The notes under the pieces: generated by a model
Seen by the model: only the letters and a program-made list of their open reading frames with translations
The model's database searches: none
What the model was told of the DNA's origin: nothing
Origin: Spirochaetota bacterium
Lineage (GTDB): Bacteria; Spirochaetota; Spirochaetia; ARS1246
NCBI GenBank assembly: GCA_024275515.1
Contig: JAJRYZ010000244.1
Coordinates: 1,140 to 65,139, forward strand
Direction of reading: 5' to 3'
Length of the DNA stretch: 64,000 nucleotides
Shown: in pieces, positions 1 through 64,000 of the stretch
Layout of the letters: each line of letters starts with the position of its first letter
Numbering within the stretch: position 1 is the stretch's first letter
Made by a program: the position numbers and the translations under genes

Positions 1-476
1 CGCAGGAAGGCATCACGCTTGCACTTGAATTGCATCACGGCACGTTGATCGACACCGTTGACGGCGCCCTCGCCTTTCTTGAACGCGTCGCACGGGGCAA
101 CATTGCCATAATCCACGACGCGGCCAATCTCTACCAGGACAATGCGGAGTATGGGAAAGCGGCCGTCGAAAAACTGGGTGACAGGCTGCAAGAAATCCAC
201 GCCAAAGACATCGTGGAAGTGGTGGACGATTCCAACCCCGCCGCCGGACGACCATACCGCGGGCGCCGGTTCGTCGACAGAATGATAGATCAGGGCGGGG
301 TGGATCAATACTCGATTTTTGCAGGTCTCAAGAACATCGCTTTCGACGGATATGTCATTGTTGAATCCGGTTTGGTGTCGGGACTCGACGCTTTCGCCGT
401 GGCGGACGGATGCTACAACGCTATCCGCCGAATCATGACGGCGCTGAAAATGGACCAACAGGCTCAGGAGAAGTAA
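1..476 (+). CDS. sugar phosphate isomerase/epimerase (xylose-isomerase-like TIM barrel), 5'-partial
   Basis: The frame is open from base 3 (QEGITLALELHHGTLIDT...). LALE.H.G and IHDAANL motifs are typical of AP-endonuclease-2/xylose-isomerase-like TIM barrels. The stop at 474-476 abuts the next gene's ATG at 477. Confidence 0.7.
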   Translation, partial: QEGITLALELHHGTLIDTVDGALAFLERVARGNIAIIHDAANLYQDNAEYGKAAVEKLGDRLQEIHAKDIVEVVDDSNPAAGRPYRGRRFVDRMIDQGGVDQYSIFAGLKNIAFDGYVIVESGLVSGLDAFAVADGCYNAIRRIMTALKMDQQAQEK

Positions 477-1451
477 ATGGCTAGACTAAGATTGGCCGTA
501 TTTGGACTTGGGAGGATCGCCAACAGCGGACACCTTCCCGCGATCGCCGCGTGCGACGACGATATCGAACTCATTGCCGTGGTGGATCCCATCGAGAAAA
601 GAGCAAAAGTCGCGTTCGAGAAGTACGGAGCAAAAAAGATGTACGTCTCGCAGGAGGAAGCACTTGCGGATCCGGACATCGAAGCGGTCGCGCTCTGTCT
701 GCCTCATTTTTTGCACGCGCCGGTCACCGTTGCGGCGTGCCGAGCCGGTAAGCATGTACTGGTGGAGAAACCCATGGCCATCGATACATCGGAAGCCGAT
801 GACATGATCGCCTCCGCTAAAGAGGCCGGTGTGACGCTCATGGTTGGACAGAGTCGCCGTTTTCATCTGGCGATTCTGGAGTGCAAGAAGCGCTTCGGCG
901 AGATCGGGAAGCCTCTTCAGCTGATTACCAATTGGATGGGCTATCTTCCCGGTGCGCAAACGGAGTGGTGGCGGTCGGTGGAGAAGACCGGAGGACTGCT
1001 CATACCTCTTCAGGGCAGTCACGCCGTGGATTTCATGCTGTGGATGCTTGAGAAGACGCCTGCGACGGTATACGCACAGAGCGTCCACAACAACCCGGAA
1101 TGGGAGGGAGAGGATGAGGCGGTCATCCAGATGGGGTTCGACGGAGGCGCCATCGGGACCATTCTGCTTTCATTCAACGCGAAGGGCCTTCCATATGAAC
1201 GGTTTATCGTTGGATCGAAAGGCGTAATCTATACCGAAGGTGAAACCGTCCTAAAGATAAACAACGAGGAGATTATTTGCGGCGAAGAGCCCAACAGCAG
1301 TTTTCAGAGGCAGTATCGAGAATTCGCCGCGGCCATCCGCGAGAATCGGGAACCGCTTGCTTCGGGCGCGGAAGTGCGCAAGGTAATCGTGACGCTCGAT
1401 GCGGTTCGGAAATCTATTCGTGAAGAAGCGGTAGTGCGAATACGATCATGA
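477..1451 (+). CDS. Gfo/Idh/MocA family NAD(P)-dependent oxidoreductase
   Basis: N-terminal Rossmann segment RLAVFGLGRIANSGHLPAI and the family EKP motif (VLVEKPMA). It abuts the upstream gene (TAAATG) and overlaps the downstream gene by 4 nt. Confidence 0.85.
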   Translation: MARLRLAVFGLGRIANSGHLPAIAACDDDIELIAVVDPIEKRAKVAFEKYGAKKMYVSQEEALADPDIEAVALCLPHFLHAPVTVAACRAGKHVLVEKPMAIDTSEADDMIASAKEAGVTLMVGQSRRFHLAILECKKRFGEIGKPLQLITNWMGYLPGAQTEWWRSVEKTGGLLIPLQGSHAVDFMLWMLEKTPATVYAQSVHNNPEWEGEDEAVIQMGFDGGAIGTILLSFNAKGLPYERFIVGSKGVIYTEGETVLKINNEEIICGEEPNSSFQRQYREFAAAIRENREPLASGAEVRKVIVTLDAVRKSIREEAVVRIRS

Positions 1452-2512
1452 CCGGACGACAACGCGTGCTGGCGGCCATGCGAAGAGAGATCCCGGACAG
1501 AGTCCCGAAGACATTCAGCCTGTGCCCTTCTCAAATGCAGACGTTCAAAAGGCGAACGAACGCGTCCGACCCCGCCGAGCATTTCGGTTTTGAGGTACGG
1601 TCGGTGTCCGCCGGTCCGACTCGACAAGTCAATGATTTCTCTCCATGGCTGGGGGACACCTCACTGTTGCGCGTGGATGAATGGGGGGTGGGGTGGAGCA
1701 CGACCGAATCTTCGTTTCATTCCGAGATGATGCGTCATCCGTTGCAGAGCGCACAATCTGCCGCGGACGTGGAGGCGTATCCGTTTCCGGATGTGGACCT
1801 GAGCTATCGATACGAAGGCATAAGGGACAATGTTGACGCGCTTCATGACCGCGGATTGGCGGTCGCAGGTAACGTCAGTCCCCTGGGAGGCACCATCTTT
1901 TGGCCGGCGTACAAGCTGAGAGGAATGGAGACTCTTTTGATGGATCTCGTCGACGGATCTCCCGTTGCCGAAGCGCTTCTGGATCGCGTGACTGAGATCT
2001 CCGTCGCGATGGCGAGAGAGCTGGCGGGCTGCGGCGTCGACATTATTCATACGGCGGACGATTTGGGCACGCAGAAGGGTCTGATGATCGGCAAAGAGAT
2101 GTATCGCACATGGTTCAAGGAACCGATGCGCAGGGTGGTAGATGCCGCAAGAGAGGTCAATCCGGATATCCTCGTTTTTTTCCATTCCGACGGGAACGTC
2201 GAGGAGCTGATACCGGAGTTCATCGACGTCGGTATCGATATCCTCAATCCTCTTCAACCCGAATGTATGGACGTGCGCAGAATAAAGCGCACCTATGGGC
2301 GCCGTCTCGCCTTCTGGGGAGGTGTGGGGACTCAAACCACCATGCCGTTCGGCACACCGGAAGAAGTGCGTCGGTGCGTAAGGGAGTTGATAGAGGTCGT
2401 AGGCCGGGACGGCGGACTTCTCATAGCGCCGACGCACCTTCTGGAACCGGAGGTGCCGTGGGAGAATATCACTGCTTTTGTCGACGCCGTCGACGAATAT
2501 GGGAGGTACTGA
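1448..2512 (+). CDS. uroporphyrinogen decarboxylase (URO-D/MtaA-like) family protein, paralogue 1
   Basis: Full-length resemblance to the URO-D fold family (RVLAAMRREIPDRVP..., DIIHTADDLGTQKGLMIG, FFHSDGNV..LIPEFIDVGIDILNPLQPECMD). ATGA overlap with the upstream oxidoreductase. Confidence 0.8.
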   Translation: MTGRQRVLAAMRREIPDRVPKTFSLCPSQMQTFKRRTNASDPAEHFGFEVRSVSAGPTRQVNDFSPWLGDTSLLRVDEWGVGWSTTESSFHSEMMRHPLQSAQSAADVEAYPFPDVDLSYRYEGIRDNVDALHDRGLAVAGNVSPLGGTIFWPAYKLRGMETLLMDLVDGSPVAEALLDRVTEISVAMARELAGCGVDIIHTADDLGTQKGLMIGKEMYRTWFKEPMRRVVDAAREVNPDILVFFHSDGNVEELIPEFIDVGIDILNPLQPECMDVRRIKRTYGRRLAFWGGVGTQTTMPFGTPEEVRRCVRELIEVVGRDGGLLIAPTHLLEPEVPWENITAFVDAVDEYGRY

Positions 2513-2570
2513 CGTGGACGCGTCCGGCAGTCGCGGCAGTTTCATCAGAAAATCCTCCGACGTCGATCCC

Positions 2571-2597
2571 GTCGCAGTAGCAGTCGCAGTCGCAGTC
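2571..2597. repeat. hexanucleotide microsatellite (GTCGCA-like units, about 4.5 copies, one variant unit)
   Basis: Read directly: gtcgca gtagca gtcgca gtcgca gtc, in the 200-nt spacer between convergent genes. Confidence 0.6.
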
Positions 2598-2714
2598 ACG
2601 TGCCCGTGCGGATCGGCGATTCGAGGGGTAAGTTCGAGATTCTTAATATCGTTGTCCCGGCGTTCGATCCCGAGGACGAGTACGTGGTCGAAGAGTAGTT
2701 CCCGCCTGGACCGG

Positions 2715-3872
2715 TCACACGCACGCGTCTCGTATTTCCATCAGATAGATCTGCCGGCCGTTCTCGTGAGCCGAATCGACGCATACCGTTGCCCCGTCCG
2801 GACTGAAGCGAGGATGAAGATCGCAACGCCACTCTCCGCTGTATTCCGGAGGTGCGGGAAACGTGCACAGATCAACGCGTCTTCCCGAGTCTATGTGATA
2901 CAGATACAAATCCTGCAGGCGGTCCTCCCCCTGTGGATAGGTGTCGTTGAGTATCCATTCGCCTCCAGGAAGATATGTGCAATGACCGTTGCGACGTTCG
3001 TCCAACTCGCAAACGAAACCGCCGTCGCGTTCGTCGAACAGATAGAATGCACTTTCGTGCTCCGGCGGCTTGGTGTAGGCCAGAATGTGATGGGGGTCTT
3101 TCCAGATGAAGTGTGACGTGTGTCCCGAATCGTCCACGACGCGCACATTCGATCCGCTCATGTCCGCGGTCAGCATCCTTGTCCTGAAACCGGCCGACTC
3201 ATCCGCCGGTCTCCATCGGTGAAGGAATTCGAAGCGGCTGCCGTCGGGATTGACCAGTAAGTGATTGAAATAGTGCATTGCGTCGGGAGCTTCATCCACG
3301 TCGAATTCAAACCGCGTAACCTGTTCGATAGTGATTATGAGTTCTTCGGTTCCCCGGTCGAGATCGATCAGCCAAATACCCGAATCGTCCGGTGCATAAC
3401 GGCCCTCATTCGGGTCCGGTATCCCGGCATAGCCGTACCCGGGCCTGAGGTGATTGATACGCCTGAAATCGGTAGCAACCGCACTCCTCCCGTCGGGGCT
3501 TAGCGCATAGATCGCGCGAGGAATCTCGACCTTCTCCCCTGTGTCGATGTCCAGCATGTGTGCCACAAACCGTTCGCCGGAACGATCATTCCAGATTACC
3601 GTTCGCTCCCTTCCGGGGACCCACTGCAGCATGCATCCCTGCTGCCAGCACCAGGCCCTTGTCTGCGCGAAATCGATCCAGCGATTGTCGTCCCGAAGAT
3701 CTATCATTCCCAGCTGAATCGTGTCTTCCGGTCGCGGCGAACGACCCTCGAAGTCTACCGCCATGCCGAGCAAATAGCGCCGAGACGAGTCGAATTGCAG
3801 TTTGTCGTAATAGCCGAACCAGTGAAAACGATCCGGGCCGGTGACGGCCTCGATCGGGACGTGCGGAATCAT
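2715..3872 (-). CDS. TolB-like / oligogalacturonate-lyase (PL22)-like beta-propeller protein
   Basis: ATG at 3872 is preceded by GGGGAGGG. The repeated blade-like pattern and C-terminal HPRFSPDGATVCVDSAHENGRQIYLMEI resemble the Ogl/TolB propeller family. No signal peptide. Confidence 0.55.
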   Translation of the reverse strand: MIPHVPIEAVTGPDRFHWFGYYDKLQFDSSRRYLLGMAVDFEGRSPRPEDTIQLGMIDLRDDNRWIDFAQTRAWCWQQGCMLQWVPGRERTVIWNDRSGERFVAHMLDIDTGEKVEIPRAIYALSPDGRSAVATDFRRINHLRPGYGYAGIPDPNEGRYAPDDSGIWLIDLDRGTEELIITIEQVTRFEFDVDEAPDAMHYFNHLLVNPDGSRFEFLHRWRPADESAGFRTRMLTADMSGSNVRVVDDSGHTSHFIWKDPHHILAYTKPPEHESAFYLFDERDGGFVCELDERRNGHCTYLPGGEWILNDTYPQGEDRLQDLYLYHIDSGRRVDLCTFPAPPEYSGEWRCDLHPRFSPDGATVCVDSAHENGRQIYLMEIRDACV

Positions 3873-4017
3873 AAAGACCCTCCCCGTTATCGATACCGCA
3901 GGTTACCGTCCCCGGCAAGCGGCGTCAAGGAACGCAGAATTCTGAGATCTGCACAAAAACAGGTGAGATCCAGACATTTACCGGCGGGCAACCGGAGTCT
4001 ACGATGAAAACGCACCA

Positions 4018-4944
4018 ATGAAACCCGTTGCCATTTCAGTCGCGAAGAAGCTGCGACTCATGAATCGCCACCGTTCCGTCTATCTTCTGCTTCTTCCGGG
4101 GATCGCCTTCTTCTTCATCTTCAAATACCTGCCTATTTATGGAATACAGCTCGCCTTCCGCGAGTATAGACTCTACGTGCCGTACGGGCGGATGCCGTGG
4201 ATCGGGATCGAAAAGTTTCGTGATTTGGTAGCCGCTCCGGATTTCTGGCGTGCGTTTAAGAATACGATATTCATCTCCGCGCTTCAAATCGTCTTCGGCT
4301 TCCCCGTCCCGGTGCTGCTCGCGGTACTGTTCAGCGAGCTGCGATTCATCCGCCTCAAGCGGTTCACTCAAACCGTGCTGACCTTCCCGCACTTTCTCTC
4401 GTGGGTTATCCTCTCGGGCATCTTTTTCAATCTCCTGGGGAACACGGGCGTCGTAAATAACTTCATTTCGAGCCTCGGGCTTCCCAGGCAGAATTTCCTC
4501 ATGAATCCCGGGAGTTTCCGCGGCCTGCTTGTCGCCACGAGTATTTGGAAGGAGTCGGGGTGGGGGAGCATAATCTATCTCGCCGCGATCATGAGCGTCG
4601 ACTCTTCTTTGTACGAAGCGGCCGAGATCGACGGCGCGGGCCGCGCTCAGCAAGTCTTCCACGTTACGCTTCCCGCCATCATGGGGGTAGTCATCGTCAT
4701 GCTCATTCTCCGAATCGGAAACATAGTGAACTACAACTTTATGCAGGTGTTCATGATGTACAGTCAGCCTGTATTCAAGGTCGGCGACGTCATCGAAACC
4801 TACATCTATCGGATCACGTTCGAACGACCGCCGGATTTTTCGTTTTCGACGGCGGTGGGTGTATTCAAGGGCGTGATTAATCTGTTCATGCTTGTCGGGG
4901 CGAACACCCTGGCGAAGCGGCTCGGATATCGTGGGATCTATTAG
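4018..4944 (+). CDS. carbohydrate ABC transporter permease, LplB/MalF-type
   Basis: Multi-TM protein with the EAA loop (LYEAAEIDGAGRAQQVFHVTLP) and the LplB-type N-terminus (FIFKYLPIYGIQLAF). Confidence 0.85.
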   Translation: MKPVAISVAKKLRLMNRHRSVYLLLLPGIAFFFIFKYLPIYGIQLAFREYRLYVPYGRMPWIGIEKFRDLVAAPDFWRAFKNTIFISALQIVFGFPVPVLLAVLFSELRFIRLKRFTQTVLTFPHFLSWVILSGIFFNLLGNTGVVNNFISSLGLPRQNFLMNPGSFRGLLVATSIWKESGWGSIIYLAAIMSVDSSLYEAAEIDGAGRAQQVFHVTLPAIMGVVIVMLILRIGNIVNYNFMQVFMMYSQPVFKVGDVIETYIYRITFERPPDFSFSTAVGVFKGVINLFMLVGANTLAKRLGYRGIY

Positions 4945-4948
4945 GAGC

Positions 4949-5818
4949 GTGGCGGTGAAGCGACGGCCAACCCTGGGAGACTATGTTATCGCGTCGGTTC
5001 TGACGGCGTGGGCCGTGGCGATCCTCTTTCCCGTCTACAACCTGCTTGTGGTCTCACTCTCTTCGGAAATAGCCGCGATCAAGGCGAGGATCCTCCTCTG
5101 GCCGCGCCCCTTCGAACTGAGTTCGTATCGATGGGTGTTCCTGAGCGGTCGGATCAAACGAGGATTCCTCATTACTCTCTTTCTCATCGTCGTGGGCGTG
5201 CCCTATACAATGTTCCTCAGTACGAGTCTTGCGTACGGGCTGGCAAAAAAGCTCCCAGGAGTGAGCTTCGTGAGTTTTTTGATGATCGCGACGCTCTATT
5301 TCGGTGGCGGACTCATCCCCTTCTACCTCGTGGTACGGAATCTCGGTCTGGTGAACAGCATATTCTCCATGATCCTGCCTCACGGCGCGACGGTATTCCA
5401 TGTGATCATCTTGCGGAACTTTTTTCAAAACGTCCCGCCGGACATCGAAGAGTCGGCGTACATGGACGGCGCGTCGGACATACGCATATACGCGCGGATT
5501 ATTCTGCCCATCTCGACTCCTATTCTCGTAACCATCGGGCTATTCGTCGCGGTTACCTATTGGAACGAGTGGTGGTATTCGCTGCTTTTCATTTCGGAAG
5601 GCGGCAAACAGTCGCTGCAATTCGTGCTTCGCAGCATTCTCATGGAAGTCACCCAACTCACCGCCACCATCCCGGAAGACTACGACATAAGCAGGCTTTA
5701 CAACGACGGGATACGCGCCGCCGTCGTAATCATCACGACCGCGCCCATCGCAGCGCTCTACCCGTTCCTGCAGAAGTACTTCGTGCGCGGGCTGATGAGT
5801 GGGGCGCTGAAATTCTAG
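4949..5818 (+). CDS. carbohydrate ABC transporter permease, LplC/MalG-type
   Basis: EAA loop ESAYMDGASDIRIYARIILP. The track ORF starts at 4892, but an in-frame GTG at 4949 follows AGGAG and avoids a 52-nt overlap. The start is uncertain by a few codons. Confidence 0.85.
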   Translation: MAVKRRPTLGDYVIASVLTAWAVAILFPVYNLLVVSLSSEIAAIKARILLWPRPFELSSYRWVFLSGRIKRGFLITLFLIVVGVPYTMFLSTSLAYGLAKKLPGVSFVSFLMIATLYFGGGLIPFYLVVRNLGLVNSIFSMILPHGATVFHVIILRNFFQNVPPDIEESAYMDGASDIRIYARIILPISTPILVTIGLFVAVTYWNEWWYSLLFISEGGKQSLQFVLRSILMEVTQLTATIPEDYDISRLYNDGIRAAVVIITTAPIAALYPFLQKYFVRGLMSGALKF

Positions 5819-5898
5819 CGAAAAGGGAGGTGCCTACGGACAAACTATCTCGCGTTCTGTTCACGAAACCACATACATGATCATGAGGAGAAGAAGGA

Positions 5899-7524
5899 AT
5901 GAGAAGGTTTTTTCTAGTGTCGATCGGCCTCGTATTGTTGAATGCGGTCGCTTTCGGCGCGGGTCAATCGGATTCCGGATCGGCCCAGGAGCTCGCACCG
6001 GTCACTATTGCGTATAATATTTACAATACTTCGCTCGACTACGAGAAGGACGACGTCTACCGCTGGATAAAAGAGAAATACAACGTCGAGTTCAAGCACT
6101 ATCAGGCCTCGGGCGCGGACTGGCAGGAAAAGTTGCAGATCTGGGTCGCTTCAGGCGATATGCCGGACGTTATGAACTGGGATTTCAAATACCATCACAT
6201 GCCCCAGTACAACGAATGGGTCCGTCTCGGTGCGCTTCGGCCTCTACCCGACGATTTATCGAAATATCCCAACCTGAAGGACGGCGTCCTCGACAAGATG
6301 ATCACCGACGAACTGTTGATGATCGACGGCAAGCGTTACAGCCTTCCCCACGTGCGCTCATACGCGTATTTGCCGGGAGAGGGCTTGGAGTACATCTGGG
6401 AAGGGGCCCACATAGTCTATCGGCGCGACTGGGCAAAGCAAGTCGGGCTCTATAAAGAAAATGACATCTACACGTGGGATGAGTTCATCGAGCTCTGCAA
6501 AGCGTTCATAGACCAGGATCCGGGGAACAACGGCCCCGGCAGGACCATAGGCTATACGATGCACAGCTTCGGCTTCTCCCAGGGCTTTACGGGAGTGCTG
6601 TACACCTATCCCGACTATATGGGCTACGGCCCCGGGTACGTCAAGAAAGGCGGTAAATACGTTTGGGTCGGTAACCAACCCGAGCTTATCGAGGGCATCA
6701 AAGCGTTCCGACGGATCGTCGACGCGGGTGTGCTGTGGAGCGACCAGCCCATCGCCAAAGGAGCCGAGGGACTTGATCGGTTCTACGCGGGCGAGTCCGG
6801 TGCGATGCTCTCCTACAATTCCACCGGCGGAATCCGAAATGCCCGCCAGAAGATGATAAAGCTCCATGGCCTTTCCATCGAAGAGGCCAGAGACGCCGTC
6901 GCACCGATGCACATCGAGCGAGCCGACGGGAGCCTCTTTGCCCTGCCGCTGGACGACTATTGGAGCATCGCGGTCTTCAGCGCCAAGATGAGCGACGAGA
7001 AGATGGACAGGTGGCTGCAGCTGCAGGACTGGAATTCCACGACCGAGGGATTCTTTTCGGCGCGGTACGGTTTCAAGGGCGAAGGATGGGAGTACGACTC
7101 CAACGGCGACATCAAGGTTCTGTGGGACCTGGATCCGGAAACGAAAAAGTTCATCGCTCCGGACAACGTCGTCAATGGATGGAATCAGTTCTGGGCGAAC
7201 ACTCATGAAGACGGTTACGTCAGACTTCCCAAGACCGACGTCGCCATGCGGGAGCTCAAGGTTTTTGAGGATATAGAAGCGTTTCTCGGTCAATACAAGG
7301 GTCGTATCACCGGATACACCAAGCCCGACCCCTATCCGAAGTTCTTCTCCGGTGAGAATTTCAACAAGTACGGCAACTTTGCGGGTGAAGTCCACGAGAA
7401 GATCGTTGAGATCGTCTACGGGAATACACCCTACGATCGGATCGGCGATGTGTGTAACGAGTGGGTCGAAACGAAAATGCCTCAGGTTCAATCGGTACTC
7501 GACGAACTGAACTCAGGCATCTAA
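5899..7524 (+). CDS. extracellular solute-binding protein, large LplA-type (family 1)
   Basis: Signal peptide MRRFFLVSIGLVLLNAVAFGAG with no Cys. The ~540-aa size and its position after the two permeases are typical of LplA-type binding proteins. Confidence 0.85.
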   Translation: MRRFFLVSIGLVLLNAVAFGAGQSDSGSAQELAPVTIAYNIYNTSLDYEKDDVYRWIKEKYNVEFKHYQASGADWQEKLQIWVASGDMPDVMNWDFKYHHMPQYNEWVRLGALRPLPDDLSKYPNLKDGVLDKMITDELLMIDGKRYSLPHVRSYAYLPGEGLEYIWEGAHIVYRRDWAKQVGLYKENDIYTWDEFIELCKAFIDQDPGNNGPGRTIGYTMHSFGFSQGFTGVLYTYPDYMGYGPGYVKKGGKYVWVGNQPELIEGIKAFRRIVDAGVLWSDQPIAKGAEGLDRFYAGESGAMLSYNSTGGIRNARQKMIKLHGLSIEEARDAVAPMHIERADGSLFALPLDDYWSIAVFSAKMSDEKMDRWLQLQDWNSTTEGFFSARYGFKGEGWEYDSNGDIKVLWDLDPETKKFIAPDNVVNGWNQFWANTHEDGYVRLPKTDVAMRELKVFEDIEAFLGQYKGRITGYTKPDPYPKFFSGENFNKYGNFAGEVHEKIVEIVYGNTPYDRIGDVCNEWVETKMPQVQSVLDELNSGI

Positions 7525-7559
7525 GCGGTGCCGGACGGAGCCGTCGTATAGACCTTGCC

Positions 7560-7592
7560 GGTGCTCCACCGAATTGCTTTCGGTGGAGCACC
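7560..7592 (+). terminator. perfect 14-bp hairpin downstream of the binding-protein gene (T-tract-less terminator/stabiliser candidate)
   Basis: ggtgctccaccgaa (7560-7573) pairs with ttcggtggagcacc (7579-7592) around a 5-nt loop. It lies 35 nt after the stop at 7524, between convergent genes. No U-tract follows. Confidence 0.45.
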
Positions 7593-7745
7593 CGGTGCGC
7601 GGCGGCCCGTGCGGAGGTCGGTTCGAAAAGATGCGATTCGAGAAACCGCAGCCGGCGGAGCGGGCCTCTTATGCATTGCCGAACCTGCATCGTTTGTAAT
7701 TATGGAGGAAATCGGCGCCCGGCGAGGCGTTCAGCGTCGCCGGTT

Positions 7746-9134
7746 CTACAGGTCCCGGTAGATCGGCGCATGGATGTTGATATTGTATGCGAAATCGGCA
7801 TCGATGCTGTACAGATCCGCCTGCTCCAACCGTACCTGAAGTCGTATCCACCGCTTTCGACGCACGATCTCTCCGAGATCCGCGCCGTTTCGCCATCGAA
7901 CGACGGCGTTTATCCTGTCGCCCCGGATCTCGCGGCAATCGTTATAGGTGAAACCGGGGACGGGTCGGTACTCCGGGTCACACACCTGCACCCGGACACC
8001 GCCCAGCGGCGCCTTGACGTTGAGTGAAACGACGGTGGAGCTCAGGAGAAGACACTCGGTAGTAATCTCTCCGCAGCCCCGGGTCGAGGCCAAGCTAACG
8101 AAACCGTTTTTCCGAAGCAGCCCCGGAAGCAGCACGCCGCTCCTCCTCCCTTCGGCCACGACATCATGGATCCGGTGATGCTCCTCCAAACGAGCGACGG
8201 CGTACACGAGAACGTCTTCGTCCCGCTCGATCATCGCCGCGCCGTACATCGACCCCGCTCCGTATTGCCCCGGCTCGCGTCTCGGCATCGCCGGGGCGTG
8301 GGTGCGATTCCACATCAGCCCGTCGTACGAATAGGCGTATTCGGTCAGCACCGGACCGCCCATTACGTCGTTGTACGGCATCAGTTGATTCCATAGAAAC
8401 CCGATGAACACCTCCCCGGCGCGGTAGTAGAATTGAGGCATGCCGTAGAAATGAGTCGACGGCGGGTCGATCGGCGAAGGATGAACAATCGGACGCGGGG
8501 GTGTCCATCGCAACAGGTCGGGACTCTCCACCAGACAGACCCTGCGCTCTCCCCATCTTCTGCGCAGCGTAATTTGATACCGGTCGCTCACCGGATTCCT
8601 GATAAGTGAGTTATAAGTGTCGCTGTGATGCGGAAGGAAGGACCCGGTCCGACTCGATGTCCAGTTGACCCCGTCGGACGATTCGGCAATGCAGGAAGGC
8701 AGCGTCTCCAACCCCTCTTCGGTCCGAGCGATCGGAGAGTTGGTCATTTTGTATCGCTTGGCGGAATCCGTTTCGGACTCGTCATAGTACACGCAGCAGC
8801 CGGCGGGCGCCGGCATCCCGGCCACGAGAACGTTCGTCGTTATTCCGCGAGAATCCGTTCCGACCGGCGCCGGTTTCCAGCGGAGCCCGTCGTCACTCTC
8901 GGCCATACACAGAATCGTCGACATCTCCGTCGCTCTGTCCACACCGGTGAGAGTTATGTAGTAGAGGTAGTATCCTCCGGTAGGCGAAGGGACAACACTT
9001 GCGTATCCCATTCCGTAGAGGGAAACAGGGTCGGAGTAGCAGTGCTCCTCAATCCAGGTGGGCGTATGAACGATACGGCGAATCGATTCCTGACGGTGAA
9101 TGAGAAAATCATCGAAAAAAACAATCGTCTTCAT
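7746..9134 (-). CDS. glycoside-hydrolase-like five-bladed beta-propeller protein with C-terminal beta-sandwich (family not assignable)
   Basis: Blade motifs AESDDGLRW, AESSDGVNW and ESPDLLRW recur as in GH32/43/130-type propellers. The protein-like sequence starts at MKTIVFFDDF (ATG 9134). The track ORF's 142 extra N-terminal codons are Arg-rich and run into the divergent regulator gene. Confidence 0.6.
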   Translation of the reverse strand: MKTIVFFDDFLIHRQESIRRIVHTPTWIEEHCYSDPVSLYGMGYASVVPSPTGGYYLYYITLTGVDRATEMSTILCMAESDDGLRWKPAPVGTDSRGITTNVLVAGMPAPAGCCVYYDESETDSAKRYKMTNSPIARTEEGLETLPSCIAESSDGVNWTSSRTGSFLPHHSDTYNSLIRNPVSDRYQITLRRRWGERRVCLVESPDLLRWTPPRPIVHPSPIDPPSTHFYGMPQFYYRAGEVFIGFLWNQLMPYNDVMGGPVLTEYAYSYDGLMWNRTHAPAMPRREPGQYGAGSMYGAAMIERDEDVLVYAVARLEEHHRIHDVVAEGRRSGVLLPGLLRKNGFVSLASTRGCGEITTECLLLSSTVVSLNVKAPLGGVRVQVCDPEYRPVPGFTYNDCREIRGDRINAVVRWRNGADLGEIVRRKRWIRLQVRLEQADLYSIDADFAYNINIHAPIYRDL

Positions 9135-9260
9135 GACTGATTGTACAATGTCGGACAGCCGGAGTATACGAGAGATTCGGCTGCCGGGGCTTTTGTACGC
9201 ACCTTGAGTCTTTGCGCTTGACATGCGATCTCCGACGAAACGTAATGGAACGGAGGGAGA

Positions 9261-10658
9261 ATGATGTCGATGTTCACGACGCTGCTGGTCGACGACGAAG
9301 AGCGGGCGCTGACGGGTATTCGCCGTACGTTTCCGTGGGCCGACTACGGCTTTACGGTGGTTTTCGCGACGAGCGACCCCGTCGCGGCGCTCGACTACTT
9401 GAGAAAACGCAGAGTAGATCTCGCCTTCGTCGACATTCGCATGCCCGAGCTCTCCGGGCTGGACATCATAAGGATTGCACGAGAAGAGAACCTTGAAACG
9501 GAGTTCGTTATTATCACCGGACATTCGGAGTTTGAGTTCGCGAGATCCGCTCTGCGTCACGGCGTGCTCGACTACTGTTTAAAGCCCCTTCGTTCGGAGG
9601 CCGCAATCGCCGTACTCGAACGAGCGGCGGTTCATTTGCAGCACGTCCGGGAGAGTCGCCTCCGGGAAGAGCGGGCGTATGGGTCGCCGTTTGACCCACG
9701 CACGCTTCGCGAGCGATTTCGCAATCCGCTCCCCGCCTTTTGCGCCGCGGTGTGCATTCGAGATGTGAGAAGCGAGACGGCGGCGGGTCAGCGCATACCC
9801 GAGTTCGTCCCCGGCGCCGAAATCGTTCGGGCGAAGGTGAAAAACGAATGGGTTTACGTCGTCAATTTCCGCGGCGGTGACCCTCGCGAGCTGCTTGTCG
9901 CGAGCGCAGACGCGTGGCGAGTAGGATTCGGCGCCGTGTGTTCGAACGTCGATGAGATTCCGTCGTCAATAGAGGACGCCCGGGAGGCGTTGACCGCCTT
10001 TTTGTTCTATCCCGATGAACGCGTATTCTTGCGGACCCCGGTGAAAGAGGCGGCCGTCGAGCGGATAGCTGCGGATCTGTTCGACGCGCTCGACTCCGGA
10101 ATGATCTTTGTCGTCGAAGAGTTCTTCGACCGCCTCCCTTCGGTAATGACTCACGAGCTGTTGATGCCGTGGGACGCTCGCCTTCTCTACGACAGTGTGG
10201 TGGATCTGCTCGTCGGGAGCGTCGAGAACGGACTCGGCGGGGGCGAGGTGTCGACGCCGACGGCGTTTTGTGAGCAGTTGAGAGCCGTGGTGATGCGAGC
10301 GATCTGTCCGGAAGCGGGGCGGGCCTTCATCGCAGAGGTCGGCGAGCGCATGCGTTCGATGCTCAGGTTCGTCCATCGCCACATCGACTCCCGGATTACT
10401 CTGAAGGAGCTGTCCGCCCGTTTTCACTTCCATCCGAACTACGGGTGTGAATTGTTCAAGCGATACACCGGCCTGACCTTTTCGGAGTATGTGGTTCGAA
10501 TGAAACTCTGGCACGCACGACATTTGCTCATGCACACGGACAAACCTATCGCCGTTGTGGCCGAAGAGGTCGGTTACGATTACTATCACTTCAATAGGCT
10601 ATTTAAGAAAAAGGAAGGAATGACGCCGAAACAATACCGGGAGTCGCGCGCGCGATGA
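9261..10658 (+). CDS. response regulator with AraC-type HTH output (YesN-like)
   Basis: Receiver domain (LLVDDEE..., acceptor context LAFVDIRMP, CLKP) plus C-terminal AraC HTH (HFHPNYGCELFKRYTGLTFSEY..., GYDYYHFNRLFKKKEGMTPKQYR). GGAGGGAGA precedes the ATG. Confidence 0.88.
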   Translation: MMSMFTTLLVDDEERALTGIRRTFPWADYGFTVVFATSDPVAALDYLRKRRVDLAFVDIRMPELSGLDIIRIAREENLETEFVIITGHSEFEFARSALRHGVLDYCLKPLRSEAAIAVLERAAVHLQHVRESRLREERAYGSPFDPRTLRERFRNPLPAFCAAVCIRDVRSETAAGQRIPEFVPGAEIVRAKVKNEWVYVVNFRGGDPRELLVASADAWRVGFGAVCSNVDEIPSSIEDAREALTAFLFYPDERVFLRTPVKEAAVERIAADLFDALDSGMIFVVEEFFDRLPSVMTHELLMPWDARLLYDSVVDLLVGSVENGLGGGEVSTPTAFCEQLRAVVMRAICPEAGRAFIAEVGERMRSMLRFVHRHIDSRITLKELSARFHFHPNYGCELFKRYTGLTFSEYVVRMKLWHARHLLMHTDKPIAVVAEEVGYDYYHFNRLFKKKEGMTPKQYRESRAR

Positions 10659-12421
10659 AGCGTCCGAAAAGGCGTCGCAAGACGTCGTTGCACGCCTACC
10701 TCATCCGCGTGCAGCTATTCGCTCTCGCGTCCGTCGTCATAACTCTTGCGGCATACTTCGTCTATAGCTTTCGGTTCATCGAACGACAGATGCTTCAGGC
10801 GAACGATACGATGCTTTCGGTTGTCAGCGAAGGAATCGTACGAGCCGCCGGGGAGACGACGGCCCTGGCGTTTAATATAGCCTATAATCCGGAAGTTCAG
10901 CGCAGCCTGACCGAGAAAAATGTTCTTGCGCTGATCAAATACAGCAACACTTTTTACACCATCGCGAAGATGACCGTAAAGTCCAGTGAGCTCATTGATG
11001 ATGTGGCGCTCTTCAACCGCGATCTTTCGATTTTCAGAAACGTGTCGAACGATATTACTTACTCGGACTACAAATCCGCGCTGCTCGATCATTTGGCCGC
11101 GGCTCCGTATCGGCAGGGCCGCTTCATCGCCGTTGATCTCGACAACAATGAAAGATATTTATGCTTTGTTCTTCCTGTTCATAGCCGAGCCGCGGATTCG
11201 AAGGCGGATTCGCTCATCGGCTACAGCCTGACGAGTTTCCGAATCGATCGTATCGCCGAGCCGTTCCGCCGTATCTCTTCTCTTGAGAACAGCTACACCG
11301 CCATCATCGATCGGACGGGCGCCGTCATTTCGTTCGCTTCCACGCGACCGGATTCCACTCTCGGTCTCGAAGAGTTGTTTCGCCATCCCGCCCGCTTCGT
11401 GAAAAACGAGCAGGACCTGCCGGGCTTGAAGGGGACGCTGATAAGTTTTATCCCGAAACTCGACATCTACCGACGGCAGGTCGGCTTTCTCGTACTCTCC
11501 CCGTCACTCGTGGGAATACTGCTCGCGGTTTTCTTCCTTATGGGGAACCGGCTCAACCACGCCTTCAGCGTGCCTATCGAACGACTCGTCGCGCAGCTCG
11601 AGTCGTTCGACGGGAGCGATAGGCGGCTTCGCGTCGAGGGAATACCGAAGAACGAGATCGGCTACATCACCGACAGCATCAATTCCATGCTCGACAAAAT
11701 TCACGATATGACCGCGCGGAGCATTTTCGAGCGGCAGCGCATGAGCGATCTCGAACTCCACAGCAAGGACGCCGAGCTGTTGGCGCTGCAATCGCAGATC
11801 AATCCACACTTCATGTACAACACCTTGGAGTGTTTGCGGAGCATCGGGATCGACTACGGCTCGTCGGAAATCGTGCAGATATCGACGGGTCTCGCCGACA
11901 TATTGCGGTACTGTCTGAGTACCGATTTCCAGGTTCCACTGCATCGGGAGCTCGCGATCGTGCGTGAATACTCTCAGATCATTCGACTGCGTTTCGGTGA
12001 CCGTTATTCCTTCGATATCGAGGCGGACGCCGAAGCGCGAAATGCGGTTGTAATCAAGATGATAATTCAGCCGATCGTCGAGAACGCGGTCTTTCACGGG
12101 CTGGAAAAACGTCGGACCGGCCTGCTCAGTGTCAGATGTTCGCGGGTGCGAGACACGATCGTCGCGGTCGTCTACGACAACGGTCAGGGTATGGACCAGG
12201 CGCATCTGGAATCGCTGCGGGAGCAACTTTTGCGTGGACATACCACTCCCGACCACGGCCGATCGGACAGGCGCGGCCTGGGGTTGGTCAACATTCACAG
12301 GCGCATTCAGACCTTTTACGGCGAGAAGTACGGCATCGCAATCGACAGCGAACCCGAATCGGGCACGTCCGTGACGATCGTGTTGCCGGTGCTGGATCGG
12401 GAGACTTCGGTCGGCGGATGA
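10655..12421 (+). CDS. sensor histidine kinase, YesM-type (TM-sensor-TM-HAMP-His_kinase-HATPase)
   Basis: H-box LQSQINPHFMYNTLECL is typical of the YesM/LytS-like kinase family. ATPase motifs VYDNGQGM and GLGLVNIHRRI are present, with two TM segments. ATGA overlap with the regulator. Confidence 0.88.
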   Translation: MKRPKRRRKTSLHAYLIRVQLFALASVVITLAAYFVYSFRFIERQMLQANDTMLSVVSEGIVRAAGETTALAFNIAYNPEVQRSLTEKNVLALIKYSNTFYTIAKMTVKSSELIDDVALFNRDLSIFRNVSNDITYSDYKSALLDHLAAAPYRQGRFIAVDLDNNERYLCFVLPVHSRAADSKADSLIGYSLTSFRIDRIAEPFRRISSLENSYTAIIDRTGAVISFASTRPDSTLGLEELFRHPARFVKNEQDLPGLKGTLISFIPKLDIYRRQVGFLVLSPSLVGILLAVFFLMGNRLNHAFSVPIERLVAQLESFDGSDRRLRVEGIPKNEIGYITDSINSMLDKIHDMTARSIFERQRMSDLELHSKDAELLALQSQINPHFMYNTLECLRSIGIDYGSSEIVQISTGLADILRYCLSTDFQVPLHRELAIVREYSQIIRLRFGDRYSFDIEADAEARNAVVIKMIIQPIVENAVFHGLEKRRTGLLSVRCSRVRDTIVAVVYDNGQGMDQAHLESLREQLLRGHTTPDHGRSDRRGLGLVNIHRRIQTFYGEKYGIAIDSEPESGTSVTIVLPVLDRETSVGG

Positions 12422-12653
12422 TCGAGGTTCCGTCGCCGACGATCATTCGGGGCCATGAACGCGCAAGCGGCGCCGAGCGCGGCGGTTCTGAATCTGGACC
12501 GACGTCCCGCCTTTCTCATGCCGCTCCTGTGATATCGCGGGCGGATTCGGCGAATCGCCACGGACGGGATTCATTGGCGGCTTGGTGTGGACAACACCGC
12601 CGCCGTAAGCGGTGTTTGATAGTATCGCGGCAACCGGAAAAAAGGAGATCGCT

Positions 12654-13685
12654 TTGAGCGCACGCAGACCGCTTCTCGGAATAAGCGTCGGCGATCCGGC
12701 CGGTATCGGACCGGAGATTACCGCCAAGGCGCTGAGCCGAAAGCGCGTCTACGAAATAAGCAGACCGCTTGTCGTCGGTGACGTTCGGGTGGTCGCCGAG
12801 GCGGCGCGGTTTTCGGGGTTGAGCGTCGAAACAAGGGCGGTAGACGCGCCGGCCGACGGCACATACGAGTTCGGGACAATCGATGTTCTCGATATGCATA
12901 ATGTCGATATGAATACATTCGAACACAAAAGAGTCGATGCGATGTGCGGGCAGGCTTCCTACGACTACATTGAAAAGACTATACGACTCGCCGTGGACGG
13001 CGAGATTGAGGCGACGGTCACCGGCCCTATCCACAAGGAGGCCATTCAGGCGGCGGGGATCCGTCATGCGGGGCACACGGAGATCTACGCGGAGCTGACC
13101 GGTGCGAAAGACTACGCCATGATGCTTGCCGAGGGGAGTTTCCGCGTCGTACACGTGTCGACCCACGTTTCACTCAGGGAGGCGATCGAACGGGCAAAGA
13201 AGTCGAGGATTCTCGCGGTTATCGGCCTTGCCGCCGAGGTGCTGAGCAAAGTCGGCGTCGATACGCCGAGAATCGCAGTCGCGGGCCTCAATCCACACGC
13301 GGGGGAGGGCGGACTCTTTGGATCCGAGGAGCTCGACGAGATCATTCCCGCAGTCGAAGAGGCCCGTCGGCGCGGAATGAACGTGGACGGACCGATTCCG
13401 CCGGACACGGTTTTTCCGAAAATGAAGGGCGGTCAATACGACGTCGTCGTGGTGATGTACCACGATCAAGGCCATATCCCGACCAAGCTCTCCGGGTTCA
13501 GTTACGACCGCACGACCGACACGTGGTTTTCCATGTCCGGCGTGAACGTTACACTCGGCCTTCCCATCATTCGAACATCGGTGGATCACGGCGTGGCTTT
13601 TGGGAAAGCGGGAGAAGGCCGGGCCAATCCGGATAGCATGATCGAGGCGATAGAGATGGCGGTGAAGCTGGCGGTATCGGGATAA
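12654..13685 (+). CDS. PdxA-family NAD-dependent 4-hydroxy-acid-phosphate dehydrogenase (PdxA/PdxA2-like)
   Basis: Motifs GDPAGIGPEI, HAGHTE and NPHAGEGG are present. A TTG at 12654 follows AAGGAG by 6 nt. The track start is GTG 12612, so the start is uncertain by 14 codons. Confidence 0.85.
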   Translation: MSARRPLLGISVGDPAGIGPEITAKALSRKRVYEISRPLVVGDVRVVAEAARFSGLSVETRAVDAPADGTYEFGTIDVLDMHNVDMNTFEHKRVDAMCGQASYDYIEKTIRLAVDGEIEATVTGPIHKEAIQAAGIRHAGHTEIYAELTGAKDYAMMLAEGSFRVVHVSTHVSLREAIERAKKSRILAVIGLAAEVLSKVGVDTPRIAVAGLNPHAGEGGLFGSEELDEIIPAVEEARRRGMNVDGPIPPDTVFPKMKGGQYDVVVVMYHDQGHIPTKLSGFSYDRTTDTWFSMSGVNVTLGLPIIRTSVDHGVAFGKAGEGRANPDSMIEAIEMAVKLAVSG

Positions 13686-13951
13686 TTGAATCGTCGGATT
13701 CCAAAGAGGCGCGCGATTTCATCGGCCCGGGCGCGGATTGCCTCCCAGTTGCGGACGTCGCGCCGCGGACGCTTTTTGGGCGGGTCGGCGCCGCCGCCGA
13801 CGGCGTCGACCGCCGACAAATCGCCGACCTCGGGAGCGCGACGAAGCTCCGTTACGCATCCGCGCTCTCGGCGCCGGGACGCAATCGCTTCCGGCGCCTG
13901 TGCGGTGGAACCGTTCCTTGTATGGTAGGCTACAAGAGTACTTCGACTCAT
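13586..13951 (-). pseudogene. flavodoxin-like (flavodoxin_5/HemG-type) gene remnant with internal deletion
   Basis: Translation from ATG 13951 reads MSRSTLVAYHTRNGSTAQAPEAIA...EVGDLSAVDAV, then jumps straight to the family's C-terminal RDVRNWEAIRARADEIARLF. The central part of the fold is missing. The frame then runs 100 nt into the 3' end of the convergent pdxA-like gene. Confidence 0.4.
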
Positions 13952-14127
13952 AAGGTCCTCCACGCGACATCGAAGTCGTCCGCAGAGCCGCGGCCGGAAT
14001 ATGTTACCATGTGCCGAACTCCGGAAACAACGAGTCCGGACGAACTCCCGGGTGCGCGCGAGGCAACCTTGATGAGTATCGACACAGGTCGTATAGTCTG
14101 CTGTATCTGTATCGACGGAGCGAACCG

Positions 14128-14952
14128 GTGAAACCCGCGATCTGGACCGGAATGTATGTTGAAGCGCCGCTGCACGAGGCGATTCGAACGCTTCGCAACC
14201 ACGGGTGGCGATCTTTCGAAATATCCACCGAACATCTCGTCGCAATCGAAAACGCCGACGATCCGGTCCGACCGACGGCCGCGGCTCAAGAGGAGCTTGC
14301 CGACGGGGCGGCGCCGCAGGCCCACGGCTATTTGCAGGCGAACGTCGCCGATCCCGACCCCGACAAGCGCGCCGGCGACGTCAATCGACTCAAGCGACAT
14401 ATCGAAATCTGCGCCGCGCTCGGCGTCCGTGTCGTGGTCATTCATCCCGGCGGGCGGCGGTCCGACGAAACACGGGAGGAGCGCGATCTTACCGAACGCC
14501 TCAACGTCGATTCGTTCAATCGGCTTGCCGACCGCGCCGAGTCGCTGGGCGTACGGATTGCGCTTGAGAACCTGATGCGTCGCGGCGCCGCAACGGCGTA
14601 CGAGATGCTTGATCTCGTCGATCGAATCGGGCGGGCGAGTTTGGGCCTCACTCTCGATACCTCTCACGCGCGGGTCATGGGGCTCGACATCGCGAAAATG
14701 ATCGGCGAGATCGGGCCGTTGCTGATTGCCACGCACGTATCGGATAACGACGGCAGCGGTGATCAACATCTGACTCCCGGGAACGGATCGATCGAGTGGG
14801 CGGCCGTCGTCGCGGCCCTGCGCAGAGTGAAGTACGACGGGTTACTCAATTTCGAGATTCCCGGTGAGCGGCACGCGGACGGGGATCTTCGCGCACTCAA
14901 ATCGCGTCACGCGGCTGGCGTGGCCGAATGGATGGTGCGCATCGAGCGTTGA
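14128..14952 (+). CDS. sugar phosphate isomerase/epimerase (xylose-isomerase-like TIM barrel)
   Basis: Motifs VVVIHPG, IALENL, LTLDTSHA and NFEIPG are typical of this TIM-barrel family. The likely start is GTG 14128 or ATG 14152. The track start at 14011 adds a non-protein-like leader. Confidence 0.75.
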   Translation: MKPAIWTGMYVEAPLHEAIRTLRNHGWRSFEISTEHLVAIENADDPVRPTAAAQEELADGAAPQAHGYLQANVADPDPDKRAGDVNRLKRHIEICAALGVRVVVIHPGGRRSDETREERDLTERLNVDSFNRLADRAESLGVRIALENLMRRGAATAYEMLDLVDRIGRASLGLTLDTSHARVMGLDIAKMIGEIGPLLIATHVSDNDGSGDQHLTPGNGSIEWAAVVAALRRVKYDGLLNFEIPGERHADGDLRALKSRHAAGVAEWMVRIER

Positions 14953-14965
14953 AAAACGGAGGGTA

Positions 14966-16336
14966 ATGGTGAGCCGACCCGAACGAATCAATCTCGAAAT
15001 AGTCACGGCGCGAAATACGCGACAGCTCAAAGCCGCCGGCGCCACGATGCCCGGAGGCGTAAACTCTTCGGTGCGCGTTCACGGCGCGCTCGGGGTGCCG
15101 TTCTACGTGTCGCGCAGCGAGGGCGCCACCGTCTATGATCTCGACGGCAACGGATATATCGACATGTGCACCGCGCACGGGGCGGCGCTGCTCGGTCACG
15201 GCCACCCGGCGATCGTCGAAGCGGTTCATCATGCGGCCGAGCTGGGATTCGCCGGAGTTTTCGAGACGCCGTTTCACGAGGAACTGGCCCGAAAGGTCTG
15301 CCGGAAGATCCCTTGCGCCGAAATGATTCGGTTCTGCTCGTCGGGAAGCGAAGCGACGCTGCACATGATTCGGGCGTGTCGGGAGTTCTCGGGAAGAGAC
15401 AAGATCATCAGAGTTGAAGGACACTTCCACGGCTATCACGAAATGATATACATCGGAGGGCACCCGCCGAAAGAATATCTCGATAGAAACGCGACGAGGC
15501 CGTACGTCGAATCGGCCGGAATCCCCGAAACGTTGCGGAACATGATCATCCCCATCCCCTTCAACGATCCCGACGCGCTTGAACGGGCGATCCGAAAGCA
15601 CCGCGGAGACGCGGGGACGCTGATACTGGAGCCGGTAAACTACAACAGCGGGTGCATTACGCCCGATCCCGGGTACCTCGAACTGGCCCGCGCCCTCACC
15701 GAGCGGGAAGGGATGGTGCTTTTCTTCGACGAGATCCAGTCGGCGTTCAAGAAGTCGCCCGGAGGCGCTCAGGAGGATTTCGGCGTCGTTCCCGACGTGG
15801 CGACGATCGGTAAATCACTCGGCGGGGGGCTGCCGCTGTCGGCCTTTTGCGGGCGAAGCGAGATCATGTCGCGGTACAAGCCGCTCGGTCCGGTCCAGCA
15901 CAGCGGCACCTTCAACGCGCACCTCGTGCCGGTCCTTTGTGGGCTCGCGTTTATCGAACAGATAGAGAATCCCGGCTTCTACCGGCGTCTTGCGAGCATC
16001 GAAGCGCGGTTTCATTCAGGGGTCGATCGGATCATTGAAGAGAATGATCTTAACATGATCGTACCGCGCCACGGCGCGAGGTTTGGCGTCGTGCTCGGAC
16101 GGAGGACTCCGCCTCGCAACTATTCGGACGTTCTGGTTCATGACAAGGCGCTTATGATAGAAATCTGGCGCGACTGTCTTGAGCTAGGAGTCTATTTTCA
16201 CGACTACGGAGGTGGTCCCATCCACCACGGGTACTCGATACAGCACACGAACGAAGAGATCGATCGCGTCGTTGAGGTATTCGCCGAGGTATTGCCCCCC
16301 TACCGCGAGCGGATCAACGCGCTCGGCGCCGACTGA
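14966..16336 (+). CDS. class-III (HemL/GSA-like) PLP-dependent aminotransferase
   Basis: MPGGVNSSVR, GHGHPAIVEAV, FDEIQS and the PLP-lysine context ATIGKSLGGGLP are present. ATG 14966 is preceded by GGAGGG. Confidence 0.85.
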   Translation: MVSRPERINLEIVTARNTRQLKAAGATMPGGVNSSVRVHGALGVPFYVSRSEGATVYDLDGNGYIDMCTAHGAALLGHGHPAIVEAVHHAAELGFAGVFETPFHEELARKVCRKIPCAEMIRFCSSGSEATLHMIRACREFSGRDKIIRVEGHFHGYHEMIYIGGHPPKEYLDRNATRPYVESAGIPETLRNMIIPIPFNDPDALERAIRKHRGDAGTLILEPVNYNSGCITPDPGYLELARALTEREGMVLFFDEIQSAFKKSPGGAQEDFGVVPDVATIGKSLGGGLPLSAFCGRSEIMSRYKPLGPVQHSGTFNAHLVPVLCGLAFIEQIENPGFYRRLASIEARFHSGVDRIIEENDLNMIVPRHGARFGVVLGRRTPPRNYSDVLVHDKALMIEIWRDCLELGVYFHDYGGGPIHHGYSIQHTNEEIDRVVEVFAEVLPPYRERINALGAD

Positions 16337-16544
16337 GAAGGGCCGGGTATTCACCGCCTGCGCCGACGACACGGCGGGTCGCAAGACGAGAATCGGGGAA
16401 CACATGGTCGGTAATCGCAAGCGCATCGAGGGAAAGCGACCGGACGAGATAGACCTGGTCGGCGACGCTGTGGTAACCGTCCGACCACACGGTATGCACC
16501 TGCAGGTCGTGACGCGGGTAACGGTTGTGCACGGTAAGAATCAT
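16314..16544 (-). pseudogene. PHP-domain phosphoesterase remnant (N-terminal ~47 aa only)
   Basis: From ATG 16544 the translation is MILTVHNRYPRHDLQVHTVWSDGYHSVADQVYLVRSLSLDALAITDH, the first PHP motif block. The rest of the domain is absent. The frame runs into the aminotransferase 3' end. Confidence 0.45.
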
Positions 16545-16708
16545 ATCAGATACTTTGCCGCCCCGCTCGCCGGAAATTGCACGGTCCCCTGATTTCGGCC
16601 TACAATGGAGCATTACCCGTACCGTCGGAAGAACCGGGGCCGCCCGAGCGTCCCACGCTGCCCGACGGCGTGCGGGTCGATTCGAAGCGGTCCGATAGGG
16701 AGCATACT

Positions 16709-19462
16709 GTGGCGAAAAAGCGAGAGGGAATCGAACACGCGAAGCGCGTGGTCGGCAACTCCCGCGCGACCCGCGAGGAGCTACGCGACGAGCTGAGAAA
16801 GCTCATCGACGCCTACGAACGGCGACTCGATCGTTCGCGACGGGAATCATCATCCGGACATGGGCAACCGCGAGCGATACGGAAAATCAAAGTCGCGAAC
16901 GGCGTCTACTGGGTCGAAATTCCCGAGGCCGACCTTCGGATCCTCTGCGGCTGTCCGGCCGACGTGGTGAAGCTGTTGATCAAGCGGGGACTTATTATCA
17001 ACGCCGAAAGAGGTGGGGTCACTTTCGAAACGGGTCCGAACGCGATTCTCCTCTCCGACGTCATGATCCAGAACGGCCAGATTGCAAACCTCGCCGAGTT
17101 TCCGGTGCTGCAGATGCTCTATCGGCAGGGGATGCTTCTGCCGAATCACCCCAACAATACCGGAGCGAAACCCATTCTTATCGGGCTCGAGGAGGTCCTC
17201 CGTGCGCAGAGCCGCTATATCTATCGGGGGAACTACGGCCTGATTTCGGAGAAGGAGATCGAAGGCGCGGGAGTGGACCGCCGGCGAGCGGCCGAAATGA
17301 TGCGGCTGAAGCGGCGGTTCGCCTTCGACTCGATCCGAACCACCGAAGAGCTTATCGACTTGCGGATCGTCGATCGCGACGTGGTTCCGTTGTTCGAGAA
17401 TGTGTTTCTTCATCGCTTTGGAGTAAACCGCTACGAAATCATATGGAAGGGACAACACGTCGAAATCGATCTGAATCTGACTCCACAGGAGGAATACGAG
17501 TCTTCCTACCGGCTGGGCGATCACCGAATCGACAAAGAGTACTTTTCGGTGGTCCATATCGGAGAAGGCGACGGGTGGGACGTGAACCGTCCCTGCATGG
17601 CGAGCCTGTTGACCTATCAAGATCGGTTCTATTTGATCGACGCCGGTCCGAAGGTCATGAACAGTCTCATGGCGCTCGGAATAAGCATCAACGAGATAGA
17701 CGGTATTTTTCACACTCACGCTCACGACGACCACTTCGCCGGTCTCGCGGCTCTGCTCCGATCCGATCATCGCCTCACGTACTACACCACGCCGCTCGTA
17801 CGGACTTCGGTCACGAAGAAACTGTCGGCCCTCATGTCGATCGACGAGTCGAGTTTCGACAAATACTTCGACGTGCGCGACCTGGCGGCTGAGAAGTGGA
17901 ACGATATCGACGGTCTGGAGGTGATGCCGGTCTATTCGCCTCACCCCGTGGAGACGAACATCTTTCGGTTCAGGGTCCGTTGGCGCGACGGCTATCGATC
18001 GTACGCCCATCTCGCCGATATCGCGAGTTGTTCGGTGTTGATGAATATGGTCACCGACGATCCCGAACGCAGCGGGCTCGACCATGAGTCGTTCGAACGT
18101 ACGCGGTCGTCGTACCTAATCCCTGCGGATCTGAAGAAGATAGACATCGGCGGCGGGTTGATCCACGGCGACGCCGAAGACTTCGAGAACGATCGTTCGG
18201 CAAAGATCCTGCTGGCCCACGTGGAGCGTCCACTCACCGAGGCGCAGCGTGAAATCGGATCAAACGCGTCGTTCGGCACACAGGACGTACTCATCCCGTC
18301 GGTTCGCGACACGATTGTCGACGAGGCGTTCGAGTACCTGCACTCCTACTATGCGCAAGCGCCCGCCCACGAACTGGCCGCGCTGACCAACTATCCAATT
18401 CAGGAGTTCAACGCGGGAACGATCATGATCCGCAAGGGGGATAAGTGCGATTCGGTCTATTTGGTCATTCGCGGAGTGGTGGAGGCGCTCGATGTAAAAT
18501 CCGGGCTGTCGGTGCGGATGACCGCCGGTTCGCTCGTCGGAGAAACTGCGGGCCTCGAAGGAGACATGAGCGCGATGACCTACCGCACGTCGAGCTACGT
18601 CAAAGCGCTTCGGATTCCCCTGCGCCATTTCGCCGATTTTATTCGCCGAAACGACTTGTACGAGTCGATGCTTAGCGTCCACGAACGGATCGAGTTTCTC
18701 CGATCAAACCGATTGTTCGACGAGGCGGTCTCGTACCAGACGCTCTACGCGATCGCTCAGACGATGGTGAAGGTCGACCTCGACGCGGGCGCCGTCATCG
18801 CCGAGGAGGTTGCCGGTTGCATCTTTCTCATTACCGCCTGGTCGGTGCGCTTGTACGCGGACGACCGCGAGTTCGAGTTGCTCGGCGAGGGTGACGTGTG
18901 CGGCGAGGCGTGCATGCTTATGGGCGATTCGAAGGTCATTTCGGCGGTGACCGCGTCCAAAACATCCGGGTTCACGATTCCGGCCGATTCAATCGAGAGC
19001 ATTCCGATTGTCCGATGGAAGCTGCTCGAGCTGTTCAATCGACGCATTCGGAAGCTGACCACGTTCGTCGGGCTGGTGTGGCACGACGAATACCGTCTCG
19101 ACAACGGCGTAATCGACGAACAGCATCGGGGGCTCTTCGAAACGGTGAAAAGCGTGTACGCGGAGGCCGAACGCGGCGCCGTTTCCGAAAAGATTCGACC
19201 GGTCCTAGATCTTTTGCGGGAGCGGATAAAGCACCATTTCATCACCGAGGAGGAAGCGCTCCAATCGATCGGCTATCCGGAGCTCGACTCGCACCGAGCG
19301 GCGCACGAGGAGGCGTTCGATCGCCTCGCGCGTTTTGTCGAGAGGATCGGGAATGAAAGCGATCGGGTCGAGGTTCAACAGCTCGCGTTCCTGAAGAACT
19401 GGTTGGTGCAGCATATGTTGATAGAAGACGCCGGATTCCGCGCGTTCGTTCAGCAGCAGTGA
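16709..19462 (+). CDS. multidomain signalling protein: unassigned N-terminal region, MBL-fold hydrolase core, two cNMP-binding modules, C-terminal hemerythrin
   Basis: MBL motif FHTHAHDDHFAGL. cNMP module 1 has GSLVGETAGL...YRTSS. Module 2 is degenerate. Hemerythrin ligand blocks IDEQH / HHFITEE / SHRAAH / QHMLIED are present. GTG 16709 is preceded by AGGGAG. The track ORF begins at TTG 16577. Confidence 0.8.
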   Translation: MAKKREGIEHAKRVVGNSRATREELRDELRKLIDAYERRLDRSRRESSSGHGQPRAIRKIKVANGVYWVEIPEADLRILCGCPADVVKLLIKRGLIINAERGGVTFETGPNAILLSDVMIQNGQIANLAEFPVLQMLYRQGMLLPNHPNNTGAKPILIGLEEVLRAQSRYIYRGNYGLISEKEIEGAGVDRRRAAEMMRLKRRFAFDSIRTTEELIDLRIVDRDVVPLFENVFLHRFGVNRYEIIWKGQHVEIDLNLTPQEEYESSYRLGDHRIDKEYFSVVHIGEGDGWDVNRPCMASLLTYQDRFYLIDAGPKVMNSLMALGISINEIDGIFHTHAHDDHFAGLAALLRSDHRLTYYTTPLVRTSVTKKLSALMSIDESSFDKYFDVRDLAAEKWNDIDGLEVMPVYSPHPVETNIFRFRVRWRDGYRSYAHLADIASCSVLMNMVTDDPERSGLDHESFERTRSSYLIPADLKKIDIGGGLIHGDAEDFENDRSAKILLAHVERPLTEAQREIGSNASFGTQDVLIPSVRDTIVDEAFEYLHSYYAQAPAHELAALTNYPIQEFNAGTIMIRKGDKCDSVYLVIRGVVEALDVKSGLSVRMTAGSLVGETAGLEGDMSAMTYRTSSYVKALRIPLRHFADFIRRNDLYESMLSVHERIEFLRSNRLFDEAVSYQTLYAIAQTMVKVDLDAGAVIAEEVAGCIFLITAWSVRLYADDREFELLGEGDVCGEACMLMGDSKVISAVTASKTSGFTIPADSIESIPIVRWKLLELFNRRIRKLTTFVGLVWHDEYRLDNGVIDEQHRGLFETVKSVYAEAERGAVSEKIRPVLDLLRERIKHHFITEEEALQSIGYPELDSHRAAHEEAFDRLARFVERIGNESDRVEVQQLAFLKNWLVQHMLIEDAGFRAFVQQQ

Positions 19463-19470
19463 GGAAAACA

Positions 19471-20646
19471 ATGGGAAGAAAGCTCCACATTACGGGCATC
19501 GAAGTTACCCAGTTCACGTGGGTACTTGAAGCGATCGCGAAGGACGATTACTACAACGGTTTCAACCTCGTCTACACACCCGGAGAACGGCAGGAAATGT
19601 CGGGCCATATCCTTCAGGTGCGGACGTCTGCCGGAATTACCGGCACGTTCATCGGCGGGTCGAAAGGCGACTATGCGCAAATGGAGATGTATGCCGAGTA
19701 TCTGGTCGGACGGAATCCACTCGAACGTGAGTTGATCCATAACGATCTGAAACGCGCGCTCAGAAAACTCGATCGGACGAGCGTCGGTCTCGTCGATATC
19801 GCTCTGTGGGACATCGCGGGAAGGCTCTACGACGCTCCGATTTGGGAACTCCTCGGCGGCTACCGTGAACGCATTCCGGCCTACGCTTCCACTTATCACG
19901 GCGATGAGAACGGAGGCCTCGGTTCGCCGGAGGAGTTTGCCGACTTCGCCGTTACCTGCCGCGACATGGGATACCGGGCGTTCAAGATTCACGGGTGGAG
20001 CCACGCGCCAATAGCCCGCGAAGTCCGAAACGTTCTCGCCGTCCGCGAGGCCGTCGGCAAAGAAATGGACTTGATGCTCGACCCGGCCTGCGAATACGAA
20101 ACCTTCGCCGACGCTCTGCGGGTCGGCCGGGCGTGCGACGAGGCTCGGTATTTCTGGTACGAGGATCCGTTCAAAGATTCGGGCCTGTCTCATTTCGCGC
20201 AGAAACGGCTGCGGGAAATGATCGACACGCCGATCCTAATGGGGGAGCATATCCGGAGTCTCGAGCCCAAAGTCGACATGATTGTGGCGGGAGCGACCGA
20301 CTACGTGCGGGTGAATCCCACCCTCGATATGGGGATAACCGGCGCGATGAAGGTGGCGCATGCCGCCGAGGGATTCGGTCTGGATGTGGAATTCCACGCT
20401 CCGGGACCGGCGCAGCGGCACTGTCTGGCTGCGGTCCGTAACGCCAATTACTACGAACTCGGACTGGTCCATCCGAAGGCGCCCGAGTCGGCGCCGCCGG
20501 TGTATACCGACTACTCCGACGCGCTTGACGCGATCGACGCCGACGGTTCGGTGCCCGTTCCCGACGGACCCGGTTTGGGTGTGGAAATAGATTGGGACTA
20601 CGTGAGAGCGCATCAGACCGGTAGTCGAATTCTCGCGGGACGATAG
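19471..20646 (+). CDS. enolase-superfamily enzyme (mandelate racemase/muconate lactonizing family, acid-sugar dehydratase-like)
   Basis: Capping domain plus barrel, with metal-ligand contexts MDLMLDPAC, FWYEDPF and MGEH. ATG 19471 follows GAGGA. Confidence 0.85.
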   Translation: MGRKLHITGIEVTQFTWVLEAIAKDDYYNGFNLVYTPGERQEMSGHILQVRTSAGITGTFIGGSKGDYAQMEMYAEYLVGRNPLERELIHNDLKRALRKLDRTSVGLVDIALWDIAGRLYDAPIWELLGGYRERIPAYASTYHGDENGGLGSPEEFADFAVTCRDMGYRAFKIHGWSHAPIAREVRNVLAVREAVGKEMDLMLDPACEYETFADALRVGRACDEARYFWYEDPFKDSGLSHFAQKRLREMIDTPILMGEHIRSLEPKVDMIVAGATDYVRVNPTLDMGITGAMKVAHAAEGFGLDVEFHAPGPAQRHCLAAVRNANYYELGLVHPKAPESAPPVYTDYSDALDAIDADGSVPVPDGPGLGVEIDWDYVRAHQTGSRILAGR

Positions 20647-20699
20647 GCCGAATATCGATGCGCTCGACATCTACGACATAGTCGTTATCGAGTACAGGC

Positions 20700-22823
20700 T
20701 CACCTCACTCCGGCGGCCGAGGGGTCGATCGGAACGAAACCGATCTCGAAGGCCGGCGAGTCCGCAGCGAGCGTGAAGTCCCGTGCGTAGACGTCGGCGA
20801 ACTTGGGGTCGGCGAACACCGAGTGGCGGTCGTTGCCGACCGCTTGCCATCCGGCAAGATCCATCGTTGTCTCCGAATCGCGCTCGATGCATTTCACCGG
20901 GTTCCCCGACACGTCCCAGATGAGATTCAGATCGCTCGTGTGATTCGGCCTGTCGAGACTTCCCCGGTATCCGACCCGGAACAGCGCCTCGCCGTTGGAG
21001 ACGAGGATATTGCGTTCGAATCTGATCGAGCAATGCTCGTATTCGGCCCTTCCGTGCGAGAGCACCGCCGAATCGGCGAACGCGAAGATATTGTTCCGCA
21101 CGATGTTGTCCCTGCCGTAGTGCTGGTTGAATACCGCGTCGTTGGTGTCGTGGCACAGGTTGCCTTCGATCACCATGTGGCTCGATCCTTCATCCGGGTA
21201 GATGCACCACCCGCCGTAGTGCGCCTTGGTTATGTCGTGTATATGGTTTCCCCGGATCGTCGTCCCCGGCTGCACACCCAGCGTGTAAATGCCGCCCATG
21301 TCCGAAAGCAACCCCTGTCCGATTCGATGGATGTGGTTGTAGTCGATTCTGTTGTCCCGCGATACGCTCTCCATGTATCCCCACACCCATCCGGCCGAAA
21401 CGCCGGTATAGTAGTAGTCCCAGATATGGTTGTGCGAGATTTCGTTGTTGAACGCGTGCATAACGAGTATCCCGACCGCCGAATGAAACACGCGGCCGCC
21501 CGCGGAAATCTCGTTATCGGTAAACGCATGGTCGCCGGTCCTTCTGTGCACGGGGTCATAGGCCGACGCTCCGTTTGCCCTGATTCCGCCGGCGCCCGTT
21601 TGACGAATCGTGCACCGCGTAATCGCGATCGCACGCGACGCGTCGGCAATCTCGAATCCGTACCATCCGACGTTTTGCACCGTACATCCGGTGAAGCGGC
21701 AGTGTCGCGCGGCTTCCATGAACACCACCCCCGGAACGTCCGCCGCCGCCTGATTGCACGCGGCTCTGTTTCCTCTGCGGTTCCGTCGCGATTCGAACGC
21801 GGTCGGGTCTCCCGACGGGCCGACGAAGACTGCGCCGTCGGAGGCGTCGGGATGTCTCCAGTCGGTGTGCTGAAAGGTCAGGTTCTCGAATTGCAGGAAC
21901 TCGACGAACCGGTTCTCGTCCGGGCTACCCTGCAGTACGAGGAGTTGGAGCGCCCGCGGCGCCGTGATTTCGACCGCGCCGAGTTCTTCTCCCGGATGCG
22001 GAATGTAGTACACGGTTCCCGTATCGCGATCGAGATACCACTCTCCCGGCTCGGAAAACGCCTCGGAGACGTTGTCGAGATAGTAGTCGGCGAGACCCTC
22101 TCCGTGCGCCGCGAAGAGCGGCGCCGTGCTCGGCCGCGCCATAACGACTTCGCGGGTCTTCTCGTCGTAGGAGACGATTCCGGAGCGCTCCTCGATCCAG
22201 AAATGAACGTAAACGACCTCGATGTCTTCGAGATTGTCGAACGGCCGAAGATCGCCCGGCCGTGCGATGAACTTCGTGTAGTCTCTCCCCGTGTGCCAAC
22301 TCCCCCTGGAGGGAAGCCCCGGAACCGACTCCATGCGAAACAGCCCGTGCTTGGGGAACCTCGGCCGGGTTCGCCGCTCTCCGTTAACGAACAATTCTCG
22401 AAAACTCCAGCCCTTGTCGCGCGCGTCGGGGACATCGGCCGCCCAGCACTCTCTCCCCCGATAGCTCGCCGCGTGCCAGCCGGTGATTTCGATCGACCCG
22501 TCGATGACGGGTTTTTCTCCGGGGTAGGCGCGGTAGCGGACGGGCGCCGAGTCGCGGTCGTCGAAACGGATGGGCCCGGAAACGCGGTAGACCCCGCCGC
22601 GAATCCAGACGTTTATCGGTCCCCGAAGCGCCGCCGAAAGGCGCGACGCCTGCTTGCTGAAAACGAAGCTCTTCCTGCGACGTATCTCATCGCGCGCTCC
22701 CTCGATGGTCGCGAAGGGGCCGTCCGTGCCTTCCGCGTTCGGTTCGGGCAGCCTTCCCGACCATTCGTCGCCGCCGGCGGACGACACGAAAAGGTCTTCC
22801 GGCCCAAACTCTTCGTACTTCAT
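20700..22823 (-). CDS. right-handed parallel beta-helix repeat protein (putative glycan lyase/hydrolase), paralogue 1, no signal peptide
   Basis: Repetitive N-x-I/V-x-x-N turns are present, with conserved blocks YYTGVSAGWVWGY, LSDMGGIYTLGVQPGT, GGWCIYPDEGSS and NIVRNNIFAF shared with 24392-26452. The N-terminus is MKYEEFGPEDLF. Confidence 0.8.
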   Translation of the reverse strand: MKYEEFGPEDLFVSSAGGDEWSGRLPEPNAEGTDGPFATIEGARDEIRRRKSFVFSKQASRLSAALRGPINVWIRGGVYRVSGPIRFDDRDSAPVRYRAYPGEKPVIDGSIEITGWHAASYRGRECWAADVPDARDKGWSFRELFVNGERRTRPRFPKHGLFRMESVPGLPSRGSWHTGRDYTKFIARPGDLRPFDNLEDIEVVYVHFWIEERSGIVSYDEKTREVVMARPSTAPLFAAHGEGLADYYLDNVSEAFSEPGEWYLDRDTGTVYYIPHPGEELGAVEITAPRALQLLVLQGSPDENRFVEFLQFENLTFQHTDWRHPDASDGAVFVGPSGDPTAFESRRNRRGNRAACNQAAADVPGVVFMEAARHCRFTGCTVQNVGWYGFEIADASRAIAITRCTIRQTGAGGIRANGASAYDPVHRRTGDHAFTDNEISAGGRVFHSAVGILVMHAFNNEISHNHIWDYYYTGVSAGWVWGYMESVSRDNRIDYNHIHRIGQGLLSDMGGIYTLGVQPGTTIRGNHIHDITKAHYGGWCIYPDEGSSHMVIEGNLCHDTNDAVFNQHYGRDNIVRNNIFAFADSAVLSHGRAEYEHCSIRFERNILVSNGEALFRVGYRGSLDRPNHTSDLNLIWDVSGNPVKCIERDSETTMDLAGWQAVGNDRHSVFADPKFADVYARDFTLAADSPAFEIGFVPIDPSAAGVR

Positions 22824-22862
22824 ACGCGTGCTCCTCGATGGCGAAATGTGCGTCCGATCGTC

Positions 22863-24395
22863 CTACAGATAACTTTTGGTCCGTATTTCATCGAACCGAT
22901 CGGGGTTCACCTTAAGATCGTAGTTATACGTATTGTGATACCGCGTTATCCGTTGCGGCCCGACGGTCTCCGGTAGCCCGAGCACCGTCGCCGGGCGCGT
23001 CGTCGCGACGATTCTGTCGAGCAACCGTGCGCGAAGCTCGTTTACGAGTCCGTCGTTCCTTCCGTCGAGCGCGAGATTATTCATCTCCCACGGATCGGCC
23101 TCCAGGTCGTAGAGTTCGCAGAATCCGTCCGGGTAGTCGTCGGCGAACATCCGCTTCGGATAGAAGACGAAACGGTACTTATCCCAGCGAAGACTTCGGC
23201 TCCAGGCGAACTCGGTCAATCCGACGCGATCCGGATCGCCCGGATTGCCTTCGAGCATCGCCGAGATGTCGACGCCGTCGGAGGTCTCCATGAGAGGCAA
23301 TCCGGTAAGCGCGCATATCGTTTGGGAAAAATCGATGCTTTCGACGACCTCCCGGGCAACGTGTCCTTCCGCGAACCGACCCGGCCATCTCCAAATCGCC
23401 GGGACCCGGGTGATCGCGTCGGAACAGATTCCCGGCGCCTTTTCCATAATGCCGTGTTCGCACGCGTAGTCCCCGTGGTCGCTCGAATAGACGACGATCG
23501 TATTCTCCGCGAGGTCTTCCTCTTCGAGGAAGTCGAGAAGCTCGCCCACCGCGTGATCTACATGAGTGACGTTTCCGAGATACCCGTGCAGCTTTCGCAG
23601 TCGTCCGGCTTCGAAGGTCTTTGGTTCGAATAGCTGCCACTCGCTGCTCCGCCAGTGCTCCGCGGTCCGTTGCAGGTGCGGCGCCTTTCCCACCATGTCG
23701 TAATCCGAGTTGGGCGGAAGCGTCAGTTTCGACTCATCGTACAGGTCCCAGAACCGCTCGGCCGGCGTATAGCACTGGTGCGGTTTCGGAAGACTCACGT
23801 GCAGAAAGAAAGGACGGGACTCGCTCATCGCTTCGCGCATGAACCGCATCCCACGCCGGACGATCCATCCTTCCTGTCCGTCCTCGTAGGAAACCTTGCT
23901 GGGTCGTCCCTCGACGGTTTGACCTCCCCGTTTGCCGAACTCCTGCATCGCCCCGTGGTCCTCGAGGTCGGTGAGTCCGCGGTCGGCGAGATACTCGGCG
24001 TATTCCGCGCACCGTCCGCCTATGCTCGTTCCGCAGGTCTCCCGAAAAAGATCGACCGAGTCCTCGACCCAATACTCCGGACAGTGAATTTTTCCTATCG
24101 CTCCGGTCAGGTAACCGCCGCGGCCGAAATGATCGAAGATAGTCGGCAGTCCGCGAGGATTCGCCCCGCTTAGCCCGTAGTACCCGTGATTATGACAGTA
24201 CTGTCCCGAAAGCCAACTCATCCGGCTCGGCGTGCAAATCGGATTCTGCGTAATCGCGTTGTCGAATCTCACCCCCTCCGAGGCGAGTCGGTCGAGGTTC
24301 GGCGTCCGCACGTCGGGATGATTCTTGTGTCCGACGACTTTGGCGTTGTGCTGATCGGAGAGGATGTGCAGTACGTTGATTGCTCGTGAGCTCAT
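22863..24395 (-). CDS. Cys-type sulfatase (formylglycine-dependent), no signal peptide
   Basis: Signature CTPSRMSWLSGQY, preceded by NVLHILSDQH. ATG 24395 is preceded by AGGAGG. The track ORF's 59 extra codons are Arg-rich. ATGA overlap with the upstream gene's stop. Confidence 0.9.
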   Translation of the reverse strand: MSSRAINVLHILSDQHNAKVVGHKNHPDVRTPNLDRLASEGVRFDNAITQNPICTPSRMSWLSGQYCHNHGYYGLSGANPRGLPTIFDHFGRGGYLTGAIGKIHCPEYWVEDSVDLFRETCGTSIGGRCAEYAEYLADRGLTDLEDHGAMQEFGKRGGQTVEGRPSKVSYEDGQEGWIVRRGMRFMREAMSESRPFFLHVSLPKPHQCYTPAERFWDLYDESKLTLPPNSDYDMVGKAPHLQRTAEHWRSSEWQLFEPKTFEAGRLRKLHGYLGNVTHVDHAVGELLDFLEEEDLAENTIVVYSSDHGDYACEHGIMEKAPGICSDAITRVPAIWRWPGRFAEGHVAREVVESIDFSQTICALTGLPLMETSDGVDISAMLEGNPGDPDRVGLTEFAWSRSLRWDKYRFVFYPKRMFADDYPDGFCELYDLEADPWEMNNLALDGRNDGLVNELRARLLDRIVATTRPATVLGLPETVGPQRITRYHNTYNYDLKVNPDRFDEIRTKSYL

Positions 24396-26452
24396 AATAC
24401 CTCCTTTTTGCTTCCGGTCGGAACGCGCGGGCCGGCATTCGAAAGGTCGAACGGAACGAAACCGAGGGCTATTGCCGGGGAGTCGCCGGCAATCGTAAAA
24501 TCGCGGCCGGAAAGGTCGCGACATTTCGGGTCGGCGACAATGCTCCCGGCGTCCTGACCGCTCCTTTGCCACTCCTCGAAGCTCATTCCGTCGAACTCAA
24601 CCGACCCGCCCGACGTGTGAAAATAGCAATTGCGCAGAAACAGCGCAGTTTCGGGAGTCCACGGCTTCCCGCGAGCGCCCGCCTTAAGCAGCGCGCCCTC
24701 GGAATAAATCACGATGTTTTGTTCGAAGAGGAACGATCGATGACTTTCGGCCCGTCCGCGTTCTATCTGCGCCTCGACGCCGAAGGCGAAGATGTTGTTG
24801 CGAACGATGTTTTCCAGCCCGAAGTGCTGATGAAACGGCGCGCACTTGGTGTCGTAGCAACAGTTGTATTCGATCAGCAGCCGACTCGAGCCCTCGTCCG
24901 GATAGATCGCCCAGCCGCCGTAGGTCCGCGACCGAATGTCATGGATCAGGTTGTACCTGAGCCGGGTTCCCGGCTGCATGCCCAGCGTATAGATGCCGCC
25001 CATGTCGGAGAGCTTTCCCTTTCCGAGATGATGGATGTGATTCCATTCGACGACGTTCCCGCCGGCACGATTCTCCTCGTATCCCCAGTTCCAACCGATC
25101 GAAACTCCCGTGTAGTAGAAGTCGTGGATATCGTTGTGGAGGACGATATTCGACGGCGCGTCGCCGATAAGCACGCCGGCGGCCGGCGGAAAGAGATGTC
25201 CGCCGTCGCCGATATCGCAGTCGGATACGACGTTTCGCCCGCACCCGTGCCAGATCTTGATACCGCCGGCGCCGAGGTCGCGCAAAGTGCACCCGACTAT
25301 GCGAACGTCGGTGCAGTCGTCCTCCAACGCGATCGCGTAGGTTCCGACGTGCTCGACGGTGCATCCTTCGATCGAAACGTAATGCGCCTGCTTCATCGAG
25401 ACCGCCCCGGGAACGATCGGGGCCGACTGGCGGATCGCCGCAACGTCCTGCGGCGTTTGCCACTCGACGTGGCTAAACACGAGGTTTCTCAATGTGAGTA
25501 TCGGATGCGTGTTCAACTGCTTCGATTCGACGCCGCGTTCGAGCCGACCGCCGCGAATCTCAATGAGAGTCTCAAGATACGGCGCCACCACTTCGACCGC
25601 CCCGATCGTTTCTCCGGGCATCGGCACGTAGTAGAGCAGTCCGTCGGTCCTGTCCAGGTACCACTCGCCGGGCGAATCGAGCGCCTCGAAAACGTTCTCG
25701 ACGTTGTAGGCCGCTCCGGTTCGACCGAAATCGTAGGAAAGTCGCATACCGGAGTTCCGGTCGATGTAAACGATACGTTCGGCCGGATCGACCCGATCGA
25801 CCCGGGCCCGCATCGAACGCCACAGGGAAAGGATAACGATTTCAACATCCTTCAGGTTGCGCCACTTCGGGTCGATGTCGCCCATTGCGTATCCGAAGCG
25901 ATCGGTCCCTTTCCCGACCGTTTGCGACCAGGCGCCCTCCCACTCGGCGTCGTAGAGCGTCTCGATAAGGTATTCGCCCGACTTCGGAAGTATCGGGCGA
26001 AAGCGTCGCTCGCCGTTTACCCAGATTTGGGAAAAGCTCCATCCTCCCGATCGCACTCCGGGAACCTCGGCGACCCAAGCGTTCACGCCGTTGACCGTGG
26101 TCTCCCGAAACCCGTCGATTCTCCGTCCGCCGCTCAAGACCGCGCGTTCACGCGGATAGGATTCGTAGACGACCGGATGTACCGGCTCGACCGTCGTGTG
26201 CCAGTCGAACTTCTCGGGAGCGCCGAAGTCAGCCTCGGCCAGATGAAGGGTCCCGTCGAGAGAGTAGGTCCCTTCCCGAAGCACGATTCGGATCGTCTTG
26301 GGTTCGTTCGTTTTTCGTCGGATCGATCGAGCGACGCGCTGCGCCGCCTTGATCGTTCGAAGAGGTCCATCGCCGGCGGAGTTGTCGGCGGTTCGCCCGG
26401 TATTGCCGTCGTCGCCTCGTGGCGAGACGTAGATGATCGCTTCGTCGCTCAT
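24392..26452 (-). CDS. right-handed parallel beta-helix repeat protein, paralogue 2, no signal peptide
   Basis: N-terminal IYVSPRGDDGNTG...GPLRTIKAAQ motif, typical of beta-helix enzymes. Blocks YYTGVSIGWNWGY, LSDMGGIYTLGMQPGT, GGWAIYPDEGSS and NIVRNNIFAF are collinear with paralogue 1. Confidence 0.8.
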   Translation of the reverse strand: MSDEAIIYVSPRGDDGNTGRTADNSAGDGPLRTIKAAQRVARSIRRKTNEPKTIRIVLREGTYSLDGTLHLAEADFGAPEKFDWHTTVEPVHPVVYESYPRERAVLSGGRRIDGFRETTVNGVNAWVAEVPGVRSGGWSFSQIWVNGERRFRPILPKSGEYLIETLYDAEWEGAWSQTVGKGTDRFGYAMGDIDPKWRNLKDVEIVILSLWRSMRARVDRVDPAERIVYIDRNSGMRLSYDFGRTGAAYNVENVFEALDSPGEWYLDRTDGLLYYVPMPGETIGAVEVVAPYLETLIEIRGGRLERGVESKQLNTHPILTLRNLVFSHVEWQTPQDVAAIRQSAPIVPGAVSMKQAHYVSIEGCTVEHVGTYAIALEDDCTDVRIVGCTLRDLGAGGIKIWHGCGRNVVSDCDIGDGGHLFPPAAGVLIGDAPSNIVLHNDIHDFYYTGVSIGWNWGYEENRAGGNVVEWNHIHHLGKGKLSDMGGIYTLGMQPGTRLRYNLIHDIRSRTYGGWAIYPDEGSSRLLIEYNCCYDTKCAPFHQHFGLENIVRNNIFAFGVEAQIERGRAESHRSFLFEQNIVIYSEGALLKAGARGKPWTPETALFLRNCYFHTSGGSVEFDGMSFEEWQRSGQDAGSIVADPKCRDLSGRDFTIAGDSPAIALGFVPFDLSNAGPRVPTGSKKEVL

Positions 26453-26544
26453 AGCGTCTCCATCGTTCTACGGGATGGTAGACAAATTATATCGGAATAT
26501 GGAAGAAGGCGCCAGACCGTTCGGAGTCGGTCGCACCGACTCGA

Positions 26545-28833
26545 CTATCGGTAGTACGACGGAGAAACGCCTCTCGCCCGCTTGAAGGCCCGACGAAACG
26601 CATGCGCGCTGTGGTACCCCACCGTGTGGGCGATCTCGTCGACGGTAAGTTTTCCCGATCTCAATAGCGTGGAGGCACGATCCATCCGAAGCTCTTCAAT
26701 ATAGGAGAAGAAATTGGTGCCGAACAGTTCGCGCCACAACTTCGACAGATAGACTTCCGAGAGCTTGAACTCGAGAGCGAGGTGCTTGAGGCTCATCCCG
26801 GGGTCCATATAGTGGGTTTGAACATAGTCGGCGATCGGTTTCTTGAATCGGTGGCTTCGTCCCCCGTTCCGCCCGATCGACTTGGCGATCTCGACGAAAC
26901 CGTTAAGCTGAGCATCGATCTCTTCTCGGAGAGACGCGTGCGATGCGCCGCCGGCGACTCGTCGCCGCTGTGGAGTTTGCACCAGCCGGTTGTGGATTTT
27001 CAGCCGCGTCCCTTCAATTTCCTTGGCGAGAGTCTTGAGCATACGCACCGTCAGACACCTGCCGGAGAAGTTCTCCCGCCGGATCGTCTCGATGAGGGGT
27101 AGTAGTTCATCGGCGCGGCCGGTGGTGGTAAACGCGATAATCCGCAGCTCGATCTCGGGGGGATAGTAATAGAGCTCGGACGGTTTCGCCGATCCGTTTC
27201 CTCCGGGAATCGCCGGAGCGGAGTCGAGCCGTCTGATTGCCGCATCGAGCGCGGGAGGAACGTCGAGAAGCGAGGTCACGATCGCGCCGACCGCCACCAT
27301 GCATCGAACATCCCGCAGCGCCGAAAGATGCGCGGTCACGTTGCGCATCCTCGTGTCGAACGCTTCCTCGGCGCTTTTCGTTCCGTTGTTCCGATCGAGA
27401 ACCAGCACGACGCCTATCCGGTTCAGGCTTACTTCATGGACCAGCGCGCGCTCTGCGAGCACGTCGGTCAGTTGCTTGCGAATCAGAGTGTTTTTGATGA
27501 TAAACTCTTTGAGAATTTCCGAGTCGACCTCGTCGTAGTATCCGTCGATGAGGACGCACGCCACTCCGTAGCAGCCGCCGCGAATATCGACTTCGAAGTG
27601 ATCGAGGAACGCGGTAATTTCCTCTTCCGACACGAAGTCTCCTCGAAAGAGCCTGTCGATGACGACCTGTTTGACGTACGGTCTCTGTTCCTCCAGCAGG
27701 ACCTTCAGGCTCGAATTGCGCTTGATCAGCTCGGAGACCGAGTCGGAGATGAACCCGAGGCTATTCTCGCGGTTGGATTCCGACAGCACAACGCCGTCCT
27801 TGAGGATTTCCGAAACACGGATGAGCGGTTTGGAGAACCGGTAGGCGGTAAACACCGCTATCGGAATGCCCACGACGACGATGAGCAGAGCCAACGCGAC
27901 GAAGATCGTTTCGATTCGTTTGGACTGGCGCAGGAAGAGCGCCTTCGGGACGGCGGAAACGTAGAGCCAGCCGTTGTATTCACTTCGGATGTAGGAGACC
28001 GCGTAGTCTTCGTCGTCGACGGTGCGGAATAGAATTCCGCTCGGCTCCTCCGGAATCTCGAACCGCGGAACCGAGCCGTCGTCCCGATAGGAGATATCGA
28101 CGAACGACCTGCCGTCCTCCATGTCGATGTAGGCGCATCCCTTGCCCGGGAGCAGCCGTTCGCGCATGAGCGTCTCGATTGCGTTTCTGTCTATGTAGGC
28201 CGCGAGGACGCCCCTCCCTTTGATGCGCGGCGTAAAGGGAAGCGAAGCGCGTATTTCGATGACGTCGTGAAGAGCGCCACGGTAGACGATCCGTTTGAAA
28301 CTCGCGGTGCGATGGACGTAACGCGTTCCGGCCAGATCGGCTTTCCACTTATCGTACGGAACACCGACCTCGCGCAGATAACTTTGATAGAAAAGCTCGG
28401 GGGAGAAAAATACGTCTCTCGTCGTGAGAATCGTGTCGATTTCGCGTAGGTAGACGACGATATCGATGAGATAAGGGTTCTCCGCGGCGGTCAACAAACT
28501 ATTCAAACGCGCGCGTCCAATCTCAAGCATCATCGGCGGAGTAACGGGTCCTTTCAGGAACAGCAGGTCGTTAAGTCCGTTTTCTGCGCGAATCGCGGTA
28601 ATCATCGTCGAAATATCGCGTATCGCCGACTCGACTACCGCCTTGTTCAGCGCGAGATTGTCGGTGTTCGTCGCGCGAATATCCGCTTCGATGTTCCGAA
28701 TCTGCAAGCCGTAGAACACGCCTCCGACGATGAGAGGAGTCAACAGAATGACCAGATAGGCCAGCAGGAATTTCCACAGAATAGCGAGGCGCTTGTCCGC
28801 TCCACGCGCGCCGCGTGTCCGGGGAACGATCAC
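26545..28833 (-). CDS. membrane-anchored AraC-family one-component regulator (TM, extracytoplasmic sensor, TM, HAMP-like linker, AraC HTH)
   Basis: Two TM segments (AILWKFLLAYLVILLTPLIVGGVFY; IFVALALLIVVVGIPIAVFTAY). C-terminal AraC HTH (SLKHLALEFKLSEVYLSKLWRELFG..., GYHSAHAFRRAFKRARGVSP). No H-box and no receiver domain. The start is uncertain: GTG 28833 is chosen, and the track gives TTG 28947, which would overlap the upstream permease by 62 nt. Confidence 0.75.
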   Translation of the reverse strand: MIVPRTRGARGADKRLAILWKFLLAYLVILLTPLIVGGVFYGLQIRNIEADIRATNTDNLALNKAVVESAIRDISTMITAIRAENGLNDLLFLKGPVTPPMMLEIGRARLNSLLTAAENPYLIDIVVYLREIDTILTTRDVFFSPELFYQSYLREVGVPYDKWKADLAGTRYVHRTASFKRIVYRGALHDVIEIRASLPFTPRIKGRGVLAAYIDRNAIETLMRERLLPGKGCAYIDMEDGRSFVDISYRDDGSVPRFEIPEEPSGILFRTVDDEDYAVSYIRSEYNGWLYVSAVPKALFLRQSKRIETIFVALALLIVVVGIPIAVFTAYRFSKPLIRVSEILKDGVVLSESNRENSLGFISDSVSELIKRNSSLKVLLEEQRPYVKQVVIDRLFRGDFVSEEEITAFLDHFEVDIRGGCYGVACVLIDGYYDEVDSEILKEFIIKNTLIRKQLTDVLAERALVHEVSLNRIGVVLVLDRNNGTKSAEEAFDTRMRNVTAHLSALRDVRCMVAVGAIVTSLLDVPPALDAAIRRLDSAPAIPGGNGSAKPSELYYYPPEIELRIIAFTTTGRADELLPLIETIRRENFSGRCLTVRMLKTLAKEIEGTRLKIHNRLVQTPQRRRVAGGASHASLREEIDAQLNGFVEIAKSIGRNGGRSHRFKKPIADYVQTHYMDPGMSLKHLALEFKLSEVYLSKLWRELFGTNFFSYIEELRMDRASTLLRSGKLTVDEIAHTVGYHSAHAFRRAFKRARGVSPSYYR

Positions 28834-28885
28834 GAGGACTACTCTATCACAGAAACGGTCGGGTGTGCGAGATAAAGCGCCCGTT

Positions 28886-29869
28886 CTACCAGAGACTCGT
28901 GTCTCCGAGCTTGCGCGCGATTCGGTTGACCAGCACGAGAAGGACAAAGCTGATTCCGTTCTGGAACAACCCGATTGCCGTAGCGTAGGAGTAGTTTGGG
29001 TAGGAAGCGACGATACCGATCTTGTAGACGTAGGTCGAGATTACTTCCGATGCGCGGATGTTGAGGTTGTTCTGCAGCAGAAAGATCTTTTCAAACCCGA
29101 TTTGAAGCATGCTTCCCGAACGTAGTATCAGCAGTATCACGATGATCGGGAGGATCGTCTGTATGTCGATATGCCACATCCGTCGCCAGATGCTCGCCCC
29201 GTCCACCAACGCGGAGTCGTGAAGCGAATCGTCGACCGCCGAAAGCGCGGCAAGATATATTATCGTTCCCCAGCCCATGTTCTGCCAAATGCCGGTCCAG
29301 ACGTACACATGGGGAAACCACGCGACACTTGCAAGGAAAGCGGGTTGTTTTTCAAAACCAATAGTCGACAGGACGGTGCTGATAATACCGTATCGAGGAG
29401 TAAACATTTTATAGATGATTCCGACCATGACGACTGTTGAAATAAAATGAGGTATATAAGTCGTCATCTGAACGGATTTTCTGTAGATCGGGAACGGGCA
29501 GTAGTGAATGAGGAGTGCGAGGATTATCGGGATAGGAAATCCCGCGAGAAGTGAATACACGTTCAAAACAAAAGTGTTTTTTAGAATCCACGCAAATTTG
29601 TACGAATTCAAGAAACGCGTAAAGTTGTCGAACCCTATCCATTCGCTTCCCCAGATTCCCAATCCCGGCAGGAGTCGTTTGAACGCTATGATGTTTCCGT
29701 ACATGGGGATGTACTGGAAAACGAGGATGAGCAGCACCGGCGCGACGCAGAGCAGATACATATCCCAGTTCGCCCGGATTCGCTTTCGCCTGATTCTGCG
29801 GAAATACTCCCGTTGCGCAACCCTTTCCGAAGAGCCGCCCCGGTCCACCGCTCGCTGTAACAAACTCAT
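28886..29869 (-). CDS. carbohydrate ABC transporter permease, LplB-type, without an adjacent LplC partner
   Basis: Collinear and highly similar at the protein level to 32722-33702 (shared FPIPIILALLIHYCPFP, VWTGIWQ.MGWGTIIYLAAL, FLLQNNLNI). No obvious Shine-Dalgarno precedes ATG 29869. Confidence 0.8.
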   Translation of the reverse strand: MSLLQRAVDRGGSSERVAQREYFRRIRRKRIRANWDMYLLCVAPVLLILVFQYIPMYGNIIAFKRLLPGLGIWGSEWIGFDNFTRFLNSYKFAWILKNTFVLNVYSLLAGFPIPIILALLIHYCPFPIYRKSVQMTTYIPHFISTVVMVGIIYKMFTPRYGIISTVLSTIGFEKQPAFLASVAWFPHVYVWTGIWQNMGWGTIIYLAALSAVDDSLHDSALVDGASIWRRMWHIDIQTILPIIVILLILRSGSMLQIGFEKIFLLQNNLNIRASEVISTYVYKIGIVASYPNYSYATAIGLFQNGISFVLLVLVNRIARKLGDTSLW

Positions 29870-29892
29870 TCGTTTTTTGCCGTAAAAGAGAA

Positions 29893-29940
29893 CTGCCCGG
29901 CAACTCCCGGCCGCTCGTTCACGGCCGAGGTGTCGGGCAG
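29893..29940 (-). terminator. long imperfect hairpin followed by a T-rich tract on the minus strand (terminator/attenuator after the binding-protein gene)
   Basis: The minus-strand reading is CTGCCCGaCAcCTCGGCCG-tgaacgag-CGGCCGgGAGtTGcCGGGCAG, then TTCTCTTTTAC. It lies between the SBP stop (29976) and the next permease start (29869). Confidence 0.5.
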
Positions 29941-29975
29941 CGATTTTCAGACTTCGAGCCGGATCAACTCAACGC

Positions 29976-31685
29976 CTAGTAGCCGGCGTTGGTGATCGTC
30001 TTCTGCCAGAGCTCGACGTACCGATCGACGCCGGCTCGCTTGAGCTCGCGCAGGTATGCGTCCCAGTCGCCGTCGTCGGTGATGTCGCGGGTTCCGACGA
30101 TGAACTCGGTCGACCAGTTCATGACAACACCGGTCCCTGAAGAAATAGCCTCTCTCAGGTCGGTCATTTCATCCATGATCGCTTCGTCGAAGACAAGGTT
30201 CGGCGGGATGTAGTGTTCGCCGCCGTACGGCTGCATCAAGTCGCGGGTCCAGATCATGAGCCAGTACTCCTGCTTCGACCGGTCGTTCTTCCACTCGAGC
30301 GGAAGACCGCCGATGTTGTACGGTGTCCACCTGGGCGCAGCTCTCGTCCATCCGTCGTCTCTCTTGTCCGCTCCGAGCCCATAGGTCTTTGTAACGATAG
30401 GAAGTGTCTCGGCAGGATGTCCGTCCCGGCTGACGAGCCCGAGCTTCTTCTCCTCTTCGGTCAGGTACCGCCAATCCACGCCTTCCTGGAGGAAGTCCCA
30501 CGAGAGAGGGCCATGGACGAACTTATCCTGGTAGAACCAGTTCGCCCACTGAGCGATGATGTCGGGCCTGTCGGCGGCGCTGGTAATCTTGGTGTGAAAT
30601 CGAACCGCCGGCGGATTGTAGCGCGCGAACTGCACGCCGTTGGGGCCTTTGAGCGGAGCGATGGGCCAATAGTCGGCAAACCGACCGGTGCCGCCGCCGT
30701 TGATGCTGAATACTCCGTACCAGCCGGCGGGCACCGCACCGACTTTCGGAGCGTCGGGATGTTCGACGAGCGCGCGAAGCTGGTCGTTGTGCTGGACGAA
30801 GGTTTCGGGAGCGAGAAGGCCTTCGTCGACGAGCTTGTTGAGGTACGTGAGGCCTTCGCGATACTCGGGCGTATTTGCGACGAAGCTGATTTTCCCGCCG
30901 TCACGTCTGAGGAAATTCCCGTTGTCGAAGTAGACGAACGAATTCATGAGAAAAATCATCGGGTTGGTGTTCCATCCGCCCTGAGCCGAACCCATCAACG
31001 GAATCTCGTCCTTCTGGCCGTTTCCGTTCGGGTCGCCGTCACGCATGGCTACGAATAGATCGTACAGCTCATCGGTCGTCTCCGGGGGCCATTTCTTTCC
31101 CAAAGTCTCGACCCACGGCTTGTAGATAAAGAACTTACCCGAGTAAGAACAGTGGAAACAACCGGCTTCGAGGTCGGGGAGGGCGTAGATGTTCCCGTCG
31201 GGGCTTGTGAGTTGGGCCAAGTATTGTGGATACGCGGCGAGCTCTTTTTTCAAATCCGGCATCTTTGTGTCGATGAGGTCATTGAGCGCGATAAGCGTGC
31301 CGTTCAGACCGTAGGTATAGGCCTGTTGAGCATCCATGCCCCACGCCGACATGATCACGTCGGGAAGATCGCCGGAAGCGAGCATCAAGTTCTGCCGTTC
31401 GGCGAACACGGACGATTCGATGACTTCCTTCCAGATAATGCGAACGTTGGTGATATCTTCGAGATACGACGTTAACTTCGCATCCTGGTGATTCCCCGAA
31501 GACTCGGTGGCGCTGTAGATGCCAACGGCCTCGAACTCGTACGGTTCGGGCCCGAGTATTACCGGCCAACTGCCCGGTGTATTCAACTCATACTCGTCTT
31601 TGGCAGCTCCTTCGCCCTGCCCTCCGCCGAATACCACACCGGCTGAGACGCCCAGGACGACCATGAAGAACAATAACTTCTTCAT
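29976..31685 (-). CDS. extracellular solute-binding protein, large LplA-type
   Basis: Signal peptide MKKLLFFMVVLGVSAGVVFGGG with no Cys. The protein is 569 aa and follows the two permease genes. Confidence 0.85.
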   Translation of the reverse strand: MKKLLFFMVVLGVSAGVVFGGGQGEGAAKDEYELNTPGSWPVILGPEPYEFEAVGIYSATESSGNHQDAKLTSYLEDITNVRIIWKEVIESSVFAERQNLMLASGDLPDVIMSAWGMDAQQAYTYGLNGTLIALNDLIDTKMPDLKKELAAYPQYLAQLTSPDGNIYALPDLEAGCFHCSYSGKFFIYKPWVETLGKKWPPETTDELYDLFVAMRDGDPNGNGQKDEIPLMGSAQGGWNTNPMIFLMNSFVYFDNGNFLRRDGGKISFVANTPEYREGLTYLNKLVDEGLLAPETFVQHNDQLRALVEHPDAPKVGAVPAGWYGVFSINGGGTGRFADYWPIAPLKGPNGVQFARYNPPAVRFHTKITSAADRPDIIAQWANWFYQDKFVHGPLSWDFLQEGVDWRYLTEEEKKLGLVSRDGHPAETLPIVTKTYGLGADKRDDGWTRAAPRWTPYNIGGLPLEWKNDRSKQEYWLMIWTRDLMQPYGGEHYIPPNLVFDEAIMDEMTDLREAISSGTGVVMNWSTEFIVGTRDITDDGDWDAYLRELKRAGVDRYVELWQKTITNAGY

Positions 31686-31756
31686 ACATACTCTCCTTTC
31701 GGATTCTTTTTTGACCGGGCAACGCCCGGATTGCCTACTACTGCAGATTGCCGTTT

Positions 31757-32728
31757 CTATCCTTTTATCGCGCCGATCATTATGCCGCGAACGAAATACC
31801 GCTGTACGAACGGATACATCGCGAGAACCGGCAGAGTCGCAACGATTATCAGCGCGTACTGTAGAAGTTGCTGGAGGTACTCGCGTTGCATCATAAGGTC
31901 GAGCTGTTCTTGCGTCATGCCCGCCATCATCTCGTCCATGAGAACCGGTGAGTTTTGAATGAGTATCTCCCTCAAGACCAGTTGCAGCGGCTGGAGTGAT
32001 TTGGTTCGCAAGTAGATTAACGCGTTGAAGAACTGGTTCCAGTGGCCGACGGCGTAGAACAGCGTGATTACCGCGATGATCGGGCCGGATAATGGAACGA
32101 CTATCATGAGGAACATTCGAGTATTCGATGCGCCGTCGACGCGCGCCGAATCGTAGAGTTCAAGAGGAATATTGGCTTGCAGAAACGTTCGTGTAATGAT
32201 TACGTTCCAGACACCGATGGCCCACGGGATAATCATGACCGCCCGCGTGTCTATGAGTCCGAGGCTTTTGATAAGCAGGTAAGTCGGTATGAGTCCGCCG
32301 TTGAAGAACATCGTAAAAGTGAAAAGGAACATGATGATGTTTCGACCGACGAAATCCCGCCGCGAAAGCGGATATGCGACCATCATCGTCATGACGACAT
32401 TGAGGATGGTACCGAAAAATGTGTAGAAAACGGTGTTGCCGTAACCAACCCAGACGGCGTCGTGCTGGAAGACGGCCTTATATCCCTCAAGAGACGGCTT
32501 TACCGGCCAGAGCCATACTCTCCCCATGACGAGTTGTTGAGCGTTGCTCAACGACGCGCTTAGAATGAAAATGAGCGGGTAGAGCACGAGCAAGAAGATT
32601 CCGGACAGCAGCACGATGTCCAATATGTAGAAAAGCCTGTCCTCTCCGGAGCTTCTGACGCCGCGTCCACTAATTCGTTGTGCCTTTCTTTGTTGTGCCT
32701 GCGCCCTTCTTTGTTCCGTCGTTACCAC
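31757..32728 (-). CDS. carbohydrate ABC transporter permease, LplC/MalG-type
   Basis: EAA loop YDSARVDGASNTRMFLMIVVP. The GTG start overlaps the upstream stop (GTGGTAA). Confidence 0.85.
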   Translation of the reverse strand: MVTTEQRRAQAQQRKAQRISGRGVRSSGEDRLFYILDIVLLSGIFLLVLYPLIFILSASLSNAQQLVMGRVWLWPVKPSLEGYKAVFQHDAVWVGYGNTVFYTFFGTILNVVMTMMVAYPLSRRDFVGRNIIMFLFTFTMFFNGGLIPTYLLIKSLGLIDTRAVMIIPWAIGVWNVIITRTFLQANIPLELYDSARVDGASNTRMFLMIVVPLSGPIIAVITLFYAVGHWNQFFNALIYLRTKSLQPLQLVLREILIQNSPVLMDEMMAGMTQEQLDLMMQREYLQQLLQYALIIVATLPVLAMYPFVQRYFVRGIMIGAIKG

Positions 32729-33702
32729 AGGCTCGTCTCCGTGAGTTTTCTCGCCAGTCGGTTTACCATGATGAGTAGAATGAAACTGATGATATTGTTG
32801 AACAACCCGATCGCGGCCGCGTAGGAGAAGTTGGGATTCGCCGCCGCCAACCCGACTTTGTACACGTAGGTTTGAATGACTTCGGATGTTTTGATGTTCA
32901 GGTTGTTCTGCATGAGAAAGACCTTTTCAAAGCCGACGAAGAGCATACGCCCGATTCTGAGGATGAGCAGGATGATGACCGTGGGCGCGATTCCGGGCAA
33001 ATCGATGTGCCGCATCCTCTGCCAGATGTTCGCTCCGTCAACTTTGGCCGATTCGTGGAGCTCGGGATCCACCCCCGCAAGCGCCGCGAGGTAGATGATT
33101 GTGCCCCATCCCATCGTCTGCCAGATGCCGGTCCAGACAAATACGTGCCGGAACATACTCGCGGCGCCGAGGAAGTCGACCTCCCGAAACCCCAAGGTTC
33201 TGAGCGCCGTATTCACGAGGCCGATTCGAGGGCCCAACAACTTGAAGATGATCCCGACCATGACCACCATCGAGATAAAGTGAGGCGCGTAGGTCACCAT
33301 CTGCACAACTCTCTTGTACCTCGGAAACGGGCAATAGTGGATCAACAGCGCAAGTATTATTGGTATGGGGAATGCGGCAACGACTCCGTAAACGTTAATG
33401 ATAAAGGTGTTCCAGAATATCTGAGCAAACTTGTACGACCGGAAGAAACGGGTAAAGTTGGTGAACCCGATCCAGGGACTTCCCAGAATACCTCTCGCAG
33501 GTATGAATCGCTTGAACGCGATAATATTCCCGTACATCGGGTAGTACATAAAGATCAGAAGCCACGCGATCGGCATGAGCACGAACAGATAGAGTTCCCA
33601 ATTGACCGAAATATCCCGCCATTTGAGTCTTTTTTTTCGTATTTTCTCGATCCGTACCGCTTCACCGGTAAGCGTCGAAGTTGTGTCGATGAGGTCTGCC
33701 AT
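32722..33702 (-). CDS. carbohydrate ABC transporter permease, LplB/MalF-type
   Basis: EAA loop HESAKVDGANIWQRMRHIDLP. ATG 33702 (MADLIDTT...) is preceded by GAGGA. The track start at 33780 adds 26 codons. Confidence 0.85.
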   Translation of the reverse strand: MADLIDTTSTLTGEAVRIEKIRKKRLKWRDISVNWELYLFVLMPIAWLLIFMYYPMYGNIIAFKRFIPARGILGSPWIGFTNFTRFFRSYKFAQIFWNTFIINVYGVVAAFPIPIILALLIHYCPFPRYKRVVQMVTYAPHFISMVVMVGIIFKLLGPRIGLVNTALRTLGFREVDFLGAASMFRHVFVWTGIWQTMGWGTIIYLAALAGVDPELHESAKVDGANIWQRMRHIDLPGIAPTVIILLILRIGRMLFVGFEKVFLMQNNLNIKTSEVIQTYVYKVGLAAANPNFSYAAAIGLFNNIISFILLIMVNRLARKLTETSLW

Positions 33703-34109
33703 CTTGTCCTCGCAAAGCTGCCTGGCGTGTTTGTACGTCGTTGATTGTAGCACCTTGTATTTCCGCCGTGAACCGGACAATAATTAGGAAAAGCGAACAA
33801 AAGTTGTCGGAACCTTCTCCTTTTTTTTTAAGGATCATCGTCGGATCGCGATTACCAGAAGGATGTGCAAAACCTTTAGGTCGTCTCACGCGAAACCCAC
33901 TTCGGGAAACCTGCCCGCGCCGTCGCATCACCGAGACAACACATCCCCGTGACAGGCTTCCGGGATGTCGACCCACAGCCGGTGACGTCCGCCGGTTCGA
34001 CTTTTGCCGCGTATTCGCCTCGGCGTCCTTTTGACCGCTCGACTTGTGCGGGAGTGCCCGTCGTGAAAGAATGTTCACTCAAGCAATAAACGCCAGTTGG
34101 AGGGATGCC

Positions 34110-35921
34110 ATGCCCGATGATCCGGTGCGAATAGCCGTTACCGAACGAAACTTCCCCGACATCAGGTTTCGGACGGCGTCGCCGCTCGAAGCCGGAGCGC
34201 TGCTCCGATTGCGCGCGAACGGTGTGTCGATGTTGAGCTCCGTCGAGATTTCTCGTGTCTACCTTGCCGATTCGCCCGATACCGAGCTCGCGATCGTTCA
34301 TCGCTACCGGCGCGAGGAGATGGAGACCGATTGGATGTGGTACATTCGTACCAAGTCGATGGCGGTCGTCGAAGCTCCTCGCCGTCTCGACGCCGGGATC
34401 GAGGTAATTGTCGAGAGCCGGTACCGTTCGCCGGGGAGAAGCTCGTCCGGCGCAGGGATCATTCAGGTTCGTTATTCGGGATTGACGTGGAAGATGCTGT
34501 TCGACGCTGTGGAATCGGTTCGAAGCGAAAGCGGAACGTCGGTCGCCGAGCCGGCGTCGCTTTTCTTCGTCGCGGGGCCGGTGGATCGGATCGAATCCTA
34601 TCTCAAGCCCGGCGGCAGAGTGCTCGTGACCGGTTTCGACGCGTTCGGCAACCCCGTCGAGGCTGCGCATACCGTCGAAGTCGACCTCGACGCGGACGAT
34701 CGGAGTTCACTCCCCTCCGCCGACGCATCGCTGCAATGGCGCGCAACCGGCGAGCGCATTCGCATAAGCGCACACGGCCGATCCGCCCTTTCCAACGCGA
34801 AGCCCCAAGCGCTCGACGGAACCCCCATCTGGTTCGGCGAGTTTCACTGGCACACCGATTTTTCCGGCGACGGACAACGACCGATGAGAGACGCGCTGAC
34901 CGCCGCCAGGGACGAGCTTGGACTCGATTTTGCCGGCCCTGCCGACCACATGGGACCGAACGGGCGATACGGCGGTATCGATCCGAACAGACAAGCCGAA
35001 ATCTGTCGGTCGTTCGATGAGCCCGGACGATTCGTGACCGTTCCGGCCGCCGAATTGTCGAGAAGGTACGGCCACACTAATCTCTACGCGGACAGTTTCG
35101 ACACTTTCCTCTCGATCGTCGGTCGATTCGAGAAGAATCTCGCCCCGGCGTGGTCGAAGGAACCCGATCGTTACGATTTCGCCTCCCTCGCAAGACTGTG
35201 CGTTGCGGGGAAGAGCGTGATCGTACCGCACCACGCGAACATGGACTCCTTCGTTCGGGAGCACGTGGTTCACGACGACGGGCGGCCGTTCTGGTGCGCG
35301 ATGCACTATCCGCTCCCGCCGGACCGTGTAACCGTACGGCTTTTCGAGATGGTGCAATCGCGGGGAGCCTTCGAAACGGAAGTTGCCGATGATGTGTGGC
35401 GCACCTATGACGGAGGGCTCGGCGGAAGCGCCCGAACGGCCTTGACACGCGGGTACCGCATGGGATTCGTTGCAGGTACCGACAATCATTGCGGATGGCC
35501 GACGCGCTGGGGCGCCGATTACTCCGGGATTACGGCGATACAGGCGGAAATTCTCGATACCGCGGCGCTTTTCGACGCCATGTTCCGGCGTCGCTGCTAC
35601 GCGACCAGCGGCGCGAGAATCGTCGCGGATGTAACCTTGAACGGATCGCCGATGGGCTCGGAACTTTTGCAGTCCCCCGGCGAGGAACGCGTATTCAGGA
35701 TCAAGGTCCGTGGAACCACGGAGTTGACGCACGTTCAGATCGTACATCTCGGCTATGTACTCAAAAACTTCGATCTTCTCCGCGGTTCCCTCGATTTCGA
35801 CGTCGAGTGGGCGGATGATCGTCCCGGGAGACCGCTTGAGGATGCGTGGTACTACGTGCGAATCAGGCAGGCCGACGGACATTGCGCGTGGCTGAGCCCG
35901 TTCTGGGTTGATCTGAGATGA
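34110..35921 (+). CDS. PHP-like / DUF3604-like metal-dependent hydrolase with ~250-aa N-terminal extension
   Basis: His-rich metal motifs FGEFHWHTDFSGDG, GPADH, VPHHANM and GFVAGTDNHCGWP are present. ATG 34110 is preceded by GGAGGG. The track start is TTG 34044. Confidence 0.6.
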   Translation: MPDDPVRIAVTERNFPDIRFRTASPLEAGALLRLRANGVSMLSSVEISRVYLADSPDTELAIVHRYRREEMETDWMWYIRTKSMAVVEAPRRLDAGIEVIVESRYRSPGRSSSGAGIIQVRYSGLTWKMLFDAVESVRSESGTSVAEPASLFFVAGPVDRIESYLKPGGRVLVTGFDAFGNPVEAAHTVEVDLDADDRSSLPSADASLQWRATGERIRISAHGRSALSNAKPQALDGTPIWFGEFHWHTDFSGDGQRPMRDALTAARDELGLDFAGPADHMGPNGRYGGIDPNRQAEICRSFDEPGRFVTVPAAELSRRYGHTNLYADSFDTFLSIVGRFEKNLAPAWSKEPDRYDFASLARLCVAGKSVIVPHHANMDSFVREHVVHDDGRPFWCAMHYPLPPDRVTVRLFEMVQSRGAFETEVADDVWRTYDGGLGGSARTALTRGYRMGFVAGTDNHCGWPTRWGADYSGITAIQAEILDTAALFDAMFRRRCYATSGARIVADVTLNGSPMGSELLQSPGEERVFRIKVRGTTELTHVQIVHLGYVLKNFDLLRGSLDFDVEWADDRPGRPLEDAWYYVRIRQADGHCAWLSPFWVDLR

Positions 35922-35963
35922 TCCGGATTCGGAAGAACCGATGGAGAATACGAGGCGCCGCCA

Positions 35964-36989
35964 ATGACGAAACGTGAAGTCGTACGCGCGGTTCTCGACC
36001 ACAAGCGACCGCCCTATGTGCCGTGGTCGTTTGGGTTTACGGTGGAGGCGCGGAAAAAGTTGATTCGCTACGCGGGGGGCGAGGAAGAACTCGACGATCT
36101 GTTGCAGAATCACATTCTTACCCTTGGAAACGACATCGGGTTTTTCGAACCTCTCGGGAACGACCGCGTTCGCGACGTGTTCGGTGTGGTATGGAACCGC
36201 GAGATCGACAAGGATATCGGGACCGTCGAAGGAGTTGTTCTTTCGCGACCGACGCTCGACGGATACGAGTTTCCTGACCCGCACGATGATCGGTTCTTCT
36301 GCGATATACCCGATAGAATCGCGAACCGGCCGGATCGTTTTAGCGTCTATTCGATCGGATTCTCGCTGTTCGAACGTGCGTGGACACTGCGGGGGATGGA
36401 GAATCTGCTGATCGATTTTATCGAACACCCCGATTTCGTCGGCGAGCTGTTCAATGCCGTCGCCGAATACAACATCGCGCAGGTGGATCGCGCTCTCGAA
36501 TACGATATCGACGCGGTCTACTTCGGCGACGACTGGGGACAACAGCGAGGGTTGATCATGGGGCCGGAACTGTGGCGCCGCCGTATCCTTCCGATCCTGT
36601 CACGGATGTACGGCCGGGTGAAAGCCGCGGGGAAACACGTGATGATCCATTCCTGCGGCGATGTCGACGAGCTTTTCGATGATCTGGTGAAGATCGGACT
36701 CGACTGTTTCAATCCGTTTCAGCCGGAGGTAATGGACGTCCACCGGTTGCTCCCCGCCTATCGTTCCCGGCTTTCTTTCCACGGCGGACTGTCGACCCAG
36801 CGGCTGCTGCCCTACGGACGGCCCGAGGAGGTGCGGCGCGAGACCGAGCGTCTGCTTGATCTCGGCGCCGCCGGCGGGTACATCCTGGCGCCGGCGCACG
36901 ATGTGGAAGGCGATGTTCCGCTTGAGAATATGCTCGCGTTCATCGAGACGGCGAAGGCGCAGAGCGCCTACGCGAGCGCCGCCCGATAG
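35964..36989 (+). CDS. uroporphyrinogen decarboxylase (URO-D/MtaA-like) family protein, paralogue 2
   Basis: Collinear with paralogue 1 (RGMENLLIDF, AVYFGDDWGQQRGLIMGPE, MIHSCGDVDELFDDLVKIGLDCFNPFQPEVMD, GGYILAPAHDVE). Confidence 0.8.
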   Translation: MTKREVVRAVLDHKRPPYVPWSFGFTVEARKKLIRYAGGEEELDDLLQNHILTLGNDIGFFEPLGNDRVRDVFGVVWNREIDKDIGTVEGVVLSRPTLDGYEFPDPHDDRFFCDIPDRIANRPDRFSVYSIGFSLFERAWTLRGMENLLIDFIEHPDFVGELFNAVAEYNIAQVDRALEYDIDAVYFGDDWGQQRGLIMGPELWRRRILPILSRMYGRVKAAGKHVMIHSCGDVDELFDDLVKIGLDCFNPFQPEVMDVHRLLPAYRSRLSFHGGLSTQRLLPYGRPEEVRRETERLLDLGAAGGYILAPAHDVEGDVPLENMLAFIETAKAQSAYASAAR

Positions 36990-37027
36990 AGACCGCGGTA
37001 TCTTCCCCGCCGGCGCGGGAATTGCGC

Positions 37028-37267
37028 ATGCATCGAAATGCGGATACGATTCGACGCATGACCGACGAATCGAAACCGATCGAAGTCTACTGCCCGATCT
37101 GCGGGTTCAAGGAAACGCTCAACGCCGACGACGCCCGACTCGCCGGGCTCTCGCGTGAAGAGAAAATCGCGCGAATCCGCGAGTTTCAAGCTTCCGACGA
37201 ACCGTTCTTTACGTGCGACGGGTGCGACAGCGAGAAAGAATCGGCGAAGATTCTCGAAATCCGATAA
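37028..37267 (+). CDS. small zinc-ribbon protein (CPxC...CDGC), function unknown
   Basis: The translation contains CPICG and CDGC about 40 residues apart. Third codon positions are strongly G/C as in neighbouring genes. The start is ambiguous (ATG 37028 or ATG 37058) and no strong SD is visible. Confidence 0.5.
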   Translation: MHRNADTIRRMTDESKPIEVYCPICGFKETLNADDARLAGLSREEKIARIREFQASDEPFFTCDGCDSEKESAKILEIR

Positions 37268-37351
37268 ACCGCCCGCCGCGCACGCGGCCCGCGACGATCC
37301 CGGGCCGCAGGGAGCCGCGCTCACGATGTCACGGTATTATCGGTCGATCCG

Positions 37352-38239
37352 CTACAGCGTTGTCGGCGAGCCGTTTTGAACGGAACGTTCGGTTGCGTCG
37401 AGAAGCCGCATGATTTCGAGCGACTCTTCAATCGGTACCGGCGCCGCGCCGTCACGGAGAAAAGAGACGATCTGCTTGAGAAGGCCGCTGTAAGCGTTGC
37501 CCATATCGACGATATAGGGCTTTGTTAGGTCTTTCGAGCGAACGAGACCGCCGTAGTGATAGTCGCCCTCGGTCAACTCGACCACGCCGCGTCTTCCGTC
37601 CTTGTACTCGACGACCGCGACGACGCCTTTCGGATCCGTGACCGCAGTGACTTTCGCGGCCCCGACTCCCATCGCTCGCTCGAGCATTTCGAACGCATGG
37701 ACGCCGTACCAGACGATCGAACTACCGGCGGCCGCCTTCCCGAGCGGACCGTACACGGTCGCGAGCGTCGCATCACCGACCGCCGAACAGGCGTCCTCCA
37801 GCTCGGAGACGAATCTGAGCGACGAGGCGGTAAAAAACCGGATACCCTTCTTTTCGGCGATCTCGATAATCCGCTCCGCGTTGGCGGCGGTATCCGCAAA
37901 CGGCTTATCGAGGAATATCGGTTTCCCCAGTTCGGCGCACTTCTCGAAGTATTCCAGGTGATACGCGGGATCGTTGATCTCGATCAGAACCGCGTCGACG
38001 TCGGCGATCGCTTCGTCGAAGCGCTCGGTAACGGTTACTCCCCATGATTCGAGCTTTTGCGTCCGCTCGGCAAGGACTTCATCGCTGGTGAAGGGAGTCG
38101 GGAACTTAAGACAGGTAATCGCCCTCATCCCGGAGACTCGTTGCGCTTCCGGCGTTTCCGGGGATTGGAGTCGTTCGGGAAAGTGAACGGCGTGACTCGT
38201 GTCGAGCCCGATAATCGCGAGTTTCAGATCGGTGGCCAT
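37352..38239 (-). CDS. Gfo/Idh/MocA-like oxidoreductase
   Basis: N-terminal LKLAIIGLDTSHAVHF and the DKP variant of the EKP motif (IFLDKPFA). ATG 38239. The track ORF's upstream 127 codons overlap the divergent nuclease leader and are not protein-like. Confidence 0.75.
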   Translation of the reverse strand: MATDLKLAIIGLDTSHAVHFPERLQSPETPEAQRVSGMRAITCLKFPTPFTSDEVLAERTQKLESWGVTVTERFDEAIADVDAVLIEINDPAYHLEYFEKCAELGKPIFLDKPFADTAANAERIIEIAEKKGIRFFTASSLRFVSELEDACSAVGDATLATVYGPLGKAAAGSSIVWYGVHAFEMLERAMGVGAAKVTAVTDPKGVVAVVEYKDGRRGVVELTEGDYHYGGLVRSKDLTKPYIVDMGNAYSGLLKQIVSFLRDGAAPVPIEESLEIMRLLDATERSVQNGSPTTL

Positions 38240-38411
38240 GATATTCAATAGCTCCTTATGCGTGTCGTTTGCGAGCATGGCGAGGATATCCGCGCTTGTC
38301 TGCTCTTGTCGCCGGAGTATATCATGTCTCGACGGTCGGTTCAAAAACCGTAGGCCCCGGACGGGAGTCGGTTTCACCGGCCGAGGAGACGATTCGGAAA
38401 GGGGGAATTCG

Positions 38412-40319
38412 ATGCGAAACGTCGGCGCGATGCGCGCGTTTGTCATTACCGCACTACTGCTTTTGCCTTGCGTACTTCCCGCCCAGCGCCGCCCCCTCGA
38501 CGAGGCGGCGGCGCTCGCGCGCACGATCGACGGTCTTACGCTCATTTCCGAGATCCAGGGCGCATCGCACCGTTCCGCGTTCGATCGCGAGCGTGTCGAT
38601 CGCGTACCCGGAATCGTCACCGCCGTCGTTCCGTCGCGGGGTTTCTATATGCAAAGCCCGCTTCCCGACGAGTCGCCGGCGACCTCCGAAGGCATCTACG
38701 TCAAAACTCGAAAGGTGCGGGACGTGTCGGTCGGCGATCTCGTGGTGCTCGACGACGTCAGGGTCGAAGAGTACTACCAGAACGGCGTGGCGTCGGGGAT
38801 GCTTCCGGTGACCCGGCTCAAGCTGCCCGATATTACGGTGATCGGATCGGGATTTGCGCTTCCCGAGCCCGTGGTCATCGGCGAGAAAGGACGAATTCCG
38901 CCGTCGGAAGTCTACACGGACGATTCGGGCGGTGAGGCCGGGGGAGACACGGAGCGCAGTTTCTTCGACCCGGAAAACGACGGAATCGACTTCTACGAAA
39001 GTCTGGAAGGGATGCTTGTCCGCATCGAAAACATACGAGCGGTCGGGACGATCCACACACGCTACGGCGAGATTCATGTGGTCGGCGACGACGGCGCACA
39101 CGCGGGGCTTATGACCGGGCGCGGTGGACTGGTGGTACGGCCGGGCGATTTTAATCCCGAACGGATCATGGTCGACGTCATCGAGAATCCCAGCATCGCC
39201 GAACAGCCGCCGGGATTCTCCATGGTCGTCGGCGACAGATTCTCGGGTCCGATTACCGGCGTGATGGATTACTCCTACTACTCCTACAAAATTCTCCCCA
39301 TCCACACGGTGCCGTCGGTGATTCCGGCAAACCTTCCGCGCGAGACGACCGATCTTGTCCCCCGAGACGATCGCCTGTCGATCGCCACGTTCAACGTATT
39401 CAATCTTGCGGGAGACGACCCGCAGGAGCGGTTTGAAGAGATCGCGGGCACCATCTCCGTGGCGCTCAAGAGCCCGGACATCGTCGTGTTGAGCGAAGTG
39501 CAGGACGGAGACGGTGCAAGGGACGGCGACCTGGTGGATGCAACGTACACCGTGTCGCGTCTTACCGACGCGATACGCGGCCACGGCGGTCCCGACTACG
39601 CCTACATCGACATCGCGCCGGAAGACGACCGCGACGGCGGCGAGCCGGGCGGGAACATCCGCGTGGGGTTTCTCTACAATCCGGCGCGCGTGACGCCGGC
39701 GCCGGGCGTTCGCGACGACGATCCGAACCGCGACGTCGAGGCGTCGCCGTCGGAGGAATACGGGGTTGCGCTGACTCCGAATCCCGGGCGGATCGATCCC
39801 CGGAATACGGCTTTTGTCGGATCAAGAAAGCCTCTCGTTGCGCATTTTCTGTTCGGAGATCGGAGCATCTACCTCATCGGGGTCCATCTCACTTCAAAAG
39901 GCGGCGACGGCCAACTCTTCGGGCGAAGCCAACCGCCCGTTCTCGGTTCCGAAACGAGGCGGCGTCGACAGGTTGAATCGATCATCGAGTTTGTGCGCCG
40001 ACTCCTCCGGATCGATCCCGCCGCCGCGCTCATCGTCGCGGGGGACTTCAACGATTTCTGGTTTTCCTCGCCTCTGGTGGAGCTCGAAAAGACCGGCCTC
40101 AGGAATCTCGCGGTTGAGCTGTTGCCCGAGGGCGAACGCTACACCTACGTCTACAAAGGGAACTCGCAGGCTCTCGACCACATACTGGTCTCCGATTCGT
40201 TTTTCGAGTCGAGCCGGCCGGAGGTGGATATCGTGCATCGGTACGCCGAGTACCTCTACGGCGTGCGTCAAAGCGATCACGATCCGATACATGCCCTTTT
40301 CGCTTTCGGCGACGAGTAG
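38412..40319 (+). CDS. secreted ExeM/NucH-type extracellular nuclease (endonuclease/exonuclease/phosphatase fold)
   Basis: Signal peptide MRNVGAMRAFVITALLLLPCVLPAQ. N-terminal ISEIQGASHRS block. EEP motifs SIATFNVFNL, IVVLSEVQD and SDHDP. ATG 38412 follows AAAGGGGGA. Confidence 0.8.
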   Translation: MRNVGAMRAFVITALLLLPCVLPAQRRPLDEAAALARTIDGLTLISEIQGASHRSAFDRERVDRVPGIVTAVVPSRGFYMQSPLPDESPATSEGIYVKTRKVRDVSVGDLVVLDDVRVEEYYQNGVASGMLPVTRLKLPDITVIGSGFALPEPVVIGEKGRIPPSEVYTDDSGGEAGGDTERSFFDPENDGIDFYESLEGMLVRIENIRAVGTIHTRYGEIHVVGDDGAHAGLMTGRGGLVVRPGDFNPERIMVDVIENPSIAEQPPGFSMVVGDRFSGPITGVMDYSYYSYKILPIHTVPSVIPANLPRETTDLVPRDDRLSIATFNVFNLAGDDPQERFEEIAGTISVALKSPDIVVLSEVQDGDGARDGDLVDATYTVSRLTDAIRGHGGPDYAYIDIAPEDDRDGGEPGGNIRVGFLYNPARVTPAPGVRDDDPNRDVEASPSEEYGVALTPNPGRIDPRNTAFVGSRKPLVAHFLFGDRSIYLIGVHLTSKGGDGQLFGRSQPPVLGSETRRRRQVESIIEFVRRLLRIDPAAALIVAGDFNDFWFSSPLVELEKTGLRNLAVELLPEGERYTYVYKGNSQALDHILVSDSFFESSRPEVDIVHRYAEYLYGVRQSDHDPIHALFAFGDE

Positions 40320-40331
40320 CCGCGCACGGAA

Positions 40332-41537
40332 CTACGCGAGGAAGAGCGGAATCGCGACCTCGTCACCGCTCATTCCACCGTGCATCCCGATATGACCTGT
40401 GCCGGGACCTCCGGCTTCATCCACGTATTCGATCGCGTCGGCGGCCGGTGATACGGCGAGATAGGTGCCGATGCGCTCGCGAGTTACCTCGCGGAGCGGG
40501 CCGGGGCCGTAGAGTCTGAGCGCCTCGGCATCGTCGGGGGTGAGCAGTGTGAAGTCGGCGTCGAACCGTTCGCTGAAAGCGGCCGGGAAGCGTTGCTCTT
40601 CGCCCGATCGAACGTGAAAGAGCGGTACTCTCGCCTCCCCGGAGGGCGGGCATTGGAGAAGATCGAGAATCGGATCCCCCGGGTGGAGGAGGTGATGACG
40701 CGATTTCGGTACGTTGATGTGGCCGTGGTCGGCGGTCACTATCATCCGGACCTCGGAAGGCAGCGAGGAGCGTAGACGGTCGAGCAGGCGATCCACATGA
40801 GTGATTTCGCGGACGACCTCGCGCGCGTCCCACCCGTGCACGTGGCTGAGGTGGTCGATCTGCGAGTAATAGAAGTAACTGAACGACGGTTCGCCGAGCT
40901 TGCGGAGGCGTCGTCTGATCCGTCTTCCCGAGTGCGCAAGGCTGCGAAAACCTTCGACCGGGGTGGCGCCGTTCGCCCATTCGGCGAACGGACCGGTTGT
41001 GAACTTGCGAAAGGTAAAAGACCGGCACGACTTGCGGAACGTCGGAAGCAGACTCGTCGCGTGAATCACTTCCGACAGATCTATCGAGAGTTCGGCGAGT
41101 GATTGTTTGGAGAACCTGTCGACCGCCCGCAGCGGTATGATCGTCCTGCCGTGGTCGGGCAGATGGGTGAACCACCCGGTGATTCCGTGGTTCGCCGGCC
41201 ACTCGCCCGAGTAGAGCGAGGTGAGCGCGGCCGCCGTCGTGGACGGGAAAACGCTGCGGATCGATCCGGCCGAATGCGAGCTGAAAAAACCTCCGGCGGG
41301 AAAGTGACGATGCTGGTTCATGCCCAACCCGTCGACGACGACGAACAGGTAGTGATCATGACGGCCGATCAACTCGATCAAACGTCGAACCGATTCGTCG
41401 ATCGGTGTCGGAAGCGGGACGCCGCACAGCGAAGCGATCGCGCGGGCGAGGGACACGCTTGTCGCGCCTTCGGACCTGAGAAGCGTCCCCTCTTCCAACC
41501 AGCCGCCAAGTCTGCGGCGTGAATCGCGGGTATTCAC
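40332..41537 (-). CDS. alkaline-phosphatase-superfamily protein (type I phosphodiesterase/nucleotide pyrophosphatase-like)
   Basis: VVVDGLGMN and SVFPSTTAAALTSLYSG (nucleophile-Thr context), plus TADHGH, are present. GTG 41537 is preceded by GGAGGA. The track ORF adds 62 Arg-rich codons. Confidence 0.7.
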   Translation of the reverse strand: MNTRDSRRRLGGWLEEGTLLRSEGATSVSLARAIASLCGVPLPTPIDESVRRLIELIGRHDHYLFVVVDGLGMNQHRHFPAGGFFSSHSAGSIRSVFPSTTAAALTSLYSGEWPANHGITGWFTHLPDHGRTIIPLRAVDRFSKQSLAELSIDLSEVIHATSLLPTFRKSCRSFTFRKFTTGPFAEWANGATPVEGFRSLAHSGRRIRRRLRKLGEPSFSYFYYSQIDHLSHVHGWDAREVVREITHVDRLLDRLRSSLPSEVRMIVTADHGHINVPKSRHHLLHPGDPILDLLQCPPSGEARVPLFHVRSGEEQRFPAAFSERFDADFTLLTPDDAEALRLYGPGPLREVTRERIGTYLAVSPAADAIEYVDEAGGPGTGHIGMHGGMSGDEVAIPLFLA

Positions 41538-41589
41538 CGTTCCTCCGTGGATTACAGTCGACTTGCTCCTCCGGGCCGCGTCGAAAGTG

Positions 41590-41618
41590 AAAAAAAACAG
41601 GCGGGATCGCTCCCGCCC
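41590..41618 (-). terminator. rho-independent terminator after the binding-protein gene
   Basis: The minus-strand reading is GGCGGGA-gcga-TCCCGCC followed by TG and T8. It sits 26 nt downstream of the stop at 41644. Confidence 0.75.
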
Positions 41619-41643
41619 GTTCCTGAATCGACAAAACGATCGA

Positions 41644-42969
41644 TCAGGGCGACGCCTCCCGATGAATCTCGTTGGCCTCTTCGTTGAGGTCGGCGATGGT
41701 CTCATCGATATCGGCGCCGTCAAGAATGGCGTTAAACGCCGCGGAGGCGGCGTCGCGCACTTCGTCGTAACCGGCGAAAGGCGGTTCGGCCTTGGTGATG
41801 CTCGTCGTTAGAATCTTGAAGGCTTCTTCATACTGCGGGTTTTTGGCGAAGTAGTCGTCGAGCTCGGCCGCGGTCGATTTGCGGACTGGAAAGTAGTTGG
41901 AGGCGCGCACCCATCGAGCCTGCTGCTCGGGTTCGCTCATCCACTTGATAAAGAGCCACGCGGCAAGTTGCTGTTCGGGGGTCGATTTCGGAACGCTGAG
42001 TGATGCGCCGTAGATGTCCATCACCGGAGTTTCGGTGGTGTGCGGGATCGGCGCGACGCTCCATTCGAACGGACCCTGCTCGCTTCCTTCGATCGCCCTG
42101 CGGTAGTAGGGAAGACCGGAGGTGGATCCCATCGTAAAGAGAACCTTGCGGTTGGCGAAGTCGGTCTGATCGCCGTATCGCTCGGCGATCTTGATGCCGT
42201 ATCCGTCGTCGTAGATCCGCTTCATCAGCTCCATCGACGCCTTCATTTCCGGGGTGTCGTAGTTGTACCCCGACTCGGCCTGGATCTCGCCGCCTCGACT
42301 GATGATTTGCGCGTAGACGTTCGAAGCGTCGGTACGGATCGCGTATCCAAACTTGTTGTTGTCGGCGTCCGTCGCCGCCTTGCACATTTCGTAGAACTCG
42401 TCCCACGTTTCAGGCGGCCGGTCGTAGCCGAGCTTTTTGAGCCACGTCAGATTGTAGTAGAGCACCTCGACCGATCGGTTGGGAGGAAAGCCGAGACGCT
42501 GCCCGCCGAACTGCCGGTTCTTGTCCTGGTTGATGAAACCTTCGAAGAAATCGTCAATCTCGTCGCCCAGCCCCCATTTCGGGTCGGTGACGTACGGTTC
42601 GAGATCGACGAGCGCGCCGGAGACCTGATACCCGGCGGCCTGGTTCTGATACGCGACCACGAGCTGGGGCATCGCGTTGCCCGAGATGGCGGTGATCATC
42701 TTGTTGTAGATATCCGAGTACCCGCCTTGATACTCGCCGACCACGGTGATATTCCACTCGTTGGTCTCGTTGAACTCGCTTATCAGCTCCTGAAGCGCCT
42801 CTTCCCGCGAACCCGAGTGCTGGAACCAGTAGTTGACCGTGGCGCCCGTCGGATCGACGTTCGCAAGCGACGACGCGCCGGCCGACGATTCTTCGGTTCC
42901 CGCGGCGAAAACGCCCGCCGCGGAAACGAGAAAGAGTGTTGCGAGAAGCAGTTTCAAAACACGTTTCAT
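41644..42969 (-). CDS. ABC transporter substrate-binding protein (CUT1, MalE/UgpB-like)
   Basis: Signal peptide MKRVLKLLLATLFLVSAAGVFAAG with no Cys. Typical family-1 SBP length and position. Confidence 0.85.
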   Translation of the reverse strand: MKRVLKLLLATLFLVSAAGVFAAGTEESSAGASSLANVDPTGATVNYWFQHSGSREEALQELISEFNETNEWNITVVGEYQGGYSDIYNKMITAISGNAMPQLVVAYQNQAAGYQVSGALVDLEPYVTDPKWGLGDEIDDFFEGFINQDKNRQFGGQRLGFPPNRSVEVLYYNLTWLKKLGYDRPPETWDEFYEMCKAATDADNNKFGYAIRTDASNVYAQIISRGGEIQAESGYNYDTPEMKASMELMKRIYDDGYGIKIAERYGDQTDFANRKVLFTMGSTSGLPYYRRAIEGSEQGPFEWSVAPIPHTTETPVMDIYGASLSVPKSTPEQQLAAWLFIKWMSEPEQQARWVRASNYFPVRKSTAAELDDYFAKNPQYEEAFKILTTSITKAEPPFAGYDEVRDAASAAFNAILDGADIDETIADLNEEANEIHREASP

Positions 42970-43049
42970 GTCCTCCTCCTATGTGGGACCTGTAGTATGT
43001 GAACGGGCCCGTCGCCCGTTTGCCACCAAAACATATCTCCTTGGTCTAT

Positions 43050-43910
43050 CTACCCTTTAAGGCCGGTACGCGCAATGGCTTCGGTGATCTGTCGCTGCGC
43101 GACGATGTAAACGGCCACCACCGGAAGCAACGCAATCATCGCTCCCGCCATGCGCAGGTGTGTTTCCGGACCCGCTTCGGTAATGAACTTCGTCAAACCC
43201 ACCGATATCGGGCGCCACTTCGGGGTCTGCGTAACGACGAGCGGCCACTGCAGCGCGTTCCACGAGGCGGTAAACGCGAGAAAACCGGTTGTAAACAGCG
43301 GCGCCCGCGACAACGGAACGAAGATCCGTGCAAGGATATAGACATGGCTCGCGCCGTCGATCCGCGCCGACTCGACCAGCGCCGTGGGAACCTGGTTGAA
43401 AAACTGTCTGAGTAGGAAAATGAAGAAGCCGCTCGCCATGAACGGGACCGTCAGCGCCGGCAGTCTATCCACCCATCCGAAGGAGGCGACAACGATAAAG
43501 TTGGGTATCAGCAACACGGTTTCGGGGATCATCAGCGTGGAAAGCACAACCGCGAATATCGCATTTTTCGCCGGAAACGCAAGCTTGGAGAAAGCGTAAC
43601 CGGCAAACGACGATGTGGCAAGCACCCCGGTTACCGTCACCGTCGCGATCACGACGGTGTTGAGGAAGGCGCGGCCCAAACCGCCTCCGGTGGTCCACGC
43701 GCGCGAGTAGTTCTCCCACATCGGCTTCTTCGGCCAGAACCGCGGGTCGAACGGTATCGCGCTGATCCTGGTGACGGTCTCCGAGTAGGTTTTGAGCGAG
43801 TTGGCGAGCATATACAAAAACGGGATGATCGCGACGAACGCGCCTATCGTGAGAACCGAGTAGAGCAGTGCTTTGTTGATCACCCGGGCCTGCATCACCG
43901 TTCGACTCAT
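43050..43910 (-). CDS. carbohydrate ABC transporter permease (MalG/UgpE-like)
   Basis: EAA loop VESARIDGASHVYILARIFVP and six predicted TM segments. Confidence 0.85.
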   Translation of the reverse strand: MSRTVMQARVINKALLYSVLTIGAFVAIIPFLYMLANSLKTYSETVTRISAIPFDPRFWPKKPMWENYSRAWTTGGGLGRAFLNTVVIATVTVTGVLATSSFAGYAFSKLAFPAKNAIFAVVLSTLMIPETVLLIPNFIVVASFGWVDRLPALTVPFMASGFFIFLLRQFFNQVPTALVESARIDGASHVYILARIFVPLSRAPLFTTGFLAFTASWNALQWPLVVTQTPKWRPISVGLTKFITEAGPETHLRMAGAMIALLPVVAVYIVAQRQITEAIARTGLKG

Positions 43911-43916
43911 ACCGCG

Positions 43917-45098
43917 CTACTCCCCGTAGTGGATCCGCTTTTCCATTATCTTTCGCTGAAACAGCGTCAGCGCGAGCACCACGATGAACAGGATAAGCGA
44001 GAGCCCGGCCGCGTAGCCGAATCGTGACTTTCTGAAGAAGGTGAAAAAGATGTAGATACTCATCGGATCGGCCGCGCCGCGCGCGGCGGGGGTCCGCAGC
44101 ACGTAGATGTGGTTGAACGCTTTGAACGTTCCGATAATACCCAACAGAGTCAGGAAATAGGTCGTAGGAGAGAGCAACGGGATGATGATGCGAAAGAGGA
44201 CCGTTCGGCGATTGGCGCCGTCTACTTCGGCCGATTCGTACAACTGGCGCGGGATGTTGGCAAGCCCGTTGGAGAAGATGAGCGCGTAGTAGCCGACGAA
44301 GGTCCAGTAGTTGAAAAACATGATCGACACCAGCGCGAGCGACGGCCCTTGAGCCCATGTTTGCCAATACGAGGCGACGATGCCCGATGCTTCCTCTCCG
44401 CCGCCCCAGCCGAACAGCATTTCGAACACGCCTCGCACTTCCGCAAGCCATTCGAGGGGGTCGGCGCCGAATAAGCCGATAAGCTGGTTGGCGAAGCTCT
44501 CGGCGCGAAGAGAGAAGAGCCTCTCGAACACGGCCGCCGAGGCGACCGACGGGACGACGTAAGGTAGAAGAAAAACGACCCGATAGGGCTGTTTTGCCCG
44601 GAACTTCTGGTCGAGAAGAATCGCAAGCGCCATTCCGAACACCAGTTGCACGGGAACGGTACCGAAGGCATACCAGACGGTGACCCGAAGGGAATCGAGC
44701 ATATCGTCGTCGCCCTCGGACCAGATCGCAGGAAGCATCAGCACGACACCGACGAGCCCCGCCGCGAGCAACGCCGCTCCTACGGTTTTCGTCGCGTAGC
44801 GCAGCGGCCGACCGTTCGTTCTTTTCACGCCGGAGGTCGTGCGCGCGCGGAGAATCCGGTAGCCGAAGTAGATCGCCGCGAGCGCAAGAACAAAGAAGCC
44901 GATGTTCGCGAAGCCGCCGAATATCTCGCGATAGTTCTCCGGACCGAGAAACCGTCCACGTTTGATTCGCCATTTGTGCAGACTGACGTAGGATGTAAAG
45001 AAGATCGGAAAGACATAGAAAAGCGACAGCAGAATCGCCGCCGGAGAGATGAACAAAAACCCGGTGAGTGCATCAGGATACCGCTTCGACTGTTTCAT
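43917..45098 (-). CDS. carbohydrate ABC transporter permease (MalF/UgpA-like) with an extra N-terminal TM pair
   Basis: EAA loop YESAEVDGANRRTVLFRIIIP. An additional hydrophobic pair (FFVLALAAIYFGY; AALLAAGLVGVVLMLPAI) is inserted after TM1. Confidence 0.8.
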   Translation of the reverse strand: MKQSKRYPDALTGFLFISPAAILLSLFYVFPIFFTSYVSLHKWRIKRGRFLGPENYREIFGGFANIGFFVLALAAIYFGYRILRARTTSGVKRTNGRPLRYATKTVGAALLAAGLVGVVLMLPAIWSEGDDDMLDSLRVTVWYAFGTVPVQLVFGMALAILLDQKFRAKQPYRVVFLLPYVVPSVASAAVFERLFSLRAESFANQLIGLFGADPLEWLAEVRGVFEMLFGWGGGEEASGIVASYWQTWAQGPSLALVSIMFFNYWTFVGYYALIFSNGLANIPRQLYESAEVDGANRRTVLFRIIIPLLSPTTYFLTLLGIIGTFKAFNHIYVLRTPAARGAADPMSIYIFFTFFRKSRFGYAAGLSLILFIVVLALTLFQRKIMEKRIHYGE

Positions 45099-45451
45099 TT
45101 CCGTCCCACGTCGTGCCGGATATCACGCCCCGTACGAGATTCGAATTGTGTTAACGTTAGGCTCAGAATACGGCACGAACGTGCCAAATGGAAGCCCCCG
45201 TCGTGAACATCGTGACCAATCCGATGAGGTTGATTCGGTTCGACCGATGTGCGGGTCGGCGGGCCACCGGGTCCGGACGACGCACGATTCGGACGCGGTC
45301 GGTTCACGCCGCGTGCTCGATGCGAGAATGCTGTTTTCCGGGCCGGGTGGCGACGGCTGCACGCAAGACCACCGAATGATCGCCGGGAATTCTTGCAGGC
45401 CGCCGGGTGGTTGGATTATTGTTTTCTCAGCCTGACGGCGAGGAGAGGAGA

Positions 45452-46687
45452 ATGAAAGCGGAACGAGTTTTCGATTTCGGCGGGCGCCCGGCGACGACGC
45501 TCGAGGGCGATCTTGTTCGGGTGGTCGTCGACGACAAGGGAGCGATGGTGCCCGAGCTGAGCTTTCCTTCCGGGAACGGCTGGTTCAACACGCACTGGCT
45601 TCCCTGGTTCAGGTCCAACTCCGGCCGGCCGTTCGACCCGGATTCGCACCGAGAGATCTGGGCGGTTGAATTGCTCTACGAGCTTGCCGGGAATTTCCCC
45701 TGTTTTCCGAGCTTCGGCGGACCCTGCACCGCCTACGGAGTCGAGATTCCTCCGCACGGGATGACCGCCAACGAGAGCTGGACCGCCGAACGGTGGGGAA
45801 TCCACGACGAAAGCATCGCGTATCTGTGCTCATCGATTCGCTCGACCGAGATCCCGCTTGCGGTGACCAAGCACGACTTCGTTTTTGCTCGGCGACCCGG
45901 GCACTATGTCTATCTCACGGTGCGCAACGAAGGAGACCGACCCTACCGGTTCAACTTGGGATGGCATAATACGATAGGGGCCCCTTTTCTCTCGCCCGGG
46001 TGCATGATCGACGTGAGCGCCGATCGTTTCGCCACACCGCCGTCACCGTCCGAGTTCGACGAGACGACTCGTCTTGCCGCCGGCGCCGAGTTCGACGATC
46101 TTTCGCGCGCGCCGCTCGCTTCGGGTGGAACGGTCGATCTGCGCCGTGTCCCGGGGATGATCGGGTATACCGATTTCGTTACCGGCGCCGTGCCCGTCGG
46201 CGCGCCGCTCGGGTGGTCTGCGGTGGTCAATGCCGCGGTAGGAGCGATCTATCTGTCGGTGTTTCGCGGACCGGCGTGCGTCGCCGCCGGCGAGATTCCG
46301 ATCGACTTCAACGACTTGTGGATGCAGTACGGCGGGCGCGCTTTTTCGCCGTGGGGAGCGCGGGCAGGAGGGACCGACTATACTTATTGCCTCGGCGCGG
46401 AAAACGCAATCGGGGCGTATGCCGGCGGGCTCGCCTACTCCCTCGAGAATCCGGAAATTCTCGGGCGTCCGACCACCGTCGAGATAACGCCGGGGGAGGA
46501 GCTCGACCACGTCTACGCCACCTTCGTTCTATCCTATCAGGGAGGCGTTCTCGATTCGGGAGTGTCGAGGGTCGAGCAGGGAACGGACACGATCGACGTC
46601 GTTCCCGTCGGCGCCGGCCCGGTCGTTTCGATTCCTACCGACCCCACCCTCGACGAACCGGCGCGCATCGCGGGCGAGCTCTCATGA
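45452..46687 (+). CDS. hypothetical protein (possible galactose-mutarotase-like beta-sandwich; function not assignable)
   Basis: ATG 45452 is preceded by AGGAGAGGAG. G/C-rich third positions. The stop overlaps the kinase start (ATGA). The fold guess rests on weak resemblance only. Confidence 0.55.
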   Translation: MKAERVFDFGGRPATTLEGDLVRVVVDDKGAMVPELSFPSGNGWFNTHWLPWFRSNSGRPFDPDSHREIWAVELLYELAGNFPCFPSFGGPCTAYGVEIPPHGMTANESWTAERWGIHDESIAYLCSSIRSTEIPLAVTKHDFVFARRPGHYVYLTVRNEGDRPYRFNLGWHNTIGAPFLSPGCMIDVSADRFATPPSPSEFDETTRLAAGAEFDDLSRAPLASGGTVDLRRVPGMIGYTDFVTGAVPVGAPLGWSAVVNAAVGAIYLSVFRGPACVAAGEIPIDFNDLWMQYGGRAFSPWGARAGGTDYTYCLGAENAIGAYAGGLAYSLENPEILGRPTTVEITPGEELDHVYATFVLSYQGGVLDSGVSRVEQGTDTIDVVPVGAGPVVSIPTDPTLDEPARIAGELS

Positions 46688-48339
46688 AGTCCGGGCCGAC
46701 GCTCTCGTTGGGGCTCGATTCCAGCACGCAGAGTCTTTCCGCGGTGGTCGTAGATTTTGCGCGGGGAGAGATCGTCTACGAAAAGAGCCTGGACTACGCG
46801 CGCGATCCACGGCTCAATCGCTACGGAATCGATTTTGCTACCTATGTCGTTCCGCCGCGACAGCCCGGAGAGGCGGATCAACCGCCTGCGATGTATCTCG
46901 CTTCGCTTGACGCGCTTTTTTCGGACATGAACGGTGACGGTGTCGACATGTCGGGAATAGCCGTCATCAACGATTCGGGCCAACAACACGGGCATCTCTA
47001 CCTTTCGGCGCGCGCCGGGGCGTTGATCGCCGGTCTCAAAGCGAAGGGCGCCGGGGCCGGGCCGGCGCTCGCGGCGCGTCTTGAAGGTTGCTTCTCCTAC
47101 GGAACAGCTCCCATCTGGAAGACGTCGAACACGGCCTCGCAGGCCGACGATTTGCGTCGCGGCGCCGGGGGACGAGGGGCGATGATTCGCCTCTCCGGTT
47201 CCGATTCTCCTCTTCGGTTTACCGGCGCGGTGATAAGGCGCGTCGGCCGGCAGTTCCCCGATGAGTACCGGGCGACCGAGACGATACAACTCATCTCGAG
47301 CTTCATCCCCGGCCTTCTTACGGGAAACCCGCGTGTACCGTGGGATTTCGGAAACGGCTGCGGCAGTTCGCTCATGGATTATCGATCCCGCGAATGGGCG
47401 CCGGCGCTTATCCGAGCCGCCGCCGAGGGGCTTCCCGGTGGGACCGGTGCGCTTGAGAAGAAGCTTCCCGGGCTTGCGAGGCCCGACGAGGTCGTCGGGA
47501 CGATCGCCGCCTACTTCGTCGAACGTTACGGATTCGATCCCGCCTGCAGGGTCTGCGCCGGATCGGGCGACAATCCGCAATCGAAGGTACTGGTCGGGGG
47601 CGATCTTTTGAGCCTGGGGACGAGCTTTGTAAATATGGTGAGCACCGACGGAGAGTGCGTCGACGAGGAAGGGTTCGCGAACGCGATGTACGACGGGCTC
47701 GGAAGACCTTTCATGTTCGGCTGCCGAACCAACGGCTCGTTGGTGTGGGATCGCGTTCGCGAGCTTAACGGATTGCCCCGCGACGAGTATCGGAGGTCGG
47801 ACGCGACGCTGGCACACGATCCTCCCGGCACCCATCTGTTCCTGTGGCAGCCCGACGCCGAATCGTTTCCGGTCTCATCCGCGTTCGATCCCGTTCGAAT
47901 CGGCTACGATGAACCTTCGCTCGCGCGCGATTATCCCGGCGCGATCGAGAGCGGACTCGGCGTCGTCTACCTCTACTCGCGCGGGTTTTCAGGCGATTCG
48001 GACGAGCCGATGTACCTCACGGGCGGCGTCGCGCGCGTACCCGAAATCGTCCGGCGGGTCGCCGCGATCTGGCGGCGTCCGGTTATCACCATCGGCTCGG
48101 TCGGCGCGGCGCTCGGCGCGGCGGTCGCCGGGGCTGTCGGTGGTGAGCGGAGCGTAGACGCGGAGACGCTCAGCGCGTCGGTGCTCCCGCGGACCGAGGC
48201 GGTCGATCCCCGACCCGGCGACGTGGCGGCGTATCATGGATCCGGCGGCTATTTGGCGCGTCTGAAGCGCGAATACGAGGCGGTGATCGGTCGGCCGGGT
48301 GAGGCGACGACCCAACACCGGGGGAATCGCTCTTCGTAG
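46684..48339 (+). CDS. FGGY-family carbohydrate kinase (long, xylulokinase-like)
   Basis: N-terminal LSLGLDSSTQSLSAVVVD phosphate-1 motif and GSGDNP in the C-terminal half. The track ORF's 228 upstream codons are Arg-rich out-of-frame readthrough of the preceding gene. Confidence 0.8.
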   Translation: MKSGPTLSLGLDSSTQSLSAVVVDFARGEIVYEKSLDYARDPRLNRYGIDFATYVVPPRQPGEADQPPAMYLASLDALFSDMNGDGVDMSGIAVINDSGQQHGHLYLSARAGALIAGLKAKGAGAGPALAARLEGCFSYGTAPIWKTSNTASQADDLRRGAGGRGAMIRLSGSDSPLRFTGAVIRRVGRQFPDEYRATETIQLISSFIPGLLTGNPRVPWDFGNGCGSSLMDYRSREWAPALIRAAAEGLPGGTGALEKKLPGLARPDEVVGTIAAYFVERYGFDPACRVCAGSGDNPQSKVLVGGDLLSLGTSFVNMVSTDGECVDEEGFANAMYDGLGRPFMFGCRTNGSLVWDRVRELNGLPRDEYRRSDATLAHDPPGTHLFLWQPDAESFPVSSAFDPVRIGYDEPSLARDYPGAIESGLGVVYLYSRGFSGDSDEPMYLTGGVARVPEIVRRVAAIWRRPVITIGSVGAALGAAVAGAVGGERSVDAETLSASVLPRTEAVDPRPGDVAAYHGSGGYLARLKREYEAVIGRPGEATTQHRGNRSS

Positions 48340-48363
48340 CCAAGAGGAGGCGCATCCGATAGA

Positions 48364-49515
48364 ATGCTCGCTGTGAACGTCGTCGAGCTGCTCGCCGAGA
48401 TGGTCTCCCACGATACCGTAAACTCGGCCATCAGCGGCCGCAAGGCGCCTGAGGCGGGTCTTGTCTCGCGTCTGGAGCGGCTCGCCCTGGACCACGGTTT
48501 TGCCGCCCGTAAGCTTCCCGTCCCCGGGCAGAGCGCGCAACTGCTTATTTCCTACGAGCGCGATCCGTCGTCGCCGTGGATCATGTTCGACAGCCATCTC
48601 GACACCGTTTCGGTCGAAGGCATGTCGATCGATCCGTTCGCCGGATCGATCCGCGAAGGCAAGTTGTGGGGTCGCGGCGCCTGCGACACCAAAGGGTCGG
48701 GCGCGGCGATGTTTGCGGCGCTCGTCCGTTACGCCGAATCGCCCGCGGCGAACAACGTGATGCTTTTGTATTCGGTCGACGAAGAGCAGGGAATGTCGGG
48801 CATTCGTGAGTTTACCGAAAATCATCTGCCGGCGCTCGTGAGGAGAATCAAGGCGGCGGTCGTCGGCGAGCCGACGAACTTGAAACCCGTTGTCGCGCAC
48901 AACGGCGTCCAGCGGTTTACCCTGGCGACGCTCGGCGTCGCCGCTCACTCGGCCGATCCGAATCGTGGGCGCTCGGCGATAAGCGACATGGCTCGGCTTA
49001 TTCTCGACCTGGAGAGCGCCTACATTCCGGCTCTCGGCGCGATCCATCCGCTCACCGGCAAGGCTCAATGCAGCATCAACGTTATCCGCGGCGGAACGGC
49101 GGTCAATATCATTCCGGACCGGTGCGAGGTGCAGATCGACCGAAGAACGGTGCCCGGCGAAGTTTCCCGGGACGTAGCGTCGTCGCTCAGACGCCATCTG
49201 CTCTCGTATCGCGAGCGGCATCCGCAGGTGCAGTTCGAGTTGACTCCGTCGATCGAAACTCCGCCCCTGACGCCGCACAACGACGGATCGTTTCTGGAGA
49301 TCGTCCGTTCGACTCTGTCGACGTACGGCGTGCCCGACGAGCCGGTAGGGGTGCGGTACGCTACGCACGCCGGAGATCTGTGCGCCGCGGGGCTTTCGTG
49401 TATCGTTCTGGGCCCGGGTAATATCGACCAGGGCCATACGAAGGATGAGTGGATCGATATCGACGAGCTCGAAACGGCCGTTCCCATCTACTTCGACATC
49501 ATGAAAAACGGCTGA
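48364..49515 (+). CDS. M20-family metallohydrolase (ArgE/DapE/ACY1-like deacylase)
   Basis: Motifs MFDSHLDTV, GRGACDTKG and SVDEEQG are present. Confidence 0.8.
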   Translation: MLAVNVVELLAEMVSHDTVNSAISGRKAPEAGLVSRLERLALDHGFAARKLPVPGQSAQLLISYERDPSSPWIMFDSHLDTVSVEGMSIDPFAGSIREGKLWGRGACDTKGSGAAMFAALVRYAESPAANNVMLLYSVDEEQGMSGIREFTENHLPALVRRIKAAVVGEPTNLKPVVAHNGVQRFTLATLGVAAHSADPNRGRSAISDMARLILDLESAYIPALGAIHPLTGKAQCSINVIRGGTAVNIIPDRCEVQIDRRTVPGEVSRDVASSLRRHLLSYRERHPQVQFELTPSIETPPLTPHNDGSFLEIVRSTLSTYGVPDEPVGVRYATHAGDLCAAGLSCIVLGPGNIDQGHTKDEWIDIDELETAVPIYFDIMKNG

Positions 49516-49553
49516 CACAGGGGAGGTTGTCCGCGAAGCGGCGGCGCACTGAT

Positions 49554-50546
49554 ATGAGTAAACCGTATGTACTGATTATTGATTCGGTCTTCGATTCCTA
49601 CCAGCCCGAGGCGGAAGTGCTCGAACCGCTGGGGTACTCGATAGAGCGATGCCGGGACGAAGAGGTCGAAGCGATCGCCTCGCTTGCGCCCGACTGCGAG
49701 GCTATTCTCGTCAATCTCTATCCGATCGACCGGGCGTTGATTCGGACGCTCGCGGCGTGCCGCGCTATCGCGCGGTACGGCGTCGGGTACGACACCGTCG
49801 ACGTGGAAGCCGCCTCGGAGCACGGCATTTGGGTGGCAAACGTCTGCGACTACGCCACCGAGGATGTGTCGGACCACGCGGTTGCGCTTCTGTTCGGCGC
49901 CGTTCGACGGATTCCTTTTCGCGACCGCGAGGTGCGAAAAGGCGGGTGGGCGCTCTATCGGCGTCAGCAGAGCAGGCGTACGATGGGGAAGGTGCTCGGG
50001 ATTATCGGGTACGGCGCGATCGGCGGAACCTTTCATCGAAAACTTTCCGGCGTCTCTTTTTCGCGGGTCCTCGTCTGCGATCCGTACATCGACCGGGCAC
50101 GTATTACCGACTCGGGCGCGATTCCGGCAACGCATGAGGAGGTCTACGAGCAGGCGGACTACATTTCGCTCCATGTTCCTCTCAACGACGAGACGAAACA
50201 CATGATAGACGAGGCGGCGTTGTCGGCGATGAAAGACGACGCGATCCTGATCAACACCTCCCGGGGCGGGGTCGTCGATACCGAGGCGCTGGTTCACGCT
50301 CTGGGCGCCGGGCGCCCCGGATACGCGGCGCTCGACGTGCACGAGATCGAACCGCTACCCTCCGACAGCCCGCTTTTTGCGCTGGAAAACGTCGTCCTCA
50401 CCGATCATTGCGCCTGGTATACCGAAGAGTCGCTGGTCGAGTTGAAGCGAAAGACCGCGGAGAACGTCCGCAGCGTCATCGAGACCGGACGCCCGGTCTC
50501 TCCGGTGAATCGGCCCGACTCCGACGGCGGAGGACGCACAACATGA
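49554..50546 (+). CDS. D-isomer-specific 2-hydroxyacid dehydrogenase (CtBP/PGDH-like)
   Basis: NAD motif GIIGYGAIGG, SLHVPL, NTSRGG and the catalytic-His context LTDHCAW are present. ATG 49554. Confidence 0.85.
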   Translation: MSKPYVLIIDSVFDSYQPEAEVLEPLGYSIERCRDEEVEAIASLAPDCEAILVNLYPIDRALIRTLAACRAIARYGVGYDTVDVEAASEHGIWVANVCDYATEDVSDHAVALLFGAVRRIPFRDREVRKGGWALYRRQQSRRTMGKVLGIIGYGAIGGTFHRKLSGVSFSRVLVCDPYIDRARITDSGAIPATHEEVYEQADYISLHVPLNDETKHMIDEAALSAMKDDAILINTSRGGVVDTEALVHALGAGRPGYAALDVHEIEPLPSDSPLFALENVVLTDHCAWYTEESLVELKRKTAENVRSVIETGRPVSPVNRPDSDGGGRTT

Positions 50547-51358
50547 CGCGCAGGTTTGCGGGAAAATGCGCGGTGATAACGGGCGGCGCCGGCGGGATCG
50601 GAAAAGGATGCGCCCTTCGTCTCGCCCGCGAGGGCGCCGCCGTAGCCGTCGTCGACAGGCAGGCGCAGGAGGCCGAAGGAACGGTCGACGAGATCGCGAA
50701 GCTCGGAGGAGACGCCGCCGCCTTCCCGGCGGACGTGTCGAACGTCGGATCGATCGATTCGATGGTCGAGGGAGTTGTCCGCCGTTTCGGCAGGATCGAC
50801 ATTCTCATCAACTGTGCGGGCGTCGTGCAGAACAAACCGTTCCTCGATGTGTCTGAGGAAGAGTGGGACCGGATTATCGACGTCAACCAGAAAGGCACGG
50901 TTTTCTGTTCGCAAGCGGCGGCGAGGGTCATGATCGACCGAATTCCCGACGACCAACCGCGCTATTCGGGCGCGTGTAACGGAAAGATCGTCAACTTTTC
51001 ATCCATATCCGGTCGCCGCGGCCGCGAGCTGCAGGTCCACTACGCCGCGAGCAAGGCGGCCATCATCAGCATCACGCAGTCGACGGCGCTCGCTCTCGCT
51101 CCTTACGGGATAAACGTCAACGCGGTCTCGCCCAGCGTCGTTATGACCGCCATGTGGGAACAGAACGATCGCGAGAAGGCCGCTATCCTCGGTCTCGCCC
51201 CCGGCGAAGCCTCCCGGGGTTTTATCGACCGAATTCCGCTCCGCCGTCCCGGGACGTCGGAAGACATGGCGGCGGCCGTCGCGTTCCTGTGCAGCGCCGA
51301 CGCCGATTACATCACCGGCCAGACGCTCAACGTCGACGGCGGGTTCGAGATGGATTGA
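50543..51358 (+). CDS. short-chain dehydrogenase/reductase (SDR)
   Basis: VITGGAGGIGKG and YAASKAA (YxxxK) are present. ATGA overlap with the upstream gene. Confidence 0.88.
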   Translation: MTRRFAGKCAVITGGAGGIGKGCALRLAREGAAVAVVDRQAQEAEGTVDEIAKLGGDAAAFPADVSNVGSIDSMVEGVVRRFGRIDILINCAGVVQNKPFLDVSEEEWDRIIDVNQKGTVFCSQAAARVMIDRIPDDQPRYSGACNGKIVNFSSISGRRGRELQVHYAASKAAIISITQSTALALAPYGINVNAVSPSVVMTAMWEQNDREKAAILGLAPGEASRGFIDRIPLRRPGTSEDMAAAVAFLCSADADYITGQTLNVDGGFEMD

Positions 51359-51369
51359 CGACCGGCGCT

Positions 51370-52581
51370 TCAGCGGACAATCGAGTAAAAACCGGCGAGC
51401 GGCGCGAGGTCGGCGGGCAGCTCCTTCAGCGGGACCGTGCCGTTCATCCGTTCGATCCGTTCGTGCTCGGTCCGGTTCATCCGCCCGATGTGAGTTTCCA
51501 TGATCTCCTGCAGCCGCTTGTTCCTGAATCTGTGGTAGCTGTAGTTTCCGACCGCTATGAATCCACGACGCAGCTTATGCGGAGATCCCGCGCCGGGATC
51601 GAATCTCGATATTCCTTTCTCTATCGCCCATTCGATCGGCGCGTAGTAGCACGCGTCGAAGTGCAGGTTCTCAACGTACGCGTCGGTTCCCCAGTATCTG
51701 CCGATGAGAGTATCTCGTTTGGTGAGAAGCATCGAAAGAGCGATCGGAGTATCCGGATCATCCGCGCGCGTCGCGGCGACGAAGAGCAGCCGACGGCGAA
51801 AATCGAGAAGCCTTTCGTCGAAGAACTCGCGCGTAAGATACTTCGCGGCCCACGGACCGAACTGATCGTTGGTCCGTTCGTAGTAGCGCCACATGAGCTG
51901 TGGAAAGAAGTCCGGAATCTCGTCACCGGTGTAGAGAGTGATCGTGAGACCCGCCTCGCGAAGAGATCGCCTCTCCCTGCGGATGTTTCGTCTTTGGTTT
52001 TTCCGGAAGGAGGCGAGATAGTCGTCGAACGTCGCGAACCCCGTATTTCTCCATTCGTAGCTCTGATGGTACCAGCCGAGGTATCCCGACGCGGGGAGCA
52101 ACCGCCCCCATCGCGGATCGACGAAAAGAAAATGAGCGCCGGAGAGCCGATTGGCTTCGCAGAACGCGTCGACCGCGCAAAGCATAAAGTCGGTCATAGC
52201 GGCCTCGTCTTCGCCGGCGGCAATGAGAAAGCGATACCCGACCGCGGGAGTCGCCGGGCTCATCCCGATCAACTTGGGATAGTAGGCGATGTCGAGTTGG
52301 GAAGCGACGTCGGCCCACACGTAGTCCCAAACGAACTCGCCTTCGCTGTGACCTTTGACGTATAGAGCCGCCGCCGCGACAAGCGTATCGCCTCTTCGGA
52401 CGGCTAGATGACAGGGGAGCCAGCCGTACCGGGGTGAGACGCTCTTCGAGGCCTCCATCCGCCGGAGCCATTCGTAGTCAAGAACGGGTGTGGGAAGCGG
52501 GTCGGCCAGCCGATTCCATTCTTCCGGTGCGATTTCTCCGATATCGGTGTGCCAGGAGATCGAGAGCTTTTCGAGCGCCAC
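51370..52581 (-). CDS. FemAB-like / DUF482-type GNAT-fold acyltransferase
   Basis: Conserved blocks WLPCHLAV, LYVKGHSEGEFVWDYVWAD, YYPKLIGMSPATP and GISRFDPGAG match the family known as peptidoglycan biosynthesis/recognition FemAB_like. Confidence 0.7.
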   Translation of the reverse strand: MALEKLSISWHTDIGEIAPEEWNRLADPLPTPVLDYEWLRRMEASKSVSPRYGWLPCHLAVRRGDTLVAAAALYVKGHSEGEFVWDYVWADVASQLDIAYYPKLIGMSPATPAVGYRFLIAAGEDEAAMTDFMLCAVDAFCEANRLSGAHFLFVDPRWGRLLPASGYLGWYHQSYEWRNTGFATFDDYLASFRKNQRRNIRRERRSLREAGLTITLYTGDEIPDFFPQLMWRYYERTNDQFGPWAAKYLTREFFDERLLDFRRRLLFVAATRADDPDTPIALSMLLTKRDTLIGRYWGTDAYVENLHFDACYYAPIEWAIEKGISRFDPGAGSPHKLRRGFIAVGNYSYHRFRNKRLQEIMETHIGRMNRTEHERIERMNGTVPLKELPADLAPLAGFYSIVR

Positions 52582-52667
52582 TGCCTACGAATATCGTTCC
52601 GCCGAGCGGCGCGGTCAACCGGGACCGGCTCTTCCCGATTCGGCAAATCGGAGTGAGAAAAGCTCTG

Positions 52668-53891
52668 CTAAAAGTGGTCCCACAACCCCAGAGACGGCGT
52701 CTGTTCGGGAAACAAAGCGCAGACCAGCGCTTTGGCCGATCCGGACGTTCGCATCCCGCATCGATTTATCAGGCGCTCCGGTTCGTCGGCGCCGATAAAC
52801 AACAACGCAAGCTCGTCTCCTCCCCGGACTCGATGCGCTCTCGTTTTCGTTCCGCGGGATTTCGCGCGCTCCTCTTCGTCGCGAACCGTTATTCCGCGAC
52901 GAGTCACCTCCAGCACAACGCTCTCGCGGTCCCTCTGTATCAAGAGGCTCCCCGTCCAGCTCGAGTACGCCGTGTCGCGAAGCCGGCGCGTCAGCGTTTT
53001 CTGCATGCTCTCAAGGCACGCCGGCAGGTTCGCGATCCGGATCATGCTTCCGCCCGACGGATCGTGGTACTCTTCGCGACGATACCGGATCGAATCGAGC
53101 GCGTCGAACAGCGTGTGTCGCCTGTGGAGGTTGCGGATTATCAATTCGAAACAACCGTTGCGTCTGACCAGCTGAGCGCAGGCGGCCAAGATTTCATCGG
53201 CATCGCCGGCGCAGTCGATGAGCAGGCAACCGCCGTCGCGATGTGCGACAATCACATAGCCGCTCGTTGCCTCTCCGCTCGACCGCCACCGATAGCACGA
53301 CCATTCATCCGGACGGCGGTTGCGCCGGTAGGTCGGACGCACGGCCGTGCCGGTCAGTCCCGCGTTGCACCGGTTGGCGATCTCGTCGAATCCGTTATCC
53401 GGCCCGTACCGTACTTTGCGAAGCTTGAGCTTCGCCTGAGGCGCGGGAAGGTCACGCTCGGCGACCGTTATCGACGAGGCGTCCCACGCCGGCACGTACC
53501 CGAACCGCTGATAGAAGTCCGGAATTCCGAACAGCACCGACAACCCGTAGCCTTGGTCCGCCATGGCCTCGCAGCCGGCTTCGGCGGTCTCCCTCATGTA
53601 TCCGCGTTTCCGATATCTGCGGTCGGTCATTACCGCGCCGATCCCTCCGGTGCGGATCGCGTCGCCTCCCACGCGCGTTCGATAATCCCACACTCCAAAA
53701 TGCGAAACTATCTCGTCGCCGATAAGCCCGATTCGTGAGGTGCGCCAGTTGTAGTGGCTCTCTTCGATATAGCCGTTTCGGCAGTAGTCGAAGCTCCCCC
53801 AGTAGTTGCCGAAGGATTTTCCCATGAGGTCGTAGAGCGCCGCCCGATGCGTTTCCGGGTCCGGGTGCTCGATGCGTAGGGCCCGTGCCAT
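52668..53891 (-). CDS. Eis-like GNAT N-acetyltransferase (~400 aa, GNAT plus C-terminal SCP2-like region)
   Basis: GNAT core GIGAVMTDRRYRKRGYMRE...LFGIPDFYQRFGY. The overall length and organisation match the Eis family. Confidence 0.65.
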   Translation of the reverse strand: MARALRIEHPDPETHRAALYDLMGKSFGNYWGSFDYCRNGYIEESHYNWRTSRIGLIGDEIVSHFGVWDYRTRVGGDAIRTGGIGAVMTDRRYRKRGYMRETAEAGCEAMADQGYGLSVLFGIPDFYQRFGYVPAWDASSITVAERDLPAPQAKLKLRKVRYGPDNGFDEIANRCNAGLTGTAVRPTYRRNRRPDEWSCYRWRSSGEATSGYVIVAHRDGGCLLIDCAGDADEILAACAQLVRRNGCFELIIRNLHRRHTLFDALDSIRYRREEYHDPSGGSMIRIANLPACLESMQKTLTRRLRDTAYSSWTGSLLIQRDRESVVLEVTRRGITVRDEEERAKSRGTKTRAHRVRGGDELALLFIGADEPERLINRCGMRTSGSAKALVCALFPEQTPSLGLWDHF

Positions 53892-54078
53892 GAATGCGAT
53901 CCATGCTATGTGTCGGCCGCGGGCATGTCAACAAGAACGAGAAGGGCGGAGCAGTCCCGGTTTGACGACCCACATGGAAAATCACTCAGGAAGGGCGTGC
54001 GCGATCACCGGGCGACGAGGGGGCGGGTTGTGCAACGCGACGCGAGGCGCCATAGTCGTGAGGTGGGAGACACGGAAG

Positions 54079-54735
54079 ATGACCGTCGAGGCGATACTCA
54101 ACGCGACGCGATTTTCGCGACGATCGGGCGGCGGTCGACCGAACGGCGTGATTCCATCGATCGAAAAGGCCCCGCCACATCGATCCGCCGCCGGGGAGCG
54201 CGTTATCCGCTACGATGTGATCGACTCGCCGTTCGGCTGCTGTTTTCTCGGGTTGACGGAAGAGAGTGTTTGCAGGCTCGAGTTTCCCGACACCACCGAT
54301 CCGACCGCGTCGCTGGCGCGTCTGCGGGCGGACTGGCCGGAAGCGCGCCTCGTGTGCGAAAAGGCGGCCGTGGTCGAAGCGGCCCCGCGGGTCTTCGGCG
54401 ACGGGCCGGAACGGCCGTCGATTGTCGTTCGGGGTACGTGCTTTCAGTTCCAGGTGTGGCGCGCCTTGACTACCGTTTCACCGGGGAGTCTCGTTTGCTA
54501 CGGCGATCTGGCCGCCTGGATCGGACGGCCGACCGCGACGCGGGCCGTAGGCGGCGCCGTCGGCCGCAATCCGGTCGCCTATCTCATACCGTGTCATCGC
54601 GTTGTCCGAAAAACCGGCGAGATCGGCGGCTATCGGTGGGGGGTGCGACGAAAATGCCTCATGATAGCGCGCGAGCTTCGGGCGGCCGGACGAGTTCTCG
54701 ACGCGGCGTCGAAGTCGGGGGCGAGGCAAGGTTAG
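54079..54735 (+). CDS. ogt: methylated-DNA-protein-cysteine methyltransferase
   Basis: Active site IPCHRVV, preceded by FQFQVW and YGDLAAWIGRPTATRAVGGAVGRNP. The start is uncertain (ATG 54079 is chosen; the track gives 53872). Confidence 0.8.
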   Translation: MTVEAILNATRFSRRSGGGRPNGVIPSIEKAPPHRSAAGERVIRYDVIDSPFGCCFLGLTEESVCRLEFPDTTDPTASLARLRADWPEARLVCEKAAVVEAAPRVFGDGPERPSIVVRGTCFQFQVWRALTTVSPGSLVCYGDLAAWIGRPTATRAVGGAVGRNPVAYLIPCHRVVRKTGEIGGYRWGVRRKCLMIARELRAAGRVLDAASKSGARQG

Positions 54736-54747
54736 GGCGGTGAACGA

Positions 54748-55467
54748 TCAGAACATCTTACCTTCGGCGGCGTAGAGCGACGCGTCGAGCCCCGAGTCTC
54801 TCGCGATTCGTTTCCCTTCCGCCGCCCAGATCATTCCACGACGCATCAGTTCTTTCGGTCCGGGCAGCTGCATAATGTCGGCGTGATGGCCGAGCGATGT
54901 ATAGTAGATCCGACCCAGACCCCATCGCTTCGTCCACACGACCGGCATGTCTACCGACCCGTTGGATGAGTGATACCAGCGAAAAACCGGGTACCTCGTC
55001 GTCGCGAGAACCTCGACCGCAGGGTCGATGTGCAGGTAGTACTGTTCGGAGGCGACCGTGAAGTCCTCGATACCTTCGGTCAGTGGACTGGACGAGTTGA
55101 GGATGTTCACTACGTATTCCACGCCGTCGCCTCCCGGGTGCGAGACCCAGTTGCCGCCCGTTATGAACTGCCAAAGCACGTTGGTGCGAAAGGCGTCGCA
55201 CATTCCGCCGTGACAGCCCGCCATTCCCGTTCCGTTCGCTATCGCCTCGGATACGTTTTCGGCCCGTTCGTTCGACAGCTCGCCCATCGTCCACACGGGA
55301 ACGATCAGGTCGAGTTCTTTCAGATCGTCGGCGTCGTCGAACGGTTCGAGGGTATCCGACACGGTCACCCCGAATCCGTCGGCTTCGAGAAGTCCGGCGA
55401 AAAGATCGCCGATCTGCTTCGGTTCGTGGCCGTCCCAGCCGCCCCTTACGATCAATGCTTTCTTCAT
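54748..55467 (-). CDS. ThuA-domain protein (trehalose-utilisation-like, class-I glutamine-amidotransferase-like fold)
   Basis: MKKALIVRGGWDGHEP..., GCHGGM and YTSLGHH are typical of ThuA. ATG 55467. Confidence 0.8.
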   Translation of the reverse strand: MKKALIVRGGWDGHEPKQIGDLFAGLLEADGFGVTVSDTLEPFDDADDLKELDLIVPVWTMGELSNERAENVSEAIANGTGMAGCHGGMCDAFRTNVLWQFITGGNWVSHPGGDGVEYVVNILNSSSPLTEGIEDFTVASEQYYLHIDPAVEVLATTRYPVFRWYHSSNGSVDMPVVWTKRWGLGRIYYTSLGHHADIMQLPGPKELMRRGMIWAAEGKRIARDSGLDASLYAAEGKMF

Positions 55468-55634
55468 GATTTCCGCTCCGTTTGAAAACGCGTGGTAGTG
55501 AAGACCCATCATGCCGGAAGGTTCCGCGCGGCGCAACCCGACCGGCGGTTCCGAACTGCGGCCAAGGTTTCTACCGCGGTGCCCACAGCAGGGTCGTCGT
55601 TGCGGCGGCCGATCAAAGGTGGTAATGTGACCTC

Positions 55635-56693
55635 GTGACCAAGAATGAAACGTTCCTGCGGCGTCTGTATGGGGCGGACACCGTCTCTCGCCCCGCTTTC
55701 ACGTCGGTTCCCGCTTTGAAAGGGGTGATTGACCATCCGGACGGCGATTATTCGGTTTCTCGCGCGCCGATCGAGCGGTGGGTCAGGTGGGCGGTGGAGA
55801 ACTACCGAGCGCGCGCGCGATGCGCCGAGGCCCTCGGCGACGACACGGTTCCGGTCGCCCGGCTGAGCACCGGCACGCATCTGTACGCCGCGGCTTTCGG
55901 GTGCGAGGTCGTTACTCCCGAAGACAGCAACCCTTTCGCGCTTCCGCTCGTCCGGACCGCCGAGGAGGCCGACCGGCTGGAGGAACCGGACATCTGGACC
56001 TCGCCGGGGCTCTATCGTGTATTCGAGCTGGCGCGGCTTGTTCGGCGCGAGCTGGGCGATGAGGCATGGCTGGGACCGTGCGATATGCAGACCGGATTCG
56101 ATATCGCGGCGCAGGTCTGGAACAAGACCGATCTGTTCATCGCCATGACCGACCCGCGGCAGAAACCGGCGGTGCATCGGCTCGCCGCAAAGTGCGCCCG
56201 TCTACTGGAAACCTTCCTCGCCGCGCTTCGCGCCGAGTTTCCGCGGATGAGCCTGTGCGGCTGTCCGACGGTATGGTCTCCACCGGAGCTGGGACCGTGG
56301 CCGTCGAACGACGAGTGCGGCGCGGTCGGGGTCGGGATGTTCGAAGAGTTCATGCTGCCGGAGCTTATCGCGCTTTCGGAGCGCTTCGGAAGCATCGGCA
56401 TGCACTGCTGCGCGGCGGCCGATCATCAATTCGAGTCGTTCAAGAAGATTCCCCACTTCTACGCGTTCAACCGTGTGCCGCCGCTCGGCAGCGGCGAGAC
56501 AGGGTTCGATTCGGCGGTCCTCACGCTCGGCGGCCCGACGGGGCCGGTCTTCGTACTCGGCTGGATAAGCGTCGACGTCGTCGAGCACGTGCTCCGAATC
56601 GCTCCCGAGGGAACACGGTTCATCTTTCAGCAGGTGGTCGCCGACGTCGACGAGGGGAAGCGCAACCTCGACCGCATGTGTGCGCTCGTTTGA
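55635..56693 (+). CDS. distant uroporphyrinogen decarboxylase (URO-D)-like family protein, paralogue 3
   Basis: Weaker but collinear resemblance (AAAFGCEVVTPEDSNP, LGPCDMQTGFDIAAQVW, FEEFMLPELIALSERFGSIGMHCC). GTG start at 55635. Confidence 0.5.
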   Translation: MTKNETFLRRLYGADTVSRPAFTSVPALKGVIDHPDGDYSVSRAPIERWVRWAVENYRARARCAEALGDDTVPVARLSTGTHLYAAAFGCEVVTPEDSNPFALPLVRTAEEADRLEEPDIWTSPGLYRVFELARLVRRELGDEAWLGPCDMQTGFDIAAQVWNKTDLFIAMTDPRQKPAVHRLAAKCARLLETFLAALRAEFPRMSLCGCPTVWSPPELGPWPSNDECGAVGVGMFEEFMLPELIALSERFGSIGMHCCAAADHQFESFKKIPHFYAFNRVPPLGSGETGFDSAVLTLGGPTGPVFVLGWISVDVVEHVLRIAPEGTRFIFQQVVADVDEGKRNLDRMCALV

Positions 56694-56785
56694 AACGAGG
56701 TGTGCGCGTGAAACCGACCGGTTTCGCGTCGACCCGCCGGATCCGTTTGCATCGCCCCGGAGCTCCGATCTAGAATGGCAGCATT

Positions 56786-57880
56786 ATGAAGAAATCGAAA
56801 ACGAAATGTATCGGTATACTCACCGCCGGAGGCGACTGTCCCGGGTTGAACGCGGCGATTCGTGGCGTCGCGAAAGCGGCGCTGAGCGAATACGGCATGA
56901 AGGTAATCGGATTTCAGGACGGGTTTCGCGGTCTCGTGGAGAACCGGACGATCATCCTCAACGATTCGAGCGTGTCCGGCATTCTCACTCTGGGAGGGAC
57001 CTTGCTCGGGACGAGCAGAGACAAGCCGCACAAGATGCTGATGGGCGGCGAGAAGATGGATATGACGCAGGCCGCCGCGGATAACGTTCGCCGACATCAG
57101 ATCGATTGTCTCGTCTGCCTCGGCGGCGGCGGAACTCAGAAGAACGCGATGCGTCTTCACGAAAAAGGCGGCGTCGATGTCCTGACGTTGCCCAAGACGA
57201 TCGACAACGACGTCGCCGAGACCGACGTGACGTTCGGATTCGACACCGCCATGAACATCGCGACGGAGGCCATCGACCGACTGCATACCACCGCGACCTC
57301 GCACCACCGGATTATCGTGTGCGAGCTCATGGGGCATGACGCAGGATGGCTCGCTTTGGGCGCCGGCATTGCCGGCGGCGCCGATGTTATCCTGATACCC
57401 GAATTGCCCTTTGATCTGGACGTGGTTGCCGAACATCTGCTGGAGCGGCGGCGTAACGGCAAACGGTTCTCTATTATCGCCGTTGCCGAAGGCGCCGAAG
57501 CGAAAGACGGTCTTACCGCCGCCGGCGGCGGAAGGTCGAGCAATGCGGAGGGGACGGGCCCGCCCGTACAGGAGCCGCACGCGAGTCGCCTGACCCGGGA
57601 GCTTCAACGGCTGACGGGAATCGAGGCGAGGGTGACGTCGCTCGGTCACGTTCAGCGCGGCGGCGCGCCGTCGCCCACCGATCGGCTCTACTGCACGCTG
57701 CTCGGGACCAAAGCGGGCGAACTCCTCGCCGATGGTCGATATAACGTGATGGTGGCGATCAAAGGCGGTCGCTGCGAGGCGGTTCCGCTTGAAAAGGTGG
57801 CCGGCAAAAAGAAGCTCGTGCCGAAAGACCACCCGTGGGTGCACGCTGCGCGGCTTGTCGACACGTGCTTGGGCAACTGA
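56786..57880 (+). CDS. pfkA: 6-phosphofructokinase (phosphoryl-donor specificity not resolved)
   Basis: Motifs [33 protein letters not shown] and [10 protein letters not shown] are present. Confidence 0.9.
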
Positions 57881-57893
57881 GCGGCCGCGGGTC

Positions 57894-58529
57894 CTATTGG
57901 TCCGATTCGAGCGCTTTGACCATCTCCGAGACCGGCTGCCCGGTCGGGGATTGAAAATCCGGATCAAGCGTGACGACTTCGCGCCACGCCGCCGCGGCGT
58001 CGTCGGGTCGTCCGAGATCGTGGAGCAACACTACGCCGAGATTGAAGCGCGACATGAGGTGCGACGGATCGATCGCCGCGGCCTCTCTGAAAAGTTCCGC
58101 CGCCCGTTCCGACTTCCCCAAGTGGCGATACATGATACCCATGTCGGTAATCACGTCCGGGTTCTCAGGATCGAGGGCGAGCGATTTTTCGTACGCTTCG
58201 ATTGCGGCTTCCGGCCGGCCGATGTCGAAGTAAGCATTGCCGAGACGGGTCCATGCGTCGGCGTTGTCGGAGGCGTCCGAGGCCTGACGCTTGAGATCCG
58301 CGATCCACTCCGAATCGGAGACCGACGAATCGGAAGCGACCGGCTGCACCTCGAGCTCCCGCGACTGCGGAGTGAACTTTACCGTTTCGGTGGCGCGACC
58401 GATGATGAAACCCACCACGAAGGTAACAACCGCGACGATTACCGTAATGTCGGATCGTATTCCCGACGTGCCGGTCCTCCGATTTGCATTGGTTTTTGTT
58501 ACGGGCTTTCCCTCGGTACTTTTCGCCAC
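57894..58529 (-). CDS. membrane-anchored tetratricopeptide-repeat protein
   Basis: One TM segment (ITVIVAVVTFVVGFIIG) followed by TPR units (AWTRLGNAYFDIGRPEAAIEAYEKSLALDPEN...). GTG 58529 is preceded by GAGGAGG at 5 nt. The track ORF adds 60 codons. Confidence 0.7.
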   Translation of the reverse strand: MAKSTEGKPVTKTNANRRTGTSGIRSDITVIVAVVTFVVGFIIGRATETVKFTPQSRELEVQPVASDSSVSDSEWIADLKRQASDASDNADAWTRLGNAYFDIGRPEAAIEAYEKSLALDPENPDVITDMGIMYRHLGKSERAAELFREAAAIDPSHLMSRFNLGVVLLHDLGRPDDAAAAWREVVTLDPDFQSPTGQPVSEMVKALESDQ

Positions 58530-58751
58530 GAAATCCTCCTCACGTGCCGGCTGCGGCTTGTTCGACGCTGCGGGTACGAACCCCGTCGCGCGAAACCACG
58601 GGATTCTTATCGTTGCGCAGAGGGTAGCTGGAAACGAGAAGCTGCGCAATAGCTGAGACTCGGAGTCAGTTTTGCCGGCGGCCCGGCGCGGCAAACCACG
58701 TTCGCCCATTTCCGCGAATCGCGATTTGTGTTACAAGTTGAGTGGGGAGAC

Positions 58752-59717
58752 ATGCGCAGATACGTATTGGTCAACGGCAGATTCGCACATCCTTCCTCCG
58801 AGGTGCGCGAACGCCTTCAAGCGGTATCGGGGGAGTTCGCTTTGATGTTCGGCGGCGACTCCGATGCGCTCGGTGAGGTGATTGAATCGGTCGAGGTCGC
58901 GTGCGGCGGCATCCCCGACGCGCTCGTATCGAGCGCGCACCTCTTGAAATGGGTACAACTCCAGGGCGCCGGCGCCGAAGGGGCTCTTCGAAGGTATGGG
59001 CGCATTCCCGGGATTATTATTACGAATGCGTCGGGCGTGCACGGCGCCCCGATCGCCGAGCATCTTCTTGCGCTGATCCTTGCGTTTGCGAGGCAGTTAC
59101 ACAAATCGATTCGCAATCAAACCCGAAGCGTCTGGGATCGTTCGATAGGCGAGGGTTTTTTCGAACTCGGAGGTAAGCGCGTCTTTGTCGCGGGGCTCGG
59201 AGCGATCGGCCTCGCCTTTGCGGAGCGGGCCGCCGCGCTCGGTATGACGGTGACGGGACTGCGACGGCAGCCGGCCGCCGATCCGCCGGCGGGGGTTTCG
59301 AAGCTCTTTCGCCCTGAGGAGCTCGCCGCCGCCGTCTCCGACGCCGATTTCATAGTCAACGTACTGCCTTACACCCCCGAGACTCGCGGGATGTTCGACG
59401 GCGTCGTATTCGCCGCGATGAAATCGACGGCGATCTTTCTCAACGCCGGAAGAGGGAAGACGGTCGATGAAGCCGCGCTTATCGAGGCGCTTCGAAGCGG
59501 CCGCCTCGCCGGCGCGGGGCTCGACGTGTTCGCCGACGAACCGCTTCCCGGCGATTCGCCGTTGTGGACCATGGAGCAGGTGATCGTCACACCGCACATC
59601 GCGGGGCTTTCGCCGCGGTACGACGAGCGGCTCCTGGACATTTTCTGCGAGAATCTCAGGCGATACGTTCGCGGCGAGACGTTGATGAACGTGGTCGACC
59701 CCTCTCTCGGGTATTGA
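58752..59717 (+). CDS. D-isomer-specific 2-hydroxyacid dehydrogenase
   Basis: VAGLGAIGLAFAERA (NAD motif), NAGRGK and TPHIAG are present. ATG 58752 is preceded by GGGGAGA. Confidence 0.85.
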   Translation: MRRYVLVNGRFAHPSSEVRERLQAVSGEFALMFGGDSDALGEVIESVEVACGGIPDALVSSAHLLKWVQLQGAGAEGALRRYGRIPGIIITNASGVHGAPIAEHLLALILAFARQLHKSIRNQTRSVWDRSIGEGFFELGGKRVFVAGLGAIGLAFAERAAALGMTVTGLRRQPAADPPAGVSKLFRPEELAAAVSDADFIVNVLPYTPETRGMFDGVVFAAMKSTAIFLNAGRGKTVDEAALIEALRSGRLAGAGLDVFADEPLPGDSPLWTMEQVIVTPHIAGLSPRYDERLLDIFCENLRRYVRGETLMNVVDPSLGY

Positions 59718-59734
59718 AAAGCCGCGACACGGCG

Positions 59735-60640
59735 TCAGGAGGATCGCACTTTTCGGAACACGTCGCGGAAAACGGCGTCACGGTCTATGCTCCGAACGCA
59801 GCGGATCAGGTGTCGCGATTCGTCGAAACTCCAGGTGAGCCCGTCGGTAAGGATCGGGCTGTGTACGAGGTCTGCGGCAAACCACGACGGATTGACGAGA
59901 TAAGAGGTCGCGGCGATGTCCCAGATGACTTTAGACCATCCGAAATGGTCGTCGTGATAATCGGCGACGATATCCACGAAATAGTCCGCTACCGCGCTCG
60001 TCCCGCGGAGCGCGTTCTCCAACTCGGGCACCGAGACGTGAAGATGCGAGGTAACGTTCAAGCACGGCACCTGAACCAACGGAACGCCGGAATCGAAGAG
60101 GATCCGTGAGGCGTGAAGGTCCTGCATCAGGTTGAACTCGCGCGTCGTCGGCCACCATCGGGCGTTTCCTCCGAGCCAGACTATCCGAATCCGGTCGATT
60201 ATTGACGGTTCGATGAGCATCGCCGACGCCACGTTGGTGACGGCGCCGATAGCAACGACATAGAGCGGCCGGTCGTCGGCGAGGGCACGTTCGATCAAAT
60301 CGCGCGCGGCCGGAGAATCCTGAGGAGAATCTTTTCCCGAGAGATATCCTCGCGACCCCTTGTACACCGGGGCCTCCGGGGTTTCTTTCATGCGCTCATA
60401 GAGACGCAGGATCTCCGCGTAACTCTTCTCCATACCGTCCTCGGGTCCCGCGGAGCGCGCGTTGTGAAACGGCGCCGCGTACAACGCCTCGACCTCCATG
60501 TCTGAGGCAAGCGCGTGAACGACGGCGAATTGATCGTCGACCTCGTTGTACGTGTCGGTGTCGAGGACCATCCGAACACTTCCGGCCGGCGGCTCGAGCG
60601 CGGCGACCAGATCGGATGCGGGCGTCTGTGCAGCATTCAT
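59735..60640 (-). CDS. nucleoside hydrolase (IU-NH family)
   Basis: N-terminal Asp cluster VLDTDTYNEVDDQFAV. Its ATG directly abuts the stop of the upstream AraC gene (TAAATG). Confidence 0.85.
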   Translation of the reverse strand: MNAAQTPASDLVAALEPPAGSVRMVLDTDTYNEVDDQFAVVHALASDMEVEALYAAPFHNARSAGPEDGMEKSYAEILRLYERMKETPEAPVYKGSRGYLSGKDSPQDSPAARDLIERALADDRPLYVVAIGAVTNVASAMLIEPSIIDRIRIVWLGGNARWWPTTREFNLMQDLHASRILFDSGVPLVQVPCLNVTSHLHVSVPELENALRGTSAVADYFVDIVADYHDDHFGWSKVIWDIAATSYLVNPSWFAADLVHSPILTDGLTWSFDESRHLIRCVRSIDRDAVFRDVFRKVRSS

Positions 60641-62488
60641 TTACACTCTCCTTGCGCGGTCCGGCCGCCGCAGGTAGCCGGTCCGGTACTGTGTCGGGGT
60701 TACCCCGTACGCAGATTTGAACTTCGTGAAGAAATAACGCGTATTGGCGAACCCCACACGCTCCGAAATCTGTTTTGCGGTCCGCCCGTTTTCGAGCAGC
60801 AACGTCCGCGCGGCTTCAAGGCGAACCCGACTCAGATAGCCTGCGATCGAACTTCCGGTCGTTTCCCTGAAAATCCTGCCGAGGTAGACCGCCGACATGC
60901 CCATCCTATCAGCCACGAGCCGGGCGCTCAACGCGGGATTCGCGTATTCCTGCTCGATCAACTCTTTCGCGCGTGTCACGTTCTCGAGCGTCTTCCGTGA
61001 CGAGCCGTTGCGGATTATTTCGCAGGCCGAATCGAGTAGATCGGCGAACAGCGTGTGTATCTCTGCGACGTAGGAGCGCGACGCAAGGCGTTGCATAAAC
61101 TCGGTGAATCGAAGAGGCCGTTCGCCGGCGCCGCAACCCTCGATGGTGTTCAGATAGTCGAAAAGCGAGGAGGCGAGACGGGTGTATCCGAGAAGTACGT
61201 TCTCGTACGAGTGGCGGTCTATCGTAGCGCAGAGTATAGCGAGATCCGACAGTGAGCTTTCCCGGTCTCCGCATCTGAGCGAGTCGAGCAACGATTCTTC
61301 GATCTCCACGGGAAACGGCGTGCTCTCATCCACCAATTTCCGGACGGTCTCCGAGTCGATGAACGTTCCGGGACCGGCGGTGAGTCTATACGCGATCAGA
61401 CCCTGGACATCGCGATACAACCCGCCAAGCTCGCCAAGCGCCGAAGCATCCGCGCTGACCGCGGTGGTCACAGTGCATTCGAACATGTGGCGCATGGCGT
61501 CGTTGACCGCGGCCGACAATTGCCGCATGGCGTCGATGGATATCGGTGCGTCCGCGGCGGCGATTACCACCGTGTCTTCCTCGGAAAGATCGATCGTCAC
61601 CGACGAGCAAAATCTCGAAGCGACGATCGAGGTGATCTTGGCCGAGGCGTAGGAAACCGATCGTCGAGTGTTGTGCTCCGTTTCCCGCGCCGTTTCGGGA
61701 ATCGGCAAATCGAAACGCACGAGCATGAGCCGGAAATGCCGCTTCAACCACAGGTCCGACTCGAGCTCGCGAAGGCGGCGTTTGGTTTTTTGCTCGTCGA
61801 CGCCGCCGCTGAGGATTTCCCGGCAGAGTTGAGTTCTTAGCGTCTCGATGTTATCCGTTCGGAAAGTGCTTAGCGTCTTTACCCGGCTGATTGCGTCGGA
61901 AAACGCCGAAGCCACGAAGCTCAGCTCATCTTCTTTGAGCCTCCCTTCCTGCTCTTCGCTGATCAGCCGGCGGACGTGTCCCACGAGTGATCGAATCGGT
62001 CGGTAGATCGAACGTGAAAGCAGAATCGAAAGACCGGCGACAACAACGAGAAACGCCGCGCAGATAGCGACGATAAACAACCGCTGCCGGCCCACTATGT
62101 CCAGTACTTCTCGGTACGGCGTAGCTTTCACAAAGGTCCATCCGGTCTGTTCCGACACGACCTTCGAGACAAGATACTTCGTGCGGTCGATATTCACCTT
62201 CTGCGATTCATTGCCGCTTCGACCTGCCGTCGACGCGAGCTCGGAAGGGAGCGACGATGAAAGGAACATCTTTTTCGACGGATGGCCGATCAACCGCCCC
62301 TCTTCATCGAGGACGATCACGAATCCGCCCTCTGCAACGTCGTCGCTGCTGAGAAGCGCTACCGTCTCCATGAGATACTCAGCCTTCACGTTGACGACGA
62401 CCGCCGTCGGCAGCCGGCCGTCAACCGAAGGTTCGGCGGCAAGAAGATAGGTAAACACGTTGACCGTGCTTTCGACGTCGGGGGCCAT
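60641..62488 (-). CDS. AraC-family membrane sensor/regulator, 5'-truncated relative to its paralogue (lacks TM1 and the first part of the sensor domain)
   Basis: It keeps the distal sensor part, one TM (LFIVAICAAFLVVVAGLSILL), a HAMP-like linker and the AraC HTH (LSARLVADRMGMSAVYLGRIFRETTG...). The frame stays open without a start codon for 29 codons upstream of the track's TTG at 62491, as far as a stop at 62576-62578. Confidence 0.65.
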   Translation of the reverse strand: MAPDVESTVNVFTYLLAAEPSVDGRLPTAVVVNVKAEYLMETVALLSSDDVAEGGFVIVLDEEGRLIGHPSKKMFLSSSLPSELASTAGRSGNESQKVNIDRTKYLVSKVVSEQTGWTFVKATPYREVLDIVGRQRLFIVAICAAFLVVVAGLSILLSRSIYRPIRSLVGHVRRLISEEQEGRLKEDELSFVASAFSDAISRVKTLSTFRTDNIETLRTQLCREILSGGVDEQKTKRRLRELESDLWLKRHFRLMLVRFDLPIPETARETEHNTRRSVSYASAKITSIVASRFCSSVTIDLSEEDTVVIAAADAPISIDAMRQLSAAVNDAMRHMFECTVTTAVSADASALGELGGLYRDVQGLIAYRLTAGPGTFIDSETVRKLVDESTPFPVEIEESLLDSLRCGDRESSLSDLAILCATIDRHSYENVLLGYTRLASSLFDYLNTIEGCGAGERPLRFTEFMQRLASRSYVAEIHTLFADLLDSACEIIRNGSSRKTLENVTRAKELIEQEYANPALSARLVADRMGMSAVYLGRIFRETTGSSIAGYLSRVRLEAARTLLLENGRTAKQISERVGFANTRYFFTKFKSAYGVTPTQYRTGYLRRPDRARRV

Positions 62489-62624
62489 CAAAGCGGGTAT
62501 GATCCGGGGAGTCGGTCTGAGCTTCCCGGAGCTTTCTCGTTCGTCGGCGAGCGTGTCGACATCAAGGAAGATCAGCTATGAGCACGCGCTGTTCTGACAC
62601 GGCATCGATCATCGGAAGGCGTCG

Positions 62625-63515
62625 ATGATTGTTAGTCGCCGTTCCGCGCGCGCTTCAGGCGCTCTTATCCACACCGTGCTTGCCGCCTTCGCCGCGCTCT
62701 GCATCATCCCTCTCTGGGCGGTCATCTCCATTTCGTTGACGGCGGAGAGCTCTATATCGGTTGACGGGTACTCGCTTTTCCCCAAGGCGCCGTCGATGCT
62801 CGCTTACCGCTACGTCCTCAAGAATCCGGAGCTCATCGCGCGTTCTTATTTCATCAGCATTATCGTCACCGCGTCCGGCACTTTGCTTTCGCTTCTCGTC
62901 ATCTCCCTGGTAGCCTTTCCTCTTTCCCGGCCTGACTACCGATACCGGCGACCGCTCACCTTCTATGTTTTTTTTACCATGCTGTTCAACGGCGGGCTCG
63001 TGCCGTGGTACATTCTCGTCTCCCGCTATCTCGATCTGAAGAACACGCTCGCCGTATTGATTGTTCCCTATCTCCTCGTGCCGTGGTTTGTGTTGCTCCT
63101 GCGGACCTTTTTCTCACAACTCCCCATGTCGCTCTTCGAATCGGCGAAGATCGACGGCGCCGGCGAGTTCCGGAGCTACTTCACGATTTTGCTTCCGCTC
63201 TCCAAACCGGCGCTCGCAACGATCGGGTTGTTCATCTGCTTGCAGTACTGGAACGACTGGTGGCTCCCGTTGCTCTACATCGAGGATGAGGCGTTGGTGC
63301 CGCTTCAGTACATGCCGGCTCGAATGATGGCCAACATCACCTATCTGACGACACAGATGACCAACACCTTTATCAGCGTCAACCTTTCGGACCTTCCGAA
63401 CGAAAGCGCGCGAATGGCGATGTGCGTGCTTGCGGCGGGACCGATGCTGTTCGTCTTCCCTTTCTTCCAGAAGTACTTCGTCCGGGGGCTCACGGCCGGA
63501 TCGTTGAAGGGATAG
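62625..63515 (+). CDS. carbohydrate ABC transporter permease, LplC/MalG-type, with no LplB-type partner upstream
   Basis: EAA loop FESAKIDGAGEFRSYFTILLP. GGAAGG precedes the ATG. Confidence 0.85.
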   Translation: MIVSRRSARASGALIHTVLAAFAALCIIPLWAVISISLTAESSISVDGYSLFPKAPSMLAYRYVLKNPELIARSYFISIIVTASGTLLSLLVISLVAFPLSRPDYRYRRPLTFYVFFTMLFNGGLVPWYILVSRYLDLKNTLAVLIVPYLLVPWFVLLLRTFFSQLPMSLFESAKIDGAGEFRSYFTILLPLSKPALATIGLFICLQYWNDWWLPLLYIEDEALVPLQYMPARMMANITYLTTQMTNTFISVNLSDLPNESARMAMCVLAAGPMLFVFPFFQKYFVRGLTAGSLKG

Positions 63516-63618
63516 TCGGCGAGCCGGCGAAACTCGCGCGCGGCACGTGCGCCGGCGCAGTCACCGATAATATCCGGATCGTTGATCCGGCGGAAACCAT
63601 ACGTTCAGGAGGAACGCA

Positions 63619-64000
63619 ATGAAACGAATTGTCGTAGCGGTCACACTCATGGCCGTAGTCGCGACCCTTGCGGTTGCGGCGGGAGGAGCTGAAAAGGAGG
63701 CTGCAACGGGCGGACTCGCGCCCGTCACACTGACCTGGTACTATCCGGGGAGCTACCCGCAGAGCGACCAGGATACCGTTTTCAACGAGTTTAACCGGCT
63801 GCTTGGGGAAAAACTCAACACAACGATCGATTTCAAACCGATTTCGTGGGGCGACTACAATCAAAAGATGCAGGTGATTATCGCTTCGGGCGAGGAGTAC
63901 GATCTGTGCTTCACGGCCAACTGGATCAACAACTATCATCAAAACGTTGCCAGAGGCGCCTTCGTGCCGCTTGACGATTTGATCGATGAGTACGCGCCCG
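63619..64000 (+). CDS. extracellular solute-binding protein (LplA-type), 3'-partial
   Basis: Not in the ORF track because it is open at the window end. AGGAGG precedes ATG 63619. My translation is MKRIVVAVTLMAVVATLAVAAGGAEKEAATGGLAPVTLTWYYPGSYPQSDQDTVFNEFNRLLGEKLNTTIDFKPISWGDYNQKMQ... Confidence 0.8.
   Translation, partial: MKRIVVAVTLMAVVATLAVAAGGAEKEAATGGLAPVTLTWYYPGSYPQSDQDTVFNEFNRLLGEKLNTTIDFKPISWGDYNQKMQVIIASGEEYDLCFTANWINNYHQNVARGAFVPLDDLIDEYAP

Follow-up and report, generated by a model that had tools for sequence, protein, structure and literature searches.

The gene at 16709..19462 of the analysed 64-kb window (the whole stretch of DNA; all features below lie on its forward (+) strand) encodes a five-module protein: an N-terminal region, a metallo-beta-lactamase (MBL) domain, two cyclic-nucleotide-binding (CNB) domains and a C-terminal bacteriohemerythrin. 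From its sequence, predicted models and analogy with characterized enzymes, we regard it, with moderate confidence, as a cyclic mononucleotide (cNMP)-activated cNMP phosphodiesterase whose activity the hemerythrin adjusts to O2 or redox state. The original prediction, an MBL hydrolase gated by cNMP and by O2 or redox state that might serve as a feedback-controlled cNMP phosphodiesterase, remains the best-supported reading, with the substrate and the O2 gating as its inferred elements. Every module lies where that prediction placed it, and profile scans recovered the MBL, cNMP and hemerythrin modules above curated cut-offs. The 'giant fusion' that it described is not singular, however: it belongs to a large conserved family.

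The gene and its MBL-like core

The longest open reading frame is uninterrupted from the first TTG (16577..19462; 961 codons), in agreement with the start-dependent length of 917–961 aa given previously. The 917-aa product followed by a TGA stop (16709..19462) is favoured because P0002, the closest homologue with a leader, begins in the alignment at the position equivalent to GTG 16709. The Shine-Dalgarno-like AGGGAG reported upstream of this GTG is present at 16697..16702 with a 6-nt spacer, and the start of the 961-aa database entry P0001 was probably called 44 codons too early. Homologues align end to end at 45–69% identity (E = 0), showing an intact frame free of frameshifts. A scan of 16200–20800 detected neither a terminator nor, on the strand of the gene, a promoter-like site, and no tRNA genes were found in the window. 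The full-length predicted model is compact (pTM 0.85).

The catalytic MBL domain (residues 276–535; 17534..18313) is delimited by Pfam, NCBIfam, profile and fold matches. Over residues 294–441 it scores 38.9 bits against Lactamase_B (cut-off 22.7) and 39.1 bits against Lactamase_B_2 (cut-off 27). The core motif FHTHAHDDHFAGL starts at nt 17708, as predicted, and the key residues are D311, H337-x-H339-x-D341-H342, H412, H434, D437, H486 and H504. The HxHxDH motif and downstream metal ligands (H337, H339, D341, H342, H412, D437 and H486) are all present, and the metal ligands are kept in at least 191 of 192 family members. When a family profile of the domain was searched against the PDB, the top match was Apyc1 (E = 7.5e-10 over 130 residues), followed by ELAC1 (8.5e-8) and RNase Z (2e-6). 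By MBL fold, the full-length model comes closest to YhfI (TM 0.71), with the PhnP family at TM 0.64–0.68. Scores against family models stay below cut-off for the Apyc1 Pfam model PF23023 (21.5 bits, cut-off 50) and NF041851 (19.6 bits, cut-off 400), and far below it for the RNase Z model TIGR02651 (43.5 bits, cut-off 292.95). Since the profile reaches Apyc1 and the family models remain below cut-off, the domain is related to the class II/MBL cNMP phosphodiesterases and is not a member of them. The class II signature quoted in the original prediction, HxHLDH[LIVM]x[GS], is unmatched, and the incomplete agreement claimed there is borne out: the protein reads HAHDDHFAG, with D at position 4, where the signature has L, and F at position 7, which admits only [LIVM]. 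Fold comparison detected no beta-CASP domain or exosite arm in this compact domain of ~260 aa. Phosphodiesterase and nuclease had both been proposed; the former is now the stronger, given the top profile match to Apyc1, the YhfI and PhnP folds and the lack of a beta-CASP or exosite arm.

Upstream of the catalytic domain, ~300 aa had been left unassigned. Pfam indeed finds no domain in residues 55–262, but the region is not one unassigned block: it divides into a clade-specific leader and a conserved, probably MBL-like domain. The charged, helical leader (residues 1–54; 16709..16870), delimited by alignment and by AF2 helices 2–16 and 22–49 (pLDDT 54–81), is limited to the query, P0002, P0005 and P0017 among 27 aligned family members, and 12 of 191 members cover this region. 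The conserved N-domain (residues 55–262; 16871..17494) is modelled at pLDDT 92.8; its fold is probably that of a degenerate MBL domain without HxHxDH, and its near-invariant residues include C80, K88, N127, E130, Q140, H147 and G174. In the proposed Foldseek check against the PDB, the high-probability matches were all MBL phosphodiesterases at modest TM scores of 0.35–0.50, led by Apyc1 (7u2r; E = 5.4e-4, TM 0.45) and including ELAC2 (8z1g).

Sequence comparison gave nothing similar. Residues 55–262 have no sequence match in Pfam or the PDB, an N-domain profile found nothing among PDB sequences, a Pfam scan of 25 aligned members returned scattered chance-level matches only, and a BFVD fold search was uninformative. 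Sequence relation to the N-terminal halves of ELAC2 was not detected. Profile–profile alignment by hhalign showed no kinship with the catalytic MBL domain (probability 0.4%), and an internal duplication detectable by sequence was rejected. In the family the N-domain always precedes an MBL domain, and its median identity to the query (58%) is on a par with that of the MBL domain (59%), compared with 25–34% for the regulatory domains. On the strength of the MBL phosphodiesterase fold matches, the missing HxHxDH and this degree of conservation, the N-domain is, as judged from the model, probably one half of a tandem catalytic core, with a degenerate pseudo-MBL fold. Its degenerate pocket appears to be lined by the near-invariant residues C80, C82, D85, K88, D117, Q121, N127, E130, Q140 and H147. 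Judged by the order of secondary structures, these positions look like counterparts of MBL motifs 1 and 2. Such a pocket could accommodate a metal or an RNA or second nucleotide ligand, or receive a thiol-redox signal. That the N-domain does more than replace a dimer partner and is a functional third site, making the family a three-input enzyme (cNMP, O2/redox and N-site) of a kind not yet described, seems to us rather unlikely.

CNB and hemerythrin domains

The Pfam cNMP_binding model matches at 62.7 bits (cut-off 27.5) in two stretches, the best at residues 565–648, and the tandem arrangement matches PKG and PKA-R folds (E = 2e-13). CNB-A (residues 548–666; 18350..18706) encompasses the best stretch and has an intact phosphate-binding cassette with the Gly-Glu and Arg-Thr residues noted originally: G611, E612, R626 and T627, within GETAGL (611–616) and YRTS (625–628). 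R626 is kept in 150 of 192 family members. CNB-B (residues 667–765; 18707..19003), the second stretch, retains G732, E733 and a CNB-like fold, with V747 in place of the cassette Arg. The lack of this Arg in the second module is therefore true of the query, but it is clade-specific: Arg is the commonest residue at column 747 (85/192 members), and Lys occurs in 21/192.

The bacteriohemerythrin (residues 789–916; 19073..19456) follows CNB-B through a connecting helix (residues 766–788; 19004..19072; AF2 helix 766–784). It is defined by NCBIfam, Pfam and the AF2 helices 800–821, 826–853, 859–882 and 889–906 of a four-helix bundle. Scores exceed cut-off for NF033749 bacteriohemerythrin (90.2 bits, cut-off 84), TIGR02481 (94.5 bits, cut-off 51.75) and Pfam Hemerythrin PF01814 (45.9 bits, cut-off 25.3; residues 801–909). 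All seven di-iron ligands are present (H806, H843, E847, H862, H866, H902 and D907) in the pattern H, HxxxE, HxxxH, HxxxxD, which upholds the claim of complete ligand blocks. About 49 of 192 family members lack the domain.

Predicted mechanism and alternatives

Long-form RNase Z, ELAC2, carries a degenerate N-terminal MBL half and an active C-terminal half in one chain, a tandem layout that the query would resemble; ELAC2, in contrast, acts in tRNA 3'-end processing and possesses an exosite arm. Nearest to the catalytic domain by profile and by MBL fold, respectively, are Apyc1 and Bacillus subtilis YhfI. Both are homodimeric class II MBL phosphodiesterases in which HxHxDH binds two Zn, and YhfI prefers cAMP and cGMP (Hobbs et al. 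2022, PMC9117128). They are single-domain proteins of ~250 aa without regulatory domains, whereas the query would fuse a degenerate MBL-like domain in cis. The original prediction did not recognize the five-part architecture as characterized; its core layout of MBL and two CNB domains is in fact known from Dictyostelium GbpA/PdeD and GbpB/PdeE, in which an MBL catalytic domain precedes two CNB domains and is activated by cNMP binding (PMC11988041). GbpA hydrolyses cGMP and GbpB cAMP/cGMP, and both are cytosolic (PMC11988041; PMC4758236). The order shared with these 'class IIb' enzymes is a likeness of domain types; unlike the query, they are eukaryotic, and hemerythrin has not been described in them. 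Bacteriohemerythrin fused to a signalling output is found in Vibrio cholerae Bhr-DGC, Ferrovum Bhr-HD-GYP and DcrH, where the redox/O2 state of the di-iron site controls activity, and Bhr-DGC and Bhr-HD-GYP are hemerythrin-regulated second-messenger enzymes (PMC8846402). Those proteins act on c-di-GMP or in chemotaxis, whereas here a cAMP/cGMP-type MBL phosphodiesterase is the predicted output. The hemerythrin of Bhr-HD-GYP is N-terminal, that of the query C-terminal and preceded by two CNB domains.

The gene product would be a soluble cytoplasmic signalling enzyme with a tandem core, in which the degenerate MBL-like domain (55–262) precedes an active binuclear MBL phosphodiesterase (276–535). 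The degenerate half probably replaces the partner subunit of homodimeric Apyc1, YhfI and RNase Z, comparable to the halves of long-form RNase Z, and we infer a pseudo-dimer geometry for the N-domain and MBL domain. The likeliest substrate would be a 3',5'-cyclic mononucleotide, cAMP and/or cGMP. The two CNB domains, canonical CNB-A and degenerate CNB-B in a PKA-R/PKG-like arrangement, would probably form the allosteric switch, and rising cNMP may activate its own hydrolysis, as in GbpA and GbpB. Joined by the long helix, the hemerythrin would supply a second input, its diferrous versus diferric or O2-bound state raising or lowering activity. In bacteria living at oxic–anoxic interfaces, cNMP levels would thereby be coupled to the oxygen or redox state.

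The same regulation could instead act on another small diester, such as a 2',3'-cNMP, c-di-GMP, c-di-AMP, cGAMP or a cyclic sugar phosphate, with the CNB domains sensing cAMP/cGMP separately as cross-talk. The PhnP family, which acts on cyclic ribose phosphate, is among the best fold matches, every cNMP-phosphodiesterase family model falls below cut-off and the class II signature is unmatched, all of which would fit such a substrate. We nevertheless consider it unlikely, as the top profile relative, Apyc1, is a cyclic-mononucleotide phosphodiesterase and the sole characterized proteins with an MBL and two CNB domains hydrolyse the nucleotide that they bind (PMC11988041). Less likely still is a cNMP- and O2-gated, ELAC2-like ribonuclease or other nuclease, with the N-domain as an RNA-binding exosite and cNMP licensing RNA cleavage. 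RNase Z, ELAC1 and ELAC2 do occur among the sequence and fold matches, a degenerate half joined to an active MBL half is how ELAC2 is built, its structure 8z1g is among the N-domain fold matches, and the N-domain shows very high conservation although it lacks catalytic motifs. Against a nuclease stand the compact catalytic domain in which no beta-CASP or exosite arm was detected, its top folds, which are small-molecule diesterases, the RNase Z score so far below cut-off (43.5 against 293) and the N-domain's lack of a detectable sequence relation to ELAC2 N-halves.

Family distribution and gene context

More than 3,000 homologous database proteins were found, and at least 593 species-level genomes encode a relative, mostly in Spirochaetota, Desulfobacterota, Magnetospirillum, Magnetococcales, Gallionellaceae, Campylobacterota and Nitrospinota. 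The carriers are largely microaerophiles, anaerobes and gradient organisms, mostly of oxic–anoxic interfaces, and because they include genetically tractable Magnetospirillum, the prediction is directly testable. Family members are annotated solely as "bacteriohemerythrin" or "cNMP-binding protein", and the literature searched contained neither a paper on the family nor biochemical data for any member. The unit of N-domain and MBL recurs with swappable sensors (REC, GAF, CHASE2, SBP_bac_3, CNB with or without hemerythrin, or none), a pattern typical of signalling output modules. Newly defined here and absent from Pfam, the probable pseudo-MBL N-domain makes up, with the catalytic MBL, a conserved output unit shared by many sensors.

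How bacteria turn over cAMP and cGMP has been charted much less fully than c-di-GMP turnover. If the phosphodiesterase reading is true, the family would couple the amounts of cyclic mononucleotides directly to the oxygen or redox state; no hemerythrin-coupled enzymes beyond c-di-GMP and chemotaxis were described in the literature searched. The shared layout also suggests a possible prokaryotic counterpart to the unusual GbpA and GbpB enzymes. On the rather unlikely three-input reading, the family might moreover be the bacterial stock from which the amoebozoan class IIb phosphodiesterases arose, and the missing link from oxygen to cAMP/cGMP signalling in microaerophilic and magnetotactic bacteria. 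Dictyostelium sequences were absent among the 120 matches listed in each of two homologue searches; in the second, which used the remote member P0257 as query, the bacterial family alone appeared among the matches listed.

Gene context was assessed by calling ORFs in 80 related loci and clustering them by all-against-all BLAST, with the antisense shadow ORF excluded. The co-occurrence check for cyclases, proposed originally and run within the 64-kb window, found none in a Pfam scan of ~40 ORFs, and no neighbour is conserved across the 80 loci; context therefore gives no support. Extremely improbable is a Pycsar-like anti-phage effector, in which a toxic hydrolase would be switched on when the CNB domains capture a cyclic nucleotide produced by a defence cyclase. 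PADLOC Pycsar effector and cyclase models give weak matches to the CNB-A region (E = 6e-8 to 1e-3), but these matches span the generic CNB domain only, on which ground the defence-system reading was rejected. In addition, the window contains no cyclase, the 80 loci share no conserved neighbour, the family stands alone in many phyla among ordinary metabolic genes, and it combines an O2-sensor domain with housekeeping-type sensor swaps (REC, GAF and CHASE2). The commonest neighbour clusters are generic PAS histidine kinases (15/80 loci), ABC ATPases (14/80) and response regulators or HD-GYP proteins (12/80); because their positions are inconsistent, we rejected gene context as an indication of function. 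In seven loci a class III aminotransferase is found within ~7 kb, and in the window one lies directly upstream of the gene, a proximity that we judge to reflect chance or local synteny.

Gene model, domain content and family

The gene under study is real and well formed. An uninterrupted ORF spans 16577..19462 on the plus strand, its base composition is that of the flanks, and homologues match the full length of the protein at 45-69% identity (E = 0), which excludes a frameshift and upholds the unbroken reading frame of the original prediction. Given that AGGGAG (16697-16702) sits 6 nt 5' of GTG 16709 and that the closest relative with the leader, P0002, starts at the equivalent residue in the alignment, the gene is best placed at 16709-19462 (917 aa, the numbering used here) in preference to the TTG start at 16577. 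The database entry for the protein, P0001 (961 aa), uses this TTG and thereby gains a 44-residue Pro-rich extension (16577-16708) absent from all aligned homologues, so the entry is probably too long, its start mis-called.

Pfam searches recovered the metallo-beta-lactamase (MBL; Lactamase_B and Lactamase_B_2, residues 294-441), cNMP-binding (CNB; two stretches of cNMP_binding, best 565-648) and Hemerythrin (residues 801-909) modules, all above gathering cut-offs, and the protein passes the NCBIfam bacteriohemerythrin model (90.2 bits, cut-off 84). The predicted domain series thus held in full, including a second cNMP module without the cassette Arg (V747), and every motif listed from the sequence was found at the position given.

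The view that this fusion is singular was not borne out. A database search with the protein returned >3,000 homologous proteins, and at least 593 genomes, with each species represented once, were found to encode a relative. All 120 homologues listed match over nearly the full length; 112 share Hemerythrin and the same Pfam domain types, and the Hemerythrin match is missing in 8. Where named, these are called only 'bacteriohemerythrin', 'hemerythrin' ('hemerythrin domain-containing protein') or 'cyclic nucleotide-binding' protein, and literature searches aimed at this architecture and family turned up no paper about it. The protein is therefore a member of a large, unstudied family. Its main hosts are Spirochaetota, Desulfobacterota, Magnetospirillum and other Rhodospirillales, Magnetococcales, Gallionellaceae, Campylobacterota, Nitrospinota, an anammox planctomycete and SAR324, largely from low-oxygen or gradient habitats.

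The N-terminal domain as a putative pseudo-MBL domain

Residues 1-54 form a charged helical leader that, among 27 aligned members, occurs only in the studied protein and three relatives. Residues 55-262 form a separate domain (N-domain), which equals the catalytic domain in conservation (its median identity to the studied protein is 58%, against 59% in the MBL domain and 25-34% in the two CNB domains and hemerythrin) and carries near-invariant residues C80, K88, N127, E130, Q140, H147 and G174. The original prediction could name no motif in the ~300-aa N-terminal region. At the sequence level this stands, as searches of residues 55-262 against Pfam and PDB sequences, profile search included, gave no match; the predicted fold, however, resembles MBL proteins. 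With the AlphaFold2 prediction (pLDDT 92.8) as a Foldseek query against the PDB, all high-probability matches were MBL-fold proteins, mostly phosphodiesterases or nucleases (Apyc1, E = 5.4e-4; PNGM-1, a PhnP-family diesterase, ELAC2, PqqB, RNase J and RNase Z), with modest TM-scores of 0.35-0.50, and non-MBL folds had probabilities of <=0.1. No sequence similarity to the adjoining catalytic domain was seen with hhalign. The predicted structure makes it likely that the N-domain is a strongly diverged pseudo-MBL domain. By order of secondary-structure elements, rather than by superposition, its 'LRILC-GCPAD-helix' may parallel 'FYLID-AGP-helix' (MBL motif 1) and its 'AILLSD' may parallel 'GIFHTHAHDDH' (MBL motif 2).

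When 1.84 billion representative proteins were searched exhaustively, the N-domain turned up in only 256 clusters, and apart from apparent fragments it precedes an MBL domain in all proteins whose architecture was examined. Proteins built on the N+MBL unit range from the bare unit (about 475-483 aa) through its combination with a CNB pair (about 730 aa), which forms the most diverse class, to proteins of about 865 aa that have hemerythrin as well as the CNB pair; others place a sensor (REC, GAF, CHASE2 or SBP_bac_3) N-terminal to the unit. Such modularity is expected of a signalling output enzyme. Among the individual homologues P0122, P0131, P0171, P0141, P0143, P0230 and P0152, the core stands alone (about 480 aa) or has other partners: REC, GAF, CHASE2, periplasmic SBP_bac_3, or a third CNB domain together with a roughly 300-aa C-terminal extension.

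Catalytic and regulatory domains and predicted activity

The MBL metal ligands are complete in the studied protein, and at least 191 of the 192 relatives keep them. A catalytic-domain profile built from 16 diverse family members found Apyc1 as its best solved relative in the PDB (E = 7.5e-10, motifs 1-3 covered), followed, besides a short local arylsulfatase match, by ELAC1 (8.5e-8) and RNase Z (2e-6). The full-length model (pLDDT 89, pTM 0.85) has its closest MBL-fold counterparts in YhfI (TM 0.71) and in PhnP-family diesterases (TM 0.64-0.68). Both Apyc1 and YhfI are class II MBL phosphodiesterases that form homodimers and act on cyclic mononucleotides, with a preference of YhfI for cAMP and cGMP (Hobbs et al., PMC9117128). 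Specific family models all scored below cut-off (Apyc1, 21.5 versus 50; NF041851, 19.6 versus 400; RNase Z, 43.5 versus 293), and the protein fails the classical class II signature quoted in the original prediction, in keeping with the incomplete fit noted there. It is a relative of the Apyc1, NF041851 and RNase Z enzymes and belongs to none of these families.

The two CNB domains of the model superpose as a tandem on the CNB-A/B pairs of PKG and PKA-R (E = 2e-13). The first has a canonical cassette (Gly-Glu and Arg-Thr), with the Arg kept in 150 of 192 members; the second has lost this Arg in the clade of the studied protein, and 85 of 192 relatives retain it. Hemerythrin, connected by a helix (766-784) in the model, is a four-helix bundle that carries the complete set of seven di-iron ligands. 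It is missing in about a quarter of sampled relatives and is therefore an add-on regulator.

The only characterised proteins in which an MBL catalytic domain is followed by two CNB domains, as here, are GbpA/PdeD and GbpB/PdeE of Dictyostelium, where cNMP bound at the CNB domains activates cGMP or cAMP hydrolysis (PMC11988041; PMC4758236). Through the redox/O2 state of the di-iron site, hemerythrin domains are known to regulate one diguanylate cyclase and one HD-GYP phosphodiesterase (PMC8846402). From these precedents, the most likely reading, on balance a probable one, is a cNMP phosphodiesterase that would be activated by cNMP and additionally tuned by oxygen or redox state; we infer both the cNMP substrate and the direction of O2 control. 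The catalytic unit would be a pseudo-dimer in cis, the degenerate MBL domain presumably packing against the active one. A different small-molecule diester as substrate, to which the PhnP-family fold matches could point, is unlikely beside the cyclic-nucleotide activity of Apyc1 and the Dictyostelium enzymes. Still less probable is an ELAC2-like gated RNase, which the rank of ELAC1 and RNase Z next to Apyc1 in the profile search could favour; against it, the catalytic domain is compact (about 260 aa), with no beta-CASP domain or exosite arm detected. A Pycsar-like defence effector is very improbable. By analogy, the studied protein is best described as a hemerythrin-coupled variant, with a putative pseudo-MBL half, of known cNMP-stimulated MBL phosphodiesterases.

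Genomic neighbourhood

Gene context does not help towards function: no cyclase was found in the 64-kb window, and no neighbour is conserved across the 80 related loci compared. The gene's surroundings (20700-28947, 1-9560 and 28886-44973) look like a large region for polysaccharide utilisation, in which AraC regulators also occur. On the minus strand it has a sulfatase (22863-24572) and a pair of GH141-like beta-helix proteins (20700-22823 and 24392-26452); it further encodes permeases (several) and solute-binding proteins of ABC sugar transporters, oxidoreductases of the GFO/IDH/MocA type, and proteins with a type I phosphodiesterase/sulfatase fold. Three uroporphyrinogen decarboxylase-like (URO-D) paralogues lie amid sugar-catabolic genes (1448-2512, 35964-36989 and 55635-56693); a URO-D-like gene also lies directly 3' of the homologue P0005. 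At 9261-12421, the genes of an AraC-type response regulator (REC and HTH_AraC) and of a Cache-domain His_kinase/HATPase sensor overlap. They make up a two-component pair of YesN/YesM type, upstream of genes for PdxA-like, TIM-barrel and aminotransferase proteins.

Downstream, an enolase-superfamily (MR_MLE) gene (19472-20646) begins 9 nt past the stop of the studied gene, probably at ATG 19472, which a GAGGA ribosome-binding site precedes, and no terminator was found between the two. This order recurs in the contig of the closest relative, P0002, which is 66% identical to the studied protein, and not at P0005, the next one examined. In the P0002 contig (JGI sample 3300072015), a HAMP-SpoIIE phosphatase and a DUF6272/SiaC protein (3328-5798) directly 5' of the homologue are a SiaABC-like partner-switching module, which is absent from the window. 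Upstream, a class III aminotransferase (14864-16336) adjoins the studied gene. Of 80 unrelated loci, 7 (L008, L029, L033, L038, L043, L052 and L062) have such a gene at a distance of about 0.3-7 kb from the homologue, mostly in the opposite orientation, and this proximity may be chance. Two shadow ORFs, one of 411 aa (16850-18085) antisense within the studied gene and one of 717 aa (20823-22976) opposite a GH141-like gene and without a Pfam match, are probably artefacts of roughly 58-61% G+C.

Follow-up and report, generated by a model that had tools for sequence, protein, structure and literature searches.

A translationally coupled operon of two GH141-like genes and a sulfatase gene, predicted to act in the cytoplasm, downstream of an Lpl-type ABC importer in a Spirochaetota metagenome bin

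In a stretch of 64,000 nucleotides assigned to a Spirochaetota bacterium (GCA_024275515.1, JAJRYZ010000244.1:1140-65139; the whole stretch is referred to as the window), two genes for beta-helix proteins enclose a sulfatase gene, and none of the three products appears to carry a signal peptide. This arrangement raises the question of which substrate such a set of enzymes degrades and in which compartment. An earlier note on this DNA proposed an importer-fed cytoplasmic route for a sulfated oligosaccharide, and that proposal stands as the best reading of the sequence. The genome was assembled as a metagenome bin, for which contamination is estimated at 6.5%, and it is not certain that the contig belongs to the spirochaete; the spirochaete origin of the genome is indicated by three copies of FlaA.

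The genes, all on the minus strand, encode BH1 (26452..24392, 686 aa), the sulfatase (24395..22863, 510 aa), and BH2 (22823..20700, 707 aa). BH1 and BH2 are predicted cytoplasmic GH141-like right-handed beta-helix glycoside hydrolases, and the middle protein is a predicted cytoplasmic S1 formylglycine-dependent sulfatase of the Cys type. BH1 ends in gta tta TGA, and this TGA is shared with the ATG of the sulfatase in an ATGA overlap at 24392-24395. An AGGAGG Shine-Dalgarno site precedes the sulfatase ATG, GAGGAG precedes the BH2 ATG within the 39-nt gap at 22824-22862, and GGAG lies 5' of the BH1 ATG. The tight co-directional packing described earlier, including the overlap and the gap, was confirmed in the sequence. 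Because of the overlap and the Shine-Dalgarno sites, BH1, the sulfatase, and BH2 constitute a translationally coupled three-gene operon; on its 5' side lie the genes for a membrane AraC regulator and an Lpl-type ABC importer.

The upstream AraC sensor and LplB/LplC/LplA importer named in the earlier note were found on the same strand (minus for all), with two LplB-type permeases and one LplC-type permease. The first LplB-type permease (32722..33780) is delimited as the longest open reading frame, so its true start may be later. It is followed by the LplC-type permease (31757..32728), an LplA-like extracytoplasmic solute-binding protein (29976..31685, 569 aa), and the second LplB-type permease (28886..29869), which is 65% identical to the first. 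The three permeases match Pfam BPD_transp_1. The binding protein has a signal peptide (N-terminus MKKLLFFMVVLGVSAGVVFGGGQGEG), lacks a lipobox cysteine, and gave no Pfam match. The membrane-anchored AraC-family regulator (26545..28947, longest open reading frame) has C-terminal HTH_18 and HTH_AraC domains, and its translation probably begins 3' of 28886. The genome has at least 35 importers of the Lpl type; paralogues of the binding protein adjoin other Lpl permease pairs, and on three other contigs Lpl importers have a paralogue of the regulator as a neighbour, with sulfatase genes also present on two of these contigs, C249 and C88. In 10 Chloroflexota loci, LplC orthologues of 52–57% identity are located immediately 5' of a sulfatase orthologue, which lies immediately 3' of LplB-LplC-LplA, and the binding proteins there are only 31–34% identical to the LplA-like protein. 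The regulator, the binding protein, the permeases, and the leaderless enzymes are all encoded in one direction, and the locus fits ABC-importer-based, SusC/D-free polysaccharide utilisation. We consider it likely that this is a spirochaete polysaccharide-utilisation-type locus that relies on an ABC importer for uptake and on enzymes in the cytoplasm, including the full mechanism set out below.

Elsewhere the three genes are seldom neighbours. Each has orthologues of 50–72% identity in many phyla, almost never together: a GH141-like gene is nearby in only 3 of 80 sulfatase-orthologue loci, and the sulfatase is present in none of 18 BH2-orthologue loci. Orthologues of BH1 and BH2 occur in varied surroundings, in which a CAZyme neighbour is frequently lacking altogether. 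As judged from these comparisons, the GH141-sulfatase-GH141 triad is not a conserved module elsewhere, so the functional coupling of the three enzymes rests on one operon. In addition, GH141-like genes are missing from 28 of the 30 genomes compared within the class, which suggests that these genes were acquired horizontally. Both the scattered orthologues and the suggested acquisition would suit a mosaic, in which three independently mobile cytoplasmic enzymes with different substrates were gathered by chance or for co-regulation. We regard such an origin as rather unlikely, since the overlap of stop and start codons and the spacing of 39 nt favour selection for co-expression. In two Planctomycetota loci, too, a sulfatase orthologue has a GH141-like neighbour (in L084, a 48% identical relative of BH2; the other locus is L039), and other GH141-like paralogues of the genome share contigs C103 and C172 with sulfatase genes.

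The sulfatase matches Pfam Sulfatase (PF00884) with 145 bits, as well as SGSH_C. Its CTPSR formylglycine motif (24222..24236, minus strand; residues 54-58, with C54) aligns to CaPaR of choline sulfatase 6FNY, and SDQH, GKIH, and SDHGD align to the corresponding DQ, GKxH, and DHG motifs. The signature had thus been read correctly, and the misreading that the earlier note had allowed for is refuted. The protein is predicted to be an intact Cys-type S1 enzyme and seems to belong to no named subfamily; matches to solved S1 structures of many subfamilies lie between 1e-33 and 1e-38 with no clear front-runner. The remark that the window holds no maturase gene applies to the window alone, since a genome search revealed an anSME on another contig (C156:18563-19633) that scores 388 bits with TIGR03942, above the curated cut-off of 349, and contains the motif CxxxCxxC. 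Two further proteins of the genome have an FGE-sulfatase domain.

Among solved structures, choline sulfatases come closest to it (E 1e-38), an observation that goes against a sulfated sugar as the substrate. The sulfatase might instead scavenge sulfur or an osmolyte from a small non-carbohydrate ester (choline-O-sulfate, aryl sulfates) and be unrelated to the glycosidases. The best NCBIfam models are indeed arylsulfatase and choline-sulfatase, and an identity of 57–72% across at least 10 phyla would fit a simple, ubiquitous substrate. Scores far below the equivalog cut-offs for arylsulfatase (PRK13759, 194.1 vs 481 bits) and choline sulfatase (BetC, TIGR03417, 181.7 vs 433 bits) make this improbable, as do the absence of betA, betB, and betI-type genes nearby, the position 3' of oligosaccharide-type Lpl importers both here and in Chloroflexota, and the presence of about 40 paralogous sulfatases along with many glycosidases in the genome.

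The cytoplasmic location was examined at the N-termini. The N-termini of the three proteins are as quoted earlier and lack a hydrophobic signal. An alternative upstream start had been named as a possible source of a leader. In-frame stops 5 codons 5' of the BH1 ATG and 13 codons 5' of the BH2 ATG leave no possibility of a signal peptide on either protein. For the sulfatase, GTG 24572 is the sole alternative start further 5'; it would add a stretch of 59 residues that is non-hydrophobic (best 12-mer Kyte-Doolittle mean, -0.58) and falls within the coding region of BH1. In the same N-terminus test, a control beta-helix gene on contig C1 was scored as a lipoprotein. No hydrophobic N-terminus occurs among the approximately 40 sulfatases of the genome, and 108 of the 120 closest BH1 homologues also lack one. 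The best reading is that BH1, the sulfatase, and BH2 are all devoid of export signals and hence cytoplasmic; leaderless, presumably cytoplasmic sulfatases are a genome-wide trait and nothing peculiar to the operon. Non-classical export, which would place the enzymes in the periplasm, the compartment in which characterised GH141 enzymes and the majority of polysaccharide sulfatases act, could be argued from about 26 extra N-terminal residues on the solved relatives BT_1002 and 9RX2, signal peptides on about 10% of BH1 homologues, and the L039 Pirellulales pair, in which the sulfatase has a Tat-like leader and the GH141-like protein a lipoprotein leader. It is very improbable here given the upstream stops, the cytoplasmic radical-SAM type of the maturase found, and the uniformly leaderless sulfatases of a genome whose binding proteins and one beta-helix protein have clear leaders.

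By eye, the earlier note could not place BH1 and BH2 in a CAZy family. They can be placed: both proteins are GH141-like by Pfam and PDB matches and, for BH1, by a fold search. Pfam scores for Beta_helix and GH141_M (cut-off 27) are 56.9 and 35.9 bits in BH1 and 70.9 and 40.4 bits in BH2. Phmmer searches of the PDB gave only two sequence relatives and no other glycosidase family: 9RX2 (E 4.9e-36 for BH1 and 2.1e-36 for BH2) and BT_1002 of Bacteroides thetaiotaomicron (5MQP; E 5.6e-32 and 1.9e-39), the founding member of GH141 and an alpha-L-fucosidase of the RG-II locus. The AF2 model of BH1 (pLDDT 95) has 5MQP as its top Foldseek match (E 1.6e-28, TM 0.60–0.71), 13 orders of magnitude ahead of the next family.

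BH1 and BH2 share the blocks YYTGVS, LSDMGGIYTLG, IYPDEGSS, and NIVRNNIFAF, as reported before, and their full-length alignment shows 39% identity (E 3e-151), well past chance. Their description as duplicated enzymes holds for paralogy. They did not arise by recent duplication; they are old paralogues that belong to two old orthogroups, each with orthologues of 50–70% identity in other phyla. Two of the blocks contain precisely the GH141 catalytic Asp pair. In BH1, LSDMGGIYTLG (24980..25012, minus strand) and IYPDEGSS (24884..24907, minus strand) place D483 and D519 on catalytic D523 and D564 of BT_1002; the predicted counterparts in BH2 are D508 (21276..21308, minus strand) and D544 (21180..21203, minus strand). 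D483, D519, and E520 of BH1 are invariant in an alignment of 74 homologues, and D523 and D564 of BT_1002 are reported to be essential (PMC12786026). It is scarcely credible that BH1 and BH2 are lyases, epimerases, or binding proteins, because, although PL6 lyases, phage depolymerases, and adhesins share the right-handed beta-helix fold and appear lower in the Foldseek list, the sequence similarity is GH141-specific, both catalytic Asp residues are invariant, and lyase matches trail by 20 orders of magnitude or more.

BT_1002 shares with BH1 and BH2 the N-terminal cap, the GH141_M insertion domain, and the catalytic beta-helix, and it gives the best structural match (TM 0.6–0.7; sequence E 1e-32 to 1e-39), while the identity is just 22–24%. 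The Asp pair is conserved in similar local contexts (YDVAG/YTDEGSS vs SDMGG/YPDEGSS). BT_1002 is an exported enzyme for non-sulfated pectin, encoded in a SusC/D-type locus; BH1 and BH2 are leaderless, and their locus combines an ABC importer with a sulfatase. Their additional C-terminal region of about 100 residues also occurs in 9RX2, a solved 'parallel beta-helix repeat protein' of 717 aa that aligns over the full length and shares the DGPFATxxxA cap and the DPxFxD...DFxxxxDSPAxxxGFxPID end; it differs in its leader of about 26 residues and in GDGNG and RTDGG around the catalytic Asp. Wf141_1, Wf141_2, and Wf141_4 of Wenyingzhuangia fucanilytica are GH141 endo-1,4-alpha-L-fucanases (CUPP branch GH141*6) that act on sulfated fucan and are encoded beside sulfatases (PMC12786026), so GH141 plus sulfatase is a known pairing. 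These enzymes are secreted and polymer-acting, and by eye, against the reported motifs only, their signatures HQxWxxxD, DG(x24)NxxxxN, and RxD are absent from BH1 and BH2, which carry SDMGG and YPDEG where the endo-fucanase branch has DG and RxD.

The intracellular sulfatase clusters of Bifidobacterium breve UCC2003 (transporter, sulfatase, anSME), as summarised in a secondary account (Egan et al. 2016, via PMC7326374), likewise combine import with cytoplasmic desulfation by a Cys-type sulfatase matured by anSME. They differ in having a monosaccharide substrate (GlcNAc-6-S), a maturase within the cluster, no GH141 genes, and a Gram-positive host. Gram-positive-type SusC/D-free loci (LplABC importers, AraC or YesMN regulators) have the same parts as the spirochaete locus, namely a regulator, a binding protein, two permeases, and cytoplasmic glycosidases, with the ATPase gene absent from the locus. 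The latter differs in its diderm host, the binding protein without lipid anchor, the one-component membrane AraC regulator, and the second LplB-type permease. The spirochaete locus is best read as an ordinary type of cytoplasmic sulfated-sugar breakdown module, with uncharacterised members of known enzyme families.

In the proposed importer-fed route, the substrate would be sensed by the membrane-anchored AraC regulator. Judging by gene order, a sulfated oligosaccharide would then enter the cell by way of the LplB/LplC permeases and their periplasmic binding protein, and BH1, the sulfatase, and BH2, which lack export signals, would process it in the cytoplasm. The sulfatase would remove sulfate esters after conversion of Cys54 to formylglycine by the cytoplasmic radical-SAM anSME of the genome, and BH1 and BH2 may cut two different glycosidic linkages, each by means of the Asp pair that is conserved in the family.

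The weakest step of this scheme concerns the sugars, which most likely include deoxyhexoses in the form of sulfated oligosaccharides of the fucose type; the substrate is probably a sulfated and possibly fucose-containing oligosaccharide. The earlier note had set against its own reading a clean fit to a characterised CAZy family with a non-sulfated substrate. GH141 has characterised members that act on non-sulfated glycans (RG-II, xylan) and others that act on sulfated fucans (PMC12786026). The non-sulfated substrates, like the missing endo-fucanase motifs, speak against sulfated fucose. The hint of fucose comes from a fucosidase and endo-fucanases active on sulfated fucan in GH141 (PMC12786026), from at least six GH29 genes and a true FucI in the genome, and from a GH141-like paralogue on contig C138 that adjoins a GH29 gene.

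The two right-handed β-helix genes and the sulfatase gene lie in one tightly packed, co-directional unit on the minus strand, in the order BH1 (26452–24392, 686 aa), sulfatase (24395–22863, 510 aa) and BH2 (22823–20700, 707 aa). The stop codon of BH1 overlaps the start codon of the sulfatase gene in the tetranucleotide ATGA, just 5' of which is AGGAGG; GAGGAG is located within the 39-nt spacer ahead of BH2, and GGAG precedes the start of BH1. Upstream on the same strand are a membrane AraC-family regulator, a second LplB-type permease, a binding protein, and LplC-type and LplB-type permeases. The packing and the upstream AraC/Lpl importer described in the earlier note are confirmed. A promoter consensus scan yielded solely a TATAAT-like element, located in the 92 nt that precede BH1, and a terminator consensus scan gave no signal above chance. 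The second LplB-type permease gene (28886–29869), located between the binding-protein and AraC genes, is 65% identical to the first, and the importer locus thus has LplB-type genes in two copies alongside a single LplC-type gene. The binding protein starts with a signal peptide that lacks a lipobox cysteine, as expected in a diderm. An enolase-superfamily gene (19459–20646, plus strand) was rejected as a member of the locus because it is convergent with BH2 and has a 4-nt overlap with the stop of the 961-aa MBL/cNMP/hemerythrin gene before it, which would be an unusual operon partner for an enzyme acting on sugar acids. Among solved structures, the Agrobacterium "isomerase/lactonizing enzymes" 4HCD and 1RVK are nearest to it (E = 3e-54).

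Both β-helix proteins, which the earlier note could not place in CAZy by eye, are GH141-like. The Pfam Beta_helix and GH141 insertion domains score over the curated cut-offs in BH1 and BH2, and a search of all PDB sequences matched two entries only: BT_1002 (5MQP; E = 5.6e-32 for BH1 and 1.9e-39 for BH2), the founding GH141 α-L-fucosidase, and 9RX2 (E of about 1e-36), an unannotated "parallel beta-helix repeat protein". A literature search for the publication behind 9RX2 found nothing useful, and a paper on Akkermansiaceae GH141 contains no structure. Structure prediction, run on BH1, bore out the assignment: the AlphaFold model, built with 74 homologues in the alignment, has a mean pLDDT of 95, and Foldseek placed BT_1002 on top (E = 1.6e-28, TM 0.60–0.71), followed by the GH120 enzyme XylC as the next family (3.8e-15) and by far weaker matches to GH110, GH136 and lyases. 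Asp523 and Asp564 are reported to be essential in BT_1002 (PMC12786026). In the sequence alignments they coincide with the Asp residues of LSDMGG and YPDEGSS (Asp483/Asp519 in BH1 and Asp508/Asp544 in BH2), both invariant in the 74 homologues, so that these conserved blocks, picked out in the earlier note, correspond to the GH141 active site. The motifs of the fucoidan endo-fucanase branch GH141*6 were not seen in BH1 or BH2, whose active-site surroundings look closer to BT_1002 than to that branch. No NCBIfam model covers the two proteins. In those tests that could be run, BH1 and BH2 came out as GH141 proteins, and the sulfatase likewise as an S1 enzyme. The earlier interpretation is largely right, except that the β-helix enzymes do fit a known family.

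BH1 and BH2 can be aligned end to end (39% identity, E = 3e-151), and they had been described as a duplicated pair. A recent tandem duplication is ruled out, since the orthologues of each are far closer to it than its paralogue: the best BH1 homologues, out of more than 5000 matches in total, show 64–70% identity, and BH2 has orthologues of 48–68% identity in 18 metagenome loci. The few BH1 homologues with a named source come from Armatimonadota, Planctomycetota (including Phycisphaerae), Kiritimatiellae and Omnitrophica. Two further full-length relatives are encoded in the genome, on contigs C103 (45–48% identity to BH1) and C138 (29–35%). Of 30 other genomes from the class, just 2 encode any relative, which suggests lateral acquisition of the GH141-like genes.

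The middle gene encodes an intact Cys-type S1 sulfatase (PF00884, 145 bits, with an SGSH_C domain). The quoted CTPSR signature, like the quoted motif blocks of BH1 and BH2, was found at its computed position; together with SDQH, GKIH and SDHGD it lines up with the catalytic residues of choline sulfatase 6FNY. Assignment as a choline-sulfatase or arylsulfatase equivalog was rejected because the scores are well under the cut-offs, and many S1 subfamilies score alike (1e-33 to 1e-38). Its orthogroup spans 80 loci (L008–L087) at 57–72% identity and at least 10 phyla, with sources in Spirochaetia, Armatimonadota, Poribacteria, Lentisphaerota, Chloroflexota, Planctomycetota, Kiritimatiellia, Verrucomicrobiota, Bacillota and others; the closest orthologue is from a Spirochaetales bin. 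Gene neighbourhoods are highly variable across these loci. This variability, combined with the high identity across phyla, suggests frequent lateral transfer of the sulfatase as a single-gene function for a common substrate.

The absence of export signals from all three proteins, as first read, holds when alternative starts are included. An in-frame stop precedes the ATG by 5 codons in BH1 and by 13 codons in BH2, which leaves no possible leader with any start codon, and the sole upstream start of the sulfatase would add 59 arginine-rich, non-hydrophobic residues lying inside BH1. The alignments with the secreted BT_1002 and 9RX2 start near residue 27 of the latter two, the very point at which BH1 and BH2 start. 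By the hydrophobicity heuristic used here in place of SignalP, none of about 40 sulfatase paralogues in the genome has the room or hydrophobicity for a signal peptide, and of the 120 homologues closest to BH1, 108 have no hydrophobic N-terminus; a β-helix gene on contig C1, taken as a control, scores as a clear lipoprotein. The conserved PN(I/V)LF(I/L)xSDQH opens the protein directly in all but one of 15 sulfatase-orthologue loci examined. Leaderlessness is thus predicted to be a genome-wide and family-wide property, not confined to the operon. As the earlier note stated, there is no maturase gene in the window. A search of the genome located an anSME on contig C156 (388 bits against a curated cut-off of 349) with the CxxxCxxC radical-SAM motif, and two proteins with an FGE-sulfatase domain are also present. 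A maturase of the cytoplasmic, radical-SAM type is consistent with sulfatases located in the cytoplasm.

The three genes together are not a conserved module. A GH141-like gene was nearby in only 3 of the 80 sulfatase-orthologue loci (L084, L039 and L014), this sulfatase was absent from all 18 BH2-orthologue loci, and the contexts of BH1 orthologues are heterogeneous. In L084 (Planctomycetota), a 48% BH2 relative lies immediately downstream of the sulfatase orthologue. Both proteins carry export signals in L039 (Pirellulales; MAG CAZVPF010000086.1, 1158–5114), where a sulfatase orthologue (61%) with a Tat-like leader is followed by a GH141-like lipoprotein, a predicted exported version of the pairing. 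Neighbour clustering of the 80 sulfatase and 18 BH2 loci revealed no conserved partner except a Chloroflexota Lpl importer: in 10 Chloroflexota loci the sulfatase is directly downstream of LplB-LplC-LplA, with permeases 46–57% identical to those of the window and binding proteins only 31–34% identical. This linkage independently supports an importer-fed cytoplasmic sulfatase, not the three-enzyme unit.

At 4.2 Mb, the assembly is a metagenome bin of 95% completeness and 6.5% contamination; some genomes of the same class are just 1.2–1.5 Mb. It encodes three FlaA periplasmic-flagellum sheath proteins, found in none of 14 control genomes, and the host is read as a spirochaete. On three other contigs, membrane-AraC paralogues are found next to Lpl importers; sulfatase genes are also present on two of the three, C249 and C88. 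A single diderm spirochaete thus combines about 40 leaderless S1 sulfatases with one anSME and with Lpl-type ABC importers numbering at least 35 (counted as permease pairs), which suggests that cytoplasmic desulfation is a strategy of the whole organism.

Characterized GH141 members include an RG-II fucosidase, a xylanase and sulfated-fucan endo-fucanases (PMC12786026), and GH141 genes often occur beside sulfatase genes in fucoidan loci. The genome encodes at least six GH29 fucosidases and a true L-fucose isomerase (1073 bits), and the C138 paralogue adjoins a leaderless GH29, an aldehyde dehydrogenase and a GH78-like rhamnosidase. Our best guess for the operon substrate is a sulfated, deoxyhexose-containing oligosaccharide; that the deoxyhexose is fucose specifically is a real but minority possibility. 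On C103 (1–14000, L121), a 762-aa leaderless heparinase II/III-like protein is the immediate neighbour of the GH141-like paralogue most similar to BH1, with oxidoreductases (an aldo-keto reductase and a Zn-ADH), a TIM-barrel isomerase-like protein, a URO-D-like protein and a sulfatase further along. These genes make up a second cytoplasmic sulfated-glycan cluster, whose target glycan probably contains uronate.

The locus resembles SusC/D-free, ABC-importer-based utilization loci with cytoplasmic processing, and Bifidobacterium breve provides a precedent for import followed by cytoplasmic desulfation (PMC7326374). As a system it is one more example and no new principle; what is new is the membership in uncharacterized, mostly leaderless GH141 and sulfatase branches, in a spirochaete. 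The role of GH141 in sulfated-fucan breakdown, which bears on marine carbon storage, is only beginning to be defined, and to our knowledge only a handful of members, all exported, have been characterized. Two leaderless GH141-like enzymes and a widely conserved leaderless sulfatase are compact targets for the cytoplasmic branch of the family, and the locus allows testing whether, in some diderms, sulfated oligosaccharides are taken up whole and desulfated intracellularly. A joint reading, doubtful as a whole, is that BH1 and BH2 would be two orthogroups of a large, predominantly leaderless GH141 subclade from many phyla (the more than 5000 homologues) with a new, exo-type specificity on imported sulfated or fucosylated oligosaccharides; that the sulfatase would be part of a cytoplasmic orthogroup aimed at one common sulfated sugar; and that the host, with its sulfatases, anSME and importers, would desulfate everything in the cytoplasm. 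If so, the subclade activity would differ from the known exported fucosidase, xylanase and endo-fucanases, and the host strategy would contrast with the periplasmic one of Bacteroidota and PVC bacteria.

Genes for URO-D-like (uroporphyrinogen-decarboxylase-fold) proteins are massively expanded in the genome (about 30 contigs by tblastn), including two in the window (1448–2512 and 35964–36989). Several are near sulfatase or glycosidase genes, as on C103, where one accompanies the GH141-like and heparinase-like genes, and weaker relatives lie 1–3 kb from sulfatase orthologues at five loci of other phyla (L077, L044, L040, L038 and L051).
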